From a virus (lineage: Duplodnaviria; Caudoviricetes): DNA of 64,000 bases. Positions 1-64,000 of the stretch are shown one piece after another (within the stretch, counting starts at the first letter, position 1; the number at the start of each line of letters is the position of its first letter). The notes beneath the pieces are model-generated. The model did no database searches. It was given only the letters and a program-made list of their open reading frames with translations, and was not told the DNA's origin. The stretch spans positions 39,151 through 103,150 of IMG/VR virus record IMGVR_UViG_3300047545_000306. One strand, given 5' to 3'. A program made the position numbers and the translations under genes.

Positions 1-321
1 CGAACCAGATGATGCAGTGATGGCACCAGTAGTTCCAGCAGCAATAAGAGTTGCATCGGTTGCAGCGACAGCAACAGTTTCACCAGCAGTGATACCAGTT
101 AGAGCAAAGTCTAGGGTGTCTGTGGTGTCTACAGAGTTGTCTGCAGGCACTGGAAGTGCGATTGCAGATGCTTCTGTGGTTCCAGCAGTAGCTGGAGCTG
201 AGCCTGCAACGGTTAGTGCATAGGTTGCACCAACTGCAAGTGCAGGACCTGCGACTAGTGCAGAGGTGGTTAGTGCGATTGCAGCTGCAATAGCGATAAG
301 TGGCTTCTTTAGTGAAGTCAT
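1..321 (-). CDS. Secreted Ala/Thr-rich surface (Ig/S-layer-like) protein, truncated by window edge
   Basis: Not in ORF track. Open from ATG at 321 to the window edge: MTSLKKPLIAIAAAIALTTSALVAGPALA-VGATY...; Sec signal peptide (KK, hydrophobic core, A-L-A); AAGGA upstream. Confidence 0.75.
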   Translation of the reverse strand, partial: MTSLKKPLIAIAAAIALTTSALVAGPALAVGATYALTVAGSAPATAGTTEASAIALPVPADNSVDTTDTLDFALTGITAGETVAVAATDATLIAAGTTGAITASSGS

Positions 322-349
322 AATTTATTTTTCCTTTTCTTCTTTGTTT

Positions 350-2134
350 TTAGATTAGATCGAATCTAGCCAAGTATTCTTTTACATCTTCTGGCATAGG
401 CTTATATGTTATCACATTATTCCTATCCATGTCAAGTGTTGATTTTGGTCTATCCTTGAAAGTATGTATTTCAATTTCCTGATTTAGATCTTTTGGAGTA
501 TGCGAGATAGCTCCGAAGATAGCACCACATACAGCATCCGCAAGGTCCTTTGAGGACTTGCGAGGGTGGTCTACCCTATTCTGTTTGACAATTTTAAGCT
601 CGGTAAGCTCCTCAAACAAGAGTTCTATGGCTGGCATAACAAGTCTATCCTCATAGACAAGCATAGCCATGTCTTCGTAATGCTTCTTGGCAACAGAAAC
701 AGTCTCAGTACGAATACCTACCTGCTTAAGTTCATTCTGAATATCGAACGACTGCCAGCGGTCAAATGAGACCATTCCGATATTGAAGCCCTGTCTACGC
801 AGGTTCTGAATCCATTGCTTAACCTCTGACAGGTTAACAGGACCTTCAACACGTGGTTCCCAGTATACCACAGCATCTACTACTACGATAGGTGCAACTT
901 GCTCATAATCCTTAACTACTTGAATATTTACCCACTTTTCTACGTGGGCAATTGCAACGGCACACTTGTCATGCTTCTGTGCAAGGTCAGCATGGACATA
1001 GTAGGTCTTGTCTGGATCTGGCACAAATGATGGCTCAAATCTTTTTGCAGTGTCAATCGGATTTCTGATGGTCATACAGGCACGAACCTTGTCCTGCTGC
1101 TTGAAGAATGCATCAGACATGTAAGTAGGTACACAGGCGAAACGCTGCATAGCGTCTCCAAGGTCAGTGAAGAACGAAACCTTAAAGTCTTCGATACTAC
1201 GAGTCGGATTGACTACCCAAGTAGGACGCTTAAGGGCAAATACACCAGGATACTTGTAAGAGAGGACTGTGTCTTCTTCCCACTCAATCTCTAGAGAGTT
1301 TCCATCTGCATCTGCTGGCAAGTCCTCATTCATAATAAACTTATGAGTCTTGTGTACAACATCTTTTTCTGCAATTACTGCATCGTACCTCTGAGAGATA
1401 AAGTCTCCTGGATAACGTGGGAACGAGAGAAGAGCAACTTTGCCCAGGTCTGGGAAACGAGAGTCAACTGACGCACGAAAAGCCTTGTAAATGTTATCTG
1501 CAGTCTTGCCCTGGTCATTTCCTGTTCCAATTTCTTGAGCAAATCCTGAGATCTCGTCCAGTACTGCAAGTATAAGGTTGAGACCCTCGTGTGATTCACG
1601 CTCGGAGTGACCAGAATAAACTGTGATAGCGTGATCAAACTCAATGCTTTCTGCTTTAGGGTTAAATTTGCCAGCGAACCACGGAGATCTTTCAATCTTC
1701 GACTTAAAGCCCTTAAAGAAGACGTTCTTAGCCTGCTGTGCGTTAATCGCAACATTGATAATATCGATAGCGTCACCTGAAGGTTTACCGAAATAACGAG
1801 CAGGATCCTTAAGACAAAGTAGTTTATATACAATGTAGGAACAAGCAACAGTTGAGGTAAAGTCTTTACCAGAACCCTTGCCAAGCTGTAGAATAACTTC
1901 ATTCTTAGTGTATTTTTTGTAATAACGTCTACCCTCTTCTTCACCCATGATGTCAATAACGTCTTCTAGCTTGTAAATCTGTGACATAGCCTCAACGATG
2001 TCGTACTGTACCTGTGAAAGAGGTGGCTGACCAAGATAGTCTTCACCTTCAACAAACGTCTTAGCATCTACTGGTCTTTCAGCAAAGTTAGTATCCTTGA
2101 GTACCTCAAAGAACTCATTGAACATCGTGGACAA
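350..2134 (-). CDS. terL: Terminase large subunit
   Basis: Walker A GKGSGKD, Walker B AVLDE, C-terminal RNaseH-like nuclease (HADLA...FDRWQS...DHP..SKDLADA). Confidence 0.93.
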   Translation of the reverse strand: MSTMFNEFFEVLKDTNFAERPVDAKTFVEGEDYLGQPPLSQVQYDIVEAMSQIYKLEDVIDIMGEEEGRRYYKKYTKNEVILQLGKGSGKDFTSTVACSYIVYKLLCLKDPARYFGKPSGDAIDIINVAINAQQAKNVFFKGFKSKIERSPWFAGKFNPKAESIEFDHAITVYSGHSERESHEGLNLILAVLDEISGFAQEIGTGNDQGKTADNIYKAFRASVDSRFPDLGKVALLSFPRYPGDFISQRYDAVIAEKDVVHKTHKFIMNEDLPADADGNSLEIEWEEDTVLSYKYPGVFALKRPTWVVNPTRSIEDFKVSFFTDLGDAMQRFACVPTYMSDAFFKQQDKVRACMTIRNPIDTAKRFEPSFVPDPDKTYYVHADLAQKHDKCAVAIAHVEKWVNIQVVKDYEQVAPIVVVDAVVYWEPRVEGPVNLSEVKQWIQNLRRQGFNIGMVSFDRWQSFDIQNELKQVGIRTETVSVAKKHYEDMAMLVYEDRLVMPAIELLFEELTELKIVKQNRVDHPRKSSKDLADAVCGAIFGAISHTPKDLNQEIEIHTFKDRPKSTLDMDRNNVITYKPMPEDVKEYLARFDLI

Positions 2135-2645
2135 TTGTAATTACCTCTCGCTCTTTTGCTACGTCAGATAGCCTACGCATAATCTTGTCACGGATCTCTG
2201 GGTGCTCTGTTGCGATATCTTTAAGAATGTTAACAAGGATTTCTTGCTTACGCTCAATCTCTAACATCTCTTCTGCAAGTTCCTTGTTCTCAAGAAGTCC
2301 TGCCTTCTGTAGCATGTCGATACGAGTCTTCTCAAGGTCCATAACAAGCTTAATACCTGCAGTCTTAGCATTTAGGTTTGCTACAGTTGTTGCCTCATCG
2401 ATTACTTCGTATGCCTTTGAGATTAGCTTGCTATAGTGTGTGTCTGCACCTACCAGGGCTTCCTTGGCACGAGCACGAATAGCTGCATTGTCTGCAGCCA
2501 TCGTTCTCCACTCATCGATGTAAGCAACGACCTTTTGGCGAGGCAGCTGCAACTCTTTCGAAATCTGTGTAGGCTCTGCACCTGCTAGATACTTCTCAAC
2601 AACCTTGTTTACTTGATCAAGGTGCTCTATTAGATTATCTTCCAT
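2115..2645 (-). CDS. Probable terminase small subunit
   Basis: N-terminal HTH-like segment (PTQISKELQLPRQKV) plus helical region, overlapping the terL start. Confidence 0.6.
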   Translation of the reverse strand: MEDNLIEHLDQVNKVVEKYLAGAEPTQISKELQLPRQKVVAYIDEWRTMAADNAAIRARAKEALVGADTHYSKLISKAYEVIDEATTVANLNAKTAGIKLVMDLEKTRIDMLQKAGLLENKELAEEMLEIERKQEILVNILKDIATEHPEIRDKIMRRLSDVAKEREVITIVHDVQ

Positions 2646-3393
2646 ATTTAAAAGCCGTCTTCATTCTGTCATCTATCTTCTTCAGGGCTACTGGATCGTT
2701 TTTCTGCTCCTCGGTTGGTGCAAACAGTGCTCTGTATGTCTTGTCCTTGTCGCTCTCATCTGGCTTGGTGTAGTAGAATAGGGCAATGCTCTTTCTCTGT
2801 TCGCCATCTGGTGCATGGATTGCATCATTGTTTGGTAGTCCATGCCAAGAGTTTTGGGTTGTGTCAAAGATGAAGGCTGTGTTAAACATCGGAGAAACTT
2901 CCTTAACCTTTTCTAGTGGCTGACCGTCTTCTGGATTGTTTGACCATAGTTCTAGTGCACCACCCCACTCCTCTTTCCAATTACTGTTTAGATAAACAAT
3001 TATGTTTAGCTTACGCTTGAGGTTTAGCTTTGGGTGCATCTCTGCATCCCTGTGTAGGTTAAGTCTTCCATTGCTTGGGTGAATGTGCATGCCGCCTGCA
3101 TGTAGACCGAAGTCAGCGTATAGATCTTCTTCAATTCCAGTAAGCTTCTTTAGCTCCGCAATGAACTCGTTTGAGCATAGGTAGTAGAATGCACGATAGA
3201 AGCTGCCTGGATACCAATCCCAGTGGGTGGCAAGACGCTTCTGCTCAAACTCAGTGTGATTTCTGGTTAGCCAACGCTCGTCATCATACTCGTAAAAGTC
3301 TGTCTCTAGCTCCTTAGCTGTTTCATCGCTAAAAAAGTTTGGGATGACCCAGTGATCAAATGGGTTGTTACTGTGCTGAGCTTTTTCTAACAT
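2635..3393 (-). CDS. 2OG-Fe(II) oxygenase (prolyl-hydroxylase-like)
   Basis: HxD (LHRD), IIVYLN..W..EWGGALELW, distal WHG and R-x-S (RKS). Confidence 0.85.
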   Translation of the reverse strand: MLEKAQHSNNPFDHWVIPNFFSDETAKELETDFYEYDDERWLTRNHTEFEQKRLATHWDWYPGSFYRAFYYLCSNEFIAELKKLTGIEEDLYADFGLHAGGMHIHPSNGRLNLHRDAEMHPKLNLKRKLNIIVYLNSNWKEEWGGALELWSNNPEDGQPLEKVKEVSPMFNTAFIFDTTQNSWHGLPNNDAIHAPDGEQRKSIALFYYTKPDESDKDKTYRALFAPTEEQKNDPVALKKIDDRMKTAFKYGR

Positions 3394-3637
3394 TTTTCTT
3401 TATCCTTTTCTTTGGTATACGTTTAATTCTATCAGACTTGAAGCTTCTAAATGCCCCAGTTTGACCACGGAATACTTCAAAGCAGTCTACCCAGGAGGTT
3501 CCAGTTGCCGAGTTTACAGTGAAGCTGTCGAACTTAAACTTGACACCGTACTCTCCGCTTACCCGAAAGATCTCTCCCTTAACGATTGTCTTTCCGTCTG
3601 GAAGAGTTATCTGCGGTTCCTTTATTAGGTGGGTCAC
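3368..3637 (-). CDS. Hypothetical protein
   Basis: Overlaps both neighbouring genes in the same operon. Confidence 0.6.
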   Translation of the reverse strand: MTHLIKEPQITLPDGKTIVKGEIFRVSGEYGVKFKFDSFTVNSATGTSWVDCFEVFRGQTGAFRSFKSDRIKRIPKKRIKKNVRKSSAQ

Positions 3638-3876
3638 TTGGCTTGCTCCTCAAGTCGTTTAATCTCGTCATTAATGTAAAAGATTGCTTTCTTGAGATCT
3701 TCGATGTGCTTTCCTTCATTCTTTAATCCTGCTCTCCATAGATACTTAATTGCATTTCCAATATTAAAATTGCGGTGACGAGTAATCTGAATGCACTCTA
3801 CCCCACTAGGATCTGAAATATAGTGCTGTGGGTGGTTTACCTGATCTACCACAATGTCCAAGTCTGCTAGACTCAT
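3634..3876 (-). CDS. DUF3310 / SaV-like protein
   Basis: DQVNHPQHY...ECI...FNIGNAIKYLWRAGLK...EDLKKAIFY signature. Confidence 0.85.
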   Translation of the reverse strand: MSLADLDIVVDQVNHPQHYISDPSGVECIQITRHRNFNIGNAIKYLWRAGLKNEGKHIEDLKKAIFYINDEIKRLEEQAK

Positions 3877-4025
3877 CTTCTTGACCTTCTTAATTTAAAT
3901 TTAGCTAGATATACGTAGATAGTTTCTACGCTTGCTCCGCATTCTTTTGCGATCTCTTCTGGACTCTTTTTGTCCATCCAATAGCGTTTCTTTAACCACG
4001 CCTCATTAGTATACAGCTTTGCCAT
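3873..4025 (-). CDS. Small HTH DNA-binding protein (50 aa)
   Basis: Below ORF-track cutoff: MAKLYTNEAWLKKRYWMDKKSPEEIAKECGASVETIYVYLAKFKLRRSRR; fills the gap between neighbours exactly (ATGA overlap at 3873-3876). Confidence 0.8.
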   Translation of the reverse strand: MAKLYTNEAWLKKRYWMDKKSPEEIAKECGASVETIYVYLAKFKLRRSRR

Positions 4026-4601
4026 TTACTTGTCAATCTTTTCCCAGTTGTGAATTGCATAGTGTCCAATACCGACAGCATCTGCAACGTCATCATCACT
4101 AATTGCTTTATCATAGTAAGTGTTAACAAACTTAATTGTCTTTTGCTTACGCAATTCTCTAGACTTGTTCTGATACCAGTTCTTTGACTTGCCTGGAAAC
4201 TCATTGACTATTGCTTGCTTCTCTGCTGCAGTCAGCTTGCCGTTGCCTATAAAGGTCTGCCAGGTTATGGGATTGATAGATCCTGCTGTTCTGATGCCGC
4301 TTATCTTTGCAGCTCCCAGGAGAGCTCCCTGAATAAGGGCTAGGTCAGACGCTGTCTTTGGGCTGTTGATAAAAATTGTGTGCTCAATAACAATTGCGTC
4401 AATCTCAAACTGCTTCAGAAATGGCATTGACTTTCTTGCAGCGTCTCCAAGCTTCTGGTAGGCATTGGCACCGTCGAATCGGATCTTTCCGTATCTGACT
4501 AGGGTATTACCAGAAAAGATAGCAAAAGCAAGACTGTTAGTGCTAGCATCGATAGCACAAATATTTTTGGGTTTTGCATTAGAGCGTCCAATCTTTACCA
4601 T
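4026..4601 (-). CDS. ruvC: RuvC-like Holliday junction resolvase
   Basis: CAIDAS, IVIEH and DDVADAVGIG catalytic acidic motifs. Confidence 0.85.
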   Translation of the reverse strand: MVKIGRSNAKPKNICAIDASTNSLAFAIFSGNTLVRYGKIRFDGANAYQKLGDAARKSMPFLKQFEIDAIVIEHTIFINSPKTASDLALIQGALLGAAKISGIRTAGSINPITWQTFIGNGKLTAAEKQAIVNEFPGKSKNWYQNKSRELRKQKTIKFVNTYYDKAISDDDVADAVGIGHYAIHNWEKIDK

Positions 4602-4878
4602 TCATTAATCCTTTGATTTCTTTAAGTATCTTGGAAACCTCCTTGGGGTCAGCTACACATGCTTGACAAATTGCATCGTCGTTATACATGGACAGCTGAC
4701 CACCACAGGAAGTGCACTTTCTATTTTTTCCGTGACGTTTGTTTCGTCTTATAATTTGATACCTGGCAGCAATTTTTTCTTTTGTTGCTAGGTCCCTACA
4801 CGAGGAAGAGCAATATATCTGATACGATACAGTTGCGTCGAACGAGGTGTCACACCATTTACAGTGTTTGCTTATCAT
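4579..4878 (-). CDS. Cys-rich zinc-binding protein
   Basis: CKWC, YCSSSC, CTSC, CQAC; start re-called at ATG 4878 to avoid a long overlap with the upstream gene. Confidence 0.7.
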   Translation of the reverse strand: MISKHCKWCDTSFDATVSYQIYCSSSCRDLATKEKIAARYQIIRRNKRHGKNRKCTSCGGQLSMYNDDAICQACVADPKEVSKILKEIKGLMNGKDWTL

Positions 4879-5665
4879 CAATTGGCTCCAGAGATTTGAT
4901 CTTGATCTCTCCAGAACCAGCATTGTCACAAGCCTCACGGATTGGACATGTCTTGCATATTTTTGAATTTGAACGATAGTTCTTTTCTGGCAGGGTTTTA
5001 TCGTCCCATGCCTTACGAACATTTCTCATCCACTCAAAAGCGTTCTCTACCCACTCATAATAGTACTGATTCAATTCTACAGGAAAAATCAAAAGTTCGT
5101 GATTGTTCTTGTTTTCATATATCAGAACAGCTTTGCTCTTGTTGAGGATCTTCATATAGATCAGAAGCTGTACGAGGTGACCAGTCTTTGGCTTACCTGC
5201 TAGCTTCCTATACTCAAAGCCCTCATTAGGCATAGTCTTAATTTCACCAAGAAGGTCTGAGCCTTCCCAGTTAAGGATAACGTCACCATACCCGAAGATT
5301 GGTGGGTTCTCATAGGTTACCTTAAACTCTGAATCTACAAGGAAGCCTGGGACGTTTCCCATAGCCTCCTGAATACGCTCGTGAGACTTGGTACCAGCAG
5401 TCATGTTGGCACCACCATATGCATCTGCATTGTCTGAGAAGACAGCTCCATTAAAGGCTAGATACCAGTAGCGAGGACACTCTCCGTGAGAGAACGCAAT
5501 CGTGCTTGGTGCAAAAGTCTTCTTAGTCTGAAACTTGTCTACACGATTAATTGTGTATCCAGATTTAATTTTTTCTATAAGTGCATCTTTGTCGATGAAT
5601 GAAGGTCGTGAAGAAACTTTATCTTCTACCTTAAGCATGACCTGTTGCAGTAAATTTTTTGCCAT
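4859..5665 (-). CDS. Cas4-like PD-(D/E)xK exonuclease
   Basis: ECPRYWY, GT..H, G.GD..EIKT, QLLIY and C-terminal CKTCPIREAC Fe-S cysteines. Confidence 0.85.
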   Translation of the reverse strand: MAKNLLQQVMLKVEDKVSSRPSFIDKDALIEKIKSGYTINRVDKFQTKKTFAPSTIAFSHGECPRYWYLAFNGAVFSDNADAYGGANMTAGTKSHERIQEAMGNVPGFLVDSEFKVTYENPPIFGYGDVILNWEGSDLLGEIKTMPNEGFEYRKLAGKPKTGHLVQLLIYMKILNKSKAVLIYENKNNHELLIFPVELNQYYYEWVENAFEWMRNVRKAWDDKTLPEKNYRSNSKICKTCPIREACDNAGSGEIKIKSLEPIDDKQTL

Positions 5666-5704
5666 TTTTTATTAAACTCTTTTCTTTGTTATGTCTATTG
5701 TACA

Positions 5705-6010
5705 CTATCGTGTAATATATTTCAACGCAGAAACGAGGCTATTGATTGACTCTGCAGCAGTATAGTAAATGTTCTTCTTTGCTCTATCACTTTTATCGAC
5801 ATTAGTTAGCCATGTTGCTTTAAAAGCCATCTTTGCTGCAATCGCCTGTAGTCTTACAATCTCTACAGTAGCAACGTTAAGTGGCACGTCTGGCTTAATG
5901 ATTAGCTTAGCGATAAACGTAAGTGCAGTTGTGAGCTCTTCGTCATCCATGTAGTCAGCGATCTCTGTGAGACCATTGACCATCTCAAGTGTTGTTTGTT
6001 CCATTCTCAT
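5705..6010 (-). CDS. Hypothetical helical protein
   Basis: In-strand ORF within the recombination module. Confidence 0.65.
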   Translation of the reverse strand: MRMEQTTLEMVNGLTEIADYMDDEELTTALTFIAKLIIKPDVPLNVATVEIVRLQAIAAKMAFKATWLTNVDKSDRAKKNIYYTAAESINSLVSALKYITR

Positions 6011-6018
6011 TACCCTAT

Positions 6019-7020
6019 CTATTTAAGATACTTTTTATTTTTAGGATCTTTGATTTCTTGATCATACTTTATATTTTGACTTGGATCATTGGCACGTTCA
6101 AACAAGAAATCTATTGGTGGCACATTATCGTGCTTTGTGTTTATCGGAGAGTCCGTTGGGTTGCCAGCTTCGTCAATAATGATTCCATACTGGTCTAGTG
6201 GTATTCCGTCTGCCAAGCCATCTAGCTGATACTTCTGGAATGATCTAGCGTATGCAAACGTTGACTGAAACTCCGTTCCATGCTGTCTACGCTTCATTGC
6301 CCTGGAGAATGGGTGTATAGGATCTAGCTTTCCAGTGAATACCCAGTCATCTGCTGGCGAGTAGTTTAGAGATATAATCTTTACGAACTCCCCCTCTTTC
6401 CACTTACGCTTTGGTCTCCAGTGTACATGGTTCACAGCACTAAAGACTATAGCATCCCCTGGACGAAGCTTGTAGTTCTCTTCATCTACACAGACTTCCC
6501 AGTCTATGTTTCCGTCTAGCATGTAGTTAAAAGTTATAAGTGCGTTGCTGGCATCGATATGTGGCTGTAGTGCTGGTACGTACTCCCCATTTCCATACTC
6601 AAGATTGTAGTCTAGGTAGTTGTAGTGAGAAAGCTTTATTTCGTGCTTATACATTGGCTTAATAATAGCGTCTATCTTTGCCTCAATTTCTTTAGGCATG
6701 ATGAAATCAATGACCTGTCTTGATAGCTCTATCATCTGTCTTGGCACTCTAACGTCATTGTCAACGATCTCTTTGTGCCCTGGGACCACCTTGCTAGAGG
6801 TTCTCTGCAAAGACTTGTGCCAGTCCAGAATTCCATTTAACTTAGTAACGTCCCATGGAGCCAATGGCTTTTCCAAATATACTGGTGGAACAGCATTGTA
6901 CTCGTCAAAGTTGGTTAGCCACTCATGCATTGGTGCATAAGCCTCTTCTGGGTAAATGTCGTATTGCTTGATTAGCTCTTGGTCTAGATCACTGTCTAGT
7001 TCATTATTTTTTTCATTCAT
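6019..7020 (-). CDS. 2OG-Fe(II) oxygenase
   Basis: PHID (HxD) ... HVHWR; start re-called at ATG 7020, 6 nt after a TATAAT box. Confidence 0.7.
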   Translation of the reverse strand: MNEKNNELDSDLDQELIKQYDIYPEEAYAPMHEWLTNFDEYNAVPPVYLEKPLAPWDVTKLNGILDWHKSLQRTSSKVVPGHKEIVDNDVRVPRQMIELSRQVIDFIMPKEIEAKIDAIIKPMYKHEIKLSHYNYLDYNLEYGNGEYVPALQPHIDASNALITFNYMLDGNIDWEVCVDEENYKLRPGDAIVFSAVNHVHWRPKRKWKEGEFVKIISLNYSPADDWVFTGKLDPIHPFSRAMKRRQHGTEFQSTFAYARSFQKYQLDGLADGIPLDQYGIIIDEAGNPTDSPINTKHDNVPPIDFLFERANDPSQNIKYDQEIKDPKNKKYLK

Positions 7021-7027
7021 GATATTA

Positions 7028-7321
7028 TTATACACCATCCAATCGTTCTAGTATTTGTTCAAGTAGCGAAAGTTCAATTACAGCCAGTCTAGTTTTAGCC
7101 ATGGAATCGCCAATGACAACCACAATAGCAGGGTCATTGCCATTACGAATAGCATCCGTAGTAGCTTTAGCCCACACATCCTTATTGATCGTAAAGGACT
7201 TTCCGACTTCTTTGAAATCAACCGTGAAGTTCTCCCAGGTTGCATCCCCCTTGTGGGTTCCTCTGCCTGAGTTCTTGTGCTGCTTCGCACCGATACGCTT
7301 GCTTTCACTTGCCTCACTCAT
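7028..7321 (-). CDS. Hjc-like PD-(D/E)xK nuclease/resolvase
   Basis: SG....KGD......VDFK catalytic pattern, 97 aa. Confidence 0.65.
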   Translation of the reverse strand: MSEASESKRIGAKQHKNSGRGTHKGDATWENFTVDFKEVGKSFTINKDVWAKATTDAIRNGNDPAIVVVIGDSMAKTRLAVIELSLLEQILERLDGV

Positions 7322-7484
7322 AATCTTTTTTACTTCTCTTTGTTTTTAGGCTAACAATGCTCATGTGCTTATCTTTACACATCCAGGTTAGCTCCTTGGT
7401 TTCTGGATATGAGCGTAGGGATGTTACCAATGCCCCACACTGCTGGCACTTGAACTCACCCTGATAGATGTTATACTTCGCCAT
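7314..7484 (-). CDS. Small zinc-finger protein (56 aa)
   Basis: Below cutoff: MAKYNIYQGEFKCQQCGALVTSLRSYPETKELTWMCKDKHMSIVSLKTKRSKKDYE; CxxC...CxxxH; overlaps both neighbours. Confidence 0.7.
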   Translation of the reverse strand: MAKYNIYQGEFKCQQCGALVTSLRSYPETKELTWMCKDKHMSIVSLKTKRSKKDYE

Positions 7485-8484
7485 TTACCTTAGCCTTAAT
7501 TGAGTCCTGAAGATCTACGTCTTCTCTTACACGATTAACAAATGCTTCTCTACCCTGGACCTTAGAGCCGTCGGGAAGGATGTACCAGGCTCCTGTACGC
7601 TCTACAATGCCCATCATCTCTGCAGTATCAACTAGATCTCCGACCTCGTCTATGCCCACTAGAGGACCTCTGAAGTAGAAGTCGTATTCACCAGACTGAA
7701 AGCCTGGAGATGTCTTGGAGAACTGGACTTCCCATCGGACCTTGCGTCCTACCTTCTCTTCAATGAGCTTATCTCCCACCGCAATCTTGCCTTTAATAGC
7801 TTGATTGTCTGACTCAGAAGAGAAAAGCTTGATAACGGTTGAGCTATAGAACTTAGTAGCCTGCCCACCCGAAGGCTGCTGACTTGTGTACATAGCACTA
7901 ATATTGTTACGAGATTGACTAATAAGAACAAGCATCGTTGGCTTAACCTTGTTATTGGCATAGTTGAGCATCTTCCAGGCGTTACTAAAGTCTCTAGACT
8001 CTGCTCCAATTTGCTTTGTGTTTTCAAGTTCTTTAAGTTCATCAGTGCCCTTTTCAAAATAGATAGCAGGTAGTAGCGATGTAATGGAGTCGATTACAAT
8101 TAGGTCTACTCCAGCATTCATCAATGCTGTACCAACATCTACCATCTCATTAATGGTACGTGCTTGAGATACGATTAGCTTGTCTGTATCGACCCCCAGA
8201 GACTTTGCCCACTCCTCGGAGTACGACATCTCGGCATCGATCCAGGCACAAAGCTTTCCCTCTGCCTGAGCGTTGCCAATCATCTGTAGGCATAGTGACG
8301 ACTTGGCTGACGACTTAGAGCCCCAGATAAGAATCTGTCTGCCCATAGGAAGCCCACCATTCAGTGCACGGTTTAGTCCGTGGCTTGGAGTCTTCAAAAA
8401 CTCTGTCTTGAATCCAACGCCATTAGATAGACGCTTGCGTATGCGTGGATCCAATGCTGCCAAAGCTTCTTCCATTGTTGTCAT
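7471..8484 (-). CDS. recA: RecA/UvsX-like recombinase
   Basis: LNGGLP.GR, Walker A-like GSKSSAKS, WIDAE, VIDSI, GG.A.KFYSS. Confidence 0.92.
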   Translation of the reverse strand: MTTMEEALAALDPRIRKRLSNGVGFKTEFLKTPSHGLNRALNGGLPMGRQILIWGSKSSAKSSLCLQMIGNAQAEGKLCAWIDAEMSYSEEWAKSLGVDTDKLIVSQARTINEMVDVGTALMNAGVDLIVIDSITSLLPAIYFEKGTDELKELENTKQIGAESRDFSNAWKMLNYANNKVKPTMLVLISQSRNNISAMYTSQQPSGGQATKFYSSTVIKLFSSESDNQAIKGKIAVGDKLIEEKVGRKVRWEVQFSKTSPGFQSGEYDFYFRGPLVGIDEVGDLVDTAEMMGIVERTGAWYILPDGSKVQGREAFVNRVREDVDLQDSIKAKVNGEV

Positions 8485-8717
8485 TATATGCTCTCTTCTA
8501 CTAGTTTTGCAAGCTTGGTTGGGTTAAACCCTGCCCAAGAATCTTTGTCTGTGATCACTACAGGAGCAGCCTTAAAGCCCATTTCGATAATCTTGTCGAA
8601 AGCTTCTGTATCTACTGTGATATCTATTGTTGAGTATTCAATGTTACTCTTGTCCAAGAATCGCTTGGTCTGGTCACACTGTACGCATGACGGCTTTGTG
8701 TATACTACTACTGACAT
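8484..8717 (-). CDS. nrdH: NrdH-like glutaredoxin
   Basis: VYTKPSCVQC...APVV...WAGFNP. Confidence 0.93.
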   Translation of the reverse strand: MSVVVYTKPSCVQCDQTKRFLDKSNIEYSTIDITVDTEAFDKIIEMGFKAAPVVITDKDSWAGFNPTKLAKLVEESI

Positions 8718-9052
8718 TAGAATTTTACTCCGTGCTTCTCTGGTCGTGACTTGTTAAATGCAGTCTTGTTTTCGAATGCCTCATCTAGCGATACGTGAGT
8801 GTACTCATGCTCTACCAGACCAGCATATAGGTCAAAGGTGCGGATCAGAATGTCTGCCATTTCATCGGCAATCTCTCCTGGACCTCGTGACTTGCGGATT
8901 GCCTCCATAACCTCTACAGCTTCTGATACAATCATCATTAACTGCTTAGTCATAAATATATCCTTTTGTTCCTGCGATGCTCCCTCTAGAACATCCCAGA
9001 AACCCTTTTCTACTGCAATCTCGTGCAAGTGATCTGATATCTCATCAAACAT
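8717..9052 (-). CDS. MazG-like NTP pyrophosphohydrolase
   Basis: SEAVEVMEA...DEMADILIR acidic helices and KHGVKF end. Confidence 0.8.
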   Translation of the reverse strand: MFDEISDHLHEIAVEKGFWDVLEGASQEQKDIFMTKQLMMIVSEAVEVMEAIRKSRGPGEIADEMADILIRTFDLYAGLVEHEYTHVSLDEAFENKTAFNKSRPEKHGVKF

Positions 9053-12000
9053 TTTCTACATCCTCCATAATCATTGTTCCATCTTTTGTTTTGCCCAAAG
9101 TAAACTTATAGGCAGTGCCCTCGTCAATCTTCATGTATGCCCTTGAGAAGGCAGTTGGGAATACTGTAACTGAGTGCAAAGTTCTTGATGCATCTGCTAG
9201 GACTAGAGATGCCATCTTCTTGCCAGCCTTTGTAATGCGTGGCTTAAATGATACCACGAATAGCTCATCATCCTTAAAAGGTAGCTGCCTGTAGTTTAGA
9301 ATCTTGATTAGACCAGAGGCATTACCCTGAATCTCATCTGCAGGAATTGCAGTAACAATTCTGTTATCGCTTGCCAAGATGATATAGGTCTTACCAGACT
9401 CAATGGCTGTCTGCTCTTCGTCAAAGATGCCAACGCTACCAGTCTTGTCAAGTATTTCTACACGACTCCAGCCCTTGCCACGCTTGATTGTCTTTACCAT
9501 ACCCATCAATACGAATGACCCCTTTTCCTCAAATTCATCTACCTCATTTATAAATGCGTAGTAGTGCTGCGGAATAGAGACATTAAACTCTGGCAGGTTA
9601 AGATACTCATACAGGTTCTCTTTTACCTCTTCGTCGTTACGAGGATTATCATCGAACGTAGCTGCCCCGATGAGTCTGAGAGCCTGTAGAGCTCTTGAGT
9701 TTACTCCGCTGCCCTTGGCAAAGGTAAATTCCTCAAGCTCCTTGTAATTCTTGAATGGTCGTGACTCCATGTACTTGTTGGCAATGTTATCGCTAATGTA
9801 CTTGATTGAAGACAGTCCAAATCTGATTCCCTTACCTTCAATCTTGAAGTCAGTGTCTGACTCGTTGATGTGTGGCAGACGAACTGGAATACCCATACGC
9901 TTTGCCTCAATCAGGTACTCTGTACGTGCATCCTTGTCTCCCTCGTTCTTTAGTAGGGAGTACATGAAGTCTAGTGGGTAGTAGTACTTCAACCATGCAG
10001 TCCAGTATGAAAGCGTTGAGTAAGCCACGGCGTGAGACTTGTTGAAGGAGTATCCTGCGTGAGCCTCAAAGTCGTGCCACAGCTCTTCTGCGACTGGCTG
10101 AGCCACAAATCTGACTGCTCCTGACACAAACTTGTCTCTAAACTGGTCGAACTCCTTGGCATCTTTCTTCTTACCAATGATCTTACGAACCTTATCAGCC
10201 TCTGCCATGGTCATTCCACCAAGTTCAGTACAAGCCTGCATAACCTGTTCCTGGTATAGAATACATCCGTAGGTCTCGGCAGTGAACGCCTTCATCACCT
10301 GGTGGTGGTAGGAGATGTTCTGCTTGCCGTGCTTACGAGCAATGTAGTCCTTACCAATGGTATTCATGGCACCTGGGCGAACCAAAGCGTTCGATGCAGC
10401 AAGTTCAGCAAAGCTGTTTACACGCATCTTGATCAGCAGATTGGTATATGGAGTAGCTTCACACTGGAACACGCCCTTGGTGTAGCCATCTGACAACATG
10501 TTGTAGACATTCTTGTCTTCCATATTAATCGTGTGCAGGTCGATCTTGTCTCCGACACGCTTCTCAATATTCTTCAAAGTGTCCTGAAGCACTGACAGAG
10601 TCTTTAGACCAAGTGCGTCAATCTTAATAAGACCAATACGCTCTGCTTCTGCCATGTCTACTGCCACTACTGGAATGCGTTCCTTGGTTCCTGGTGCCGT
10701 GCGAGTTTCTAGTGGAGCAAACTTAAAGATGGGCTCCTTAGAAGTTACAACACCTGCAGCGTGAATACCAGTACCACGAATGCGTCCACGAAGCTTTTCT
10801 CCATAGACCTCAATCTCTGGATACTTCTCACGGAACTCTTGAGTCTGCTTTGAGTTGCAATAGTCATCCCAGTCATCAACTAGCTTAAGTACCTTGTTAA
10901 CATCTGGTAGTGGAATGTTTAGAACACGAGCAATGTCTCGTACCATGCCCTTGCCCTTGAACTCAAGAAATGTTGCGATAGACGCAACGTGGCGATACTG
11001 GCGTACCAAATAGTCTTTAACCTCTTCACGGCGTGAGTCCTGGATGTCTGTATCGATATCTGGGAAGTCTGCACGTTCTGGATTAATGAAGCGGAAGAAC
11101 AGCAGTCCGTGCTGGATTGGATCGATGTCTGTAATCTCTAGTGCGTAGCAGAGTAGCGAACCAGCAGCAGAACCACGACCTGGACCAACCATGATATCTT
11201 CCTTCTTAGCCCACGCAATCATTGAGCGTACGACTAGGAAGTATGGTCCGAAGTTCTTGTCCTTGATTACCTTTAGCTCTTCGTCTAGACGATCTAGGTA
11301 TTCCTGATTGTCTGCTAGCCCCTTAGCCTTTAGACCAGCAATAGCAAGCTCATAGAGCTCTCCGTCTGGGTCTTGGTACTGTACAGGTAGCAGGTCCTGG
11401 TGGTCCTGAATGTCGTAGTCCTCAATCTTGTTTACAATATCCAGGGTAGCCTGATACATGTCTTCACGATCAATGCCCTGAGCCTTCATGGCATTGTGCA
11501 TCTCTTCGTCAGATAGTAGGTGGATGTCGAACTTGTTGAATGACATCTGTCGGTCTGCACCATATAGGTAGTCTAGACGCTCCATTAGGGTGTCGTACTT
11601 GGTAGACTCCTGGTAACTAACATCCTTCTCAGTCTTGTTAGAGTATGAGTTAAGGATTAGCTTTAGCTCCTGGATCTCTTTCTGAGAGGTGTCTGCGTGG
11701 TGACAGTCTGGAGTTACTACTGGAGTTACCCCAAATTCATCTGCAAGGTCAAGTAACAGCTTGTTTACTTCTGCAGGGTTGTGTGGCATTACTTCAATGT
11801 AGTAGTCGTCTCCAAAGGTCTTCTTTGCCCACTGGATGTGCTCTTTTGCTACAGCAAGGTTCTCTGCTTCAATTGCCTTGGCAAGAAAGCCAGATAGGCA
11901 GCCAGAGGTAATGATTAGTCCCTCTTTATACTGCTCTAGAATCTGCCAGTCCATGCGAGGCTTCTTGTAAAAACCCTCAGTCCAAGCAAGTTCGTTTAGC

Positions 12001-12323
12001 TTGTTAAGGTTCTCAAGACCCTTGGCATTCTTAGCAAGAATAATAAGGTGGTTATAGTTAAGGTCAAGGAGGTCGTTCTTTTCCTTCTTGTCTTCATGGT
12101 TGAAGCGGTCCTTAGTGATGTACCCCTCAATACCCAGAATAGGCTTGATGCCAGCTTCCTTTGCTGTACGGTACATTTCACGGTGTCCCGATAGACTTCC
12201 GTGGTCTGTGATAGCGATTGCATTCATCCCAAGCTCTACAGCACGATCCACATATTCCTGTGGTGTTGCAATGCCATCGAAGAGGCTGTAGTGGGTGTGT
12301 ACGTGGAGACCTACGTAACTCAT
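9045..12323 (-). CDS. dnaE: DNA polymerase III alpha subunit
   Basis: PHP domain LHVHTHYSLFDG/ITDHG, GRGSAAGSL, PDIDTD, YSFNKSHA. Confidence 0.97.
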   Translation of the reverse strand: MSYVGLHVHTHYSLFDGIATPQEYVDRAVELGMNAIAITDHGSLSGHREMYRTAKEAGIKPILGIEGYITKDRFNHEDKKEKNDLLDLNYNHLIILAKNAKGLENLNKLNELAWTEGFYKKPRMDWQILEQYKEGLIITSGCLSGFLAKAIEAENLAVAKEHIQWAKKTFGDDYYIEVMPHNPAEVNKLLLDLADEFGVTPVVTPDCHHADTSQKEIQELKLILNSYSNKTEKDVSYQESTKYDTLMERLDYLYGADRQMSFNKFDIHLLSDEEMHNAMKAQGIDREDMYQATLDIVNKIEDYDIQDHQDLLPVQYQDPDGELYELAIAGLKAKGLADNQEYLDRLDEELKVIKDKNFGPYFLVVRSMIAWAKKEDIMVGPGRGSAAGSLLCYALEITDIDPIQHGLLFFRFINPERADFPDIDTDIQDSRREEVKDYLVRQYRHVASIATFLEFKGKGMVRDIARVLNIPLPDVNKVLKLVDDWDDYCNSKQTQEFREKYPEIEVYGEKLRGRIRGTGIHAAGVVTSKEPIFKFAPLETRTAPGTKERIPVVAVDMAEAERIGLIKIDALGLKTLSVLQDTLKNIEKRVGDKIDLHTINMEDKNVYNMLSDGYTKGVFQCEATPYTNLLIKMRVNSFAELAASNALVRPGAMNTIGKDYIARKHGKQNISYHHQVMKAFTAETYGCILYQEQVMQACTELGGMTMAEADKVRKIIGKKKDAKEFDQFRDKFVSGAVRFVAQPVAEELWHDFEAHAGYSFNKSHAVAYSTLSYWTAWLKYYYPLDFMYSLLKNEGDKDARTEYLIEAKRMGIPVRLPHINESDTDFKIEGKGIRFGLSSIKYISDNIANKYMESRPFKNYKELEEFTFAKGSGVNSRALQALRLIGAATFDDNPRNDEEVKENLYEYLNLPEFNVSIPQHYYAFINEVDEFEEKGSFVLMGMVKTIKRGKGWSRVEILDKTGSVGIFDEEQTAIESGKTYIILASDNRIVTAIPADEIQGNASGLIKILNYRQLPFKDDELFVVSFKPRITKAGKKMASLVLADASRTLHSVTVFPTAFSRAYMKIDEGTAYKFTLGKTKDGTMIMEDVENV

Positions 12324-12358
12324 TAATATCCTTTATTAGTTTTATATGATGTGTAAAA

Positions 12359-12387
12359 ATTATGACATATTTTTTGCATGTTGTCAA
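12359..12387 (-). promoter_or_regulatory. Sigma70-type promoter of dnaE
   Basis: TTGACA-17 nt-CATAAT preceded by TG, upstream of an AAGGA SD. Confidence 0.7.
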
Positions 12388-12399
12388 GACATGTAAAGC

Positions 12400-12430
12400 A
12401 AATGGGGGCACCCTTTACAGATACCCCCAC
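12400..12430 (-). terminator. Intrinsic terminator after ssb
   Basis: GGGGGTAT...GTGCCCCC hairpin followed by ATTTGCTTT on the minus strand. Confidence 0.55.
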
Positions 12431-12441
12431 AAGCTTAGTTA

Positions 12442-13095
12442 CTACCAGTCCATGTTACTTGAGGTAACCGATGGAGTGTCGAAGCCAAAGTAGAAGGCTT
12501 CCTGCTCTGCATAGGCAACTTCACGAACTACCTTCTCAAGGTTGAAAGGCTCTAGAGCTGACCAGTCGTATGGCTCCGAGTCTGGCTTGGTTGGTAGCAA
12601 GGTAAAGTTGGTCTCAATACCCTGACCATTACGCTTTAGCTTCCACTCAAGGTTTGAGATAGATCCAGTCTCTAGTGCATACTCACGAATAGTGTTGAAT
12701 GCAGACTGCTTTGAGATGCCCTGTGACCACACAGCGACGTATGGATCCTCTAGACCATCCTCTACTAGAACGTTGCAGTAGAAGCGAAGCTTTGAACGCC
12801 ATCCTGCCTTTGGCTCCTTACGAGCCATCTCACAACCGAAGCAGCGACCTTCGCTGTCTAGGGTACATGCAGCCATTCGCTTGTAGTCTTTTGGATTGGT
12901 GTGCTGTGCGATAACTACAGACAGACCTCGTGCCTCTGAATAGTTTGCAGAGTCCTGATCAAGCTCCTCAAGGAAGCGAATCTTTGCTGACTGACCGTCC
13001 GCTAGCTTTACCCAACGAACCTTGGTTCCTGTTGATTCATACTTTGGCTTATCGAGAATTGCACCGATATCTTTTAGCCCTCTAATAATACTCAT
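12442..13095 (-). CDS. Single-stranded DNA-binding protein (gp32-like)
   Basis: KLADGQSAKIRFL, Cys residues (C...CFGC), acidic/aromatic C-terminus; lies between primase and polymerase. Confidence 0.7.
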   Translation of the reverse strand: MSIIRGLKDIGAILDKPKYESTGTKVRWVKLADGQSAKIRFLEELDQDSANYSEARGLSVVIAQHTNPKDYKRMAACTLDSEGRCFGCEMARKEPKAGWRSKLRFYCNVLVEDGLEDPYVAVWSQGISKQSAFNTIREYALETGSISNLEWKLKRNGQGIETNFTLLPTKPDSEPYDWSALEPFNLEKVVREVAYAEQEAFYFGFDTPSVTSSNMDW

Positions 13096-13123
13096 TTGTT
13101 TTCTCCTATTTTTTATTGGTTTC

Positions 13124-14068
13124 TTAGTTTAGCATACTGGCAATTGATTTGTCAAATGATTCATCAAGGTTCTTGATATCTTCATCGGACATATCTCCAA
13201 TATCCTTATATTGTTTATCTAGTTTTACTACGCTAACACGACTGCCAAGACGTTCTACGATCTTGGTCTTCATGTTACCGCCTGCTTCATCATTGTCTGC
13301 AATAACAATAACGTTATTGAAGTATTTTTGTAGTAGGTCTGTTTGAAAGTTAGACACATTTGCACCTAACGTTGCTACCGCTGGGAATCCACACTGGTCT
13401 AAGCGAATAGCATCGAAAGATGATTCTACCACATAAACCTTGCTGGATGTTTTAACACGGTGTAAATTAAATAGGGTCTTGCTTTTAGGTAGACCAGGAG
13501 TGTTCTTAAACTCTTTGCCCTCAATGGATCTACCAACAAATCCGATTTCCATGCCATCTGGTGAGTGAACTGGGATAGTTACCATGTCCTGCTTCTCAGA
13601 GAAGCCTAACTGGAACTTCTTTACAGATGCCTCTGTGATAAGTCTTCCAGAATAATATCGCAATGCACGTGGGGACTCCAATGCTTGCTGGTTTAAACGC
13701 TTAATAATTATCTGGTCATACTGGGTGTACTGTGGTTTTTCCTGTAGAGTTCTGCTAACAGTCTTCTCTATATCTGACTCTGTCTCTTTTGACTTGATGT
13801 ATCTAGCCGATTCAAAGTAGGTTCTTCCAGATGTGTGCATGATTAGTTCTATTAGACCACATACATGCTGGCAGGAAAAGCAGAAAAAGAATCCAGAAGT
13901 TTTATCAACTTCTCCAGCAGGTGAGCGTGAGTTGTTGTGGAATGGACAAAAGATGATATAGTCAGAGTCTACTTCTGACTGGATTTCGATTCCTGATCCA
14001 GTAATGACTCTTTGGATTTGTTCTTTTGTGTATAGATTGCCGTGCTTCCGTCTATTCCCTGTATACAT
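13124..14068 (-). CDS. dnaG: DNA primase
   Basis: CPFH...CFSC zinc finger; Toprim VVESSFD and ADNDEAG. Confidence 0.92.
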   Translation of the reverse strand: MYTGNRRKHGNLYTKEQIQRVITGSGIEIQSEVDSDYIIFCPFHNNSRSPAGEVDKTSGFFFCFSCQHVCGLIELIMHTSGRTYFESARYIKSKETESDIEKTVSRTLQEKPQYTQYDQIIIKRLNQQALESPRALRYYSGRLITEASVKKFQLGFSEKQDMVTIPVHSPDGMEIGFVGRSIEGKEFKNTPGLPKSKTLFNLHRVKTSSKVYVVESSFDAIRLDQCGFPAVATLGANVSNFQTDLLQKYFNNVIVIADNDEAGGNMKTKIVERLGSRVSVVKLDKQYKDIGDMSDEDIKNLDESFDKSIASMLN

Positions 14069-14313
14069 TCGCTCTGTCTCTTTCCTACATATATTCCATA
14101 TACTGATAATTTAAATTTAAAGTTCTCTTTTTCTTCATTATAGCTTATTGTAAAGTCTGGGTCAATATCTATTTTTGGGACATACCCTGCTATTCTCATC
14201 TCTGATACCAATAGCCTGATGTACTCAATCTTTAGCCGTGGAGTCATTGCTTCATCGTGGATTGTCCCATCCAAGCTAAAACGCTTAATTGCCTTATGGT
14301 GATAATTATCCAT
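13969..14313 (-). CDS. Hypothetical protein
   Basis: ORF with a leaderless promoter (TATAAT 6 nt before ATG). Confidence 0.7.
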   Translation of the reverse strand: MDNYHHKAIKRFSLDGTIHDEAMTPRLKIEYIRLLVSEMRIAGYVPKIDIDPDFTISYNEEKENFKFKLSVYGIYVGKRQSECIQGIDGSTAIYTQKNKSKESLLDQESKSSQK

Positions 14314-14325
14314 ACGACAATTATA

Positions 14326-15546
14326 CTACTTATCTTCGAAGTCCTTGTACTTGTACCAGCCCTTATCAAAGTCTGCCTGAACAATAAATTCCCCCATAAA
14401 ACCATTGCGGTTTTTACGGAATACGCATTCAATGATGTCCGAGTTGGTTGCACGACCAAGTGCTAGGACCCAGTCAGCATCGTATGCGATCTGGCGTGAC
14501 CAAGCAGTCTGTCCTAGAGTAGGAACAGTATCAAGCTTGTTAACGTCGTCTGGCGTTGCTGATGAGATTGCAATGATAGGCATCTCTTCTCCAATAGCCA
14601 TAAGTTTTAGCTCACGAGAAAGGTTCTTCATGCGAACTGTTTCGTTATCTGATTTTTGGTTAGGACTCATTAGCTGCAGATAGTCAACGATAATTAGGTC
14701 AGGCTTGTACTGATCAATCTTTCCTCTAATAACGCTTGGTGTTACTTCTCCACCGCCATCATTTGAGATGATGTGGAACTCTGGCTTACCAACAAGCTCC
14801 TTTGAGTGCCAACGTCGGAGATCGTCAATTTCTACTGCACCTGCAGAAAGCTTTCTGTGTGACCATAGACCCTCACCCATAATGGTAAATACACGGTTGC
14901 GAACTTCTGTCTCACTCATCTCAAGCGAAATAATGAGTGGTGACTTGCCAGACTTCCATGCCTGTACCGCAAAGTATAGTGCCATCCATGACTTACCAAT
15001 ACCTGGATAGGCTAGGAATACACCAAGCTGTCCTGGGGTGATTCCAGCAGGCAAGTAGTTGTCAAATCCTGCTAGACCAGTCTTAATACCCACGGATCCA
15101 AGTTCGTTCTGTCGCTTTACATTCTCATAGTAGGCGACTGCATCTTCAATGTCAGTGGCATCGATATCACGAATGACTGAGGTGTTTTTCTTGAGTGCGG
15201 ATGTCTTTGTAATGATATCTTCAAGAGCCTTGACTCCCTGACCTGCCTGGACCTCTCCAGCAGTAGTTCTTAGAATATCCTTGAGGCTGTCGGTTAGGTA
15301 CTCTGACTGTAGCTCTTCTAGGTGATACTTAGTTGCACCAATGCCATCCTGTGGCTGGAAGTCACGGAACTTATCAACAACCAAAGATACTGGTGGAACA
15401 GTTCCATTTATCTCGGAATAGTTACGAATAAAGTTCCAAATATCATTGTGAGTACGCAAGATATTGTCCACGTTTGCCTGTAGCAACACGTGTACCTGCT
15501 TGTCCTGCAATACCGCAGATATTAACTTGGCTTCTGTATTATTCAT
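14326..15546 (-). CDS. dnaB: DnaB-like replicative helicase
   Basis: AYPGIGKS, ISLEMS, IIVDYLQLM, DAD, KNRNG. Confidence 0.93.
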   Translation of the reverse strand: MNNTEAKLISAVLQDKQVHVLLQANVDNILRTHNDIWNFIRNYSEINGTVPPVSLVVDKFRDFQPQDGIGATKYHLEELQSEYLTDSLKDILRTTAGEVQAGQGVKALEDIITKTSALKKNTSVIRDIDATDIEDAVAYYENVKRQNELGSVGIKTGLAGFDNYLPAGITPGQLGVFLAYPGIGKSWMALYFAVQAWKSGKSPLIISLEMSETEVRNRVFTIMGEGLWSHRKLSAGAVEIDDLRRWHSKELVGKPEFHIISNDGGGEVTPSVIRGKIDQYKPDLIIVDYLQLMSPNQKSDNETVRMKNLSRELKLMAIGEEMPIIAISSATPDDVNKLDTVPTLGQTAWSRQIAYDADWVLALGRATNSDIIECVFRKNRNGFMGEFIVQADFDKGWYKYKDFEDK

Positions 15547-15850
15547 TTAACCACTGCTGAGCTAACTTGCGTCGCTCTGCTCTCTCCTCTAAGTCTCGTT
15601 TGTAATCTTCTCGTGCTTCGACAATCTTGTCTGCGTAGTTGGCGAAGTATTTCCATGTTGGGCTTTGTGCTGTGCTGAAATAATATTCTAGCAGATCATA
15701 GCAAAAAGGTAAAGTATAAGATTCAATGAGTGCGTCTGCAGCCCACTGCTCTACGTTTAAGTTTAATAGTGGCTTTTGCTCATACCTAGCAGTGTGTAGC
15801 TTGCTGTAGCGAGAAAGCAAAGCCATTCGGTCTTTGCGTTCTACAGCCAT
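15539..15850 (-). CDS. Hypothetical protein
   Basis: Translationally coupled to dnaB. Confidence 0.65.
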   Translation of the reverse strand: MAVERKDRMALLSRYSKLHTARYEQKPLLNLNVEQWAADALIESYTLPFCYDLLEYYFSTAQSPTWKYFANYADKIVEAREDYKRDLEERAERRKLAQQWLNE

Positions 15851-16059
15851 TATTCTAGTTCAGACTTAGAGTCGTTAACCTTTTCGGTTAGCTTAGCTTC
15901 TACAAATCCATACACACGGTCAAAGGCTTCTCCTGTGGTTTCGCCCTCACGCTTGTTGTCTGTTACGCTTAGATCAATCCTGAGTGACTGAAAGTTGCCT
16001 AGATTTAGCGTATACCCTAGACCAACTGATACCTTGGTTTCTTCGTTATTCATTCTCAT
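15850..16059 (-). CDS. Hypothetical protein
   Basis: GYTLNLGNFQSLRID motif; coupled to the downstream gene. Confidence 0.7.
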   Translation of the reverse strand: MRMNNEETKVSVGLGYTLNLGNFQSLRIDLSVTDNKREGETTGEAFDRVYGFVEAKLTEKVNDSKSELE

Positions 16060-16071
16060 ACCCTTTCAAGG

Positions 16072-16614
16072 CTAAATAGATTCGGACCAGATTGGGATAA
16101 AACGTCCGTCTTCTGTTCTTGTATATGTAAGCATACCATCTCCCATACGTCTTGTCAACTCCTGTTTTGTTGGAGTCATATTGTTTGTGATAAGTCCGTC
16201 TTTGCGTGGTTGACCAATATGATAAGATGCAAGTATATCACGAATCTCTCTTACCTGGGACTCTGAATAGTAGCTTCTCACCTGCCAGCCAGTTTCTCCA
16301 CCCTTTTGCGATCCAGTTGGATGTGGTATTACTCCACGCTTCATCAGGGATGGCATGTATTTCTTGTGTCTGTTTACAAGTGTTGCTGTTTCTCCGACAG
16401 TGAAAGCACGTTCACGATTCTTTTTAAAGTCACTAATAAGACAGCTTTCGATCTGGTCTTTAATTATGTTGTAGACAGACATGATTCCGTTTGACTTATT
16501 GAGATGGTGAATTCTAACAAGATCTCCATTAAGGAACCAGACTTTCTTGTTGCCTGGAATCACTTGTGCTTCGTTATATCCCTCTGCAGCTATGCTACCC
16601 TTTTTAATACCCAT
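16072..16614 (-). CDS. MerR-like HTH DNA-binding protein
   Basis: FTVGETATLVNRH...RGVIP...RSYYSESQV wing motif. Confidence 0.6.
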   Translation of the reverse strand: MGIKKGSIAAEGYNEAQVIPGNKKVWFLNGDLVRIHHLNKSNGIMSVYNIIKDQIESCLISDFKKNRERAFTVGETATLVNRHKKYMPSLMKRGVIPHPTGSQKGGETGWQVRSYYSESQVREIRDILASYHIGQPRKDGLITNNMTPTKQELTRRMGDGMLTYTRTEDGRFIPIWSESI

Positions 16615-16622
16615 GGCACAAC

Positions 16623-17069
16623 CTAGTTTGGAATGCCAACAGCAATGATGTTTAGCCCTAGGGTCATCGTTCCTGTTGTGTTAAACGTCACGACAAAGCT
16701 AACCTGTGACGAATTTACCTCTTTGATTACTACAGAAACATTCTTACCTGCTGGCGTGTTTCCAATATTGACAGGACTTACAGTAACAATTGGAGCATAC
16801 TTAAAGTCCTTAATTGGAAATGGGTAAACATACTCTAGAGATGTTGTTGCATTCATGTTGGTGTTTGAGACTATCTCCAGATACCCTGCAATTATCTTAG
16901 ACTCAGCAGCACGTACATTTTGGACACCATTGTTTTTTGTGTCTACTGTAACCTGCTTATTCGTTGACGGAGATACTTGCTTTGCTAGATCATTGATAGC
17001 ATTTGCAATTTCATACATGTAGGCAACGTCAATTGGCTGACCTCTGGTTGGTGGAGATATCTTTGGCAT
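16623..17069 (-). CDS. Minor tail protein
   Basis: C-terminal beta domain (F..APIVTVS...IIAVG) at the end of the tail-tip block. Confidence 0.55.
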   Translation of the reverse strand: MPKISPPTRGQPIDVAYMYEIANAINDLAKQVSPSTNKQVTVDTKNNGVQNVRAAESKIIAGYLEIVSNTNMNATTSLEYVYPFPIKDFKYAPIVTVSPVNIGNTPAGKNVSVVIKEVNSSQVSFVVTFNTTGTMTLGLNIIAVGIPN

Positions 17070-17094
17070 AGTAGTTCTATTATAGCAGAAGAAA

Positions 17095-17814
17095 CTATAT
17101 TACTGTTGGTTCTACTGGACCATTTGGGTCTGGGAATATCTGAAGATGTGAACTAAGCTTTTTAGAGTTTAGCCTATTGGCAGTTGTTTCTGATCCATTT
17201 AGTGACTGCCCCTCTATCTGTACAATAGCCTTGAGGTAGGTTGCACCAATTGGATTTAGGAAAGAGTAAAAATGTATCTTTGAAGTTCCGTGATAAAAGA
17301 AGTCTGGCTCTAGGTTTCCTACCGTTGCAGTCTCTGCAATGTCTGCGTGAGTCAGGGCGAAGCTGACTATCGTTATTGGATTATCGCTGTCGTCTACATC
17401 ATTAGAGGTTGAGGTGACTATGTGAGTACCATTAAAAATAGAGTCCATTCCAGTTACATATATTTCATCGCCTACATAGGTACCTACTGTTCCAGTAACC
17501 TTAATAGTTGCAACGTTTGATGTGATTGACTTTCCAAAAATGTCGTATCCGAAGGTTGCAAAAATATCATACCCTGGACGATCTAGTTCGTCTCCCCAGG
17601 TAACTGTAGTGGTTACTTTATTGGTTGACACATTTATGGAGCCTCTGACAGTAGATATTGGGTCTGACTCAACAATGTGTATTTGTGACCATGCAGAGGT
17701 CCTGTTCTTGTCATCAGACACTATCCTGTAGCGAACATAGTAATCATTCATCTTACCGACTGGAGGAAGACTTGCCTTTTTGACCATAACCTTCTTAATA
17801 ATTCCAGATGCCAC
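17095..17814 (-). CDS. Minor tail protein
   Basis: FN3-like YYVRYRIVS...SAWS; tail-tip block. Confidence 0.55.
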   Translation of the reverse strand: MASGIIKKVMVKKASLPPVGKMNDYYVRYRIVSDDKNRTSAWSQIHIVESDPISTVRGSINVSTNKVTTTVTWGDELDRPGYDIFATFGYDIFGKSITSNVATIKVTGTVGTYVGDEIYVTGMDSIFNGTHIVTSTSNDVDDSDNPITIVSFALTHADIAETATVGNLEPDFFYHGTSKIHFYSFLNPIGATYLKAIVQIEGQSLNGSETTANRLNSKKLSSHLQIFPDPNGPVEPTVI

Positions 17815-18947
17815 TACTGTACATCCATTCCAAATCTAAATTCTGCCATGTTGGACGTGTTAAGCCCCTTGATTACTGGAAGTGCGTCGTCTGTCTTTAT
17901 AACTGAGTAGCCAGTCATGCCGTACAGCGGATTGGTTGATGTGGTGTTTTCTAGTCTTAACGCATCTATGCCTATCAGATAGTCTGGGGATGGTACCCCA
18001 CCGTTTATAACTGTGGCAAATATTTTTATGACTGCAACATCTTGCCAGTTAAAGGATGACGACTTTGCCAGCTCTTCAAGCTTGGCTTTTGCAACCACGT
18101 ATCTATTAGCAGAAAGGTCCTGCCTTCCAATACCAAAGCCATTTGTTACCTCTATCTGGAACTTTGCCCTGTCACCAGTTGATGCCGAGTCAGATGTTGC
18201 AAACTCAACTATAATCCTAACTGCATCTGGTACGTCTGTGCTTGCGGCTGACTTATTTATTACAGAGAATGCAAGCCTTAGTTCGTCAAGTGGGCTGTTC
18301 TTGCTTAAGTTAAAAGATCTTCCTGTTAGGTGAATGTGGTCTGAGTTATCTGTAGTGTCAAAGTCTTCATCAATTGACGACAGGTCTCCAGAAAGAAAAA
18401 TTGTGTTGTTCAAAAATCTTGGTCGTTCATGTCTATTTACTCTAAGACTGTTTTGGAATGTTACGTTATCTGCATTGGCAGTAAAAACCTTTTGCACAAC
18501 GTCACCGTTCTTGACAACAATAATATTGTTAGAGTCTTCGTGTAGTGGACCTGACGCAGCATAGATTGATGTCGAAAGAGTGTCTGTGTGATACTCCCAG
18601 TTTTCTGTAGAAGAAAAAGATACTAGAGTTCTACTGTCTGTTGATGTTAGTGCTGGGTCAGCCTTGGCAGAGAATACTCCCACCTCTGTGACCTCGTAGC
18701 GTTCTTCTGTTGGCAGCTCTGCCGTAAACACAATCTTCTGTACGTCATCTTCAACTACATATCCACGAGATGTGATTGGCACCCTTAGCATTTCAAATGT
18801 AAGATTCTCCCTATTAGAGTAGTCTCCGTATTGTGAGGATGTTCCCAGTGGCTTTTCTCCACAACCAAATGCCATGTATGAGGCATATGCAGGTGCTTGA
18901 CCAATTAAAAATTTGGCAATAATATTTTTTCCAGTATTAGTAATCAT
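17814..18947 (-). CDS. Minor tail/baseplate protein
   Basis: MITNTGK..IAKFL...EVGVF N-terminus typical of tail-fibre attachment proteins. Confidence 0.6.
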   Translation of the reverse strand: MITNTGKNIIAKFLIGQAPAYASYMAFGCGEKPLGTSSQYGDYSNRENLTFEMLRVPITSRGYVVEDDVQKIVFTAELPTEERYEVTEVGVFSAKADPALTSTDSRTLVSFSSTENWEYHTDTLSTSIYAASGPLHEDSNNIIVVKNGDVVQKVFTANADNVTFQNSLRVNRHERPRFLNNTIFLSGDLSSIDEDFDTTDNSDHIHLTGRSFNLSKNSPLDELRLAFSVINKSAASTDVPDAVRIIVEFATSDSASTGDRAKFQIEVTNGFGIGRQDLSANRYVVAKAKLEELAKSSSFNWQDVAVIKIFATVINGGVPSPDYLIGIDALRLENTTSTNPLYGMTGYSVIKTDDALPVIKGLNTSNMAEFRFGMDVQ

Positions 18948-19444
18948 GTATATATTGTACCATTAAGTGTCGTTCCTGCTGACAGGATCTGAATCTCTAC
19001 CTGCTGATCTGCTGGCAAACCAACTATGTTTACCACTAAGTCTCCAGTCCCCTCTTCCACATATACCGACTGGTTCTGCGGACCTGTTCCTGCACCTGGC
19101 TCTGGAAGATGATTCTCTAATCTAATTGGATAGTTCTCAAAGTATTCAGTAGAGGTGTTTTGTAGAGACAGGATGTTCTGTGGGTTGTACTGAGAAAAGA
19201 CTGTTGATAAGTTTTTGATAGGGCTGTAGACGACATCCTGACCATTAACCAGATCGTGTCTGGCTATAGATATTAGCTCTTGTCCAGATATTCCTTCAAA
19301 GTCCATAGAAGGTAGTGCGGCTGTCTCAAGACTTGACATCCTATCCGCTTGTCTAGCTAAGATATCTGGTGATGCAATTTTTATATTACTATTGTTAACT
19401 GCAGACAAGTATTTGCCAGGAGACGCTGGAGTTGGAGTTACCAT
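18944..19444 (-). CDS. Minor tail protein
   Basis: Coupled within the tail-tip operon. Confidence 0.5.
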   Translation of the reverse strand: MVTPTPASPGKYLSAVNNSNIKIASPDILARQADRMSSLETAALPSMDFEGISGQELISIARHDLVNGQDVVYSPIKNLSTVFSQYNPQNILSLQNTSTEYFENYPIRLENHLPEPGAGTGPQNQSVYVEEGTGDLVVNIVGLPADQQVEIQILSAGTTLNGTIYT

Positions 19445-19445
19445 A

Positions 19446-22400
19446 TTAAATTACCTCACTAAGATATGCTGTCATGTCTGGTCCAGAGTTTGTTCTTGCA
19501 TACTCTATGTTGTAAACCACAAACCTTGAATCATTTGGCTGGATGTCAACTCCGTTGGTATCCTTGTAGTCAATAGAGACAACGTCTCCCAGCTGTAGCG
19601 TTGGCATTGCAAAAAGCTTCATACCAACTGATCTCTTTGGCTTCATGATCTTTGATGTCATCCACGTCATGATTGCTTCCGCATCGTCCTGGTTTTGAAT
19701 ATATGTTCCAGTTATGTTGAATTCATTTCTACCGAACATGTTTCTGCTATTCTTTATCTTTAGGTACTTGTCTGCTTGGTCTTTTGGAGATATTAGCCTT
19801 GTACCGTTTTCGTATTCTGGATCTGAGAAGTCGCTTCTCTTAGAGAAAAAATCATCTACGGATAGCTCGTTTTGAGACTGATTTGTAAAAGCTATTCCAG
19901 ATATGACAAGATAGTTTCCGCTACCACTACCAAGACTGATTGCCGAGTCGGTGGCGTTGAAGATAAGGAACTCTGCACCGTATGCACCTGCGATAAATCC
20001 AGAAGTAGAATATGACTTTAGGCTATTGTATGTTGGTGCAATGTAAGCATATAGTGCTGGATATGTCTTGTCATATCGAACCTTAAAGTAGGCAGCTTCC
20101 CTCATGATAGTCCCGAACTCGTCATAGTATATGTTGTACTTTGGTGGAGACGATGCTCCAATTCCAGAAAGGTATACTGACCTTACCAAGCCGCTCATAG
20201 CATACTTGTTTAGAGCAGCATCTGTAGTGATATGATCATCCAAGAATACAGAATTGACAGGAGTATCTATGGCTTCTGATGTTTTGATTGCATAGTTTTC
20301 AGCCAATGCATACACATTTTCAAACATACATCTGGCACCGCCACGAACGAACAAGACCATATTGTTGTTGTTAACATGTGGTAGTGGGTCTGTGTCATCG
20401 ACTACACCAACTAGAGAGCTGTTTATGTATAGATAGAATCTTCTAAGGTTGGCATTGATATCTATGTACTCTACCGCAAGGTCATAGACAGAAACGTCCT
20501 TATCGCCAACAAGCTTTGCCTGACCAGTTTGAATTCCAGCATCTACCACAATACCGTGGTTTTGCCCCCAGAGCTTGACTGGGATTGCAACGCTAGTTCC
20601 AGACTCTTTCATGACCTTGTAGAATATTACATCGTCTGCACCAGCCGTAGTAGACCAGCCTATCAGCTCAAAGAAATATCCGTTATTTGTTTTTGGATTT
20701 ACGAGCACTCCCAAACCACCTGACGCAGCGTCCACATCTGTTGCTGTATTTGACTGAGAGCTAATTGCAGATAGGTATGCGGATGCTCCATTTGGAGTTT
20801 GGTTTTTAAAGTTTGAATTTTCTAGCCTACCAATGACCCTCATCCTGGTACCAAAGTGCTTAAACTTATTTGAGAAACCATCTAGCGGTTTATTGACATA
20901 TGAAATCAGGCTGGTTGGATTATACGAGTTTGTCAGCGATGGACCATTGATGATTAGGGCTGAAGATTGGATTGAGCCAGGGATGGCACTACTATATTGT
21001 GTAATATCTGAGTCTGGAATGTTTGTCGAACTGAGGAACGTTTTCATGATTCCATTTCTAGTGGCTTTCTTGGATAGCCCTGATGCATCTAGACCAGCTG
21101 CACCTGGCTCAACAAGCGTATCGGTAGTTACTGATATGGTTGCGTTTAGCAAGGCAACTACTGGGGTATTGTCTATGGTGACCGAGTACTTAAAGGTAAT
21201 TGGATTAATTACTGTATTTATTGCCGATATCCTAGTTGTTTCTGTTGCATGTAGCTGACCAGTGCCACCAAGTAGATTAACTACCTGGTTAATTTTTAGA
21301 GATGTGATGTCTGAAACGTATAGTGTCTTCCCAGAGGATGAGACACCCTGAACCGTTGTAGTCTTCTTGCTTGGGTCAAACAAGTACTCTGAGTCCATAA
21401 TGCAGCCATATACGTTTGCGTCACTTGTCCAGTGGCTATTTAGACCTGCGTCGTGCGAGACTATGTCTGTTCCAAATTGACCACGACCGTGTTTGATAAC
21501 GCTACCATTCTTTATTTTTGTAACACCATCTACGACTTCGTAGTTTGGCTCTGAGTAAATTCTGACTAGACCAGTTCTATATATCTTTCCGTTAAAAGGA
21601 ACCTTTGAGAAGTACTTCTGATACTCCTGAACGCTTGATATCCAGACGTTGCTTCCCTCTAGTAGCTCTGATGGAACATCCATCTGCTGGATTCCAGGTA
21701 TACTAAACTGGACTGCATCATATTTTATAATCTCTCCGTTTGCATAGAAGTAGCCTTTATACCTGTTTCCAACCCAAGAAATATTTTCGCCAAGGTCGAT
21801 AATATTATTTTTTATTTTTCCATCCACAACGACTGGAACATCTGCGGTTAGCGTAGTGTTAAGTGGCACTGCTGATAGTGCATACTCATGAGTTCCTGCG
21901 TTACCAGAGTGATCTGGAGTAGTGTCTGGATCTGCTGGGAGGTTCCATAGCTCTGATATCTTGTACGTCCAGTTCTTATCTATGTCTAGCGATTGTGCTG
22001 AGTCTAGCGTTCCATAGTTTCTCTGAATAGATCTTTCAGTATAAATAATTTTGCCGTCATTGAATACCGAGTTTGTTTGAGAGCTTAGGTCAATAATGTT
22101 AGACATATTTCCAGAATCTGGAGATCCGTATAGGACCATGTCCGTATCTCTTTCTGATGTTGTTGGGAGCATGTACTCTCTGCTCATCATTACGAAATTA
22201 TTGTACTCGTCAAAGAACATCGCTGTTTGGGTTGACATGGCTATGTCGTTTAGAACCTGAGCAATTGTTTGGTCCTGCTGGATAAAGAAGAAAGGTATTA
22301 TGGACTCTGACTCTCCAGACACTCTCTTAAATAGATAGTTAGAGAATCCGATAGAGTCTAGCAGAATTGATACTGCAGAGCTTACAGAAATATCTCTTAG

Positions 22401-23957
22401 AAGCATCTGTGGTGCTGTAAGGGATTCGAAGTAGAAAAACATGTCTCTTAGGGACATCGTTACTTTTCTTTCTGAGCTCTTTTGCTCTGGGAATCCCTCG
22501 GAATATAGCGTCTTGATTGGAACAAAATAATTGTATCCATCCACATCTAAGATCTCTTCGTAAAACTTTAGCTGAATGTTGTTGCCAACATACTTAGAGA
22601 TTATACTGTCTTCGTTGTTGTGATTGAATGATTGATCATAATCAAATATTTCTAGGTTTCCTGTTGAGGCTAGTAGTTGGCTTACTGGCAATCCAGATAC
22701 CCCAAGATCTGAGGCAACCTTGGTAACAGAATAGCTTGTGACTCTATCTGATAAGTCTACCGCTAATCTTGGTGATAGTTCTATCAGGTCGAAGGTGGAG
22801 TCGAACTTGTTCATTGTATCAACCACAATTCTTAGACCGTCAACATACATGAACTCTCTGTAATTAATTCTGCTAGAGTTGTCTGTATACTGTGGTGGAT
22901 TAGTGAGAGATTTTACGTACCCAAGTCTAGAGGTCACGTCTGCCTCATTTAGGTACCATCCATAACGTGCTGGGAATGACTTGTACTCTGTGCCAGTCCA
23001 GATGTAGTATTGACCAATGTCTTGACTATTCTGCCTAACCAAGTATGCATATCCTGTTATAGATTCTGTTGGCAAAAGCTCTGCATCTGGGAACTCTTCA
23101 GCTTCTATAAAAATACTTGAGTATTCGTTTGGAACGATTAGACCGTAGGAAATTTCTACGTATCCGTCAGAGCCGATCACTGAGTCGCCGTTGGTCTTTC
23201 GTGAGTTCTCGTCGAACTTTATAGCATCTATCCAGTTAGTACCATCCAGATACTGAACCTTCCAACGCTTTGGCGTAGTCTGGTTTGCTTGACCATAAAA
23301 CGGATCTGAAGATGATCCAGCGTCAGTGGACAGGGCTCCTAGGTCAACCGACCCAACCCCTGTCTGCATCTTTACAATGACCCTGTTGGCTGGAACCTTG
23401 TCCTTGTACACCACAAAAGGTGCGGCATCTTCTATGTGATAATTGCTTCCAATTGTTATATTTGATATTCCTCGCTCACCATTTTCGGTTCTATACGATG
23501 TCCAGTATTTAAACTTATCCTCTGGATCTGCGAGATAGTACCGTGGTCTTTTTGCCATGTCTGGATTTGGATTTGATAGGTAGTGACTTTCAAAGAACCT
23601 TAGCTTATTGATGCCAGATCGTGGTCTGAATCTATCGAAGCACTCGTCTAGCGAATATAGCAACTTTTCTTTGTCTCTGGGCTTTGTAAAGATAATTGGA
23701 ATATCTTCGGTAGTTCTTCCAGCATCGATTGAAGCACTTGCGTCAGTTGCTCCAGTGTAAAAATTTCCCTGATCATATTCGTCAAATGAGTTTGCCAGAG
23801 TTCTGTACTGATCAGAGGTGGTTGGTCTGTATCTATAGTTTCCAACCTTAAAGATGTTGTCTGCAATGTTTAAGTTCCATTCTGCAACAACTAAAGCCTG
23901 TGCCTTAATTGAAGAAGATGTCTGCAGGTGATTTAGAAGATCATCATTCTGGAACAT
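19446..23957 (-). CDS. Large tail-tip/hub protein
   Basis: 1503 aa, two genes after the tape measure; C-terminal P.LQLGDVV hub motif. Confidence 0.7.
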   Translation of the reverse strand: MFQNDDLLNHLQTSSSIKAQALVVAEWNLNIADNIFKVGNYRYRPTTSDQYRTLANSFDEYDQGNFYTGATDASASIDAGRTTEDIPIIFTKPRDKEKLLYSLDECFDRFRPRSGINKLRFFESHYLSNPNPDMAKRPRYYLADPEDKFKYWTSYRTENGERGISNITIGSNYHIEDAAPFVVYKDKVPANRVIVKMQTGVGSVDLGALSTDAGSSSDPFYGQANQTTPKRWKVQYLDGTNWIDAIKFDENSRKTNGDSVIGSDGYVEISYGLIVPNEYSSIFIEAEEFPDAELLPTESITGYAYLVRQNSQDIGQYYIWTGTEYKSFPARYGWYLNEADVTSRLGYVKSLTNPPQYTDNSSRINYREFMYVDGLRIVVDTMNKFDSTFDLIELSPRLAVDLSDRVTSYSVTKVASDLGVSGLPVSQLLASTGNLEIFDYDQSFNHNNEDSIISKYVGNNIQLKFYEEILDVDGYNYFVPIKTLYSEGFPEQKSSERKVTMSLRDMFFYFESLTAPQMLLRDISVSSAVSILLDSIGFSNYLFKRVSGESESIIPFFFIQQDQTIAQVLNDIAMSTQTAMFFDEYNNFVMMSREYMLPTTSERDTDMVLYGSPDSGNMSNIIDLSSQTNSVFNDGKIIYTERSIQRNYGTLDSAQSLDIDKNWTYKISELWNLPADPDTTPDHSGNAGTHEYALSAVPLNTTLTADVPVVVDGKIKNNIIDLGENISWVGNRYKGYFYANGEIIKYDAVQFSIPGIQQMDVPSELLEGSNVWISSVQEYQKYFSKVPFNGKIYRTGLVRIYSEPNYEVVDGVTKIKNGSVIKHGRGQFGTDIVSHDAGLNSHWTSDANVYGCIMDSEYLFDPSKKTTTVQGVSSSGKTLYVSDITSLKINQVVNLLGGTGQLHATETTRISAINTVINPITFKYSVTIDNTPVVALLNATISVTTDTLVEPGAAGLDASGLSKKATRNGIMKTFLSSTNIPDSDITQYSSAIPGSIQSSALIINGPSLTNSYNPTSLISYVNKPLDGFSNKFKHFGTRMRVIGRLENSNFKNQTPNGASAYLSAISSQSNTATDVDAASGGLGVLVNPKTNNGYFFELIGWSTTAGADDVIFYKVMKESGTSVAIPVKLWGQNHGIVVDAGIQTGQAKLVGDKDVSVYDLAVEYIDINANLRRFYLYINSSLVGVVDDTDPLPHVNNNNMVLFVRGGARCMFENVYALAENYAIKTSEAIDTPVNSVFLDDHITTDAALNKYAMSGLVRSVYLSGIGASSPPKYNIYYDEFGTIMREAAYFKVRYDKTYPALYAYIAPTYNSLKSYSTSGFIAGAYGAEFLIFNATDSAISLGSGSGNYLVISGIAFTNQSQNELSVDDFFSKRSDFSDPEYENGTRLISPKDQADKYLKIKNSRNMFGRNEFNITGTYIQNQDDAEAIMTWMTSKIMKPKRSVGMKLFAMPTLQLGDVVSIDYKDTNGVDIQPNDSRFVVYNIEYARTNSGPDMTAYLSEVI

Positions 23958-24586
23958 TATGCCTCTTCCAGCTTTATGCTTACATTCCAGAAGTCGTGTG
24001 TTCCTGTACCACGCTTAGATACCGTGTAGGAGAAGTCTGCTATAAACATCTCAACGAGATGTGAGTACTGATTTAGATGCCCATATGAAGAGTCTCCAGA
24101 TCCAAAGCTTGATGGCTTGTCGTAGGCTAAGAATACCCAGAAAGATCCTGTGTGATTGTTGTACCAGTCTAGGAGGTCAGCTCCGCCTGCACCGCCATCG
24201 GTAGTGTATCCGTAGGCATCTAGGCTAGCTTTTCCATCTGTTCCAAAATTTGGCTTTACCGCAAATGATCTTGATGGCAAGTTTTCCCAAGATAGCGATA
24301 GAGAGATTTTGTCTGCAACGTGATACGATCTCATTCTACCATTGACCATTCGCTCACGCTTTTCTATTCTTTGCTTGCCCATATCTATTGGCGAACGGTT
24401 GTCATCTGAAAGAATCAGGAATTGATCAACTAGCGAGAGGTCGGTGTCTTCTGGAACATCAGCATTTATCTCATACCCAAGTGGAACATACTTACCGTTC
24501 TCTAGGGTTCCAGAGTTTTCAGAAAACAGAATGCCCTGTGGTCTTCCGTACTTCTGTCTTCCAGACATGTAAGCTGCTGTTGCCAT
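23957..24586 (-). CDS. Distal tail protein-like
   Basis: Immediately after the tape measure; RMVNGRMRSY, W.VSIKLEEA. Confidence 0.65.
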   Translation of the reverse strand: MATAAYMSGRQKYGRPQGILFSENSGTLENGKYVPLGYEINADVPEDTDLSLVDQFLILSDDNRSPIDMGKQRIEKRERMVNGRMRSYHVADKISLSLSWENLPSRSFAVKPNFGTDGKASLDAYGYTTDGGAGGADLLDWYNNHTGSFWVFLAYDKPSSFGSGDSSYGHLNQYSHLVEMFIADFSYTVSKRGTGTHDFWNVSIKLEEA

Positions 24587-27500
24587 TATAGCCTATTCCC
24601 TCTAATTCTTTGTGAGTCTATTTGCTTGATCTTTGACATTACTACATCTGCTACATCGTTGGCATTCATGTTTGATCCGTTTAGACTTACGCTTAGATTA
24701 TAATTATACACTGATTCGCCGTTGTATGTTCCATTGTTTATAGCCTTAAGGTTATCTACCCCAAAATTATCTACAGCATACTTACGAACTATAAACTCTC
24801 CAGGAGTAAGCATCGCAGGAATCGTGTCTGTGCCCTTTGCAAAACCACCATCTGCAAAGTAGCCCATTGCCTCTAGCGTTCTTCTCGGCAGCATCGAAAG
24901 TTCTGGTGGTGGAGTCTTTGGAGTCTTTGGTGGTGGTGGTGGAGTAACCACGGTAGGGGAGATAGAGCTACCACTCAGCTTGACCAAGTTGCCGCCCTTT
25001 GCTTTATCGTAGAATGTAACTCCACCGTCTGGAGAATAGGCAACCCAGGTAACTACCCTAGCCTGACCTGTCTGTACCACAGCTTGGCGTGTTGGGTCGT
25101 AGGTATATGGTGCTCTAAGCTCTGCGGTGGTTGTCGTTGTAGTCGTGGTTGCAGGTGGCGTAGTCGTAGTAGTTGCTGCTGGTGGCGTTGACCCTGGAAC
25201 AGCATTTGGATTTAGGTACTGCTTGTATGCGTTATTTGCCAAATCTTGAGCAGCAATCAATGCCTTCGTGTAATCATAGACACCATTTTTTGCATCATTG
25301 ATCTGGGTGTTTAGGCGATCCCATCTAGACTTCTCTAAGTCAATTAGCACGATGTCCTTATCTAGCTGGACCTGCTTTAGTCTGACTAGCTCGGTTGCTG
25401 GGGCAAGTTGCTTCTGCTGGATGTCAAGAATATCGTTCTCAAGGACCTTAACCTGGTCCTCAATTTGCTTCCTGGTCATGCTCTTGCCATTGACTAGGAC
25501 GGTTACAGAATCAAGCTCTTTCTGCTTAGCATCTTCAAGTGCCTTCTTCTTGTTATCAATTGCATACTGGGCATTTCTAGCTCGGATATCTGCCATTGCC
25601 TTGGCGGCTGCAGAGATGTCTCCCTTTGCCAATGCTTCTGCAAGAGAAATCTTGCCCTTTTCCTGCTCGGCAATCTGCTGATTGATTACAGACACCTTTT
25701 CTAGTGCTGCTGCCCTGTCTTCATACTTCTTGTTGATTAGATCTTCTTGCTGAGATATCTTTGTGAGACCTGCGTTGTACTGGTCAAGGACGTATTGGTT
25801 CTTTGCAATTGAGTCGTTTGCTGAGGCAATGGTTGCGTTTGCTGCGATTACGGCTGGATCAAGTTTAAATTCAAGCTCTTTCTTGTTTTTTTCGTTGTCT
25901 AGTTGAAGGGCTGCCTTGTCAAATGCTTCTTGGAACTTTTCTGCTGGAGTCTTCGCACCTTCAAGAGCTTTCTTCAACTCGTTGTAAAGCTTGATGGCTG
26001 CCTTAAGCTCATCATTATTAGAACTATTTGCAATTGCGTTTGCCAAGGTTGTGTCTTTTACTAGTTCTAGTGCATCTGAATAAGTGGTTCCTGCTGCAAC
26101 AAGCTTCGTTATAGCTGCAGTCTGGTTCTTTACATCGACAAGCCCCTGAGACTGTTTGGTCATAAAATCGCCAACAGTCTTTTGTAGCGTATTCTTCTCT
26201 TGAGCAGCTGTGGCAGCGTCCCACTTTGTCTTTAGGTCTGCTAGTGCTATAGCCTGTGCCTGACCAGTTTTCGTTCTTAGGATTGCAGCATATGCTCCCT
26301 GATAATCAGCGTCTGCTGCTGCCTTCGATGCTTCGGCATAACTCCAGCCCTTTGCAATTAGGTCTGTTCTCATGTCGCCTTCAAGCTTTAGTGCTGCTGC
26401 AGTTTCTGCAACCTTATTGGTAAAGTCTCCCAGAATTTCCTTGTCGTATGCTGCAGCAAGCTTTATACCGTTTGCATTGAGAACTCTCACCCCATCCTTG
26501 CCAATCGTGGTGTATAGCTTTTGGGTTAGCACGTCTGCACTAGTTATCATAGATACGAAGTCTTTTGCATACCCCTTGGCTCTTAGAGTTCCCTCTAGCG
26601 TATTGTCCAAAATGCCCTTATTTACCTGAGTAAATAGGTTTGTGGCTTTGTCTCCAGAACCAGATGGTGAGGATGGTGTGCCTGTATCTAGAACACCTGC
26701 AGCCTTGAGGAGTCTCTCTACTTCTGCCTGTGCCGCAATCTGCTGCTTATAAGCCGCTACGACAATCTGATTTTTGACATCTTTTCCGCCAGTTGCAAGA
26801 GCGCCAGCTGTATACCTAGCACCTTCGGCACCGATTGACCCCATGTAAGCATCCAGAACAGCCTGCTCACCCATAGCGATCACGTTCATTATTACTGTCT
26901 TGGATACGGAGCTCTTTGATCCAACAATCTTGCTCCAGTTATCGTTAAGAGTTTGTAGAGTTTGATTATTTTTGCCTGCATCCGTTTCCAGAATTGTTGA
27001 GACAACCTTCTTTGTTATTGGAGACTTTAGCTTATTGATCAGTCCTAGATCTTTTGAAATCTGAGCCAAGTTAGCAGAGTTAATGTCTATCTTTACGCCA
27101 TAGGTATTCTTCAAGGTGTTAATTTGAACGATGGCATCCTTTACATTGTTCCAGTCTGCCCCCTTGTTTTGCATTGCAAGGTTGATTGTCTTTGTCACTG
27201 TGTCTTGGGTGGCACCAGACGAACCAAGCATATTGACTAAGTTATCTACCTCTGCATTTCCTTTAGCTGAAAATGCCAACTGAACATTTTTGCTTGTTGC
27301 TGCGTCTTTAGAAACAATCTTAGTTAGCATGTCTACTGTAGATGGAGATGTTCCAGCTGCCAAGGCAGTTTCTAGAGTAACCTTCATCTTGGTGTCTTTG
27401 ACGTTAGTCTCAACGTTTGCAAGAGCTGCATCTGCAAGAGTCTTCATTCCTGCATTATCTTTGTAAAGGGTATCTATTGACGCAGCGATTGAGTCCTTGA

Positions 27501-30500
27501 ATCCTGCACCATCTGTGTTATAGTTTGCTGCTAGACTATTGTAGAACTGATCTGATGCTGCGGTTTGCTCGTCAATCGCCTTAACACGCATTGCCTCTAG
27601 CTTGTTTATGTCAGCCTCTGTGTTGTGGATCTGCTTTAGCTTATCGAACTGTGCATTTAGTGAGTCTAGCATTTGCTGGTTAGATTTAACCTGGTTAGCA
27701 GCTAGCTGAACTGCAGCAGTTCTATACTGTAGCTTCTCTGCTTCGTTAGCTGCTGCCTCAAATCCGTTGGCGACTGCTCCAACTGCTAGCACGACTCCTG
27801 CAAGACCAGCTAGCACGGCTGCAACTGGTATTCCAACACCTGTGGCACCAGTGACTGCTGCGGCTGCTCCAAGTCCTGCTGCTACAGCTCCAACTCCCAT
27901 GGTTACTGATTGTCCTGTGTTCAAAGCAGACTGCTGAGACAATTCAGCATTTTTCTGCTGTGCCATAGCAAACATATTAGAGGTTTGCTCCGCACCTCTT
28001 CTGGTTATTTCAGAGGCTACCTGTCCTGGGTTAGCTGTTAATGCTTCTCCATTTGGACCAACAATTTGATTTAGATTACCGATAATTTCGGCACTGATCT
28101 TGTAGTTCTTTAGCTTGTCACCGAGTCCCTTTGCAATTGCCTTTGCCTGGGCATCGGTAATCACTCCCTCAAGCATCGCCGTTGAAAGCTGTGTGGCTAT
28201 GTTTGATCCGATATCGCTGTCTGTTGCACCAGATGCTTGCTGTGTCTTAATTCCTGCAACAAGAGACTTTCCAAAAGATGTGTTATTAAGCATTTGAGTT
28301 GCAATGCCATTATCTTTTTTGGAAGAAAGTATTCCAGAGTTTAGGTCTTTTCTATTTCTGGTAGCCTCTTCAGTAGCACTAACAGTCTTATAAACCTTCG
28401 ATAACTCAACAAGTTTTCCATCTGTCATTGTCATTGAGTTTGCCATTTTGATTCCAGCTTCTTTTGCCTTGTTCATCATGTCGATTACCATTGTAACCAC
28501 TGTTGCTAGACCAATCAATCCTGCAACCACCCAACCTGCTGGACCTGGGATCATCATAAGTGCTGTAGACGCAGCCATAGCTGGCATCATCATCTGATTT
28601 CCAATATCCTGCATCTTCTTGTCGCCGCTCATAGACATAGCCATAGGCAGCATGCTTAGAGCCATACCTGCACCCATCTTGCCCTTGCCGCCCTTTTCGT
28701 TGTCAAACATTGACCCTAAGAAGTTTCCACGTGTCGAAGCAGACTTCTTGATTCCTGCATCGCCTCGTAGCATTGCCTGAATCTCTGCAATTCTTGCTTC
28801 GGTAATTTTTTTCTCTGCTGCAACGGCTGCGACTATAGCCTTGGACTCTTCAGTCTTCAGTCTGGTCTCCGTTATTGTCTGGGCTATTGTTTCCTTTTGC
28901 CCCTTAGCCAACGCAATCTTGGCAGCTAGCTCTGATCTTAATCCTGCAGTTGGGTTGACTCTGTACCAAGCCTGCTTCATTGCGGTTGCGGTTGCAGTTG
29001 ATGCAGATACAAAAGCTGTCTTAGTTCCTGTAGCAGCCTTCTTTGCTGATGTGGCTGCGTTGACTCCGAATTCCTTTACCGAATTTGATGCAGCCTTCAT
29101 ACTTGCAATTAGCGATGCCCATGCTGATTTCTGAGCAGCAACGACTGTTTGAGGCATTGCTGATGACAATGCAGACATTGCCTTCTTTGTCAATACTGCA
29201 GACATGTCGCCTCTTGCCAAGGCAGCCTGAGCAATTCTACTTGTAGTGCCAAAGATCTTGCCCATGCGAGTCATCTCTGCTTCAAGATCGACGGCACCTG
29301 CCTTCATCTTCTTTGCTCCGCCTAGGAAGTCCTCTTTAATCCATTGCCACTCTCTTGAAAAATTAGTCTTTGCAACTGACATTGTGGATGATAGCTTTTT
29401 GAAAGCTTGCCCCATTAATGATGACTCTGGAACTGCTGTTCTTAGTGCCTTCTTAATGCTGCCTTCGACAAAAATAGCGTCGCTGCGGACCTGCCCCTTG
29501 GCTGCCTGAAGAGCAGTCTTAATTGGTGTAATAATCTGCTGGAATTCTTGTTTTACCCAACCCATCTCACGTGAGAAGTTTGTCTTTGCACCTGCCATAG
29601 CAGTTTGGAATGCTGTAGGCACTGGCTTAACATAGTTCTGAGCATTGCTGGTGTTGATTACCATTCCAGGCTGTGGACCAAAGAATCTAGGCATTTGCTT
29701 TGATGATGCCACAACAGCTGTTTTTGCAGCTAGACCAAATGCTTCTCCAGAAGACTTTCCTAATGCTCTACCAGACTGAGACTCTTGCTTAACAGCTGTC
29801 TGCATACCCTGCTTAAATCCAGCAACACGATCAGTGGCGATCTTTATCTCTTCTTTAGAAGGCGACTGAATTCCAAAAGCCTTTTCCGTAGCAACTGCCT
29901 GGGATGATTTTCCAGACTGAGTTGTAACAGTTCTCTGCTTCATTTTGGCAGCTAGCTCATTCTCCATTTTTGCTAGATTGAAGGCACCATCAGATGCCTC
30001 CATAAGTGTTCTGTCAAGTTTCTGTATTGCTGCTCTAAATTCTGCTGGAGACTTTTTTGTTCTATTAAGCTCTGAAATTAAGTCATTTGCAGCTGCCTCA
30101 TACTTGCCGCCAAGGAATTGAAGATTTGACAATGACTGAGTAACAGCCCTTGGAGAATACTGAACGCCATTTCTTGCCATCATGTCTACGTCTGGTCTTG
30201 CTTTTCCAGTACCTGCACCATAGGCTGCCTTTGGTCCAAAGATCTGAGTTGCTATCTTTTCATTTTTCTCTGCGTTAAACTTGTAAGAGTCTCTCATCCC
30301 CTTACGGTTGTTGGTAGTTCCAAACTCTGTCCATGACATTCTTGTCTGAGATACCCTGGCAATTGTCTGCTTTGCAATCTGCTCTTGCTTTGATAGGCTG
30401 TCTCCAGAAACGGCAACCTCAAGTGCTGACTCAGCCATCTTTCCGAGGTCCACAACTGTAAGCTGTGCCTTGTCGTCCAATGCTCCAAGGCTGATCTGCA

Positions 30501-33084
30501 TTTCTGCTGCTGCTCTATCTAGGACCTTCTTAATTCCTTCTGCTGACATTCCAGCATTTTGCATGTGTCTTGCGTAGTTATCGTAGATCTCTCCGCCTGT
30601 ACCAACATAAGCCTTCTTGGCTACAGATGCGTCAAACGCCTTGTTTCCCAAGTTATTAATTGCTTGTGGTTGTCTGATAACTGCCTCAGTAAAAGCGGTA
30701 AGCTTTGTTGTCGCTGGGTTTGCACCTGCGGCTCGCATTCTCTTTTCTTCCAAAGCTAGCTTAGTTCTAATCTCTGAGACAGCTTTTTCTCCAAGAACTT
30801 CAACGCTCTGAATAATTTCCGCAATTGTCATTTTGACACCGTCTCTTAGGTGTCCCATCTGAATTGCGTCTGTTCGTGCGATTTCTGCAGAAGGAGCATT
30901 TGGATTTCTTCCCAGGCTAGATACATATCCACCGATTGAATATTTTGCAATATTTCCAGATATCAGGCTGGCGACTAGTGCTGGATTTCTTGCAACTGAT
31001 GCTGCTGGTATAACGGCTTCACCGTTCGATAGCATGGCTGGGATTTCGTCTGAGGTTCCAGTTCCAGGACCACGTACAATGCCTCCTGAAGCCAACCTCG
31101 TGCCAATAGGACCCCTAGGAACTCCTGCACCCATAAATGCTCTTTGTGCTACAGTCGCTCTTCTGTATGCTCCGATCAAAAGACCAACGGCTTCTGCCTC
31201 AGAGGTGAATGTTTGCTTTAGCTTGTTGTGAACCTGATCTAGTGATGCAGCGACTGCCTTTTCATTTAGCTGTGCTTCTGTAAGATAGTTTGTCTGCTCT
31301 CCGAGAGCTTTGTTGGACTTACCAAGGTTATTGAAGAAAGACTTTACGCTAACAAAAAGCTTAATTATGTTTGCGATACCGTTGGCTACAAGACCAACAA
31401 CCATCAGAACCACTGGACCAAAGCCAGCGACACCAATGGTCATGTTTGTTAGGAACGACTTAAACCCATCGTCCATCTTGTTGAAGTTGGCAAGTGCCTC
31501 AGTAAGGAATTTTGCAATTGGAGTAACAGCCTTTACGAACTGCTCTCCCAGTGGTACTAGAGTTACCTTAAGCTCTGCAACAGCCTTTTGAAACTTCATC
31601 ATTGGAGAGTCTGATACACGCTTTAGCTCTCGCTCCGCTAGGATTGATAGCTCAGCCTTAGACTTCTGACCAATTTCAGTTACCGTCGCAGCTTGGCTGT
31701 TTGCATCAGTTACGTTTTTCAATAGGGCTGAGATACGTGAGAACTGGAACTTTCCGAATAGCTTTTCAATTGCCTGTGCACGGTTTAGTGGGTCAAGCTT
31801 GTTTAATGCGTTTCCAAGTTCTACAACAGTATTCTTAATGTTGCCCTTGTTGCCTGTAACAATACCATTTAGATTAATGTTAAACTTTGCTAGGAATTCT
31901 GTTGCTGCCTTGCTAGGGTTAATTATGGATGCAAGACCAGACTTAAGTGCGTTAGCACCCTGTGCTGCGTTAATTCCACCTTCCTTCATTGCTGTTAGGA
32001 AGAAGGCTAGATCCTTGACATCTCCACCAAGCTGTTGAACAATAGGTGCAGCTCTTGGGATAGCTTCAGTCATATCGTCAAGGCTGAGGATGGTTTGGTT
32101 CTGTGTGAAGTTAAGGAAGTTGATATTCTCTGCAAGATCTTTAGATGCAATACCAAAGGCGTTGGTTAGAGATATGGTAGTTTCTAGAGCCTTGTTCTGA
32201 TCAATACCGCCGAGGGCAGCCATTCGACTTGTTTCTCTAACCTGTGTTAGAAGCTCTTGCCCCTGCTTACCAGTAGCAGCAATTGTAGCAGCAAGCTCCA
32301 TTGTGTCTGCAACCTGAATACCATACTGGGTAAACTCGGTACCAATTTGCTTAATGTTCTCGGCAATTTTTCTAGTCTCAGCTTCTGAAGTACTTAGGTC
32401 TCCATAGACACGACGTAGCTTAAGTGATGCGGTCTCTAGTGCCATGTAGGTCTTTGCGGCTGCTGAGCCAAGCATTAGAAGTGGAACGGTGAAGCCAACC
32501 ATAAGCTGTCTACCAGCCCACTGAGTGTTCTTACCCCAGTTTAGAAGGTTTGTCGATCCCTGCTTCAATAGCTGATTTAGAAGTTGTTGCTTTTGTGCAG
32601 CAATAGCTGTTTTTGTGGCAAGGTTTTCCATGTCAAGGGTTAGCGGTCTTACGGCTATTGCCTTCATGGCACCGTTTGCATCACGACCCATCTTGATGTA
32701 TTGGGTCTGTAGGTCCTTGACACGTTCACGTGCCACCTTGTTCATTGTGTTGAACTCAGAGGTGAACATTCTTCCGAATGTTTTTGAAGCCCCACCAGCA
32801 TAACGGAAGTACTCTCCCATTGAGAGTTTGTTGGCTTGTAGGGCTCTTGAGAAAGACTCTGTACTTGTTTGTACAGTTCTTAGGTTAGCTTGGAATTTGC
32901 CAGTAGCGTTTATGGAGTTTAGCAGGTTCTGCTGCATTCCTGCTGCTAGCTGGGCTTGGGCTGCTCCACCCTTTGCCATTTGTGTTTGGAAGGCTGAGAT
33001 TTGCGATTGCAAAAGTTTGATACTTGACAACGCTTGTGAAGTATCAACATTAATCCGTATAGTGGACTGAATATTCTCAGCCAT
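24586..33084 (-). CDS. Tape measure protein
   Basis: 2832 aa, Ala-rich helical; TP901-like core (GANALKSGL), hydrophobic segments, follows the chaperones. Confidence 0.93.
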   Translation of the reverse strand: MAENIQSTIRINVDTSQALSSIKLLQSQISAFQTQMAKGGAAQAQLAAGMQQNLLNSINATGKFQANLRTVQTSTESFSRALQANKLSMGEYFRYAGGASKTFGRMFTSEFNTMNKVARERVKDLQTQYIKMGRDANGAMKAIAVRPLTLDMENLATKTAIAAQKQQLLNQLLKQGSTNLLNWGKNTQWAGRQLMVGFTVPLLMLGSAAAKTYMALETASLKLRRVYGDLSTSEAETRKIAENIKQIGTEFTQYGIQVADTMELAATIAATGKQGQELLTQVRETSRMAALGGIDQNKALETTISLTNAFGIASKDLAENINFLNFTQNQTILSLDDMTEAIPRAAPIVQQLGGDVKDLAFFLTAMKEGGINAAQGANALKSGLASIINPSKAATEFLAKFNINLNGIVTGNKGNIKNTVVELGNALNKLDPLNRAQAIEKLFGKFQFSRISALLKNVTDANSQAATVTEIGQKSKAELSILAERELKRVSDSPMMKFQKAVAELKVTLVPLGEQFVKAVTPIAKFLTEALANFNKMDDGFKSFLTNMTIGVAGFGPVVLMVVGLVANGIANIIKLFVSVKSFFNNLGKSNKALGEQTNYLTEAQLNEKAVAASLDQVHNKLKQTFTSEAEAVGLLIGAYRRATVAQRAFMGAGVPRGPIGTRLASGGIVRGPGTGTSDEIPAMLSNGEAVIPAASVARNPALVASLISGNIAKYSIGGYVSSLGRNPNAPSAEIARTDAIQMGHLRDGVKMTIAEIIQSVEVLGEKAVSEIRTKLALEEKRMRAAGANPATTKLTAFTEAVIRQPQAINNLGNKAFDASVAKKAYVGTGGEIYDNYARHMQNAGMSAEGIKKVLDRAAAEMQISLGALDDKAQLTVVDLGKMAESALEVAVSGDSLSKQEQIAKQTIARVSQTRMSWTEFGTTNNRKGMRDSYKFNAEKNEKIATQIFGPKAAYGAGTGKARPDVDMMARNGVQYSPRAVTQSLSNLQFLGGKYEAAANDLISELNRTKKSPAEFRAAIQKLDRTLMEASDGAFNLAKMENELAAKMKQRTVTTQSGKSSQAVATEKAFGIQSPSKEEIKIATDRVAGFKQGMQTAVKQESQSGRALGKSSGEAFGLAAKTAVVASSKQMPRFFGPQPGMVINTSNAQNYVKPVPTAFQTAMAGAKTNFSREMGWVKQEFQQIITPIKTALQAAKGQVRSDAIFVEGSIKKALRTAVPESSLMGQAFKKLSSTMSVAKTNFSREWQWIKEDFLGGAKKMKAGAVDLEAEMTRMGKIFGTTSRIAQAALARGDMSAVLTKKAMSALSSAMPQTVVAAQKSAWASLIASMKAASNSVKEFGVNAATSAKKAATGTKTAFVSASTATATAMKQAWYRVNPTAGLRSELAAKIALAKGQKETIAQTITETRLKTEESKAIVAAVAAEKKITEARIAEIQAMLRGDAGIKKSASTRGNFLGSMFDNEKGGKGKMGAGMALSMLPMAMSMSGDKKMQDIGNQMMMPAMAASTALMMIPGPAGWVVAGLIGLATVVTMVIDMMNKAKEAGIKMANSMTMTDGKLVELSKVYKTVSATEEATRNRKDLNSGILSSKKDNGIATQMLNNTSFGKSLVAGIKTQQASGATDSDIGSNIATQLSTAMLEGVITDAQAKAIAKGLGDKLKNYKISAEIIGNLNQIVGPNGEALTANPGQVASEITRRGAEQTSNMFAMAQQKNAELSQQSALNTGQSVTMGVGAVAAGLGAAAAVTGATGVGIPVAAVLAGLAGVVLAVGAVANGFEAAANEAEKLQYRTAAVQLAANQVKSNQQMLDSLNAQFDKLKQIHNTEADINKLEAMRVKAIDEQTAASDQFYNSLAANYNTDGAGFKDSIAASIDTLYKDNAGMKTLADAALANVETNVKDTKMKVTLETALAAGTSPSTVDMLTKIVSKDAATSKNVQLAFSAKGNAEVDNLVNMLGSSGATQDTVTKTINLAMQNKGADWNNVKDAIVQINTLKNTYGVKIDINSANLAQISKDLGLINKLKSPITKKVVSTILETDAGKNNQTLQTLNDNWSKIVGSKSSVSKTVIMNVIAMGEQAVLDAYMGSIGAEGARYTAGALATGGKDVKNQIVVAAYKQQIAAQAEVERLLKAAGVLDTGTPSSPSGSGDKATNLFTQVNKGILDNTLEGTLRAKGYAKDFVSMITSADVLTQKLYTTIGKDGVRVLNANGIKLAAAYDKEILGDFTNKVAETAAALKLEGDMRTDLIAKGWSYAEASKAAADADYQGAYAAILRTKTGQAQAIALADLKTKWDAATAAQEKNTLQKTVGDFMTKQSQGLVDVKNQTAAITKLVAAGTTYSDALELVKDTTLANAIANSSNNDELKAAIKLYNELKKALEGAKTPAEKFQEAFDKAALQLDNEKNKKELEFKLDPAVIAANATIASANDSIAKNQYVLDQYNAGLTKISQQEDLINKKYEDRAAALEKVSVINQQIAEQEKGKISLAEALAKGDISAAAKAMADIRARNAQYAIDNKKKALEDAKQKELDSVTVLVNGKSMTRKQIEDQVKVLENDILDIQQKQLAPATELVRLKQVQLDKDIVLIDLEKSRWDRLNTQINDAKNGVYDYTKALIAAQDLANNAYKQYLNPNAVPGSTPPAATTTTTPPATTTTTTTTAELRAPYTYDPTRQAVVQTGQARVVTWVAYSPDGGVTFYDKAKGGNLVKLSGSSISPTVVTPPPPPKTPKTPPPELSMLPRRTLEAMGYFADGGFAKGTDTIPAMLTPGEFIVRKYAVDNFGVDNLKAINNGTYNGESVYNYNLSVSLNGSNMNANDVADVVMSKIKQIDSQRIRGNRL

Positions 33085-33107
33085 CCGTAAACACCCTCTT
33101 TTTTATT

Positions 33108-33422
33108 TTAGATATTGATGAGGTTGGTGTCCCCAAGTTTAATACCTGAAGCACCCTCAATTATCTTATAGACTGTAGGAAGATCTAGGATCTCCTCTAG
33201 AGTCTTTGCATCTGTGCCAAGTTCTGGCTTGTACTGCTTTAGTGCGATGCCCACACAAGTCATAAGCAAGTCCATAGACTTGTCATTGTCATCCGCAACT
33301 TCTGAAATCTTTTCGAATGTCTTCATGAAATCACGAAGTAGAGAGATCTTTAGCGGCTTAGTTGTAATTTCGGTGCCATCACCCAGCACAATTGTCTGTG
33401 CCTCATTAACTGTTGTAGTCAT
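33108..33422 (-). CDS. Tail assembly chaperone (G-like, short)
   Basis: Position before the tape measure; paralog of the N-terminal half of 33467..34168; AGGAGG SD. Confidence 0.75.
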   Translation of the reverse strand: MTTTVNEAQTIVLGDGTEITTKPLKISLLRDFMKTFEKISEVADDNDKSMDLLMTCVGIALKQYKPELGTDAKTLEEILDLPTVYKIIEGASGIKLGDTNLINI

Positions 33423-33466
33423 TTGTTTTCCTCCTAATTAGGTTTATATAATTATATCATAGTCGT

Positions 33467-34168
33467 CTAGTTTACACGCTGATAATCTAGACCCATGCCA
33501 ATTCCGAAGCCTGCTTTTTCGGCGTTGACTCCTTGTAGTGCTAAAATATCATTCGAATCCTTTGCCTGACCCTTACTGAATACCCTAGCTTTCATTTCTT
33601 CCCAAGCATTTGAGTTGTCGTTTCCAGTTTCCTTGTCTAGGTCAACACCCTGCATTGCTGCCAAAAACTTTTTGTCTGAATAGTCAAACTCTCTTTTTGA
33701 TCCAAGTGTTGTCATTAGCTCTGGTAGCGACAATGATAGCTCAAGTTCTTCATAGCTCTTCCATATTCCCAGTGTAAATGCTTCTGACTCTAGCTTAGCG
33801 AGGTCAAGCGAGTCCCACGTACCGCCATCTTTTCCAGTACTGTCTTCTTTTGCTTGTTCTTGGACTGGCTTTTCTTCATCTTCGCCCAACTTAATACCAG
33901 CAGCAAAATCTAGCACCTTGTATAAGCTTTTGATATCTATACTATCCTCTACATCTTCTACCGTTTTTAGCGATGGGCAGAACTGCTTCATTGCTATTCT
34001 TACGCAGTCAACTAGTGGGGCTAAGCCATCGTCTGCTGTTGTAGCTTTCTTCATGTCCTGAAATCTGTCCATGAGCTCTCTAAGATATCTAATCTTTAGT
34101 GGAGATACCTCAACGATCGTACCGTCGATCAGTTCAATGTATCCAATATCATATACTTTAGTAGCCAT
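33467..34168 (-). CDS. Tail assembly chaperone (GT-like, long)
   Basis: G-like N-domain plus C-terminal domain (LGIWKSYEELELSLSLPEL). Confidence 0.75.
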   Translation of the reverse strand: MATKVYDIGYIELIDGTIVEVSPLKIRYLRELMDRFQDMKKATTADDGLAPLVDCVRIAMKQFCPSLKTVEDVEDSIDIKSLYKVLDFAAGIKLGEDEEKPVQEQAKEDSTGKDGGTWDSLDLAKLESEAFTLGIWKSYEELELSLSLPELMTTLGSKREFDYSDKKFLAAMQGVDLDKETGNDNSNAWEEMKARVFSKGQAKDSNDILALQGVNAEKAGFGIGMGLDYQRVN

Positions 34169-34185
34169 TAATACAGTATACCAAA

Positions 34186-34218
34186 TACAAAACCCCCCAG
34201 TGTTTAAACTGGAGGGTT
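34186..34218 (-). terminator. Intrinsic terminator after major tail gene
   Basis: AACCCTCCAGT-ttaaac-ACTGGGGGGTT hairpin followed by TTGTATTT. Confidence 0.7.
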
Positions 34219-34240
34219 CTGCTATTAAGTTATATTTTGA

Positions 34241-34879
34241 TTACACTGCAGCAGGGATAGTACGATCTACGATCTTACCATATGATGCATTGTCGTTTGG
34301 TAGCAAACGGAACGATACTTCGAACTCGGTTGCTGCGTCACGCTTAGCTGATACTGTTACGCTTTCAATTGAAAGTGCACGATATGCTGCGTAGATACGC
34401 TCAATAGAGCTACCTGCAGCACAGTCACCAGTACCTGGACCAACGGCTACTAGACCTCGCTCAACAGGACATTCTCCAATGTCACCTGCTGAAAGATTTA
34501 GTGTTGGACCAACGTTAGCTACGTTAGTCAAATCTGAATCCTTGCCTGCTAGTGCGAACAGCAAGTTCTCAAGAGTTGCCTCAGCGAAGGTTGTCTTTAG
34601 GTTAACCTTCATACCTTGCTTGTAAAGCTTTGCAACGTCAAGAACCTGGTCAACCTTAACTTCACCGAAGTCAGGCTGGAACATGATTTCCAAACCGTTA
34701 GATGTGTATCCAACGTTACGGAAGTCAGCTGCGTTTGCAGTTGCTGATAGTGTTTCTCTGAAAGACTCACCGTCAACGTAATCAGGTAGATCAGCTTCAG
34801 TTAGTGTACCTGCTTCGTATGTAAATAGAGCAGCTGCACCAACGATAATTTGATTGCTTGAACCACGTGTATATGCCAT
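34241..34879 (-). CDS. Major tail (tube) protein
   Basis: IIVGAA, VGYTSNG, VDQ, AEATLENL motifs; GAGGTG SD; position before the chaperones. Confidence 0.85.
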   Translation of the reverse strand: MAYTRGSSNQIIVGAAALFTYEAGTLTEADLPDYVDGESFRETLSATANAADFRNVGYTSNGLEIMFQPDFGEVKVDQVLDVAKLYKQGMKVNLKTTFAEATLENLLFALAGKDSDLTNVANVGPTLNLSAGDIGECPVERGLVAVGPGTGDCAAGSSIERIYAAYRALSIESVTVSAKRDAATEFEVSFRLLPNDNASYGKIVDRTIPAAV

Positions 34880-34953
34880 AATATTTCACCTCATTTTCCT
34901 TTATAGATTTTGTAGGCGTGTTTCCTCAAGATAAGTATACCAGCCTTTTTGTA

Positions 34954-35574
34954 CTAATATGACTTGTGCCAGTCATATTCAATAATTATTTTATTGCCAG
35001 CATACGTTCTGGCTGTGCCAAAGTCAACGATATCTCTGGTCTCTTGTAGCTGATATATCTTAAAATTGTGGAAGTACGGCATGGGCATATCTTCATAAGA
35101 AGTTCTGGATGCATTATATAGCCTCTTTGTCTTACAAACCTTTCCATCCACCTCAGTCTCTGCTCCGTCTGGTAGGGCTGCAATCCATCTGTTTATGTCT
35201 TCTGCTGACTCATCACCATTATCAAAAAGATCGCTGATCACCTGCTGCAGGTATATGATCTTTGCTGGAGCTTCCATGGTTGTTGCATAGAAGTAGTATA
35301 GGAGCTGCTCGCACTTGATGTGTGGGAATGGACCCCTACGCATTCTAAACATTCTGTCATATATTCCAGCTAGACCCTCATTGGTAACTGGAACCTGTAG
35401 TCCAGTCTGCAGTGCGTCAAATATGTGCCTGTATTCTAGTGCTAGCGATGCTATGTCTGTTGGCATTGTTGGGAATAGCGGAAGCGAACCAAGGTTAAGA
35501 GAGGCATACCTAGTAGCAACCTTCTCCTGTAGATACTGGTTGACAAATATTGGTGGATGGTAGATTACGGTCAT
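34954..35574 (-). CDS. Tail terminator/completion protein (putative)
   Basis: Position upstream of the major tail gene. Confidence 0.5.
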   Translation of the reverse strand: MTVIYHPPIFVNQYLQEKVATRYASLNLGSLPLFPTMPTDIASLALEYRHIFDALQTGLQVPVTNEGLAGIYDRMFRMRRGPFPHIKCEQLLYYFYATTMEAPAKIIYLQQVISDLFDNGDESAEDINRWIAALPDGAETEVDGKVCKTKRLYNASRTSYEDMPMPYFHNFKIYQLQETRDIVDFGTARTYAGNKIIIEYDWHKSY

Positions 35575-36242
35575 TATGATGCTATTCCTTTACTTATCCA
35601 ATTATATCCTACTTTTGTCCCCAATGCTTTACCGCCAGTTTTTGCAGAAACAAAGTTGGTTTTAAAGTCTTTTGGATTTTTTAAGTGCTGTGTAATTCCC
35701 GAAGCTTGCATATACGACTGAGTGAAATACTGGTTGAAGAAAGTGTTAAATGCCTCTTCATACGAACCCTCTGCTGCTCGTCCTCCTGGGTCCAATACTG
35801 TAACGCCATTCTTTGTAAAGACCTCTTCTCCGTCAACATTGAATACTAGAACGTCTGACTTTTTGGGCTCTATTCTAACTGGTATTCCAGCTTCCATGAT
35901 TCTGGCTTTGTCATAAAATGGCACATTCGATCCGTTCTTGATTGATCGTGATTGGCTGAAAGTTGAGTTTATCGTTAGACCGCCTGCTTCAGCGTAATAG
36001 TCTAGCTCAAACAGTCTTGAGTCTGGGCTACCTGCCTGATACCATTCGTATACATGCTGTAGTGATGCTGGGTCAACCCTAGCATTTGAGTCTACGAATT
36101 GCTTAAAAGATTCTATGGCAGATTTTCCTATTTCTAGTATGAGTGGGTCTCTTCCCATCTCTGCACCGTTCATAAACCCATTGGCATAACCAATAATATT
36201 TGTCATGTCTTTTATAAATTGCTTGTCATCAAATGTGAACAT
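35574..36242 (-). CDS. Neck/tail completion protein (putative)
   Basis: Head-tail junction synteny. Confidence 0.5.
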   Translation of the reverse strand: MFTFDDKQFIKDMTNIIGYANGFMNGAEMGRDPLILEIGKSAIESFKQFVDSNARVDPASLQHVYEWYQAGSPDSRLFELDYYAEAGGLTINSTFSQSRSIKNGSNVPFYDKARIMEAGIPVRIEPKKSDVLVFNVDGEEVFTKNGVTVLDPGGRAAEGSYEEAFNTFFNQYFTQSYMQASGITQHLKNPKDFKTNFVSAKTGGKALGTKVGYNWISKGIAS

Positions 36243-36691
36243 TAAATGTCTACCGCCTGATTATCTGAACGAGCAAGGACAACCTTGAAATATTCTACAG
36301 AACCAAAGGCACCTACGATTGGGCTGAATGTAGATATTTCGAATATTGTTGACTTGCCAGTACGGATACCAGACGATTCATTATAAATGATGTTGCCAGA
36401 AGAATCTCTAACATTAGCAATAACAATATTGGTCATTGCATTTAGGCTATCTCTGGTCGAAGACGTAATGTCACTCTTTGTTCTACCAACAAGGACGTTG
36501 TCTAAAGTTATGTTTGGATTAGTCTGAATATCCTGCTTATACTTTCTACCTGCAGGGGTAAAATTACAAGCAATAGTTCTGTCAAGAACCCACTGCTTCT
36601 GAACGTTTCCTAGAACGCCCTGCTCTACTATTGGATAATAGATGTCTGCAAGCATTGGGTAGATAATGCTAGTCTGCTCGCACTCAGCCAT
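36242..36691 (-). CDS. Head closure/stopper protein (putative)
   Basis: Size, beta-rich sequence and synteny. Confidence 0.55.
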   Translation of the reverse strand: MAECEQTSIIYPMLADIYYPIVEQGVLGNVQKQWVLDRTIACNFTPAGRKYKQDIQTNPNITLDNVLVGRTKSDITSSTRDSLNAMTNIVIANVRDSSGNIIYNESSGIRTGKSTIFEISTFSPIVGAFGSVEYFKVVLARSDNQAVDI

Positions 36692-37617
36692 TAGATAACT
36701 CCGATTTTTAGGGTTCCTCTAATATACTTATCAAGCATTCTATCTACTAGCATGTTTCCAGTGCCAGTGAAAGCATTGTCGTCGAACTTGATGGTGAACT
36801 GATCTGTGTCATATGAGTTAATGTATCTCTTGGCATAGTCAAGGTTTCCGCATTTTAGATCGTTAATTAGTATTGTAGTTGCAGTTGCAACGTCTGGTGG
36901 TATTGCACGGAAGCCTTCGTCAAGCACAAAGAGGTAGTCGTTTCCAAGCTGGAATGCTCCTCCAGTCTTTCTCTCAAATGTGTACTGAACGTCGCCTCTT
37001 GATATTGGCAGAGTTTGGTCTGGTAGGGTTTGCGAAATTCTATTATATTCTTCGTTAGAAACTTTTTGAATTGCTGAATTGTCTAGCGTAATAGAAAATG
37101 TGTAAGCATTAGTTGTTGGGTCTGCTGCATCCTTGTCATATACAAGAACATTATTTTCGTATACCTTTAGTACACGGTTTGCCATTCTCCATGTTGGCAT
37201 ATAATCTAATCCATTACCCTGGGATTGCAGGATTGACTTGTGGTTATAAAAACCATCATTGATGTATGTGTCGATAACTGAACGTGCGATTACCTCATAC
37301 ATTGCGTATTCCTTAATCTCAGATGGTGTGCTTCCTAGATCGGCTGGGTTTACGTAAGGTCTTATAATGCTCAGGTTCTCTTCGTAAATAATGTGCTCGT
37401 GGTCCTCGTCGTAAAAACGGATCAGGAACTCACGGTCGAATTCAACCTTTGATATTGGTATCTGGTAGGTGACTACCCCAGATGAGCTTGATGTAATGGT
37501 GGTCTCTTCAATTGAGTGATCCACCAAATCCTCCACATAGACGATATAATCGTAATTTGCATCTGGCAAATTCCATGTTGTTACTAGAGGATAAGGTGGA
37601 ACTCTCATGACCTGCAT
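36691..37617 (-). CDS. Head-tail adaptor
   Basis: ARSVIDTY...G...IPPDV..A...TGNMLVDRMLDKY adaptor pattern; start re-called at ATG 37617. Confidence 0.7.
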   Translation of the reverse strand: MQVMRVPPYPLVTTWNLPDANYDYIVYVEDLVDHSIEETTITSSSSGVVTYQIPISKVEFDREFLIRFYDEDHEHIIYEENLSIIRPYVNPADLGSTPSEIKEYAMYEVIARSVIDTYINDGFYNHKSILQSQGNGLDYMPTWRMANRVLKVYENNVLVYDKDAADPTTNAYTFSITLDNSAIQKVSNEEYNRISQTLPDQTLPISRGDVQYTFERKTGGAFQLGNDYLFVLDEGFRAIPPDVATATTILINDLKCGNLDYAKRYINSYDTDQFTIKFDDNAFTGTGNMLVDRMLDKYIRGTLKIGVI

Positions 37618-37618
37618 G

Positions 37619-38074
37619 TTACTTGCCGAACCCCTGTGCAACTTCTTGTGGAGTTGCTACTCTTACGTGGTTACGAGTTAGCCACTTGTCAGCCTGCTCC
37701 TGAGTTACAATATTGAAACCGCTGTATACCTTGCCAACACCGCTCCAAGTTACGTTACGAGTTGAGTGAATTGCTACGGTGTCTTCTTTAACTGCTGCTG
37801 GCTTCTTGGCTGCCTTTGGCTTTGGTGGTACTGGAACTGTAGTTGAGCCCATAGCTCCATCTCCAACAATACCAATTCCTGGCTGAGTTGGAACGCCAGC
37901 TGGCTCTGGGGCAGAAATTACATCTGATGCTACTACAGCTTCTTCAACCTTTTCAGTCTTCGAAACTTCTTCAATAGCCTCTTTGATCTCTTCTACCTTG
38001 TCCTCTGGAATTACTGTTTCGCCTTCAGCTAGAGTTGCTGGAAGGACTTCTTCGTTATTAATTTCTTCTGACAT
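37619..38074 (-). CDS. Hypothetical virion-associated protein
   Basis: Acidic/Pro-rich N-terminal part and compact C-domain; own TGTTATAAT promoter and AGGAGG SD. Confidence 0.6.
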   Translation of the reverse strand: MSEEINNEEVLPATLAEGETVIPEDKVEEIKEAIEEVSKTEKVEEAVVASDVISAPEPAGVPTQPGIGIVGDGAMGSTTVPVPPKPKAAKKPAAVKEDTVAIHSTRNVTWSGVGKVYSGFNIVTQEQADKWLTRNHVRVATPQEVAQGFGK

Positions 38075-38106
38075 AATAACCTCCTAAATAATAATTATAA
38101 CAGATA

Positions 38107-38148
38107 TTAAAAAAGAGGGCAGGAGCCGAAACCCCTGCCCCCTCTTAA
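38107..38148 (-). terminator. Intrinsic terminator after major capsid gene
   Basis: GGGCAGGGGT-TTCG-GCTCCTGCCC hairpin followed by a T run. Confidence 0.8.
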
Positions 38149-38165
38149 AAGGTATGCTCTACAGA

Positions 38166-39314
38166 TTATGCATCTGCTGCAGCATCAGCGAATGCAATTG
38201 CATCCTGCTCTTCCCACTGAACGCCGAATCTTACGAATACGGTGTACTCAATGGTGTCCTTCTTTGGCTTGTACTCACGGTTGACAGTGATGTCACGCTG
38301 GAATCCCCAAATACGGTTCTGAGGAAATGTAAGATCTACATAGCCTGCAGGGTAGTAAGGAACTTCCTGAACATCGATGCCTAGAACACGAGTAGTACGT
38401 GCTCCACCGAAGGTCTGTCCATTGCCATCTAGGTATGCCTGGCGGTTTGCAGGAGTACCCGATGGGGTACCAGCAAATGCCTCAGCGATTGCGTCAGCTA
38501 GAGTACCGTTGTGCTTAATGATACCCTGGAATGCATCGGTACCAGCGTAGAACTTAAGGTTGTTCTTAAGTGCACGGTACTTACGAGGCATTGCAAGAAT
38601 AATCTTCTGCATTACATCAGTAGTCCAAGCGTCATCTGCAACAGTAACGACTGCTTCGTGAGCATAGCCATCATTCTGGGTCTTGTTAACAAAACCGTTC
38701 ATAATGCCTAGGAATGCTCCATCGCCTGAATCACCAGTACCATTAATGGCTAGATCTTCAATGTCATTTGCGAATGCATTTGTCATTAGACGAACTAGGT
38801 GGTCCTCAAGAGCACCTCCTTCAATACCGTCTTCGATAGCTTCAGCTGAAACTTCCCAGTCCAAGCGAATCTTCTTGGTGGTTAGTTCAACCTTTGTGAA
38901 TGTTGCTCCAGCGTTGGTGTAGTCACCAAGTGCCTGAGCAGCAGCACGAATTACTCTTTCGCCAACGTTAACCTTCTCAAGCTCCATAGTGTTAGCTCTC
39001 ATAGTTACACGACGACCATCCTTGGCGAGAACTGTAGCATCCCATACGTAGTCAATAAAACGACGTGCCTGTTCAGGGCGTAGGATACCAGATCCAGCTT
39101 CTCCCGAAGGATTGACTGCGTTAGCACCAGTAGTAACACCAAATGCTGCTGTTGGAATGTTTCCAACTGCTGCACCGTTTAGGTAGTTACCTGGAACGTT
39201 TGCACCAGCCTCAGAACCAGATGCGAATGCACCCTGTCCCTGATAAAGACCAGGCGTTGTACCGCCTAGATTACCAGATGTTCCTGGCTGATTTTTAATA
39301 ATTTCTTCCGACAT
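38166..39314 (-). CDS. Major capsid protein (HK97 fold)
   Basis: ILRPEQARRFID, EDGIEG, FANDIEDLAING; GGAGGTG SD before ATG 39314. Confidence 0.9.
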   Translation of the reverse strand: MSEEIIKNQPGTSGNLGGTTPGLYQGQGAFASGSEAGANVPGNYLNGAAVGNIPTAAFGVTTGANAVNPSGEAGSGILRPEQARRFIDYVWDATVLAKDGRRVTMRANTMELEKVNVGERVIRAAAQALGDYTNAGATFTKVELTTKKIRLDWEVSAEAIEDGIEGGALEDHLVRLMTNAFANDIEDLAINGTGDSGDGAFLGIMNGFVNKTQNDGYAHEAVVTVADDAWTTDVMQKIILAMPRKYRALKNNLKFYAGTDAFQGIIKHNGTLADAIAEAFAGTPSGTPANRQAYLDGNGQTFGGARTTRVLGIDVQEVPYYPAGYVDLTFPQNRIWGFQRDITVNREYKPKKDTIEYTVFVRFGVQWEEQDAIAFADAAADA

Positions 39315-39342
39315 ATTGTTCACCTCCTAAAGTGATTTTAAT

Positions 39343-40659
39343 TTATTTGAATAAATCGGTAGCTTTGAGGAAACGACCGCCCCATAGGGATTTCTCAACA
39401 ACCTGTTCTGGTTGTTCCTGTACAATCTCGCCGAGATCGCCAGACTTACGGAAAGCGGTATCTGCCTCTACAGCGTCAACTCTCTTTCCAAACTCGTTAA
39501 ACACGTTAGTGGTTGCAGTTACCTCATTTTTTACTGCACCAATAGACTTGCTTAGTTCTGCAATTTGTTCAGCTTGTGCCTGAACTACTGCAGTTAGATC
39601 GCTAAAGGCTTTTGTAACAACTTCCTTGACATCTGCAATTGCAGCGTCAAATAGGTTGTCAGACTTAGCAACAGACTCTGTAGCTTCATCTGCTGGCTCT
39701 GCTGGTGCATCGTCTGTAGCTGGCTCTGCAGCTTCTTCTGATGTAACAGCACTAGTGGTGACTTCACCCTTTTCTAGACCAGCATCTGCAGCAACTTCTT
39801 CGCCTGCTTCTGCCTCTGGAGCGACCTGTGATTCTTCAACTGTAGTTTCTTCAACAACTGCCTCATCAGCAACTGCTTCAACTACTTCATTTGTTGTGTC
39901 AGTCATAGGACTTACCTCCTTGTTAATCTCAGTTGTCTTAATGCCTTTAGCACTATCAACTAAGAACTTTATCATTTCTGTTTTTTCGTTATCTGATTTT
40001 TCAACGAAACCTATGTTTTGCATGGGTGCACCAGAAGCTGGGCTTTGCTCAACTTCGTTCTCTGAGATCAGAACTATTCCAGACTCTGAATCCCAAAATA
40101 CATTTTCAATCTGAGTATCGACACCCTTAACTGTGTCAACACCGTCTACCTTTTCAACAGATAGGATGTTTGCAAACTGATTTGCTGGTGTGTCTACTAG
40201 AGATAGCTCAAATAGGTCATACTCTTTAATAATGCGGATCTGAGAATCCATCTTCTCGTCATAAGCGTCGTCCCACTTATTCATTCTACCGCCGATAGAA
40301 AAACCAGATAGGGTTCCGTCTAGAACCTTTTCCCAGGTGTCCTGGGCTCCCTTTGAAACATATGCAGAAACATATACTCCAGAATAAAACTTCTTTGACT
40401 CAGGGTCAAAGTACTTATCTTCTTTAAATGCTACCATCTTGCCTACTGCAAGTGGCTGGTGCATTTCACGAATGTTGCCACGGAATTTTGAGAATGCTTG
40501 AACCGAAGCTTCTGATGTGACGATGTCCTTTTGACGGTCAACATTGTCCAGTGTAGCGAATCCAGAAACGATACGACGTTCCTTGTCTACCTTAGAGAAA
40601 GGCATTGAGAGGCGAACGTTTTCGCCCTCCGTATTCCAGTGTGCTTTTTGAATAGTCAT
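39343..40659 (-). CDS. Prohead protease fused to acidic scaffold domain
   Basis: IREMH, GFSIGG, ELSLVDTPAN (HK97 protease family), then an E/A-rich linker and coiled coil. Confidence 0.88.
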   Translation of the reverse strand: MTIQKAHWNTEGENVRLSMPFSKVDKERRIVSGFATLDNVDRQKDIVTSEASVQAFSKFRGNIREMHQPLAVGKMVAFKEDKYFDPESKKFYSGVYVSAYVSKGAQDTWEKVLDGTLSGFSIGGRMNKWDDAYDEKMDSQIRIIKEYDLFELSLVDTPANQFANILSVEKVDGVDTVKGVDTQIENVFWDSESGIVLISENEVEQSPASGAPMQNIGFVEKSDNEKTEMIKFLVDSAKGIKTTEINKEVSPMTDTTNEVVEAVADEAVVEETTVEESQVAPEAEAGEEVAADAGLEKGEVTTSAVTSEEAAEPATDDAPAEPADEATESVAKSDNLFDAAIADVKEVVTKAFSDLTAVVQAQAEQIAELSKSIGAVKNEVTATTNVFNEFGKRVDAVEADTAFRKSGDLGEIVQEQPEQVVEKSLWGGRFLKATDLFK

Positions 40660-40706
40660 ACTAATTAATTATAGAACCCTTTTTTAAAATAATACCTATT
40701 ATAGCA

Positions 40707-42359
40707 TTATTTTGTGGATCTACCCTCGCCTTTTGGATTTCTGCCAGTTGTGGTAGTTGAACCATCTGAAGCATTGTTTTTACGCTGAGCATCTCTTTGC
40801 CTATTTCCAGCATTGTTTGCGGTTGCGTCTGTAGCCTGTCTAGGAGTCATCTCCATAGGAACATCTCCACCGTCGATGTGTGGCAAGCCAAGAACGGTTC
40901 TAGCTTCGTTTGGAACCATAATCTTATTCTTAACATATTCTGTAAGAATCTGTGACTGAGAGATCTCGTCTGTCAGGGTTAGCTCGTTGAACTTGAAGTC
41001 TAGAATGTCTGTCTTTTCATGAACAATCTTGTTAATCATCTTTTCAAGGTTTGTCTGTGCTGGTCTTGCGACCTGCTCCTTGAAGGTTCGATCCTGTGCA
41101 ATTGCTGCTGCAATGGCTGATGAATCTCCACCACCAATCTTTGACAATGGCACTTGGTGAGCTACAAGGATATCATCACGGTTTCTAATTCTGTAGTCGT
41201 TAAACGATGCCTCTTGGACTCCAGCCTCAATTGGCTCCATCTTAAACTCAACTTTGTTGGTATCTGAATCTCCAGGTAACGGAATGTATAGAGTTCTGTG
41301 GCTTGAACCCTTTAGGCTTGTCTGTAGGAATCGGAACATTTTGTCCTCTGCCTCTTCTGAAAGCTTTGCACCCTTAAGGGTTACAACGTAACGAGGGACA
41401 GCCTTGTTAGAGAAGTAGTCAATGTTGTACTGTGACGCCAGCTGATCTCCATGCAATGCTGAGACTGCAGACATGATGTCTGGTACACCATAGAAAGTAT
41501 TTAGTGGAGAGTATTCCTTGTAGTGAAGAATCTCGTTTGGACGTGGGTCGCTTGTAATTGGGTTTGGGTTCTTTGCTCCAAAGTTACGGAAGTAAACAAC
41601 CTTATTTCCAATGATCTGAATGTAGCCATCCTTCATTCTGCGAACACGCATAGTGGTAGCTGGAATGTGACCAACGTAACCAATTTCACCCTTAACAGTT
41701 CTACCAATTTCTAGGTAGCCATTTCCAGTTGCCTGTACGTCAGTAAAGAATTTCATCATGGTGTTAGTAAATGAGTCATCGTCATTCAGCTTCTCCATCC
41801 ACTCACGGAGCTCTACCTTTGCACGTTCAATACGCTTTCTGGCTTTCTCTGTGGCAGAAGCATTCTCAGATCCTTCAAGAGCCATCATGGTTCTCTTGGT
41901 TACTTCAAAGTCATAGCCTAATCCTACAATGTTCTCTACCTTAGCGTCAATGGCTGCGTGGTTAGCAAATGAAGTATCGTAGAAGTTAGCTAGTTCGTAT
42001 AGGTTCCATGGTGGAGTGATAACATCAAACATTCCATATCCATTACGATATACACGACCTGGATTAATCTCTTTAGAGGTTGCACCGTCAATACCCCGAT
42101 TTACAGCAAGTGCACTGTCTTGGTATCCAGGGTTCATGATATCGATCTGGTTGTACTGAAGCGTAGTTTCTACAAAAGCATCATTGCTAGCCTTTGCAAT
42201 TCTGTCTGTTCTACGCTTAAAATTCTTTTCTAGACCTGTGAGAATCTTGAGGTCATCCCAGTTCTTTAGGAATGGGTCTTGGTCCTGAAATGCATTGGAG
42301 TCCTCAACCTTGTCGTCTAGTCTCAGGTCTCTAATATATGACTGATACTCTTCTGCCAT
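40707..42359 (-). CDS. Portal protein
   Basis: GNGYLE, YGVP, YFSNKAVP, HQVP, PNEARTVLGLP. Confidence 0.9.
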   Translation of the reverse strand: MAEEYQSYIRDLRLDDKVEDSNAFQDQDPFLKNWDDLKILTGLEKNFKRRTDRIAKASNDAFVETTLQYNQIDIMNPGYQDSALAVNRGIDGATSKEINPGRVYRNGYGMFDVITPPWNLYELANFYDTSFANHAAIDAKVENIVGLGYDFEVTKRTMMALEGSENASATEKARKRIERAKVELREWMEKLNDDDSFTNTMMKFFTDVQATGNGYLEIGRTVKGEIGYVGHIPATTMRVRRMKDGYIQIIGNKVVYFRNFGAKNPNPITSDPRPNEILHYKEYSPLNTFYGVPDIMSAVSALHGDQLASQYNIDYFSNKAVPRYVVTLKGAKLSEEAEDKMFRFLQTSLKGSSHRTLYIPLPGDSDTNKVEFKMEPIEAGVQEASFNDYRIRNRDDILVAHQVPLSKIGGGDSSAIAAAIAQDRTFKEQVARPAQTNLEKMINKIVHEKTDILDFKFNELTLTDEISQSQILTEYVKNKIMVPNEARTVLGLPHIDGGDVPMEMTPRQATDATANNAGNRQRDAQRKNNASDGSTTTTGRNPKGEGRSTK

Positions 42360-42727
42360 TACTCTTCATCTCCGTACATTGCAATAGTGTTCTTTGCTGC
42401 CTGAACGGCACCTAGGTCATTGAGGTTCGGGATTAGTCCCTGGCTCATTCTATCGACCTGTTCGCTGTACTCTTCATCTGAAATTCTGTTCATACCTGGG
42501 AAAAAGTATTCTTTTCCATCTGGCTGACCGTGGTATGTTGCAGCATCTTTCAGCTTTGCGATCTGTGTCTCGTCGCCCTTACGAGATGGGATGTTTAGGA
42601 TATTTCCTTCACCATCTGTAAACCACTTTCCATCAGACTTTTTCCAAACATAGATACCCCAGTCATAAACTTTATCTACTAACGTTACCTTGGCTTTACC
42701 AAGTGCTTCTGCAAACTTATCACTCAT
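42359..42727 (-). CDS. Hypothetical protein upstream of portal
   Basis: Coupled to the portal gene; TGGTATACT promoter 7 nt before ATG. Confidence 0.7.
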   Translation of the reverse strand: MSDKFAEALGKAKVTLVDKVYDWGIYVWKKSDGKWFTDGEGNILNIPSRKGDETQIAKLKDAATYHGQPDGKEYFFPGMNRISDEEYSEQVDRMSQGLIPNLNDLGAVQAAKNTIAMYGDEE

Positions 42728-42745
42728 AACCACTAGTATACCATA

Positions 42746-45700
42746 CTAAACGGCATCTTGTGTATATGAGTCCCATCTGACATCTTTATATACCCGATAC
42801 TCGTACTTATCAAACAAAAGCTTAGAGTCATCGGACACAATAAACTTCTTTGTTCCAGTGTATATTTCGTAGATATCTTTTGGATTTATATTGACCTTAT
42901 TGGTTGACAAAACAAACAGAACGTTTCTCCAAATAAACTCTGGATTCCAATCATCCCAGACTGCAACTCCAGAATCTGTATTCAAAACATTAATCCATGG
43001 TCTTGCTCTAATGCTTTTACTTTCCTGGTCTGCTGTGTATGTATAGTGAGATATGTTGTCTACGGATATTAGCCCTGTAACCCTAAAAGCTCCAGTGTGT
43101 CCGTCAAAGTTCAGCTTGCTGCTAAACTGAATACCAAGGATCAACCATTCACGTAGGTTTATGATAGCGTCCTTAACCAACTTGCCGTTCATGAAGAATG
43201 CGATGTCTTCCTTCACAATTCCAGTAGCTGTATCAATCGCATATATCTTTCCACGCTTCCTAGTCTTATCTGCTGCCACCAAATAAAACTTTATGTATTC
43301 CTGTGATGACTGAACTTCCATAACTTCTACAGGCTGTTCTGGGAATAGCTCTTCATCATATCTGAGGAATGTCTGAATTGCCCCAACAGTATATTTTGAA
43401 GACTTGTCCTGATTTATTGGAGTTGATATTCCACGACTTAGACCAACTCTGGACTCTCCCCTTAGCCTTACTCCACGATCTTTTGTAAGATACAGGTGTG
43501 GACTGCTGCCCTTGTATATAGAGAATGGATTTCTCTTTTTATAATCCATGTAGACTCCAAGCTTGCTGTATGGCTTGATGTTTATTCCAAATTTTGTTCC
43601 GATATTGTTTGGTGAATTTTCGTTCAGTGCTAGCGATGCCAGTTGTAGACTCTTAATCTTTATTGGTTTGTCAATTATGCTATCTACACGAGCCTCTATT
43701 CTGATTGATATTCCAAGGTCATTCACATTTACCCCTGCTGGTGGATAAATTATCATTCCGTTTACAACCTCGTACTTTGTCTTTATCCAGTCAACATCTG
43801 CGTATACAACTCCAGTACTAGATGCTGGTACGGTATTTGTGTAATAGCTGTTTGGCTGAACTGCTTTTATTGTAAGCGGTTGGAATGTTACGTATGTCCT
43901 TATTGACGAGCTGTAGGTGTCATACGATCCAGATATGTGTCTTGATGGTTCTGGATAGTTTATGTTAAACTGCAATACATCTAACGCATACTCTCTCTCA
44001 TTATTTGAGTTTGTTATAAATTTAGCAAAATATGAAAGTGGGACATAGTCTTGCCAGCTGGCATCTACTGCTAGATCTATCTTGCTTCCAAAAATATCGC
44101 TGTTCAGGTATGCGGTGTAACTTGCAACGTGAGCAAAAAGGTTGACTGACTCAAAGGATGAGTATAGTCCGCCGTCTTCTGACTCTGTCCATACCTCAGT
44201 ATTGTACTCTCCTGCAGTGTCGATGTCATCACCGTATAGATAAAAGGCTTCTTCCTCTACCGCCAATATTCCAGACTCATTAAAAAGACTAGATATTTTA
44301 GCAAAGTTATTTATGGTACAAAACCCAACCCTAAATATTTTTCCATCAAATGTTTCTGACATAGAGTCTGATCCACCAACATAAACAGATATCTGTTTTC
44401 TATTACCAAAGAATGCAGAAACGTCTTGTCCAAATTTTGAAACAAGCGTATTGATGCTAAGACCAATTGAGAACATGCCAATTTGTGAATAACCTGGAAC
44501 TTCGTAGAGCGTAGTTACTCTACCACCATATGTAAGCACGTAGGACACAACATCATCGGACAGAGATACCTCTAGGCTACTTGAGTTGAATTGGTTGACT
44601 AGCTTTAACAGTGTCTGCTTTGTGGTAGTTGAAGAACTATTTTCAAATATTCCATAAATTGCATCGATGCTTCTGTCAATCTTTTCGAAGCTAGCAAACT
44701 TTAGGTATCCATTTACATCTGCCCATGTCTCAGCGTCTGGTCTGAGAGATATAAACTTATAGTCTTGCGACTCGTTAGCAGCAGCATTGTCAACGCTCCA
44801 GCTTTCGAAGGTTCTTTTGTCGAATACTATTTCTGGAACTTCATACTCTGGTATTGATAGGATGTTGTTGCTAATAAAAACATTATCGGATACTCCAGCA
44901 TCCCACCTTACCTTGGATGGATAGTCGTAGTTGTTTGCGTAATTTGCTAGTGGGTAGTCCACAACAATAGAAGATGTATTGTATGATGAGCTAATGTTTT
45001 CTGGAAGGTCTACGCCCTGACCGTAAACAAACCTTCTCTTTGCTACAATCGCTGGAACCTGATATGGATATATGGCTATGCAGTCTAGCTGTACTGGGGA
45101 AATTTCGTGGCTTGCGTAAAAACCAATCCAGTCCTGATCTTTGCCGAGATCTGAAAACTGATTGGGAAAGAATATGTCTGTTTGAGAAAGATCTATTCGA
45201 ATCACTTCTTCGCCATTTATCATTACGGTGGAGTTCTTGCTTGTAATCGATAGGTGCATCAGCATTGGCTTGCCCCATTCTCCAACATAGTATGAAGATG
45301 ATATATCGCCAATCTTTAGTGTTAGTGATGTTTCGTTTACATACAGCCCATCGCTAGAAGATATTGGACCAACAATCTTTGTTTTTGATGATGATCCGCA
45401 GTCTATTTTAATCCAGAACTCTAGGGTTAAATCTTTGTCTTTTCCGTAGGCATTCATAAAGCCTATTCCTGGCACAATTACTGATGGTGCTGGACTATTT
45501 GGGTAAAGAGTTGTTACTGAGGATGAGCCATATACCATTGGCACTCCAAAGTTTCTAGCCAACGCCAAGCCGTCTTTGGTCAGATAGTATCCGTGCCTAT
45601 CCTGCAGACCATATGGGTAAGCTCTGATTCCAAACTCGGTATTTGGCATAGCTATGGATGCTGATATTTGCTCTGGCTGTTGCCCCAGAGATGATGCGTA

Positions 45701-46270
45701 GAACTCTTCGGACAGTTGACCAACAGTTATTCCGTTCAAATCAAATGCATACTCTGCTCCTGATCCGCCGTTGGCAAGGTACTTAATCTTGACAAAAACT
45801 CTAAAGTCTGAGGTTGCGGTTGGGATATCGAAAGTCTTGGCAACCAATCCCCAGGTTTGGGTTAGAGCTATCTGCTCGCTAAATGATTCTTGAACATCTT
45901 CTGTTCCGTTATTATATATGTATCCAAGCTCTACGCTTTTTATATACTGTGTTTCTGACTTTACATATACAGATACTGCAAATGTTTCTACTTCTGAATT
46001 CATGTTTGAAAATGAGTTTACGACTGGACTGGTCAGAGTTACCTCTCCAGATCCTGTAGCCACGACTCTTGTTGTGTACTCTGGCACTGTTGATAGAGGT
46101 CCTAAGTCTTCGGTTGGTTCAGAAGATCCGCCCACAACTGTCCACAAAGACATATCTCTAACTGCATCTGGTATTGATGAGGCAAAGTCTAGACTGTCAT
46201 CTAGTGCCCATAAAGCTAGTGGATGTTCGCTAAATATTTTTTCAGCATAGAGGTTTGAAGGTATGGACAT
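42746..46270 (-). CDS. Large minor virion protein with LamG/ConA-like domains
   Basis: HPLALWALDD start, TLEFW LamG-like motif, beta-rich 1174 aa. Confidence 0.6.
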   Translation of the reverse strand: MSIPSNLYAEKIFSEHPLALWALDDSLDFASSIPDAVRDMSLWTVVGGSSEPTEDLGPLSTVPEYTTRVVATGSGEVTLTSPVVNSFSNMNSEVETFAVSVYVKSETQYIKSVELGYIYNNGTEDVQESFSEQIALTQTWGLVAKTFDIPTATSDFRVFVKIKYLANGGSGAEYAFDLNGITVGQLSEEFYASSLGQQPEQISASIAMPNTEFGIRAYPYGLQDRHGYYLTKDGLALARNFGVPMVYGSSSVTTLYPNSPAPSVIVPGIGFMNAYGKDKDLTLEFWIKIDCGSSSKTKIVGPISSSDGLYVNETSLTLKIGDISSSYYVGEWGKPMLMHLSITSKNSTVMINGEEVIRIDLSQTDIFFPNQFSDLGKDQDWIGFYASHEISPVQLDCIAIYPYQVPAIVAKRRFVYGQGVDLPENISSSYNTSSIVVDYPLANYANNYDYPSKVRWDAGVSDNVFISNNILSIPEYEVPEIVFDKRTFESWSVDNAAANESQDYKFISLRPDAETWADVNGYLKFASFEKIDRSIDAIYGIFENSSSTTTKQTLLKLVNQFNSSSLEVSLSDDVVSYVLTYGGRVTTLYEVPGYSQIGMFSIGLSINTLVSKFGQDVSAFFGNRKQISVYVGGSDSMSETFDGKIFRVGFCTINNFAKISSLFNESGILAVEEEAFYLYGDDIDTAGEYNTEVWTESEDGGLYSSFESVNLFAHVASYTAYLNSDIFGSKIDLAVDASWQDYVPLSYFAKFITNSNNEREYALDVLQFNINYPEPSRHISGSYDTYSSSIRTYVTFQPLTIKAVQPNSYYTNTVPASSTGVVYADVDWIKTKYEVVNGMIIYPPAGVNVNDLGISIRIEARVDSIIDKPIKIKSLQLASLALNENSPNNIGTKFGINIKPYSKLGVYMDYKKRNPFSIYKGSSPHLYLTKDRGVRLRGESRVGLSRGISTPINQDKSSKYTVGAIQTFLRYDEELFPEQPVEVMEVQSSQEYIKFYLVAADKTRKRGKIYAIDTATGIVKEDIAFFMNGKLVKDAIINLREWLILGIQFSSKLNFDGHTGAFRVTGLISVDNISHYTYTADQESKSIRARPWINVLNTDSGVAVWDDWNPEFIWRNVLFVLSTNKVNINPKDIYEIYTGTKKFIVSDDSKLLFDKYEYRVYKDVRWDSYTQDAV

Positions 46271-46293
46271 GTAACTATTTTACCATACAGAGA

Positions 46294-46620
46294 CTATACT
46301 ATTATTGTTTTGATAGCCAGGAGATCTTCTTCAGAAAGATTTAGTCTGGTCATCAAATCTGTTGCCAGAAGTCTTTGATTGATTATCAGCTGCTCTTCTG
46401 CGGATATATCCTCTTGGTTCCAAACCTGCTTATACTTGCCACGATACAATACAGGAATACTCTCCACAACCTTTTTACCAGCTTCTGCTACTGGCTGCTC
46501 TACTACCTGAACTTCGCTCCAGCCGTCTGGCAGTGCGTCTCCATCTACCCACAGTGGATGCTCTAGCTGCAAGTCTCCTATGTATCTTGGATAGTTGTCT
46601 CCATTTATTAATAACATCAT
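46294..46620 (-). CDS. Small fibre-associated protein
   Basis: YPR...W.Q.W pattern; coupled to the upstream propeller gene. Confidence 0.45.
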   Translation of the reverse strand: MMLLINGDNYPRYIGDLQLEHPLWVDGDALPDGWSEVQVVEQPVAEAGKKVVESIPVLYRGKYKQVWNQEDISAEEQLIINQRLLATDLMTRLNLSEEDLLAIKTIIV

Positions 46621-47978
46621 ATGCTCCTTAAGTCCATTGTTGTTGATGAGTTTGATAGTGTTAGTGTCGTGAGTCCAGATGTTTGAACAGCAACATTTCC
46701 GCCTGAGTCAGATCCTAGGGGTCCTGATGCCACAGTTGTTGGCGAATTGCCATAGGTCCAATTAGATGCTATATGCTGCCACACAAATCCAAAAAAGGAA
46801 TATTTTTTTGAAACATTTAAACCATCTTTTGGAAATTTTGTAAAATATGATTTGCCTGACCAAGTGTATCCAAGCCTATATAGGAAGTTTCCAAAAACTG
46901 ATATCCCATACCCGATTGTGCTTTCTCCTGTTGAGAACTCTCTTTGATACTGTAAGACTCCAGATGTATTGTATTTAAAAATATGATCGGCATAGGTATT
47001 GTTGGCTGATCCATCAGTTCCCCAGGAATGTGCATATATGCTTGTTCCATCTAAAACCATGTCCATTACCCTGCTACTTCCTCCACCAGTTGATAGTATG
47101 TTTGGTGATATTGCATACTTCTGATAAATAACATTGCCACTTGTATCGATTCCAGCAAAATATGGGCAACCAGTTCCGTACTGAAACCCTCCTGGGTCTA
47201 TCCATCCAGAGACATGAAGGTTGCCAGAAGAGTCTACAGTGCTTGCATGTATCCAGAAGTACTTGTTAGCCTGAGTTGTGTCTGGTCCGTACATGTTCTT
47301 CTGCCACTGCAAAGTTCCAGAACTGTCAAACTTTGACACGAAGCTGTAATATCCGTATAGTGTTGATGGGTCATATCTTCCACTCCAAAACACATTCCCA
47401 GATGAGTCAACGGATACTGGTCCGCCGTATGTGCTGTACCCCCATGGATTTGTGAACCTTCTATTCCAGATGATATTTCCCGATGAGTCTAGCTTGACTA
47501 GAACTGCCCATGCCCATTGGCTAGTATTTGGCACATATATGTCGTAAGTTCCACTGAAATATATGGACAAGTCTGACGAGTTAAAGCGTATGCTGTTCAG
47601 ATAGGTCCCAGATGTTGAGTTTGTGCTTACGGTTCTATAGTATTTTTGCCACAGAAGACTTCCATTTGTATCTATTCTAGCAACAACAAACTTTGTGACA
47701 AATGTTGAGCTTTCAACCACGTCTTGCTTGCCGCCCAGAACAATTTCTCCAGATGATGAAACATCCATGGTATCATAAGTTCCTCCAGATATGATCTTTT
47801 CCCAGAGTATTTTCCCTTGTGGGCTTATCTTTCTGATCACACCATTGTTGACAGCGTACGAGTTTCCAGATGAGTCTAACCTTAGCTTTGGACTGTATAC
47901 TGATGTGTCAGACATGTTGGCAAACCAGCCACCAATTCGTTTGGGTGCAGTTAACAGACCAATTCCAATGGGAGGCAT
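46617..47978 (-). CDS. Beta-propeller protein, putative receptor-binding
   Basis: Repeated (V/L)DSSGN...K.DSSG.L.WQK blades. Confidence 0.7.
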   Translation of the reverse strand: MPPIGIGLLTAPKRIGGWFANMSDTSVYSPKLRLDSSGNSYAVNNGVIRKISPQGKILWEKIISGGTYDTMDVSSSGEIVLGGKQDVVESSTFVTKFVVARIDTNGSLLWQKYYRTVSTNSTSGTYLNSIRFNSSDLSIYFSGTYDIYVPNTSQWAWAVLVKLDSSGNIIWNRRFTNPWGYSTYGGPVSVDSSGNVFWSGRYDPSTLYGYYSFVSKFDSSGTLQWQKNMYGPDTTQANKYFWIHASTVDSSGNLHVSGWIDPGGFQYGTGCPYFAGIDTSGNVIYQKYAISPNILSTGGGSSRVMDMVLDGTSIYAHSWGTDGSANNTYADHIFKYNTSGVLQYQREFSTGESTIGYGISVFGNFLYRLGYTWSGKSYFTKFPKDGLNVSKKYSFFGFVWQHIASNWTYGNSPTTVASGPLGSDSGGNVAVQTSGLTTLTLSNSSTTMDLRSI

Positions 47979-49033
47979 TACGCTATCTCCACATTGCCCA
48001 ATACTGCATAGACTGTAGAAGTGTCTGCAAATACTGTTGCAGACGTATACTGGTTAGATATTTTTAGATTTACGCCTGTCGATCCAACACCCTGCAAAGT
48101 TGTTCCAGATGCTGCTAGAGTAACAACTCCAGCACCCTTTTGATATACGTCAAAGGATTGATTAGCTGTTAGCACTGCTGGTATTGTTATCGTTACAGCA
48201 GATGCAGAATCGACCTTAAGGACCTTGCCAATATCTGATGATTGTACAGTGTAGTTTGAGGTTATTGTTGACGATGTTCTGACTACCGCATCTAAAGCTG
48301 TCTGTAGCCCTGTAACGTCCGATATGGCATGTGTGTGAGATGATGAGGCTTTTCCATCTAGAGTTGTCTGTAGCCCTGTTACATTAGATATAGAGTGTGT
48401 GTGAGATGCTGCTGACTTGCCATCTATTTGTGTCTGGATTGCAGACGTTACTCCGTCAAGGTATCCGATCTCGGTGTCGGATACCCCAGTGACCTTATCC
48501 TGTTTGTTGGAAAGAGATGTTGTGATTGTGGCTGCATAGCTAGCGTCATCGCCCAAAGCGGCTGCGAGTTCGTTTAAGGTGTTCAGGGCACTGGGAGCGG
48601 AATCTACAAGATTGCCAATTTGTGTATCTGTGTAAGAGTTTGCCACTGCTACTGCTGCTGATAGATCTAGGGATTCTACTGCAGTATCGGTATAGTCATT
48701 GGCTTCTGCAATAGCTTCACCCCTGGCAGTTGCTATATCTGCTGCAACCGTAGTGCTAAAGCTATCGTCGTCGCCCAGGGATGCTGATATCTTTTCCAGA
48801 GTATCCATTGCAGTTGGAACGTTACCCAAGATATCTGACACTATTCCAGAAAAATCTGGAAGATTAGAAAAATCTTTAAAATACTCTAAAGCACTCCACT
48901 GATCAACACCATTACCAATCTTAAAGTTTCCAGTATTTGATTCAAACCCAATTTCTCCTGGAGCAAGCGTTGGATTTAATGTTGTCCATTGTGTAGATGT
49001 CCCTCTACGCTGTTGGGTTCTTTTTAGAGTCAT
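47978..49033 (-). CDS. Tail fibre protein (Mtd/hyaluronidase-like N-terminus)
   Basis: QQRRGT..QW...NP.LA.GEIGFE...FKIG.G; tandem SHTH.IS.VTGLQT.LD repeats. Confidence 0.75.
   Translation of the reverse strand: MTLKRTQQRRGTSTQWTTLNPTLAPGEIGFESNTGNFKIGNGVDQWSALEYFKDFSNLPDFSGIVSDILGNVPTAMDTLEKISASLGDDDSFSTTVAADIATARGEAIAEANDYTDTAVESLDLSAAVAVANSYTDTQIGNLVDSAPSALNTLNELAAALGDDASYAATITTSLSNKQDKVTGVSDTEIGYLDGVTSAIQTQIDGKSAASHTHSISNVTGLQTTLDGKASSSHTHAISDVTGLQTALDAVVRTSSTITSNYTVQSSDIGKVLKVDSASAVTITIPAVLTANQSFDVYQKGAGVVTLAASGTTLQGVGSTGVNLKISNQYTSATVFADTSTVYAVLGNVEIA
48296..48421 (-). repeat. 63-bp tandem duplication encoding two SHTH.IS.VTGLQT.LD fibre repeats
   Basis: tgtctgtagccctgt and tgtgtgtgagatg each recur 63 bp apart. 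Confidence 0.75.
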
Positions 49034-49059
49034 ATAACTATTTTATCATACAAATGCTG

Positions 49060-49197
49060 TTATTTAAAAGACATGGATCCATGAACATCGCCTTTGCCAC
49101 ATCTAGAGCAAGTTTTTGATACCGCTCTTGTGACTGGACATGTCAATACAACTTTTTTGTGTCCTAATAAAAGGCACTTTAGTTTAATGGTAGCCAA
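49060..49197 (-). CDS. Small Zn-finger protein (45 aa, DUF1660-like)
   Basis: Below cutoff, TTG start: MATIKLKCLLLGHKKVVLTCPVTRAVSKTCSRCGKGDVHGSMSFK; C-x3-GH...CxRCG. Confidence 0.65.
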   Translation of the reverse strand: MATIKLKCLLLGHKKVVLTCPVTRAVSKTCSRCGKGDVHGSMSFK

Positions 49198-49850
49198 TGT
49201 TGTTCCTGTATCTTTGGGTCATTTTCTAGATGTGATAGTGGGATGATGTCGTATGCAACAGTAATTCTTGGACCATCCCAACTCCAGTCTCCCATAGCAT
49301 GTGGGTGTCCCATTTCTGACAATACCGCACGATTGTTTTGGTTAATGTTGGTCTTTGGTCCCTGGGTAGTAATGTAGTGAGTTTCTGATGGCTCTGCCTT
49401 TACTGCATAATAGCCATGGAACATGGGTGCCCCAGAATCTCCATGCTCGTGCCAGTCTAATTTTCCAACCTTTGCATGGTTAATGTTAAACCATCCCTGA
49501 ATCATGAACCTTTGTTCTTCAAAGTTTATTCCATAGTATTCGCAGGCTTCACGAACCATGTTGCCAACAGCAACATATAGGTTGTATATTTCAGTGTTGT
49601 AGAATTGAAAGACATTGTAGTCTTTCCATTTCATTGTAGAAACGCTGCCCGATGATTTCCAAGCTTCCAGTGGCTGATCCTGTGGCATTCCTGGCAATTC
49701 AGACTTTACAATTCTTGGATACTGATCAGTCAGAAAGCTAGCTAGCTTTTCAAGGTCGTTGTTTAAAAATGCCTCAAAGAATCTGTGTGGCTGTACTGAC
49801 TTGCTAATTGCTTTTACTTGCGGCGGAACGCCATTAACACCATTTTGCAT
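49179..49850 (-). CDS. 2OG-Fe(II) oxygenase (TIGR02466-like)
   Basis: GWFNIN...WHEH (HxH)...HGYY...HPH...RITVAYDI. Confidence 0.75.
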   Translation of the reverse strand: MQNGVNGVPPQVKAISKSVQPHRFFEAFLNNDLEKLASFLTDQYPRIVKSELPGMPQDQPLEAWKSSGSVSTMKWKDYNVFQFYNTEIYNLYVAVGNMVREACEYYGINFEEQRFMIQGWFNINHAKVGKLDWHEHGDSGAPMFHGYYAVKAEPSETHYITTQGPKTNINQNNRAVLSEMGHPHAMGDWSWDGPRITVAYDIIPLSHLENDPKIQEQHWLPLN

Positions 49851-49884
49851 ATAATCTCTTTCTGTTGTATTTTATTATACACTA

Positions 49885-50664
49885 TTAGCGTGTGAAAGAA
49901 AATACTGCGAAGTAGTAATTATAGAAATTGCTGTAGTTTGCGTAGTTATAGTAGTTAGCGTAGTTGTAGAAATTAGCGTAGTTATAGAAGTTATAGAAGT
50001 TATAGAAGTTGTAGAAGTTGTAGTAGTTGTAGTAGTTGTAGTAATTTGAATAGTTGTAGTATGTGGTCACTGATCCAGTTGCGGCTGAAGTAGCAGAGTT
50101 TCCATTTGCATTAGTTGCATAGATGGTGTAGGTCTGAGATGTTCCAGCTTCTTGAAGAACAGATGTATTTGGAGTTGCAGTGTCTCCTGCCTTTGCATCG
50201 CTTGATTCCCAGTGATAGTTTGTGATCGCCTTTCCACCGTTTGCTGGTGCAAGCCAGGTTAGATCGTCTGAGTTTGTGCTAGGGTTTGTTGCTGCGTTTA
50301 GAGTAATTGTAGCTGGAACAGTAGTAGCAAATACTGTTGTAGTCGCAGATGCTTCAGAGGTTCCTACGGCATTTGTTGCAGTTACGCTAACTGTGTATGT
50401 GACTCCTGCTGCAAGACTAGAAACAGTTATTGGAGAAGATACTCCAGTTGCTGTTCTGGTTGTTTGCCCTGCTGCAGTAGCGGTTACCGTGTAAGATGTG
50501 GCTGCTGGTGAGTTACCTGGCAAAGAGAAAGAAACAGACGCTGCACCATCATTGTATGGTCTGTTTGTACCAACGTCAGTTGCCGATACGCTTACTGGTG
50601 CTAGTGGCTGTAAGAAGTCATTGGATGCCGCTGACTTTTTTCCTGCTCTTTTATTTGCTGCCAT
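49885..50664 (-). CDS. Fibronectin type III protein with C-terminal (Y/F)xN repeat tail
   Basis: Two FN3 domains (SYTVTA...YTVSVTATNAVGTS; W.AP.NGG.AITNY...ATNANG) then 16 (Y/F)xN triplets. Confidence 0.85.
   Translation of the reverse strand: MAANKRAGKKSAASNDFLQPLAPVSVSATDVGTNRPYNDGAASVSFSLPGNSPAATSYTVTATAAGQTTRTATGVSSPITVSSLAAGVTYTVSVTATNAVGTSEASATTTVFATTVPATITLNAATNPSTNSDDLTWLAPANGGKAITNYHWESSDAKAGDTATPNTSVLQEAGTSQTYTIYATNANGNSATSAATGSVTTYYNYSNYYNYYNYYNFYNFYNFYNFYNYANFYNYANYYNYANYSNFYNYYFAVFSFTR
49912..50061 (-). repeat. 9-bp period degenerate tandem repeat encoding 16 (Y/F)-(Y/A/S)-N units
   Basis: Plus-strand units such as gttgtagta, gttatagaa, gttagcgta. Confidence 0.9.
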
Positions 50665-50687
50665 GTCTTGTTATTCTCCTTTTAGAA

Positions 50688-52016
50688 TTAAGCTGATAGA
50701 TCGCCAAAGACAACCCATGTGTCTGTAGCTCTCTTAAATAGTGTAGCAGATGACCACTGTGTGCGTAGCTTTAGTCCAGGGGTACCATTGACTGTGGTGG
50801 TTCCTGGAGTTACTGCTGCTATGGTTACCTGTCCAGAGCCAGTCTGTAGGATATCGATTGAGGTTCCAACTGGATATGCAACTGAGGCATTTGTAGGTAT
50901 AGATATGGTTACACCAGATGCTGAATTGACCTCCACGAGCTTGTCACGGTCTGTTAGAGCTGTTGTGTACGCACCTGTCTGCTGGTTAATAGCTGTGATA
51001 GATGGAACGCCTTGCTTAACCTGTACGCCATCAGCATATTCAATTCCGCCTACCTTTAGGGTATCGTAAACTGCCTGAGAGAAGTTAATGGTGGTTGTTG
51101 GCTCATCCTCAACGCTTGAGAATAGCTTCCAAACACCGTCGGTAGCGTCACGAACGATACCTGCGTGTTGATATGCCCCATCATTGAATGATGAAACAAG
51201 ACCAAGGTCAACCACATTTGCATCATTGCCCTCGCCGATATAGATTAGTGGGTCTGTCACAACTAGGTCTGTTGCATTAACAGTGGTGGTTGTTCCACCG
51301 ACAGTCAGATCTCCAGTGATTGAGATATCTGCAGCTGTTAGAGTTCCAGTGAAAGTTGGTCCTGCTATTGGTGCCTTTGCATCTAGCTGAGTCTGAATTG
51401 ATGATGTAACTCCATCAACGTAGTTTAGCTCTGTAACTGATACTGTTGCACCGTCAAGGATGTTTAGCTCTGCTGCTGAGGCAGTAACGTCTACAATGTC
51501 TGCTGCATTAACGGTCACGTTGTTGTCTGCTGCAGATATGGTCTTGTTTGTAAGAGTTTCTGTACCTGACTTTGTAGCCAATTCTGAGGTGTCTGAGATA
51601 CCGTGAACATTTGTAGTATCATTTGCGTGAGTGTCAACGTAGCCTTGGGCTGTTAACTCCGCAGCTGCCTTGGCAGTAGCAATGTCATTAGTGAGTGTAG
51701 TTACAGCAGTGTCAACAGCATCAGATGCCGATGAAAGTGCTATAGAAAGCTGAGCTTCTGGAATTACTCCATCTCCATTAAGAGTTGCAACACCATCTAC
51801 AGCACCCTTCTGGGTAATAGGAACGTAGTCGTCTAGGTTTCCACCGAGGTCTACGATATTCTTAAATGGTGATAGGTCATCCCAGGTGTTTACGCCATCG
51901 CCAACACGGAATTCTCCAGTGTCTGTCTCGTAACCAATTTCTCCTGCTGCTAGAATAGGGTTAGCAGTAGTCCATTGAGAGGCTGTTCCTCTACGTTGCT
52001 GCATTCTTGTTGCCAT
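50688..52016 (-). CDS. Tail fibre protein (paralog of 47978..49033)
   Basis: Same QQRRGT...GEIGYE N-terminus and related C-domain (LQTGSGQVTI...QWSSATL...VFGDL). Confidence 0.75.
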   Translation of the reverse strand: MATRMQQRRGTASQWTTANPILAAGEIGYETDTGEFRVGDGVNTWDDLSPFKNIVDLGGNLDDYVPITQKGAVDGVATLNGDGVIPEAQLSIALSSASDAVDTAVTTLTNDIATAKAAAELTAQGYVDTHANDTTNVHGISDTSELATKSGTETLTNKTISAADNNVTVNAADIVDVTASAAELNILDGATVSVTELNYVDGVTSSIQTQLDAKAPIAGPTFTGTLTAADISITGDLTVGGTTTTVNATDLVVTDPLIYIGEGNDANVVDLGLVSSFNDGAYQHAGIVRDATDGVWKLFSSVEDEPTTTINFSQAVYDTLKVGGIEYADGVQVKQGVPSITAINQQTGAYTTALTDRDKLVEVNSASGVTISIPTNASVAYPVGTSIDILQTGSGQVTIAAVTPGTTTVNGTPGLKLRTQWSSATLFKRATDTWVVFGDLSA

Positions 52017-52076
52017 AATTTATTTTCTCCTAATGGGGGTTTCCCAGTATCTATTACTAATTATAACATTAGTTTT

Positions 52077-52529
52077 TTAGCTAAAGTTACTTGATGCATC
52101 TCCACCATCTAGCACTAGATCCCAAGTTGTTGTACCTGGTCCGCCTGCGTCAATGCTGTTGATTGATGGTTCTACTGATGTTGCACCTGCATCTGTAAAT
52201 ACAGAAACTATTAGTCCGCTTCCACCAATAGATGTGTCGTGGATGTGCTGAGGTATGTTGATAACGTCTTCGTACGATGCCATTAGATACCAGTCGCCAT
52301 TATAGTAAACCTTTACTCTAGTTAGCTCTGTATCAAACCATTGCATGCCGTCGAATGGTGAGGATGGGGCAGTGCTTCCTGTGTACAGAGACAAAGAGTC
52401 TACGTATGCTTTTGTTGCTGCATGGTTTGCCTCTGTTGGGTGTGAGACGACTACGGAGCCACCGAAGCTACCGCCTTGTGAGACGGATAGTCCGTTTTTG
52501 ACCTTAAAGTCTTTCTCTACTATTGCCAT
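52077..52529 (-). CDS. Fibre-associated virion protein
   Basis: KDFKVKNGL N-terminus, HAATKAYVD, APSSPFDGMQW. Confidence 0.6.
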   Translation of the reverse strand: MAIVEKDFKVKNGLSVSQGGSFGGSVVVSHPTEANHAATKAYVDSLSLYTGSTAPSSPFDGMQWFDTELTRVKVYYNGDWYLMASYEDVINIPQHIHDTSIGGSGLIVSVFTDAGATSVEPSINSIDAGGPGTTTWDLVLDGGDASSNFS

Positions 52530-52555
52530 ATGATTTCTCCTCTTTAAAACTTAGT

Positions 52556-52582
52556 GTGGGGGGTTTTTAAGGAACCCCCCTA
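52556..52582. terminator. GC hairpin, possible terminator
   Basis: GGGGGTT...AACCCCC inverted repeat in intergenic DNA; weak U-tract. Confidence 0.4.
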
Positions 52583-52596
52583 AACCTTTAGTTCTA

Positions 52597-54168
52597 TTAT
52601 ACTAGCAATGTTCCGATAACAGTAACTGTAGAGTTATTGTTAGCAGTTGTTACGAGTAGTCTTACATCTGCTCCAGAAATATCTGCAGAGACTGTTGATG
52701 CCGAACCATTGGTTCCAACAATTCCATACTCAGTGATTGCGATGTTGTCTGAGGTGTCTAGGGTCAATAGGACCTTTGAAATCTCGGTGTGGGTTCCGTA
52801 AGCAACCTTTACCAAGAATTCTGCTGAACGATAATCTGCCTTAGCAAATGCGTGTCCAACCTGGATTCCTGCTGTTGCTGCAGTGATCTGAGACGCTACC
52901 TGCTTAGCAACGTTATCAATGATAACTGCATTTGGGTAGATGTCTGCGTTAGATACTGCATCAATCGCTCTCTCATCTGTGAAGTAAAGGTTGTTGTCAC
53001 CCTCGGCTAGATCGTCAGTGGTTGAATCTGCTACACCGTTTTCTGCGGTAATAGTAAGTCCAGCACCAGTTCCAGTGATTGTAATGTTGGTAAGTGAAGC
53101 ACCAGTTAGCAAGTCAGCAGCTGAGCTCTTTGCACGTGAGTCTGTGAAGTACTGGTTTATAGAACCCTCTTCGATTTCGTCTGTGTCAAGTGCGTTGATT
53201 GAGTTGTCGGTGTAAGTATTTGCATTAGTTTCAGCTGTTGATGCTGCTCCTGCTGCGTCATAGTTAACCGCAAGACCATCTGCATAATTCTTAGCGTTTT
53301 GCTCTGCAGTGTTTGCATAAGTTTGAGCGGTGCCGTCTGCTGTAGCAATTGCGTCATTGTAAGTATCTGATGCTGCTGAGTCTACATACTGCTTAGTCGC
53401 TGCTGCTAGAGCCTGTGTTGGGTCTGCTGCAAGAACAAGTTCTCCAGTCATGGTGTCGCCAGACTTAGCTACCTTCTCCCCAATTGATGTTCCAATTGTT
53501 GATGCAAAGTTTGCGTCATCGTTAATTGCTGCTGCAAGCTCGTTTAGAGTGTCTAGAAGAGCTGGTGCTGAATCTACAAGGTTTGCAACTGCTGTGTCAG
53601 TGTATCCGTTTGCAGAAGTGATAGCATTGCTTTCTGCAGTTGCGGCTGCACCTGCTGCGTCGTAATTGACTGCAAGTCCATCTGCATACGACTTTGCATT
53701 GTTTTCTGCTGTAGTAGCAGAGCCAGCAGCGTCATAGTTTCCAGCTAGACCATCTGCATAGATTACGGCATTGTCATATGCACCTTGTGCAGATCCTGCT
53801 GGGTCATAGTTTGATGCAAGACCGTCTGCGTAGTTTTCCGCATTTGTCTCTGCAGTATTTGCATATCCCTGTGCAGTTGTAAGTGCTGTAGTGATTTCAC
53901 CATCTGTGTAAGAATTAGCTGCTGTTTCTGCAGCATCTGCTGCACCTGCTGCATCGAATACGCCAGACTTTACGTTTAGCTCTCCAGATACAACTTCTAG
54001 CTGAGTTGACTCAACTGATGTAATTAGGGTTTCTCCACCAATTACATCAACAATGAAGTCTGTAGATGCTTGATCCTTTGTGAGGATGTCGTATCCATTA
54101 ATAGTACCTGAAGTACCTTCTACAATAAGACCTGATTTGATCTTGAAGTCTTTATTTACTGTTGCCAT
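52597..54168 (-). CDS. Tail fibre/coiled-coil virion protein with NYDAAG repeats
   Basis: Repeats of YADGLA.NYD.AG.A..AE.NA; LDTLNELAAA; TDDLAEG.NLYFT motifs. Confidence 0.7.
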   Translation of the reverse strand: MATVNKDFKIKSGLIVEGTSGTINGYDILTKDQASTDFIVDVIGGETLITSVESTQLEVVSGELNVKSGVFDAAGAADAAETAANSYTDGEITTALTTAQGYANTAETNAENYADGLASNYDPAGSAQGAYDNAVIYADGLAGNYDAAGSATTAENNAKSYADGLAVNYDAAGAAATAESNAITSANGYTDTAVANLVDSAPALLDTLNELAAAINDDANFASTIGTSIGEKVAKSGDTMTGELVLAADPTQALAAATKQYVDSAASDTYNDAIATADGTAQTYANTAEQNAKNYADGLAVNYDAAGAASTAETNANTYTDNSINALDTDEIEEGSINQYFTDSRAKSSAADLLTGASLTNITITGTGAGLTITAENGVADSTTDDLAEGDNNLYFTDERAIDAVSNADIYPNAVIIDNVAKQVASQITAATAGIQVGHAFAKADYRSAEFLVKVAYGTHTEISKVLLTLDTSDNIAITEYGIVGTNGSASTVSADISGADVRLLVTTANNNSTVTVIGTLLV

Positions 54169-54189
54169 TTTTATCTCCTATAGGGTTAA

Positions 54190-54636
54190 TTAAGCCTTGA
54201 GACCAATGCGAGCAAATCGCACGGTAACAGGCTTGATGTTTGAATCTGGGGTAACAGTCAAAGCAACTGTATTTCCAGTTCTAGAGACATTAACGGTGCC
54301 AATATTCCCATCATTGTCAATTGTTCCATACTCAGAAACTGACACGTCAGTTCCATCTACAAGTATGGTAAGTTCGGTTGCGTAGAATAGGTTATCACCA
54401 TTAGAAGTCTTTGCGATAGACACTAGGTATTTAACCATACGCCATACAGTTGCATCGAATGAATCGACTACTGTTGGGTTCTCAATTCCAGAAATAGTAT
54501 TTTCGTTATTACCGAAAGTTCCTAGATCTGTTGATTGAGCAGAGGTGGTATCAATGAGATCTACATAGTCCTGTTCTTCAGGCTTGTCTCCAGTCTCAAA
54601 TCTGGTTTTTACGTACGGAAGGGTTGTTCTAGACAT
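54190..54636 (-). CDS. Virion protein, paralog of the C-domain of 52597..54168
   Basis: FETGDKP...DLID N-terminus; WRMVKYLV...SEYGTI versus YRSAEFLV...TEYGIV. Confidence 0.6.
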   Translation of the reverse strand: MSRTTLPYVKTRFETGDKPEEQDYVDLIDTTSAQSTDLGTFGNNENTISGIENPTVVDSFDATVWRMVKYLVSIAKTSNGDNLFYATELTILVDGTDVSVSEYGTIDNDGNIGTVNVSRTGNTVALTVTPDSNIKPVTVRFARIGLKA

Positions 54637-54665
54637 GTAATAATTATATCATCGTTTATTTAGTC

Positions 54666-54890
54666 TTACATAACATAGTTATTAAAACCGATGACCGCTA
54701 TTCCAATTGGGGCAGCGTTTCCAGGACCATAGTTGCTTGTTATTCCTAGATTGGTAAATTTTATTCTAAAAGGCAATACCTCTTTAATCTCTACCTTGCG
54801 ACTTTTATCCTTTATGTTAAAAATACCGTAGGCAAAATGCTTAATAGATTTTGTAGAATGTTTTTTATCTGATATTGTTACAGATGCCAT
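54666..54890 (-). CDS. Hypothetical protein
   Basis: Coupled ORF ending APIGIAVIG. Confidence 0.55.
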   Translation of the reverse strand: MASVTISDKKHSTKSIKHFAYGIFNIKDKSRKVEIKEVLPFRIKFTNLGITSNYGPGNAAPIGIAVIGFNNYVM

Positions 54891-55282
54891 TATTCAGTTA
54901 CGTCTTCCAGGATAATCATGCTACCCTGGCAAACTGTCCATACACGACTTGAGTCTGATAGCTGAACATCGAAGATATCCCCTGTTTCAAGAATGTTTGA
55001 TTCAGCTGAAGACAATGCTACTGTGAACTCTCCAGCACCATCAAGATCGGTTGCTTCTGGAAATAGATTTAGTACCACTGTAGCATCGTCTGTAATAGAA
55101 ACAATTTTCTGCGATGTCGTTGGTCTCTTTACTGTCATGTTTATTGACCATGCAGAAATGTCTAGAGGCTGCTTATTGTCATCAGTTACGTATGCACGGA
55201 ATGATGCTGTGTCTCCACGGACTACTGTCCATGTCACCATTGGTGGGGTATTCCCTACGCTAAATCCTGATCCTCTTGCCAT
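54890..55282 (-). CDS. BppU-N-like adaptor protein
   Basis: W.VVRGDT...FDVQL...VWTV..G; paralog of 62279..62659. Confidence 0.55.
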   Translation of the reverse strand: MARGSGFSVGNTPPMVTWTVVRGDTASFRAYVTDDNKQPLDISAWSINMTVKRPTTSQKIVSITDDATVVLNLFPEATDLDGAGEFTVALSSAESNILETGDIFDVQLSDSSRVWTVCQGSMIILEDVTE

Positions 55283-55309
55283 AACACCAATTATATCATG
55301 CTTTAATCT

Positions 55310-55337
55310 TTGACGAGAAAGTAAATCGTGGTATAAT
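55310..55337 (+). promoter_or_regulatory. Sigma70-type promoter for the NlpC/P60 transcript
   Basis: TTGACG-16 nt-TATAAT with TG extension. Confidence 0.75.
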
Positions 55338-55384
55338 TATGTATGAACACTCCCTCAAAAGAGTGTTTTTCCGTTAAGGAGGAT

Positions 55385-55456
55385 ATGATGAAACAGAGTG
55401 ACAACAACGTTAAAATCGTGACAATCCAAGACCAATATTTTTTGCTATCGCACTAA
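55385..55456 (+). CDS. Putative leader peptide (23 aa uORF)
   Basis: AAGGAGG SD then MMKQSDNNVKIVTIQDQYFLLSH*. Confidence 0.4.
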   Translation: MMKQSDNNVKIVTIQDQYFLLSH

Positions 55457-55523
55457 TAAAAATATTGTCGCCAAGGCTGTGAGAGAGCCGTAACTACGAA
55501 AAGAATAAAAAGGAGGTAGTAAT

Positions 55524-56102
55524 TTGAAACAATTATTGCTAATAGGAACCACCATTTTTACTTTGGTAGCAGGCTCAGCTAACGCTGGCATAATACCAGA
55601 AACACAGCAACAAACAAGACCCCTTCGTGGAAACCACACTTCGGTTTCTATAATTCATGCAGCTGAGGCTAAGGCTAAGGCTAAGGCAGAGCTACTTAAA
55701 ACTATTGAGATTCAAAGGAATACTGATAGAGTATCTGCAGCGATCAAAAAGCTTAGAAGCCACGTTGGCAAAACTTGGTATGTATTTTCGGGAGCCACCC
55801 CATCTGGATGGGATTGCTCTGGTTTAACAATGTGGTTTTATCAGCAGCTTGGGATTGAGCTAGAGCATCGTGCATCTAAGCAAGATACCGCAGGTAAAAA
55901 GACATCTACCCCAAAACCTGGAGACATAGTCGTATTTCACTACAATGGATCTAAAGATGCATACCACGTTGGCATCTATATTGGTGATGGAAAAATGATT
56001 CATGCTCCAAAGCATGGGCACTCAACCAGGGTTGAAGACGTAAAAACTTTTGGTGGAGACTACTCAGACATTAGCTACAGAACACTAATCGAAACTAGTT
56101 AG
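55524..56102 (+). CDS. Secreted NlpC/P60 peptidoglycan hydrolase
   Basis: Signal peptide; WDCSGL catalytic Cys, PGDIVVF, HVGIYIG...MIHA; AGGAGG SD with TTG start. Confidence 0.92.
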   Translation: MKQLLLIGTTIFTLVAGSANAGIIPETQQQTRPLRGNHTSVSIIHAAEAKAKAKAELLKTIEIQRNTDRVSAAIKKLRSHVGKTWYVFSGATPSGWDCSGLTMWFYQQLGIELEHRASKQDTAGKKTSTPKPGDIVVFHYNGSKDAYHVGIYIGDGKMIHAPKHGHSTRVEDVKTFGGDYSDISYRTLIETS

Positions 56103-57474
56103 ATATTTCTACCCAGCTAGTTCCATTATAGCGTTTTAAAACTTTTAGTCCAACCCAGCCGTCCGTGTCGTTTGCATATCTTTTTGCAACCGTAAGGCTT
56201 GTCTTGGTAGATGATCCTGTCATTCTTTGACCAGTCAGCTTATATATCACTACGGATGTTGCAGTTCCTGGTGGTGAAACCGTTCCTGCAATTGGACTCT
56301 GAGACTTGACGGTTCCGCTATTCTCACCGTTAGCACCTGATCCAGAATAGGTAACTGTCGGTGTTCCAAATCCAGCATTAACTAATGTTGTCTGTGCAGC
56401 TGACAAACTGCCACCAACAACATTTGGAATGGATAGACCTGCTAACCTATAAATTACGATGGATGTTGCCGAGCCAAGGGCAACCATAACCGTTCCTTCT
56501 GGAATTCCCACTGGGTCTTGAGATTTTACCAAACCACTATTTTGAGCAGTTGCACCAGTTTCTGTATAGCTTATTGTTGGAGATGCTAGTCCAGTTCCAA
56601 CTATAGCTGACACGGCAGTTGTTTGAGTCATGCCAACTACATTCGGCATTGCAACAGTCTGAAACTTATATAAAACAACGTTGACTGTTTCTCCAATAGG
56701 TCTGGTCTGACCTTTATACCCCCAGTCAGATACGGTGTTATTTAAAGATGATGTGGTAGTTGACACTGTTGTGGTTGAGACGTTGAAACCTGCGGCAGCG
56801 AGAGTTGCTCTAGCATCTGCCTCTGTTTTACCAGTCAAGTCTGGGATAGCATTTTGAGTAAGGTAGCATGTTGGAGTTATTGTGGATCCTGCTGCTGCTG
56901 TTTGACCTGCTGACGGTGAGTATGAAGCAACCTTTCCAGGGCTAGCCATGCTGACTCCAGAATATATTGGAGATCCTGCTATAAAACCTGCATTAGTCAT
57001 GGCAGTATTAAAGTCTGTAACTGTGGCTGGCAAAGAAATTGCTGGCACTGGGTTTCCTGCAACATAAACGGTATTTGGTGTTAGTGCAGAAGACGCAGAC
57101 ACGGATATGGGTGGACACTTGTAACTAGGAGTTTGGTCCACAGTCTGGAACGCTCCAGATACTGACACGCTAGCTGTTCCATCTGCAGCATGAACTATCC
57201 ACTTTGTGCTTGTGTCCAGGGCTATGGATGAATTGGCAGATGGCAGAGAGTATTGACCAGATGCTGTCCAAAGTGTTGAACCACCAACTTTGTGATTTCC
57301 AGAACATGTAAATGACTGAAAGTATTGACCACCACAGTATAGTCTTAGTACGGATGTTAGCAGGGTTCTTCCGCCTGGGTAAGAAGCTGATCCAGCCTCC
57401 TTTGTAGTTTCTGTAACTACGATTCTTAGCCTGTATGTATTGCTAGTTGATCCATAGACATCTATTAGTGCCAT
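56095..57474 (-). CDS. PASTA-repeat virion protein
   Basis: IPDLTGKTEADARATLAAAGF, MPNVVG...KSQDP, IPNVVG...KSQSP.AGT; beta-rich N-domain; KRYNGTSWV end. Confidence 0.75.
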   Translation of the reverse strand: MALIDVYGSTSNTYRLRIVVTETTKEAGSASYPGGRTLLTSVLRLYCGGQYFQSFTCSGNHKVGGSTLWTASGQYSLPSANSSIALDTSTKWIVHAADGTASVSVSGAFQTVDQTPSYKCPPISVSASSALTPNTVYVAGNPVPAISLPATVTDFNTAMTNAGFIAGSPIYSGVSMASPGKVASYSPSAGQTAAAGSTITPTCYLTQNAIPDLTGKTEADARATLAAAGFNVSTTTVSTTTSSLNNTVSDWGYKGQTRPIGETVNVVLYKFQTVAMPNVVGMTQTTAVSAIVGTGLASPTISYTETGATAQNSGLVKSQDPVGIPEGTVMVALGSATSIVIYRLAGLSIPNVVGGSLSAAQTTLVNAGFGTPTVTYSGSGANGENSGTVKSQSPIAGTVSPPGTATSVVIYKLTGQRMTGSSTKTSLTVAKRYANDTDGWVGLKVLKRYNGTSWVEISN

Positions 57475-57479
57475 CTACA

Positions 57480-58382
57480 TCACCAGAACCAAAGATCGCC
57501 TGAAACTGCTCCTATTGGATTTCCAAGTGCTGGGTCTTGAACAAAAATATTATCTGCAGAAGATGCTGGCTTATTGGCAAGTGCACCATCGACATATGTC
57601 TTTGATGCTTTTAGGTCAAGTGCTGTTTGCGTTGCAGTTGAAATTGGCTTTAGTGCATCCGTAGTGTTGTCAACGTTTGACAGTCCGACTGATGACTTTG
57701 TCAGCCCTGATGTCGATCCAGAAAATGTTACAGTTCCTGTAAAGGTTGGTGAGTCTATTGGTGCCTTAAGATTGATCAGGGCTTGCAGTGAAGACTGCAG
57801 TGTTTGGATTGCCTGATTAATCTGAGTAGTTACTTCTGACTTCAGGTAGTAGATGTCGTTGTGATTATGTGTTGTGTCGGACATCTCTTTCCATGCAGAC
57901 CATTTTTGCAACGCATTGGAAACTGCAGGATTGTATGATCTAAAGAAAGTTTTGTTTGGACCAATTGGAGAAGACGATGAGTCTCCAGCCATCTGATAGG
58001 TCTGATAAATAATACCATCGCCATTAGTTACCGTGAGAAGTCCTGCGAATGCCAGACCGCCAGAAGTTGGGTATCCAGAAGATCCTTGTGATCTTGCATC
58101 TGAGTTGCTATCTTGACTAAAGATGCCATTAGAAAGATATGTATCCAAGTTTTCTGACTGTGCTAGTGACTGAACAACGATTGGCTCTATATTGTCTAGT
58201 TGATTTTGAATGTTAGCAAAGTAGCCAGCTATTGAGTTTGAGACTAACTGTGCCTCGTCTGTATTTCCAGTATCATATCCAGATGATCCGTAGTGATACA
58301 TTTTTAATGCAGCTTGAATATCCGCAGCATCTTCGTATAGAGGAATTTGCGTTTTATATAAAGAGCCGATATCTTCAGACAT
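57480..58382 (-). CDS. Tail fibre-like protein
   Basis: ADIQAALKMYHYG N-terminus, knob-like YQTY...WSAW, VGLSNVDNT.D..KPISTATQTALD. Confidence 0.65.
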   Translation of the reverse strand: MSEDIGSLYKTQIPLYEDAADIQAALKMYHYGSSGYDTGNTDEAQLVSNSIAGYFANIQNQLDNIEPIVVQSLAQSENLDTYLSNGIFSQDSNSDARSQGSSGYPTSGGLAFAGLLTVTNGDGIIYQTYQMAGDSSSSPIGPNKTFFRSYNPAVSNALQKWSAWKEMSDTTHNHNDIYYLKSEVTTQINQAIQTLQSSLQALINLKAPIDSPTFTGTVTFSGSTSGLTKSSVGLSNVDNTTDALKPISTATQTALDLKASKTYVDGALANKPASSADNIFVQDPALGNPIGAVSGDLWFW

Positions 58383-58405
58383 AATTAATCACCACTAAGA
58401 TTATA

Positions 58406-59176
58406 TCATGAATTGAATGATATAAGCAGATGTGTGTTGTATTCTCCGTCTAAAGGTGCCCACTCTTCTTGTGAGTATTGATTTGCAAGGATTATGAGGT
58501 TAATCGTTAGAGTAGATGATGGCACATCAAACTCCAGCCCAGAGGTCTCATTTAGTTTTATTATTGATGAGATTGGACTTATTGACATAATGTTGTACTG
58601 AATATTAAAGTTATCTATGTCTGTAGTTACTGGAGTTCCTCCAGAATACACAGCATCCCAAGTTAATGTTGTCACGGCACCGCCGTCTATGATTATTGTT
58701 GCTGCTGGAGAATATAGTCCACCATCGGTAATCGGTGATAGGGCTGCTGGAATAACTGCAGATAAGGAGAAGTTTGCAACTCCGTCAACAAACTCAAGCA
58801 TTCTATTTGCTGGATATGCAGTTGGTGTTAGGCTTACAAGATTATACCACTTTAAGCCTTCTGGACCGTCATTGTAATAGTACAAGTCAAGATAGCCAGG
58901 ATCATAAGGATTTAGATTTGTGCATATGTCATATCTTTTTGGTGTTGCTGGTATCAACGCAAGTGCTGGATTGTAACCCTCCTCGTGCTGGTGGTTTATA
59001 AAAGATTCCTTTGGATATGGAAAGGTTGGTGGGCTTATGTTAGGGTCTCCACTACTCAAAAGGAAGCTTGTCCCCCTCTGACCTGACCTTCCGCCATCTA
59101 CAGATACTGTAACAGATGCTGGTCCACCAACAACTGGACCTGTATACTCAAGTGCGGTTTCTATTGCGGTTACCAA
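58406..59176 (-). CDS. Virion protein (paralog of 59178..59777)
   Basis: G.RG...G.P, YD...NL.P, NFNIQ, W..L.G.Y..HL shared with neighbour. Confidence 0.6.
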   Translation of the reverse strand: MVTAIETALEYTGPVVGGPASVTVSVDGGRSGQRGTSFLLSSGDPNISPPTFPYPKESFINHQHEEGYNPALALIPATPKRYDICTNLNPYDPGYLDLYYYNDGPEGLKWYNLVSLTPTAYPANRMLEFVDGVANFSLSAVIPAALSPITDGGLYSPAATIIIDGGAVTTLTWDAVYSGGTPVTTDIDNFNIQYNIMSISPISSIIKLNETSGLEFDVPSSTLTINLIILANQYSQEEWAPLDGEYNTHLLISFNS

Positions 59177-59177
59177 G

Positions 59178-59777
59178 TTATACCACCGTTACAATTAAGT
59201 GAATAGAATAGTCCCCATTTAGTGCGGACCAGGTATTCGGACTTTCTACAGTAGACTTTACAGCATTAACTGTAACCTCTAGATTTAGTTGTTTTGATAT
59301 TGGATCAATAATTATGCCATCCACAAATATTGAAGATGCAACTGGTATGTTGCTGATTACTGTGTGCTGAATATTAAAGTTCTCTGCCTGATAGATGCCA
59401 ATAGATGCAAGTGGAATAACAGATGTTATTGGTATGTATATCTTTGCAGATCCATTCTGAAATCTAGTTATGTGATTTTCTAAAAAAGTGTTTGGTATAA
59501 GTCTAAGTAGTGGAACCCACGTAAACTCTCCATCTACATTCAAATACTGATATAGATACAAGTACTCTGTGTCGTCGGGCTCTAGGTTAATAAACATATC
59601 ATATGTTTTTGGAGTGAGTGGCTTTGATACTGATGCAAGATTTGGTTTTCCAGAACCAACAAATATGTTAGATCCTCGTTCTCCTATAGCACCAATACTA
59701 AGGTCAACGTCTAGCTTTGATGAAGATCCAAGCACATCTATTGAGTCTGAAGAGAGTAGTACGTCAATGTTTGTCAT
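59178..59777 (-). CDS. Virion protein (paralog of 58406..59176)
   Basis: Shares GERGS..GSG.P, YD.FIN, NFNIQ and C-terminal HL motifs with its neighbour. Confidence 0.6.
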   Translation of the reverse strand: MTNIDVLLSSDSIDVLGSSSKLDVDLSIGAIGERGSNIFVGSGKPNLASVSKPLTPKTYDMFINLEPDDTEYLYLYQYLNVDGEFTWVPLLRLIPNTFLENHITRFQNGSAKIYIPITSVIPLASIGIYQAENFNIQHTVISNIPVASSIFVDGIIIDPISKQLNLEVTVNAVKSTVESPNTWSALNGDYSIHLIVTVV

Positions 59778-59779
59778 TA

Positions 59780-60682
59780 CTATGCCCCCAGAGTTATTGA
59801 TGCAGTTGCGAACTGATCAGTATTTTCTCCAGCTGTATTATACGACGTTATCTTGATCAGATACTCTATCCCATCGGCAAGTGGCTGACCGAGGATGGTA
59901 TTTGCTGAATATGTAAGGTCTGTGGCATCTACTGTATCTACAAGTGTGTAGGGAATGCTTAACGCAGGAATTGAACCATAAATCTTATAGGCTGTTGCTG
60001 GAGATCCACTATTTGGAGCTAGCCAGTCTAGCTTAATTGTTCCATCTGGATCTTCTATTGCGGTTAGGCTTTGTGGTGGACCTGCAATAACCACATCTGG
60101 CTCTGTAATTCTTGGAAGAGTGATCTCTTCTGATATTGTAATGTTTCCATTTAGCAAGGTATATGTTTCAGAATCATTTGACACCTGAACGTCATATACG
60201 TATGGCAAAGAGGCATCTAAGAATTTTGCAACTGTTGGAGTTATCTCACAAACAACGTGTGACTTGTCTGATGATATAGAAGCTACTGCGTCATAGGATG
60301 CGTAAACACCAAAAGCAACTGAGCCAGAAATTGTGTGGTTGGCTGACACTGTGAACTTTGAATTGCTAGTGATAGATTCTACAATTGCGTTCTCTGCAAA
60401 TCTACCTGGTCCTGAACCGATAACTTTTGAGATCTTCTGACCAATTTTGATATCAGCTGTAGTTCCATATGTCAGCTCTACCTGCTTCTCTCCTGCTGTC
60501 ACAATTGCAATCAGACCAGTGGCTGATGCAGATGCTGTACCACGCTTTGTTGCTAGCGTAAACTTAGATGACGTAAACGACGAAAGGTCGAATATGTTTC
60601 CAGATGAGTCTTTTGGAAAGACTAGGAACTGGTATGTGTCACCTTTATAGTATGAGAAGTTATATGTACCTGGGAATGCCAT
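59780..60682 (-). CDS. Adaptor-like protein with C-terminal FN3 domain
   Basis: YKGDT...YVYDVQV...LLNG; PPQSL...W.AP...Y...YN.AG; start re-called at ATG 60682. Confidence 0.6.
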   Translation of the reverse strand: MAFPGTYNFSYYKGDTYQFLVFPKDSSGNIFDLSSFTSSKFTLATKRGTASASATGLIAIVTAGEKQVELTYGTTADIKIGQKISKVIGSGPGRFAENAIVESITSNSKFTVSANHTISGSVAFGVYASYDAVASISSDKSHVVCEITPTVAKFLDASLPYVYDVQVSNDSETYTLLNGNITISEEITLPRITEPDVVIAGPPQSLTAIEDPDGTIKLDWLAPNSGSPATAYKIYGSIPALSIPYTLVDTVDATDLTYSANTILGQPLADGIEYLIKITSYNTAGENTDQFATASITLGA

Positions 60683-60696
60683 AGTCTTATTATACA

Positions 60697-61395
60697 CTAA
60701 TTAACTGATATAGATATTGATTTTATCTTTACCGCTGAGTCTAGGTCAGTTCTTATTTTTGGAACAATTCCTGCATTCTTATGTTGCTCTGAAAGAATTA
60801 GAAGATTGTGTGTAACAGACATTTCGTATGTGTGCTGATATTTCAGATTTGCACAAAAAGTGGTTACAGAAGTGTCTAAATCTATGAATTCTGATCTCAT
60901 CCACACCTCTGTATTTGAGTTAAAGGTTATTACCTCTATTTCATAGGTTATCTGAACCTGGGCACCGACTTTTAAAGCTCTTGTGTTTATCTTTCTAATA
61001 TCGTTGCTGTAAAGGCTCACAGAGTCCTCTGGAAGAAAAGACTCATTCGGATTCATAGAGTTGATAAAAAGCTGTACCCAGCCATCCTCGCCTCTTGTGG
61101 CACCTGTTGGTGTTGTGTTGGTATTTTTATTTTCATAGAAGCCCCACCCGACATTTTGACCATAAGTTGGGAAGTAGGATTTTCCATCTTTTCCAGGAAA
61201 ACCTCGCTCTCCTCTTGGACCTGGCTTGCCTTCTCCAGGATCACCTTTTTCACCCTTGGCTCCATCTTTTCCTGGAGGTCCTGGTGGTCCTACTGGTCCT
61301 GGAACAGCAAAAAAAGCTGATTCTTGTGGTTGTTGTGATTGAACCTTCTCTGCATAAGCAGATTTTGGGAAATCCATATTTTGAGAAATAGCCAT
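60697..61395 (-). CDS. Collagen-like (GXY) virion protein
   Basis: GPVGPPGPPGKDGAKGEKGDPG...GPRGERGFPGKDG. Confidence 0.75.
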   Translation of the reverse strand: MAISQNMDFPKSAYAEKVQSQQPQESAFFAVPGPVGPPGPPGKDGAKGEKGDPGEGKPGPRGERGFPGKDGKSYFPTYGQNVGWGFYENKNTNTTPTGATRGEDGWVQLFINSMNPNESFLPEDSVSLYSNDIRKINTRALKVGAQVQITYEIEVITFNSNTEVWMRSEFIDLDTSVTTFCANLKYQHTYEMSVTHNLLILSEQHKNAGIVPKIRTDLDSAVKIKSISISVN

Positions 61396-61412
61396 AATAC
61401 TATTATCTCATC

Positions 61413-62279
61413 TTATTGAGTAATATAAGTTCCAGAAATATGGAAATTATCTGCAACATTTAGACTTACTGGACTGTCGTGATCAAAAAGTTCGTCCTGT
61501 CCGTTGGAGCCAGTATAGGTTAGAAACAGTCTGCTGGCTCCTGCTGAAACGTGACCGCCGATGGCGTATTGGTTGCTCGCTGATATATCGTGTAAGCAAC
61601 CTTCCTTAAACTGATATCCATACTTAGCAGCGAATGGCAGATCGACGTAATATTGTCCAGTGCCAAAGTTAGTGATGTTATTCATATCTACTTGAATTTG
61701 GAAATGTACAAGTGAACCTGTCTTTACATAGGTTCCGCTAAATAATGGAGATCCATTAAATGTTGGTTGTGCTCCAGTCGTACCACCAGAAACAGTAAAA
61801 GATGTTTCTGTGGGAACTCCAGAGTTTTCTGAAACATACGCAGTTGTCTGCACTGTGTTATCAGCAAAAGTTAAATTAGTAACAGCAAGATCTGGTAACT
61901 GTGCTTGTGCAATACCGTCAATAAAAAATACACCGTTGTCAATTGTTAAGCCTACCTCTGTTCCCAGGGTAGCGTCAGTAATATAAATAGTTCCTTCACC
62001 AATAGAGATAGACTTCCATCTATTTTCTGAGTTACCTAAAACATATATGTTGTCTGCTGCTGGAAGAATGTCTCCTGCATATGATGAAAGGTCTGGAGTC
62101 TGTCCATCTGCTCCATCGGCACCTGCTGGTCCTTGTGGTCCTTCTAGACCAGCAATTCCTTGCTCGCCTGGCTCTCCCTGTGGTCCAGTTAGTCCAATGT
62201 CCCCCTGGTATCCTCTAGGTCCTTGTGCACCTCTTGGTCCTGGGGCACCTGGAAATGGTACAATCTTAATTGTTGGCAT
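61413..62279 (-). CDS. Collagen-like (GXY) fibre protein
   Basis: About 16 GXY triplets then a beta head domain; start re-called at ATG 62279. Confidence 0.75.
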
Positions 62280-62659
62280 TATAAACTTCCTCCTGTAACG
62301 TCTCCAAGTACTGATATGGTTCCAATAACTGGAGTCCAAACTACATCGTCAATAGTAACTTGTAGATCAAAAGCCAATTCGGAGACTACAGAATTGTATC
62401 CTGTTCCCCAATATTTAGTAATATCTGCTGAAGCTGTTACTTCAACATATCCATTACCAGCAAAAACTTCTAGCTCATCTGTAACATCGCCCTTATAATC
62501 ATAGGCTGATGACTCATATTGCCATCCTGCGGTATCAAAAAGTGTAACCTCGTCATCATTGTAGAATTCAATACGAAGTATGCTTGTGTCTCCTCTAACA
62601 ACATTCCATTTTAGAGTCATAGGGTTTGCACCAAAAGGTAGAGGTCCGCAGCAAGTCAT
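62279..62659 (-). CDS. BppU-N-like adaptor protein
   Basis: W.VVRGDT...FDLQV...VWTPVIG. Confidence 0.55.
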
Positions 62660-62680
62660 AGTAATTACATTATATCATCA

Positions 62681-62738
62681 AAAATAAAAACTAGCACTCA
62701 AGTCGGTGGGTATGAGAGACAAACCTGAGTGCTAGTTG
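62681..62738 (-). ncRNA. Candidate hairpin small RNA
   Basis: TGTTATAAT promoter (62744-62752), perfect 12-bp stem AACTAGCACTCA/TGAGTGCTAGTT, U-rich tail; no ORF. Confidence 0.5.
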
Positions 62739-62739
62739 T

Positions 62740-62950
62740 ATATATTATAACATAATTAGTACATATTGTTGTAGATATTCACAGTTTACACAATTGTTAC
62801 AAAAGATTTACATAAATGTAACATAGAAAGGGGTTGACACGGTGGGTTTTTGTGGTATCTTATATATAATTAATAAATATAAATAATAAATACTTTAATA
62901 TTCTTAATACTTCTTCTATATATTAGTCTTTTATATATATTAATAATAAT
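62740..62950. other. Extremely AT-rich non-coding tract, candidate replication origin/control region
   Basis: 62860-62950 is almost all A/T; close to the coding-strand switch. Confidence 0.4.
62834..62861 (+). promoter_or_regulatory. Sigma70-type promoter with no downstream ORF
   Basis: TTGACA-16 nt-TATCTT with TG extension. Confidence 0.45.
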
Positions 62951-62971
62951 CGGTTTTGGGTTTTGCGGATT

Positions 62972-63259
62972 TCACCTTGATGATCTAGAAATGTATTCCA
63001 AAAGTACATCGTACATGTGATCTATTTTCTTGTTTGTTTCTTTTCTTAAAGTATCAGCTTCTGATTCACGTTTTTTTAAGTCTGAAATGTCTTTTTCTAA
63101 TCTATTTACCTGATCTTTTAAGCTTGAACCACCGTTTGGCTTCAGTTCGTGCTTGATCTCTTCGAAGTAGTGTTTGACTAACCATCTGACACCCATGGCT
63201 GCCGATGAAATAATTGCTGATATACCAACAATTGTTCCAATCCAAGAAGCCAAATCCAT
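62972..63259 (-). CDS. Single-pass membrane protein (holin-like candidate)
   Basis: N-terminal TM helix, ELKPNGGSSLKD motif, coiled coil; start re-called at ATG 63259. Confidence 0.6.
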   Translation of the reverse strand: MDLASWIGTIVGISAIISSAAMGVRWLVKHYFEEIKHELKPNGGSSLKDQVNRLEKDISDLKKRESEADTLRKETNKKIDHMYDVLLEYISRSSR

Positions 63260-63423
63260 AATAATACAATTATAAACGAATTTTGTAGGGTTTCGGGAAA
63301 AATATAGCGGTAAAGAGCACGGCGGAAAATTCGGCGGTGAATAAGAGTAACCAAACACCACATTTGCACAAAAAGATATAAAAATATCTACCATGTGCAC
63401 CTGGTGTATGCTATTATATATGA

Positions 63424-63639
63424 GTGGGTAATGAAGATAAGAAAAAAGACGTAAAGTTTATCGATCTGTTTGATCCGAGGGCTCCTAGAAGCGACCAGGA
63501 GCTGATAGAGGCACGTCTGGCTATCTGTAACGAATGCCCTTGGCTTGACAAACGCTTGACAAAGTGTCGTCAGTGTGGCTGCTTTATGCAGCTTAAATCG
63601 ACACTAAAGCAAGCCACCTGTCCTTTAGAGAAATGGTAA
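63424..63639 (+). CDS. Cys-rich small protein
   Basis: RLAICNECP...CRQCGCFM..K......CPLEKW. Confidence 0.7.
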   Translation: MGNEDKKKDVKFIDLFDPRAPRSDQELIEARLAICNECPWLDKRLTKCRQCGCFMQLKSTLKQATCPLEKW

Positions 63640-63642
63640 AAT

Positions 63643-63828
63643 ATGTACAAAGATGAAGTTGTAGCGTTAATGACCGATTACATTAACAAGATGAACCGTG
63701 CACGTGCAGAAGAGATGCTTGTTCCTTCTGAACAGATCCAGGAAATGGAGTTGCAGTCTACTCCAGAGTTTAATCGTGTAAATGGAGAGATTTATGACAT
63801 GCTTGTAGACAACGGAGTTATTCGTTAA
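63643..63828 (+). CDS. Hypothetical protein
   Basis: Coupled in a plus-strand operon. Confidence 0.6.
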   Translation: MYKDEVVALMTDYINKMNRARAEEMLVPSEQIQEMELQSTPEFNRVNGEIYDMLVDNGVIR

Positions 63829-64000
63829 TGCCTGCTAAGTTCGATTTCAAGAAAAGCTATCAAGATCGTGACTATCTGTTCAATGAGTATGTGACTCTAG
63901 GCAAAAGTTCTAAGACTATTGGTAAGGAATTGCATGTATCATACAAGCTTGTCGAGATATGGCTTCGCCATTATGACTTACCGATCAGAGAACAGATCTA
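63828..64000 (+). CDS. Small HTH protein, reaches window edge
   Basis: MPAKFDFKKSYQDRDYLFNEYVTLGKSSKTIGKELHVSYKLVEIWLRHYDLPIREQI; similar to 3873..4025. Confidence 0.65.
   Translation, partial: MPAKFDFKKSYQDRDYLFNEYVTLGKSSKTIGKELHVSYKLVEIWLRHYDLPIREQI

Follow-up and report, generated by a model that had tools for sequence, protein, structure and literature searches.

An aromatic-repeat FN3 protein, an unnamed oxygenase-like family and a Cys/His micro-protein make up a conserved cassette among the tail-fibre genes of uncultured tailed phages

Background

The genomes of ocean and lake phages are rich in 2-oxoglutarate (2OG)-type oxygenases, the substrates of which have been a puzzle since the first cyanophage genomes. 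Published ideas on these phage enzymes center on metabolites, DNA repair and 2OG levels (Sullivan et al. 2010, PMC3037559; PMC2938197). A locus in the tail-fibre region of an uncultured tailed phage raises the question of whether a protein encoded by the phage itself might be such a substrate. Here a concrete candidate, a disordered repeat tail, is encoded directly upstream of an oxygenase-like gene, and across related loci the chemistry of the tail switches with the enzyme family. We find that the cassette formed by the FN3-tail gene and the genes for OXA (the oxygenase-like protein) and ZnR (a Cys/His micro-protein) is real, widespread and previously undescribed. Chemical modification of the tail by the adjacent OXA is a plausible reading of the sequences, to which we give somewhat less than even confidence.

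Results and discussion

Organization of the cassette

The window, i.e. the 64,000-nucleotide stretch of DNA that was analyzed, encodes the cassette and its flanking genes on one strand, listed here in the order of transcription:

50688..52016, minus strand: upstream tail-fibre gene, 442 aa, with an N-terminal Mtd_N domain (Pfam Mtd_N 2e-14; matches to several tail-fibre families of PHROG); paralogue of the gene at 47978-49033
49885..50664, minus strand: FN3 protein with aromatic tail, 259 aa plus stop (ORF; Pfam fn3 6e-9)
49179..49850, minus strand: OXA, a 223-aa double-stranded beta-helix oxygenase-like protein (alignment A1, AF2, Foldseek, VIA-align)
49060..49197, minus strand: ZnR, a 45-aa Cys/His micro-protein (alignment A3; DUF1660 8e-4, under the cut-off)
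47978..49033, minus strand: downstream tail-fibre paralogue, 351 aa, with Mtd_N and phage tail repeat (Pfam Mtd_N 4e-10, PTR 1e-13)

This layout agrees with a preliminary description of the locus: OXA lies 34 bp downstream of the FN3-tail gene on the same strand, the ZnR gene overlaps the end of the OXA gene by 19 nt, and the cassette is flanked by two paralogous tail-fibre genes, both of which carry Mtd_N (paralogy E 7e-28). Related uncultured phages carry the same trio of genes, which constitutes a conserved unit within the tail-fibre module. No terminator-like site was found on that strand between the FN3-tail gene and OXA, and the cassette genes are probably co-transcribed with the fibre genes. 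The FN3-tail protein is the sole aromatic low-complexity protein in the 103-kb record, and the position of its gene suggests that it is carried on the virion. Searches of GenBank phages with the 6-kb region (megablast) and with two of the proteins (tblastn) yielded no match.

The ZnR gene begins with a TTG codon, and its product shows invariant C8, H13, C20, P21, T23, C30 and C33 and a nearly invariant F44 across the 22 sequences of alignment A3. Its DUF1660 score is 20.3 bits against a cut-off of 21.4. ZnR follows the last OXA copy in 33 of the 39 OXA-bearing FN3 loci. We propose that it is a putative Zn-binding micro-protein, translationally coupled to OXA.

The FN3 protein and its repeat tail

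The FN3 protein can be divided into five segments:

50605..50664, minus strand: conserved basic N-terminal peptide, residues 1-20, MAANKRAGKKSAASNDFLQP (K5, G8, N15, D16 and L18 invariant or nearly so in homologues; low pLDDT)
50326..50595, minus strand: FN3-type beta-sandwich 1, residues 24-113 (Pfam fn3 match 38-111; AF2 pLDDT above 90)
50065..50301, minus strand: FN3-type beta-sandwich 2, residues 122-200 (seven strands in AF2, pLDDT about 90-97; without a Pfam call of its own)
49918..50061, minus strand: sixteen triplets of the form (Y/F)-x-N, residues 202-249, for which disorder is predicted (codon table, degenerate DNA periodicity, pLDDT about 40)
49888..49917, minus strand: C-terminal cap YYFAVFSFTR, residues 250-259 (many F-type tails have the same ..F-[SG]-F-x-R end)

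Of the two FN3 domains described earlier, Pfam calls just one (36.4 bits against a cut-off of 25), whereas the AF2 model has two seven-strand beta-sandwiches, and the protein can be placed in the FN3 fold on both grounds. The tail consists, as first noted, of 16 uninterrupted triplets running into the cap, with an aromatic residue always in position 1 (Y in 10, F in 6) and N in position 3 of all 16. Its C-terminal Arg is preceded by no other K or R in the tail. F-type tails of relatives that lack a Hint domain or a Cys-rich cap end in ..VFGFR, ..VFSFR or ..FSFYWFSR.

A repeat of this kind might be a by-product of replication slippage without a function of its own, or might be untranslated in this frame, given that the region is a DNA tandem array and that its +1 frame is also open and Thr-rich. 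However, Tandem Repeats Finder recovers only a degenerate array (period 9/18/27, 77-84% matches) while the peptide pattern is exact, i.e. the peptide is more regular than the DNA. Synonymous codons vary within the window's tail, as the preliminary description had stressed (TAC/TAT, AAC 12 : AAT 4, GCT/GCA, Ser as both TCA and AGC), and also between it and three more FYN-type tails on two contigs (two genes at L048, one at L063), which keep the peptide pattern with AAC:AAT ratios of 4:15, 7:12 and 9:2. The YxN frame is continuous with the FN3 domains in every homologue, and the C-terminal cap is common to them; the Thr-rich frame, being without homologue support, was rejected as the true frame. 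A search of IMG/VR with the degenerate FYN-type DNA pattern matched 96 stretches. Among the 80 that were read, only the two known FN3 contigs were coding, none placed an FYN tail on another protein scaffold, and the rest were short, AT-rich, microsatellite-like non-coding stretches. Slippage or misassigned frame is hence scarcely credible as an explanation, and the combination of predicted disorder with a peptide pattern kept across synonymous change fits an accessible, selected substrate.

Fold, motifs and affinities of OXA

The earlier labelling of OXA as a 2OG-Fe(II) oxygenase finds support in its fold and in its invariant HxH...H and RxT motifs, though not in any Pfam or PHROG match. Its AF2 model (pLDDT 87, pTM 0.86) displays a DSBH (jelly-roll) core, and Foldseek recovers 123 PDB matches at E <= 1e-3, among the listed ones of which nearly all are 2OG oxygenases. 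VIA-align superimposes about 170-180 residues on 3bvc (Z 16.7), 2rg4 (Z 16.2), and PHD2 and P4H (Z 13-14). The two best matches, 3bvc and 2rg4 (170 residues, rmsd 2.7-2.9), are uncharacterised PF13759-type proteins from Roseobacter-group bacteria, solved by structural genomics; as they have no known function, the match says nothing about the substrate of OXA. Unlike these proteins, OXA has no match to the PF13759 HMM even at E = 1-5: none of the 35 members of the OXA family in alignment A1 matched it at E <= 5, at which the whole of Pfam gave noise only, and a six-frame search of the genome for the PF13759 family gave nothing at E <= 1. The A1 profile likewise had no match among PDB sequences. 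The ESM-feature neighbours of OXA are viral clusters bearing PF13759, so that fold and language-model features are what suggest a relationship between the two. The OXA family itself comprises at least 1264 unnamed homologues.

Across the 35 sequences of A1, H134, H136, H145, H182, H184, R195, T197, Y200 and D201 are invariant. In place of the canonical HxD/E...H triad there is W-H134-[E/D]-H136 ... H184, with His in the position of the carboxylate in 35 of 35 sequences, and we propose that His134, His136 and His184 are the metal ligands of a three-His variant. The invariant R195-x-T197 lies 11 residues past H184 on the following strand and, judged by sequence and secondary structure, probably sits where relatives bind 2-oxoglutarate. 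From these motifs we infer that OXA uses a metal and this co-substrate. The fold of two protein prolyl hydroxylases, the HIF enzyme PHD2 and the Pseudomonas P4H, matches nearly the whole of OXA, in which the first metal ligand, distal His and Arg are spaced canonically; on the other hand, OXA is 7-10% identical to these enzymes and has His in place of the acidic ligand, and the window's tail is without proline. The 2OG oxygenase superfamily is known to tolerate loss of the carboxylate, as in the halogenases. Hence, the missing carboxylate weakens the claim of canonical chemistry and not that of the fold, and 2OG-dependent hydroxylation by OXA is itself an assumption.

Co-variation of tail and enzyme families

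At least 569 relatives of the FN3 protein occur in IMG/VR, and the comparison covered 125 loci, 82 of them non-redundant. The tail is aromatic-rich in all 82 non-redundant loci, with a chemistry that varies (FYN, FSVFGF, SPFGF, FTPFGF, PFFPP) and with small residues (G, S, A, T, V, P, N) as interchangeable spacers. Following every FN3-tail gene in the 125 loci, and ahead of the next large structural gene, is a small repertoire of genes coding for OXA, ZnR, PF13640 P4H-like, DUF6065, PF05118 AspH-like, PF11397 GlcNAc-transferase and sulfotransferase-like proteins. The co-variation of tail composition with oxygenase family that the preliminary description had asked about is evident in this set: Pro-Phe tails are accompanied by at least two P4H-like (PF13640) genes and DUF6065, without OXA, in 38 of 38 loci, and the other tails by OXA, mostly with ZnR, in 39 of 44 and by the Pro-Phe enzyme set in 0 of 44. 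The remaining five of the 44, whose aromatic tails are long, have DUF6065 only, with or without a sulfotransferase-like gene. DUF6065 was not counted as an oxygenase because it has no conserved His triad; its profile found no match in the PDB or the ESM atlas.

Tails without a linked oxygenase, or the reverse, had been named as observations that would speak against a functional pair, and each occurs to some extent. No recognised oxygenase precedes the next structural gene in 5 of the 82 loci, and more distant OXA homologues, at 55-60% identity, lie on other phage contigs with no aromatic-tail gene in the available DNA. The absence of aromatic-repeat genes near OXA on three such contigs (G001, G002, G004) is weak evidence, as these are 23-49% complete.

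In the tree of FN3 domains there are six coincident changes of tail and enzyme when all branches are considered and three pairs on well-supported branches, every informative pair pointing in the same direction; a phylogenetically independent sign test on the 3 pairs is underpowered (p = 0.25). That the co-variation comes from so few independent switches is a point against tail modification. Furthermore, when a block is exchanged between conserved flanking regions, tail and enzymes move with it, so linkage predicts some of the pattern, and gene adjacency alone could yield it. The FN3 domain of the window falls in a well-supported clade, in which 13 of 15 loci have Pro-Phe-type tails, and is 68-69% identical to those of L064 and L046. 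By contrast, L002 is the closest locus for the window's fibre gene (75%), OXA (72%) and large structural gene (41%). Thus, the type of tail tracks the enzyme set and not the FN3 domain. By inspection, the number of OXA paralogues bears no clear relation to tail length, and single-OXA loci include tails of 70 residues.

Asparagine as the target

The preliminary description had drawn an analogy with FIH and AspH, 2OG oxygenases that hydroxylate Asn in proteins, and an OXA of this type would be a peptidyl-asparagine beta-hydroxylase acting on the Asn of each triplet. Several observations are in keeping with this: the Asn is invariant in 16 of 16 triplets and in the three other FYN tails across synonymous change; AspH-like PF05118 genes are present in some sister cassettes; and the lineage of the window's OXA evolves fast (30 private residues, compared with 13-14 in neighbouring lineages), so that a shift in specificity is possible. 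The relatives, however, argue otherwise. The closest OXA orthologues, those of L002 (72%) and L004 (69%), adjoin the Asn-free tails FSFVPF.. and FSFTPF.., the tails beside the OXAs of L018 and others likewise contain no Asn, and Asn is absent from most tails beside OXA orthologues, being but one of several interchangeable spacers across the family. As for kinship with FIH and AspH, no HMM match was obtained, and the 50 best structural matches of OXA comprise 3bvc, 2rg4, PHD, P4H, SnoN/K and FtmOx1, although absence from these does not exclude a family. As the tail switched from F-type to YxN, OXA stayed orthologous; the OXAs beside YxN tails share one private position, against 0-1 in control triples joining two clades and 4 among the OXAs of the window's own clade. 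This lack of convergence implies that OXA is either insensitive to the spacers or does not read the tail. Hydroxylation of Asn as such is accordingly a highly improbable account of the cassette. If OXA does act on the tail, the aromatic residues that the tails have in common, or an adjacent backbone-proximal position, would be the better guess.

Sister cassettes and the nature of the substrate

Some homologues of the FN3 protein run on past the tail into a Hint-like domain, which starts with Cys, ends in ..VHN and gives sub-threshold matches to PT-HINT, Intein_splicing and Hint_2. The three of these sequences that were followed to the end lack a downstream nucleophile, which makes splicing unlikely, and the domain may imply self-cleavage at the C-terminus of the tail. 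The resemblance to BIL/Hedgehog-type Hint domains belongs to these sister cassettes, the window's protein being without a Hint domain. The comparison with a RiPP-like precursor and modifier, also made in the preliminary description, holds as an analogy only: the presumed precursor is a 259-aa two-domain protein in a structural module, with no leader, protease or released peptide evident, and the Hint-like domains of its relatives are placed to cut after the tail, not before it.

In three loci (L040, L041, L045) a non-FN3 protein with GFTHYA/GFYH repeats and a Hint-like domain adjoins two DUF6065 genes, OXA and ZnR. The occurrence of the same enzymes with this unrelated scaffold counts in favor of tail modification. 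Certain sister cassettes also contain a gene of the PF11397 GlcNAc-transferase family (E 4e-25), the family to which the Skp1 hydroxyproline GlcNAc-transferase belongs. This partner, together with PHD2 and P4H as the nearest characterised structural neighbours of OXA, argues for protein rather than small-molecule substrates.

These associations bear on the possibility that OXA serves auxiliary or secondary metabolism, with a small molecule or nucleic acid as its substrate and no functional link to the tail. The roles proposed for cyanophage 2OG oxygenases concern metabolites, DNA repair or 2OG levels (PMC2938197, PMC3037559), and the natural-product enzymes FtmOx1, SnoK/SnoN, ThoJ and AsqJ are among the Foldseek neighbours of OXA. 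Yet, OXA keeps a constant place in the fibre module, straight after the tail gene, in dozens of loci, its sister cassettes hold protein-type partners (P4H-like, PF11397 and Hint-like), and there are no biosynthetic genes near the cassette in the window's ORF list. A metabolic role is therefore very unlikely.

A stronger competitor, which we nevertheless consider rather unlikely, is that the tail works unmodified, as a sticky, self-associating or glycan-binding appendage or as an element of fibre assembly, and that OXA, which would simply happen to lie in the same hypervariable island of fibre genes, acts on another protein (one of the host, a collagen-like protein or the fibres). This would accommodate the five of 82 loci with a tail and no recognised oxygenase, the OXA homologues found elsewhere without aromatic tails, and the very different tails that accompany one OXA orthogroup. 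The genome does encode other P4H-like (PF13640) proteins, far from the cassette, and a collagen-like protein at 60697-61395 of the window; the Pseudomonas P4H, a structural neighbour of OXA, acts on host EF-Tu according to the title of its PDB entry; and the Hint-like domains suggest that the C-terminus of the tail is processed for assembly, like fibre chaperone domains. Set against this are the perfect match between tail chemistry and enzyme family for Pro-Phe tails (38/38), the unrelated aromatic-repeat scaffold beside the same enzymes, and the tight spacing of the genes on a common strand.

A model for tail modification

Returning to modification of the tail by OXA, the window's cassette would be the minimal form of a conserved cassette found in the tail-fibre module of a large uncultured tailed-phage group. 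A fibre-associated protein with a basic N-terminal peptide and two FN3 domains would end in an uncharged, disordered tail in which every second or third residue is aromatic. The directly following gene would supply an Fe(II) oxygenase of PHD/P4H-like type, from an unnamed family with kinship to PF13759. This enzyme, possibly aided by ZnR, may oxidise, most simply hydroxylate, the repeated tail positions post-translationally, with the target not being Asn as such, since orthologous OXAs serve Asn-free tails. On the particle the modified tail might then act as a sticky, cross-linking or glycan-binding appendage. A more far-reaching version, which we put forward as speculation and deem unlikely, is that aromatic-spacer tails represent a new class of enzymatically oxidised appendage (e.g. 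with beta-hydroxylated or catechol-type Tyr/Phe, or aromatic cross-links), made by a hitherto unnamed three-His Fe oxygenase family and a Zn micro-protein, and that tail and enzymes are swapped jointly, as a single cassette, so that adhesion to the host surface is retuned. Were it true, it would be a protein-level counterpart, on a virus particle, of the chemistry of mussel glue or extensin.

Modification of the tail, if real, would show that proteins of the tail-fibre region are oxidised post-translationally in tailed phages. It would also give a function to a widespread Zn micro-protein and to an unnamed family with at least 1264 members, and it would indicate a new, exchangeable factor in the adhesion of phages to hosts or particles. 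If there is no modification, the aromatic tails, encoded on at least 569 contigs, are still an undescribed and very widespread feature in need of explanation.

Comparison with known systems

Predicted bacterial operons described by Iyer, Abhiman, de Souza and Aravind in 2010 (PMC2938197) pair dioxygenases of the beta-hydroxylase family and sulfotransferases with collagen-like or phage tail-collar proteins. The same study covers the tandem dioxygenase array of cyanophage Syn9 and reads phage arrays as secondary-metabolite machinery. Its operons resemble the present cassette in that dioxygenases are co-encoded with a repetitive or fibre-type protein proposed as substrate, and its phages carry diverse banks of dioxygenases. 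It differs in naming no phage protein substrate, and aromatic-repeat tails, the Zn micro-protein and Hint-like domains are absent from it.

A second point of reference is chlorovirus PBCV-1, which, according to a published summary (PMC3634087), encodes a prolyl 4-hydroxylase and (Pro-Ala-Pro-Lys)n repeat proteins that the enzyme can hydroxylate. Relative to that system, the window's OXA is of the unnamed HxH..H family and not PF13640, the repeat is without proline, the host is bacterial, enzyme and repeat lie side by side and are exchanged jointly, and the activity of OXA is conjectural. What the two share is a virus that encodes both a 2OG-type protein hydroxylase, or a candidate for one, and repeat proteins. 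The combination of PF13640 with a Pro-rich repeat, which the window's cassette does not have, is present in the 38 Pro-Phe sister loci, and these cassettes are the closest parallel to the PBCV-1 pair.

Genomic context of the cassette

The window covers the final 64 kb of a 103-kb viral contig from IMG/VR whose estimated completeness is 88%. It encodes a portal, protease and capsid as well as a DNA polymerase and a helicase, and has a long minus-strand run of tail genes. Three genes, coding for an FN3 protein with an aromatic tail, an oxygenase-like protein (OXA) and a Cys/His micro-protein (ZnR), are flanked by two paralogous Mtd_N tail-fibre genes (fibre versus fibre, E 7e-28):

50688-52016: Mtd_N tail-fibre gene, paralogue of 47978-49033
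49885-50664 (-): FN3-tail protein, 259 aa
49179-49850 (-): OXA, 223 aa, starting 34 bp downstream of the FN3-tail gene
49060-49197 (-): ZnR, 45 aa, with a TTG start and a 19-nt overlap with the OXA stop
47978-49033: Mtd_N tail-fibre gene, paralogue of 50688-52016

No terminator-like site was found between the three genes on the cassette strand. An extended -10-like sequence, TGTATAAT, lies in the 34 bp that separate OXA from the FN3-tail gene (49851-49884), and a promoter scan flagged TTCACA-16-TAAAAT at 49869-49896; OXA may have a promoter of its own besides upstream transcription.

A 453-aa protein with repeated ..D(S/T)SGN.. units (46617-47978, -) is encoded between the downstream fibre and the large structural gene; it has no family match, and the related loci examined lack a counterpart. 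A 2832-aa protein (24586-33084, -) has Pro/Thr-rich runs (..TPPAATTTTTPPATTTTTTTT..), and a 671-aa protein encoded a little upstream of the window (G000:C1:32821-34836, -, on the window's own record) has Pro-rich and Gly/Ser-rich runs. Two PF13640 (P4H-like) genes are remote from the cassette, one at 2635-3393 (-; E 3e-17) and one outside the window (G000:C1:7917-8162; E 1e-9), so that the phage's oxygenases are not all in the fibre module. A 232-aa protein with a collagen-like Gly-X-Y run (60697-61395, -; ..GPVGPPGPPGKDGAKGEKGDPGEGKPGPRGERGFPGKDG..) is a possible substrate of these P4H-like genes.

The aromatic tail and its diversity

As the preliminary description had it, 16 unbroken (Y/F)-x-N triplets, then YYFAVFSFTR, close the 259-aa protein. 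The variation of synonymous codons is likewise borne out (Asn AAC 12, AAT 4; Tyr TAC or TAT; Ala GCT or GCA; Ser both TCA and AGC), and the DNA array is only 77-84% regular, making the peptide more regular than the DNA. Of the two FN3 domains claimed, Pfam finds one only; the second comes from the AF2 model, which contains two confident β-sandwiches (residues 24-113 and 122-200) followed by a tail predicted to be disordered (pLDDT about 40).

The FN3-tail/oxygenase feature is real and widespread. No similar sequences were found among GenBank phages; in IMG/VR the FN3 protein occurs on at least 569 contigs. In the 125 loci read (82 non-redundant; L-numbers below), the gene order is constant: Mtd_N fibre, FN3-tail gene, a short run of enzyme genes and a gene for a structural protein of about 1200 aa. 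All tails begin after a conserved ..S-V-T-T and are aromatic-rich and uncharged, with a widely variable repeat unit: FYN/YYN (the window, L063, and L048 in two tandem genes), FSVFGF/GVFGF, SPFGF, FTPFGF, FSFTPY or PFFPP. The YxN type is rare. A degenerate DNA search of IMG/VR for FYNFYNFYN gave 96 matching stretches; among the 80 listed, coding tails occur only on the two FN3 contigs already known, the remaining matches being short, non-coding and microsatellite-like. OXA and ZnR follow each of the four known YxN tails, in cassettes that have no P4H-like gene. In L048 tandem FN3 paralogues, each with an FYN-type tail (5995-6801 and 6837-7682), precede one OXA and one ZnR.

In 20 of 95 distinct locus entries the tail is followed in frame by a domain that an iterated search, with one such domain as its seed, flagged as Hint-like. 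Homologues with this arrangement include L047:165-1445, L050:5995-7233, L039:402-1916, L021-L024, L030, L098, L105, L113-L115, L132 and L139-L140. The domain starts with Cys in most, the residue being absent in some relatives; in the three sequences read to their ends it closes with ..VHN and a few further residues, and a downstream nucleophile is lacking. Matches to Pfam PT-HINT, Intein_splicing and Hint_2 were all below threshold. The domain implies probable self-cleavage, or thioester transfer, at the tail C-terminus of these homologues. Many tails end in short Cys-rich caps, e.g. ..CSGCIRSYCWQACPSCCGSCGC, ..NWYNCPGPC and ..CPECTKGCPC (L032, L052, L056, L077, L090, L102, L109, L117, L121, L125, L129), and in L100-L106 and L127 a short tail is separated from the Hint-like domain by whole Cys-rich modules.

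The oxygenase-like protein and the micro-protein

OXA has no match in Pfam or PHROG, the Pfam result being null up to E = 5 across 35 family members. It has at least 1264 homologues, which among the 120 matches listed are all unnamed and metagenomic. A model from a 35-homologue alignment (pLDDT 87) is a confident double-stranded β-helix, with the uncharacterised structures 3bvc (Z 16.7) and 2rg4 (Z 16.2) as top matches, followed by two protein prolyl hydroxylases, PHD2 and Pseudomonas P4H, together with natural-product 2OG enzymes (Z 12-14); by language-model features its neighbours are viral clusters bearing PF13759. The invariant residues are W-H134-[E/D]-H136, H145, G-H182-P-H184, R195-x-T197 and Y200-D201. 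Their spacing agrees with that of the canonical triad and 2OG-binding Arg, except that His occupies the acidic ligand position; OXA thus has an oxygenase fold and probably a three-His metal site, and its oxygenase chemistry is assumed.

On the OXA tree the window enzyme falls in the first-copy orthogroup, closest to L002/L119 and L004, and the other YxN-linked enzymes (L048, L063) form part of the neighbouring sub-clade. A single private residue is common to the YxN-linked enzymes, a count that does not exceed the one seen in control triples.

In 33 of the 39 FN3 loci that have OXA, ZnR comes after the last OXA copy; its C8, H13, C20, P21, T23, C30 and C33 are invariant and the penultimate Phe nearly so. 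In the window it ends ..H-x-S-M-S-F-K, and the tail ends ..F-S-F-T-R (49888-49917); across loci both C-termini have an aromatic residue 1-2 positions from the end, preceded by a small residue. This pattern may be a shared docking or recognition motif, or else chance.

Co-variation of tail and enzyme genes

The preliminary description had proposed comparing tail chemistry with enzyme family, and on the loci read the two do co-vary. Pro-Phe tails are in all 38 cases followed by at least two PF13640 genes and DUF6065, and never by OXA (0/38). Other tails are accompanied by one to four OXA paralogues in 39 of 44 cases, 33 of these also with ZnR; the remaining five have DUF6065 only. On the FN3-domain tree tail and enzyme traits change six times, always jointly, with only three of the six contrasts well supported (p = 0.25). 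The window FN3 domain belongs to a strongly supported 15-locus clade in which 13 have Pro-Phe-type tails (identity 68-69%), but for the window's fibre gene, its OXA and its large structural gene the closest relatives (75%, 72% and 41%) are in L002, a locus with an F-type tail, OXA and ZnR. Tail type therefore follows the enzyme set, not the FN3 domain. As tail and enzyme genes are adjacent, a block swap between conserved flanks would also give co-variation, without a functional tie.

Three loci have a non-FN3 scaffold (L040:2603-3733, L041:2583-3725, L045:2685-3731) with a basic N-peptide, GFTHYA/GFYH repeats (aromatic-His-Gly) spanning about 170 residues, and a degenerate Hint-like domain, adjoining two DUF6065 genes, OXA and ZnR. 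This recurrence of the theme on an unrelated protein points the same way as the tail-enzyme pairing. Some sister cassettes contain a sulfotransferase-like gene, and some a PF11397 GlcNAc-transferase-family gene (L032:8548-9507, E 4e-25; also L029, L034-L039, L051, L075, L081, L086, L093), PF11397 being the family of the Skp1 hydroxyproline GlcNAc-transferase. Both kinds of gene fit protein tailoring rather than metabolite chemistry, and the PF11397 cassettes suggest possible hydroxylate-then-glycosylate tailoring of their Thr-Pro-containing tails.

A long PT/PE-rich stretch and a hydrophobic, signal-like N-terminus mark a 714-aa protein (L036:347-2491 and L029:425-1729) that is encoded a few genes upstream of a P4H-like, DUF6065, OXA and GlcNAc-transferase-like cluster, on contigs with a gene for a WhiB-like protein; an aromatic tail is absent. 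The protein may represent another class of substrate for this set of enzymes.

Does the enzyme act on the tail?

The cassette reading is plausible, and we would give slightly less than an even chance to modification of the tail by the adjacent oxygenase. The link is weakened by five loci that keep a long aromatic tail with no recognised oxygenase, and by OXA homologues (55-60% identity) on other, incomplete phage contigs without an FN3-tail gene; three of these contigs were scanned, and no aromatic repeat was found. In a second explanation, which we consider less likely than the first, the tail functions without modification and the enzyme's target is some other protein. Metabolite roles and other readings jointly take the remaining probability.

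The earlier proposal of Asn hydroxylation fails on comparison: tails beside the nearest OXA relatives (L002/L119, L004) contain zero Asn, and in the family as a whole N alternates with several other small spacers. With 30 private residues in the window OXA, a shift to Asn in this lineage could be argued; an Asn-hydroxylase is nonetheless unlikely. The aromatic residue is common to every tail; should the tail be the substrate of OXA, the better candidate target would be the aromatic side chain or an adjoining position.

Comparison with known systems

The FN3-tail/OXA/ZnR feature is undescribed. Our literature searches gave no paper on DUF6065, and nothing on PF13759, the nearest named family of OXA, or on hydroxylation of phage virion or tail proteins. 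Cyanophage 2OG oxygenases have been tied to 2OG levels or DNA repair (Sullivan et al. 2010, PMC3037559), and the dioxygenase array of cyanophage Syn9 was interpreted as metabolite machinery (Iyer et al. 2010, PMC2938197). The nearest prediction to the window cassette is found in the bacterial operons of the latter study, where collagen-like or tail-collar proteins were proposed as substrates of co-encoded dioxygenases and sulfotransferases. The nearest demonstrated case is that of the chlorovirus PBCV-1, whose prolyl 4-hydroxylase acts on Pro-Ala-Pro-Lys repeats (as summarised in PMC3634087).
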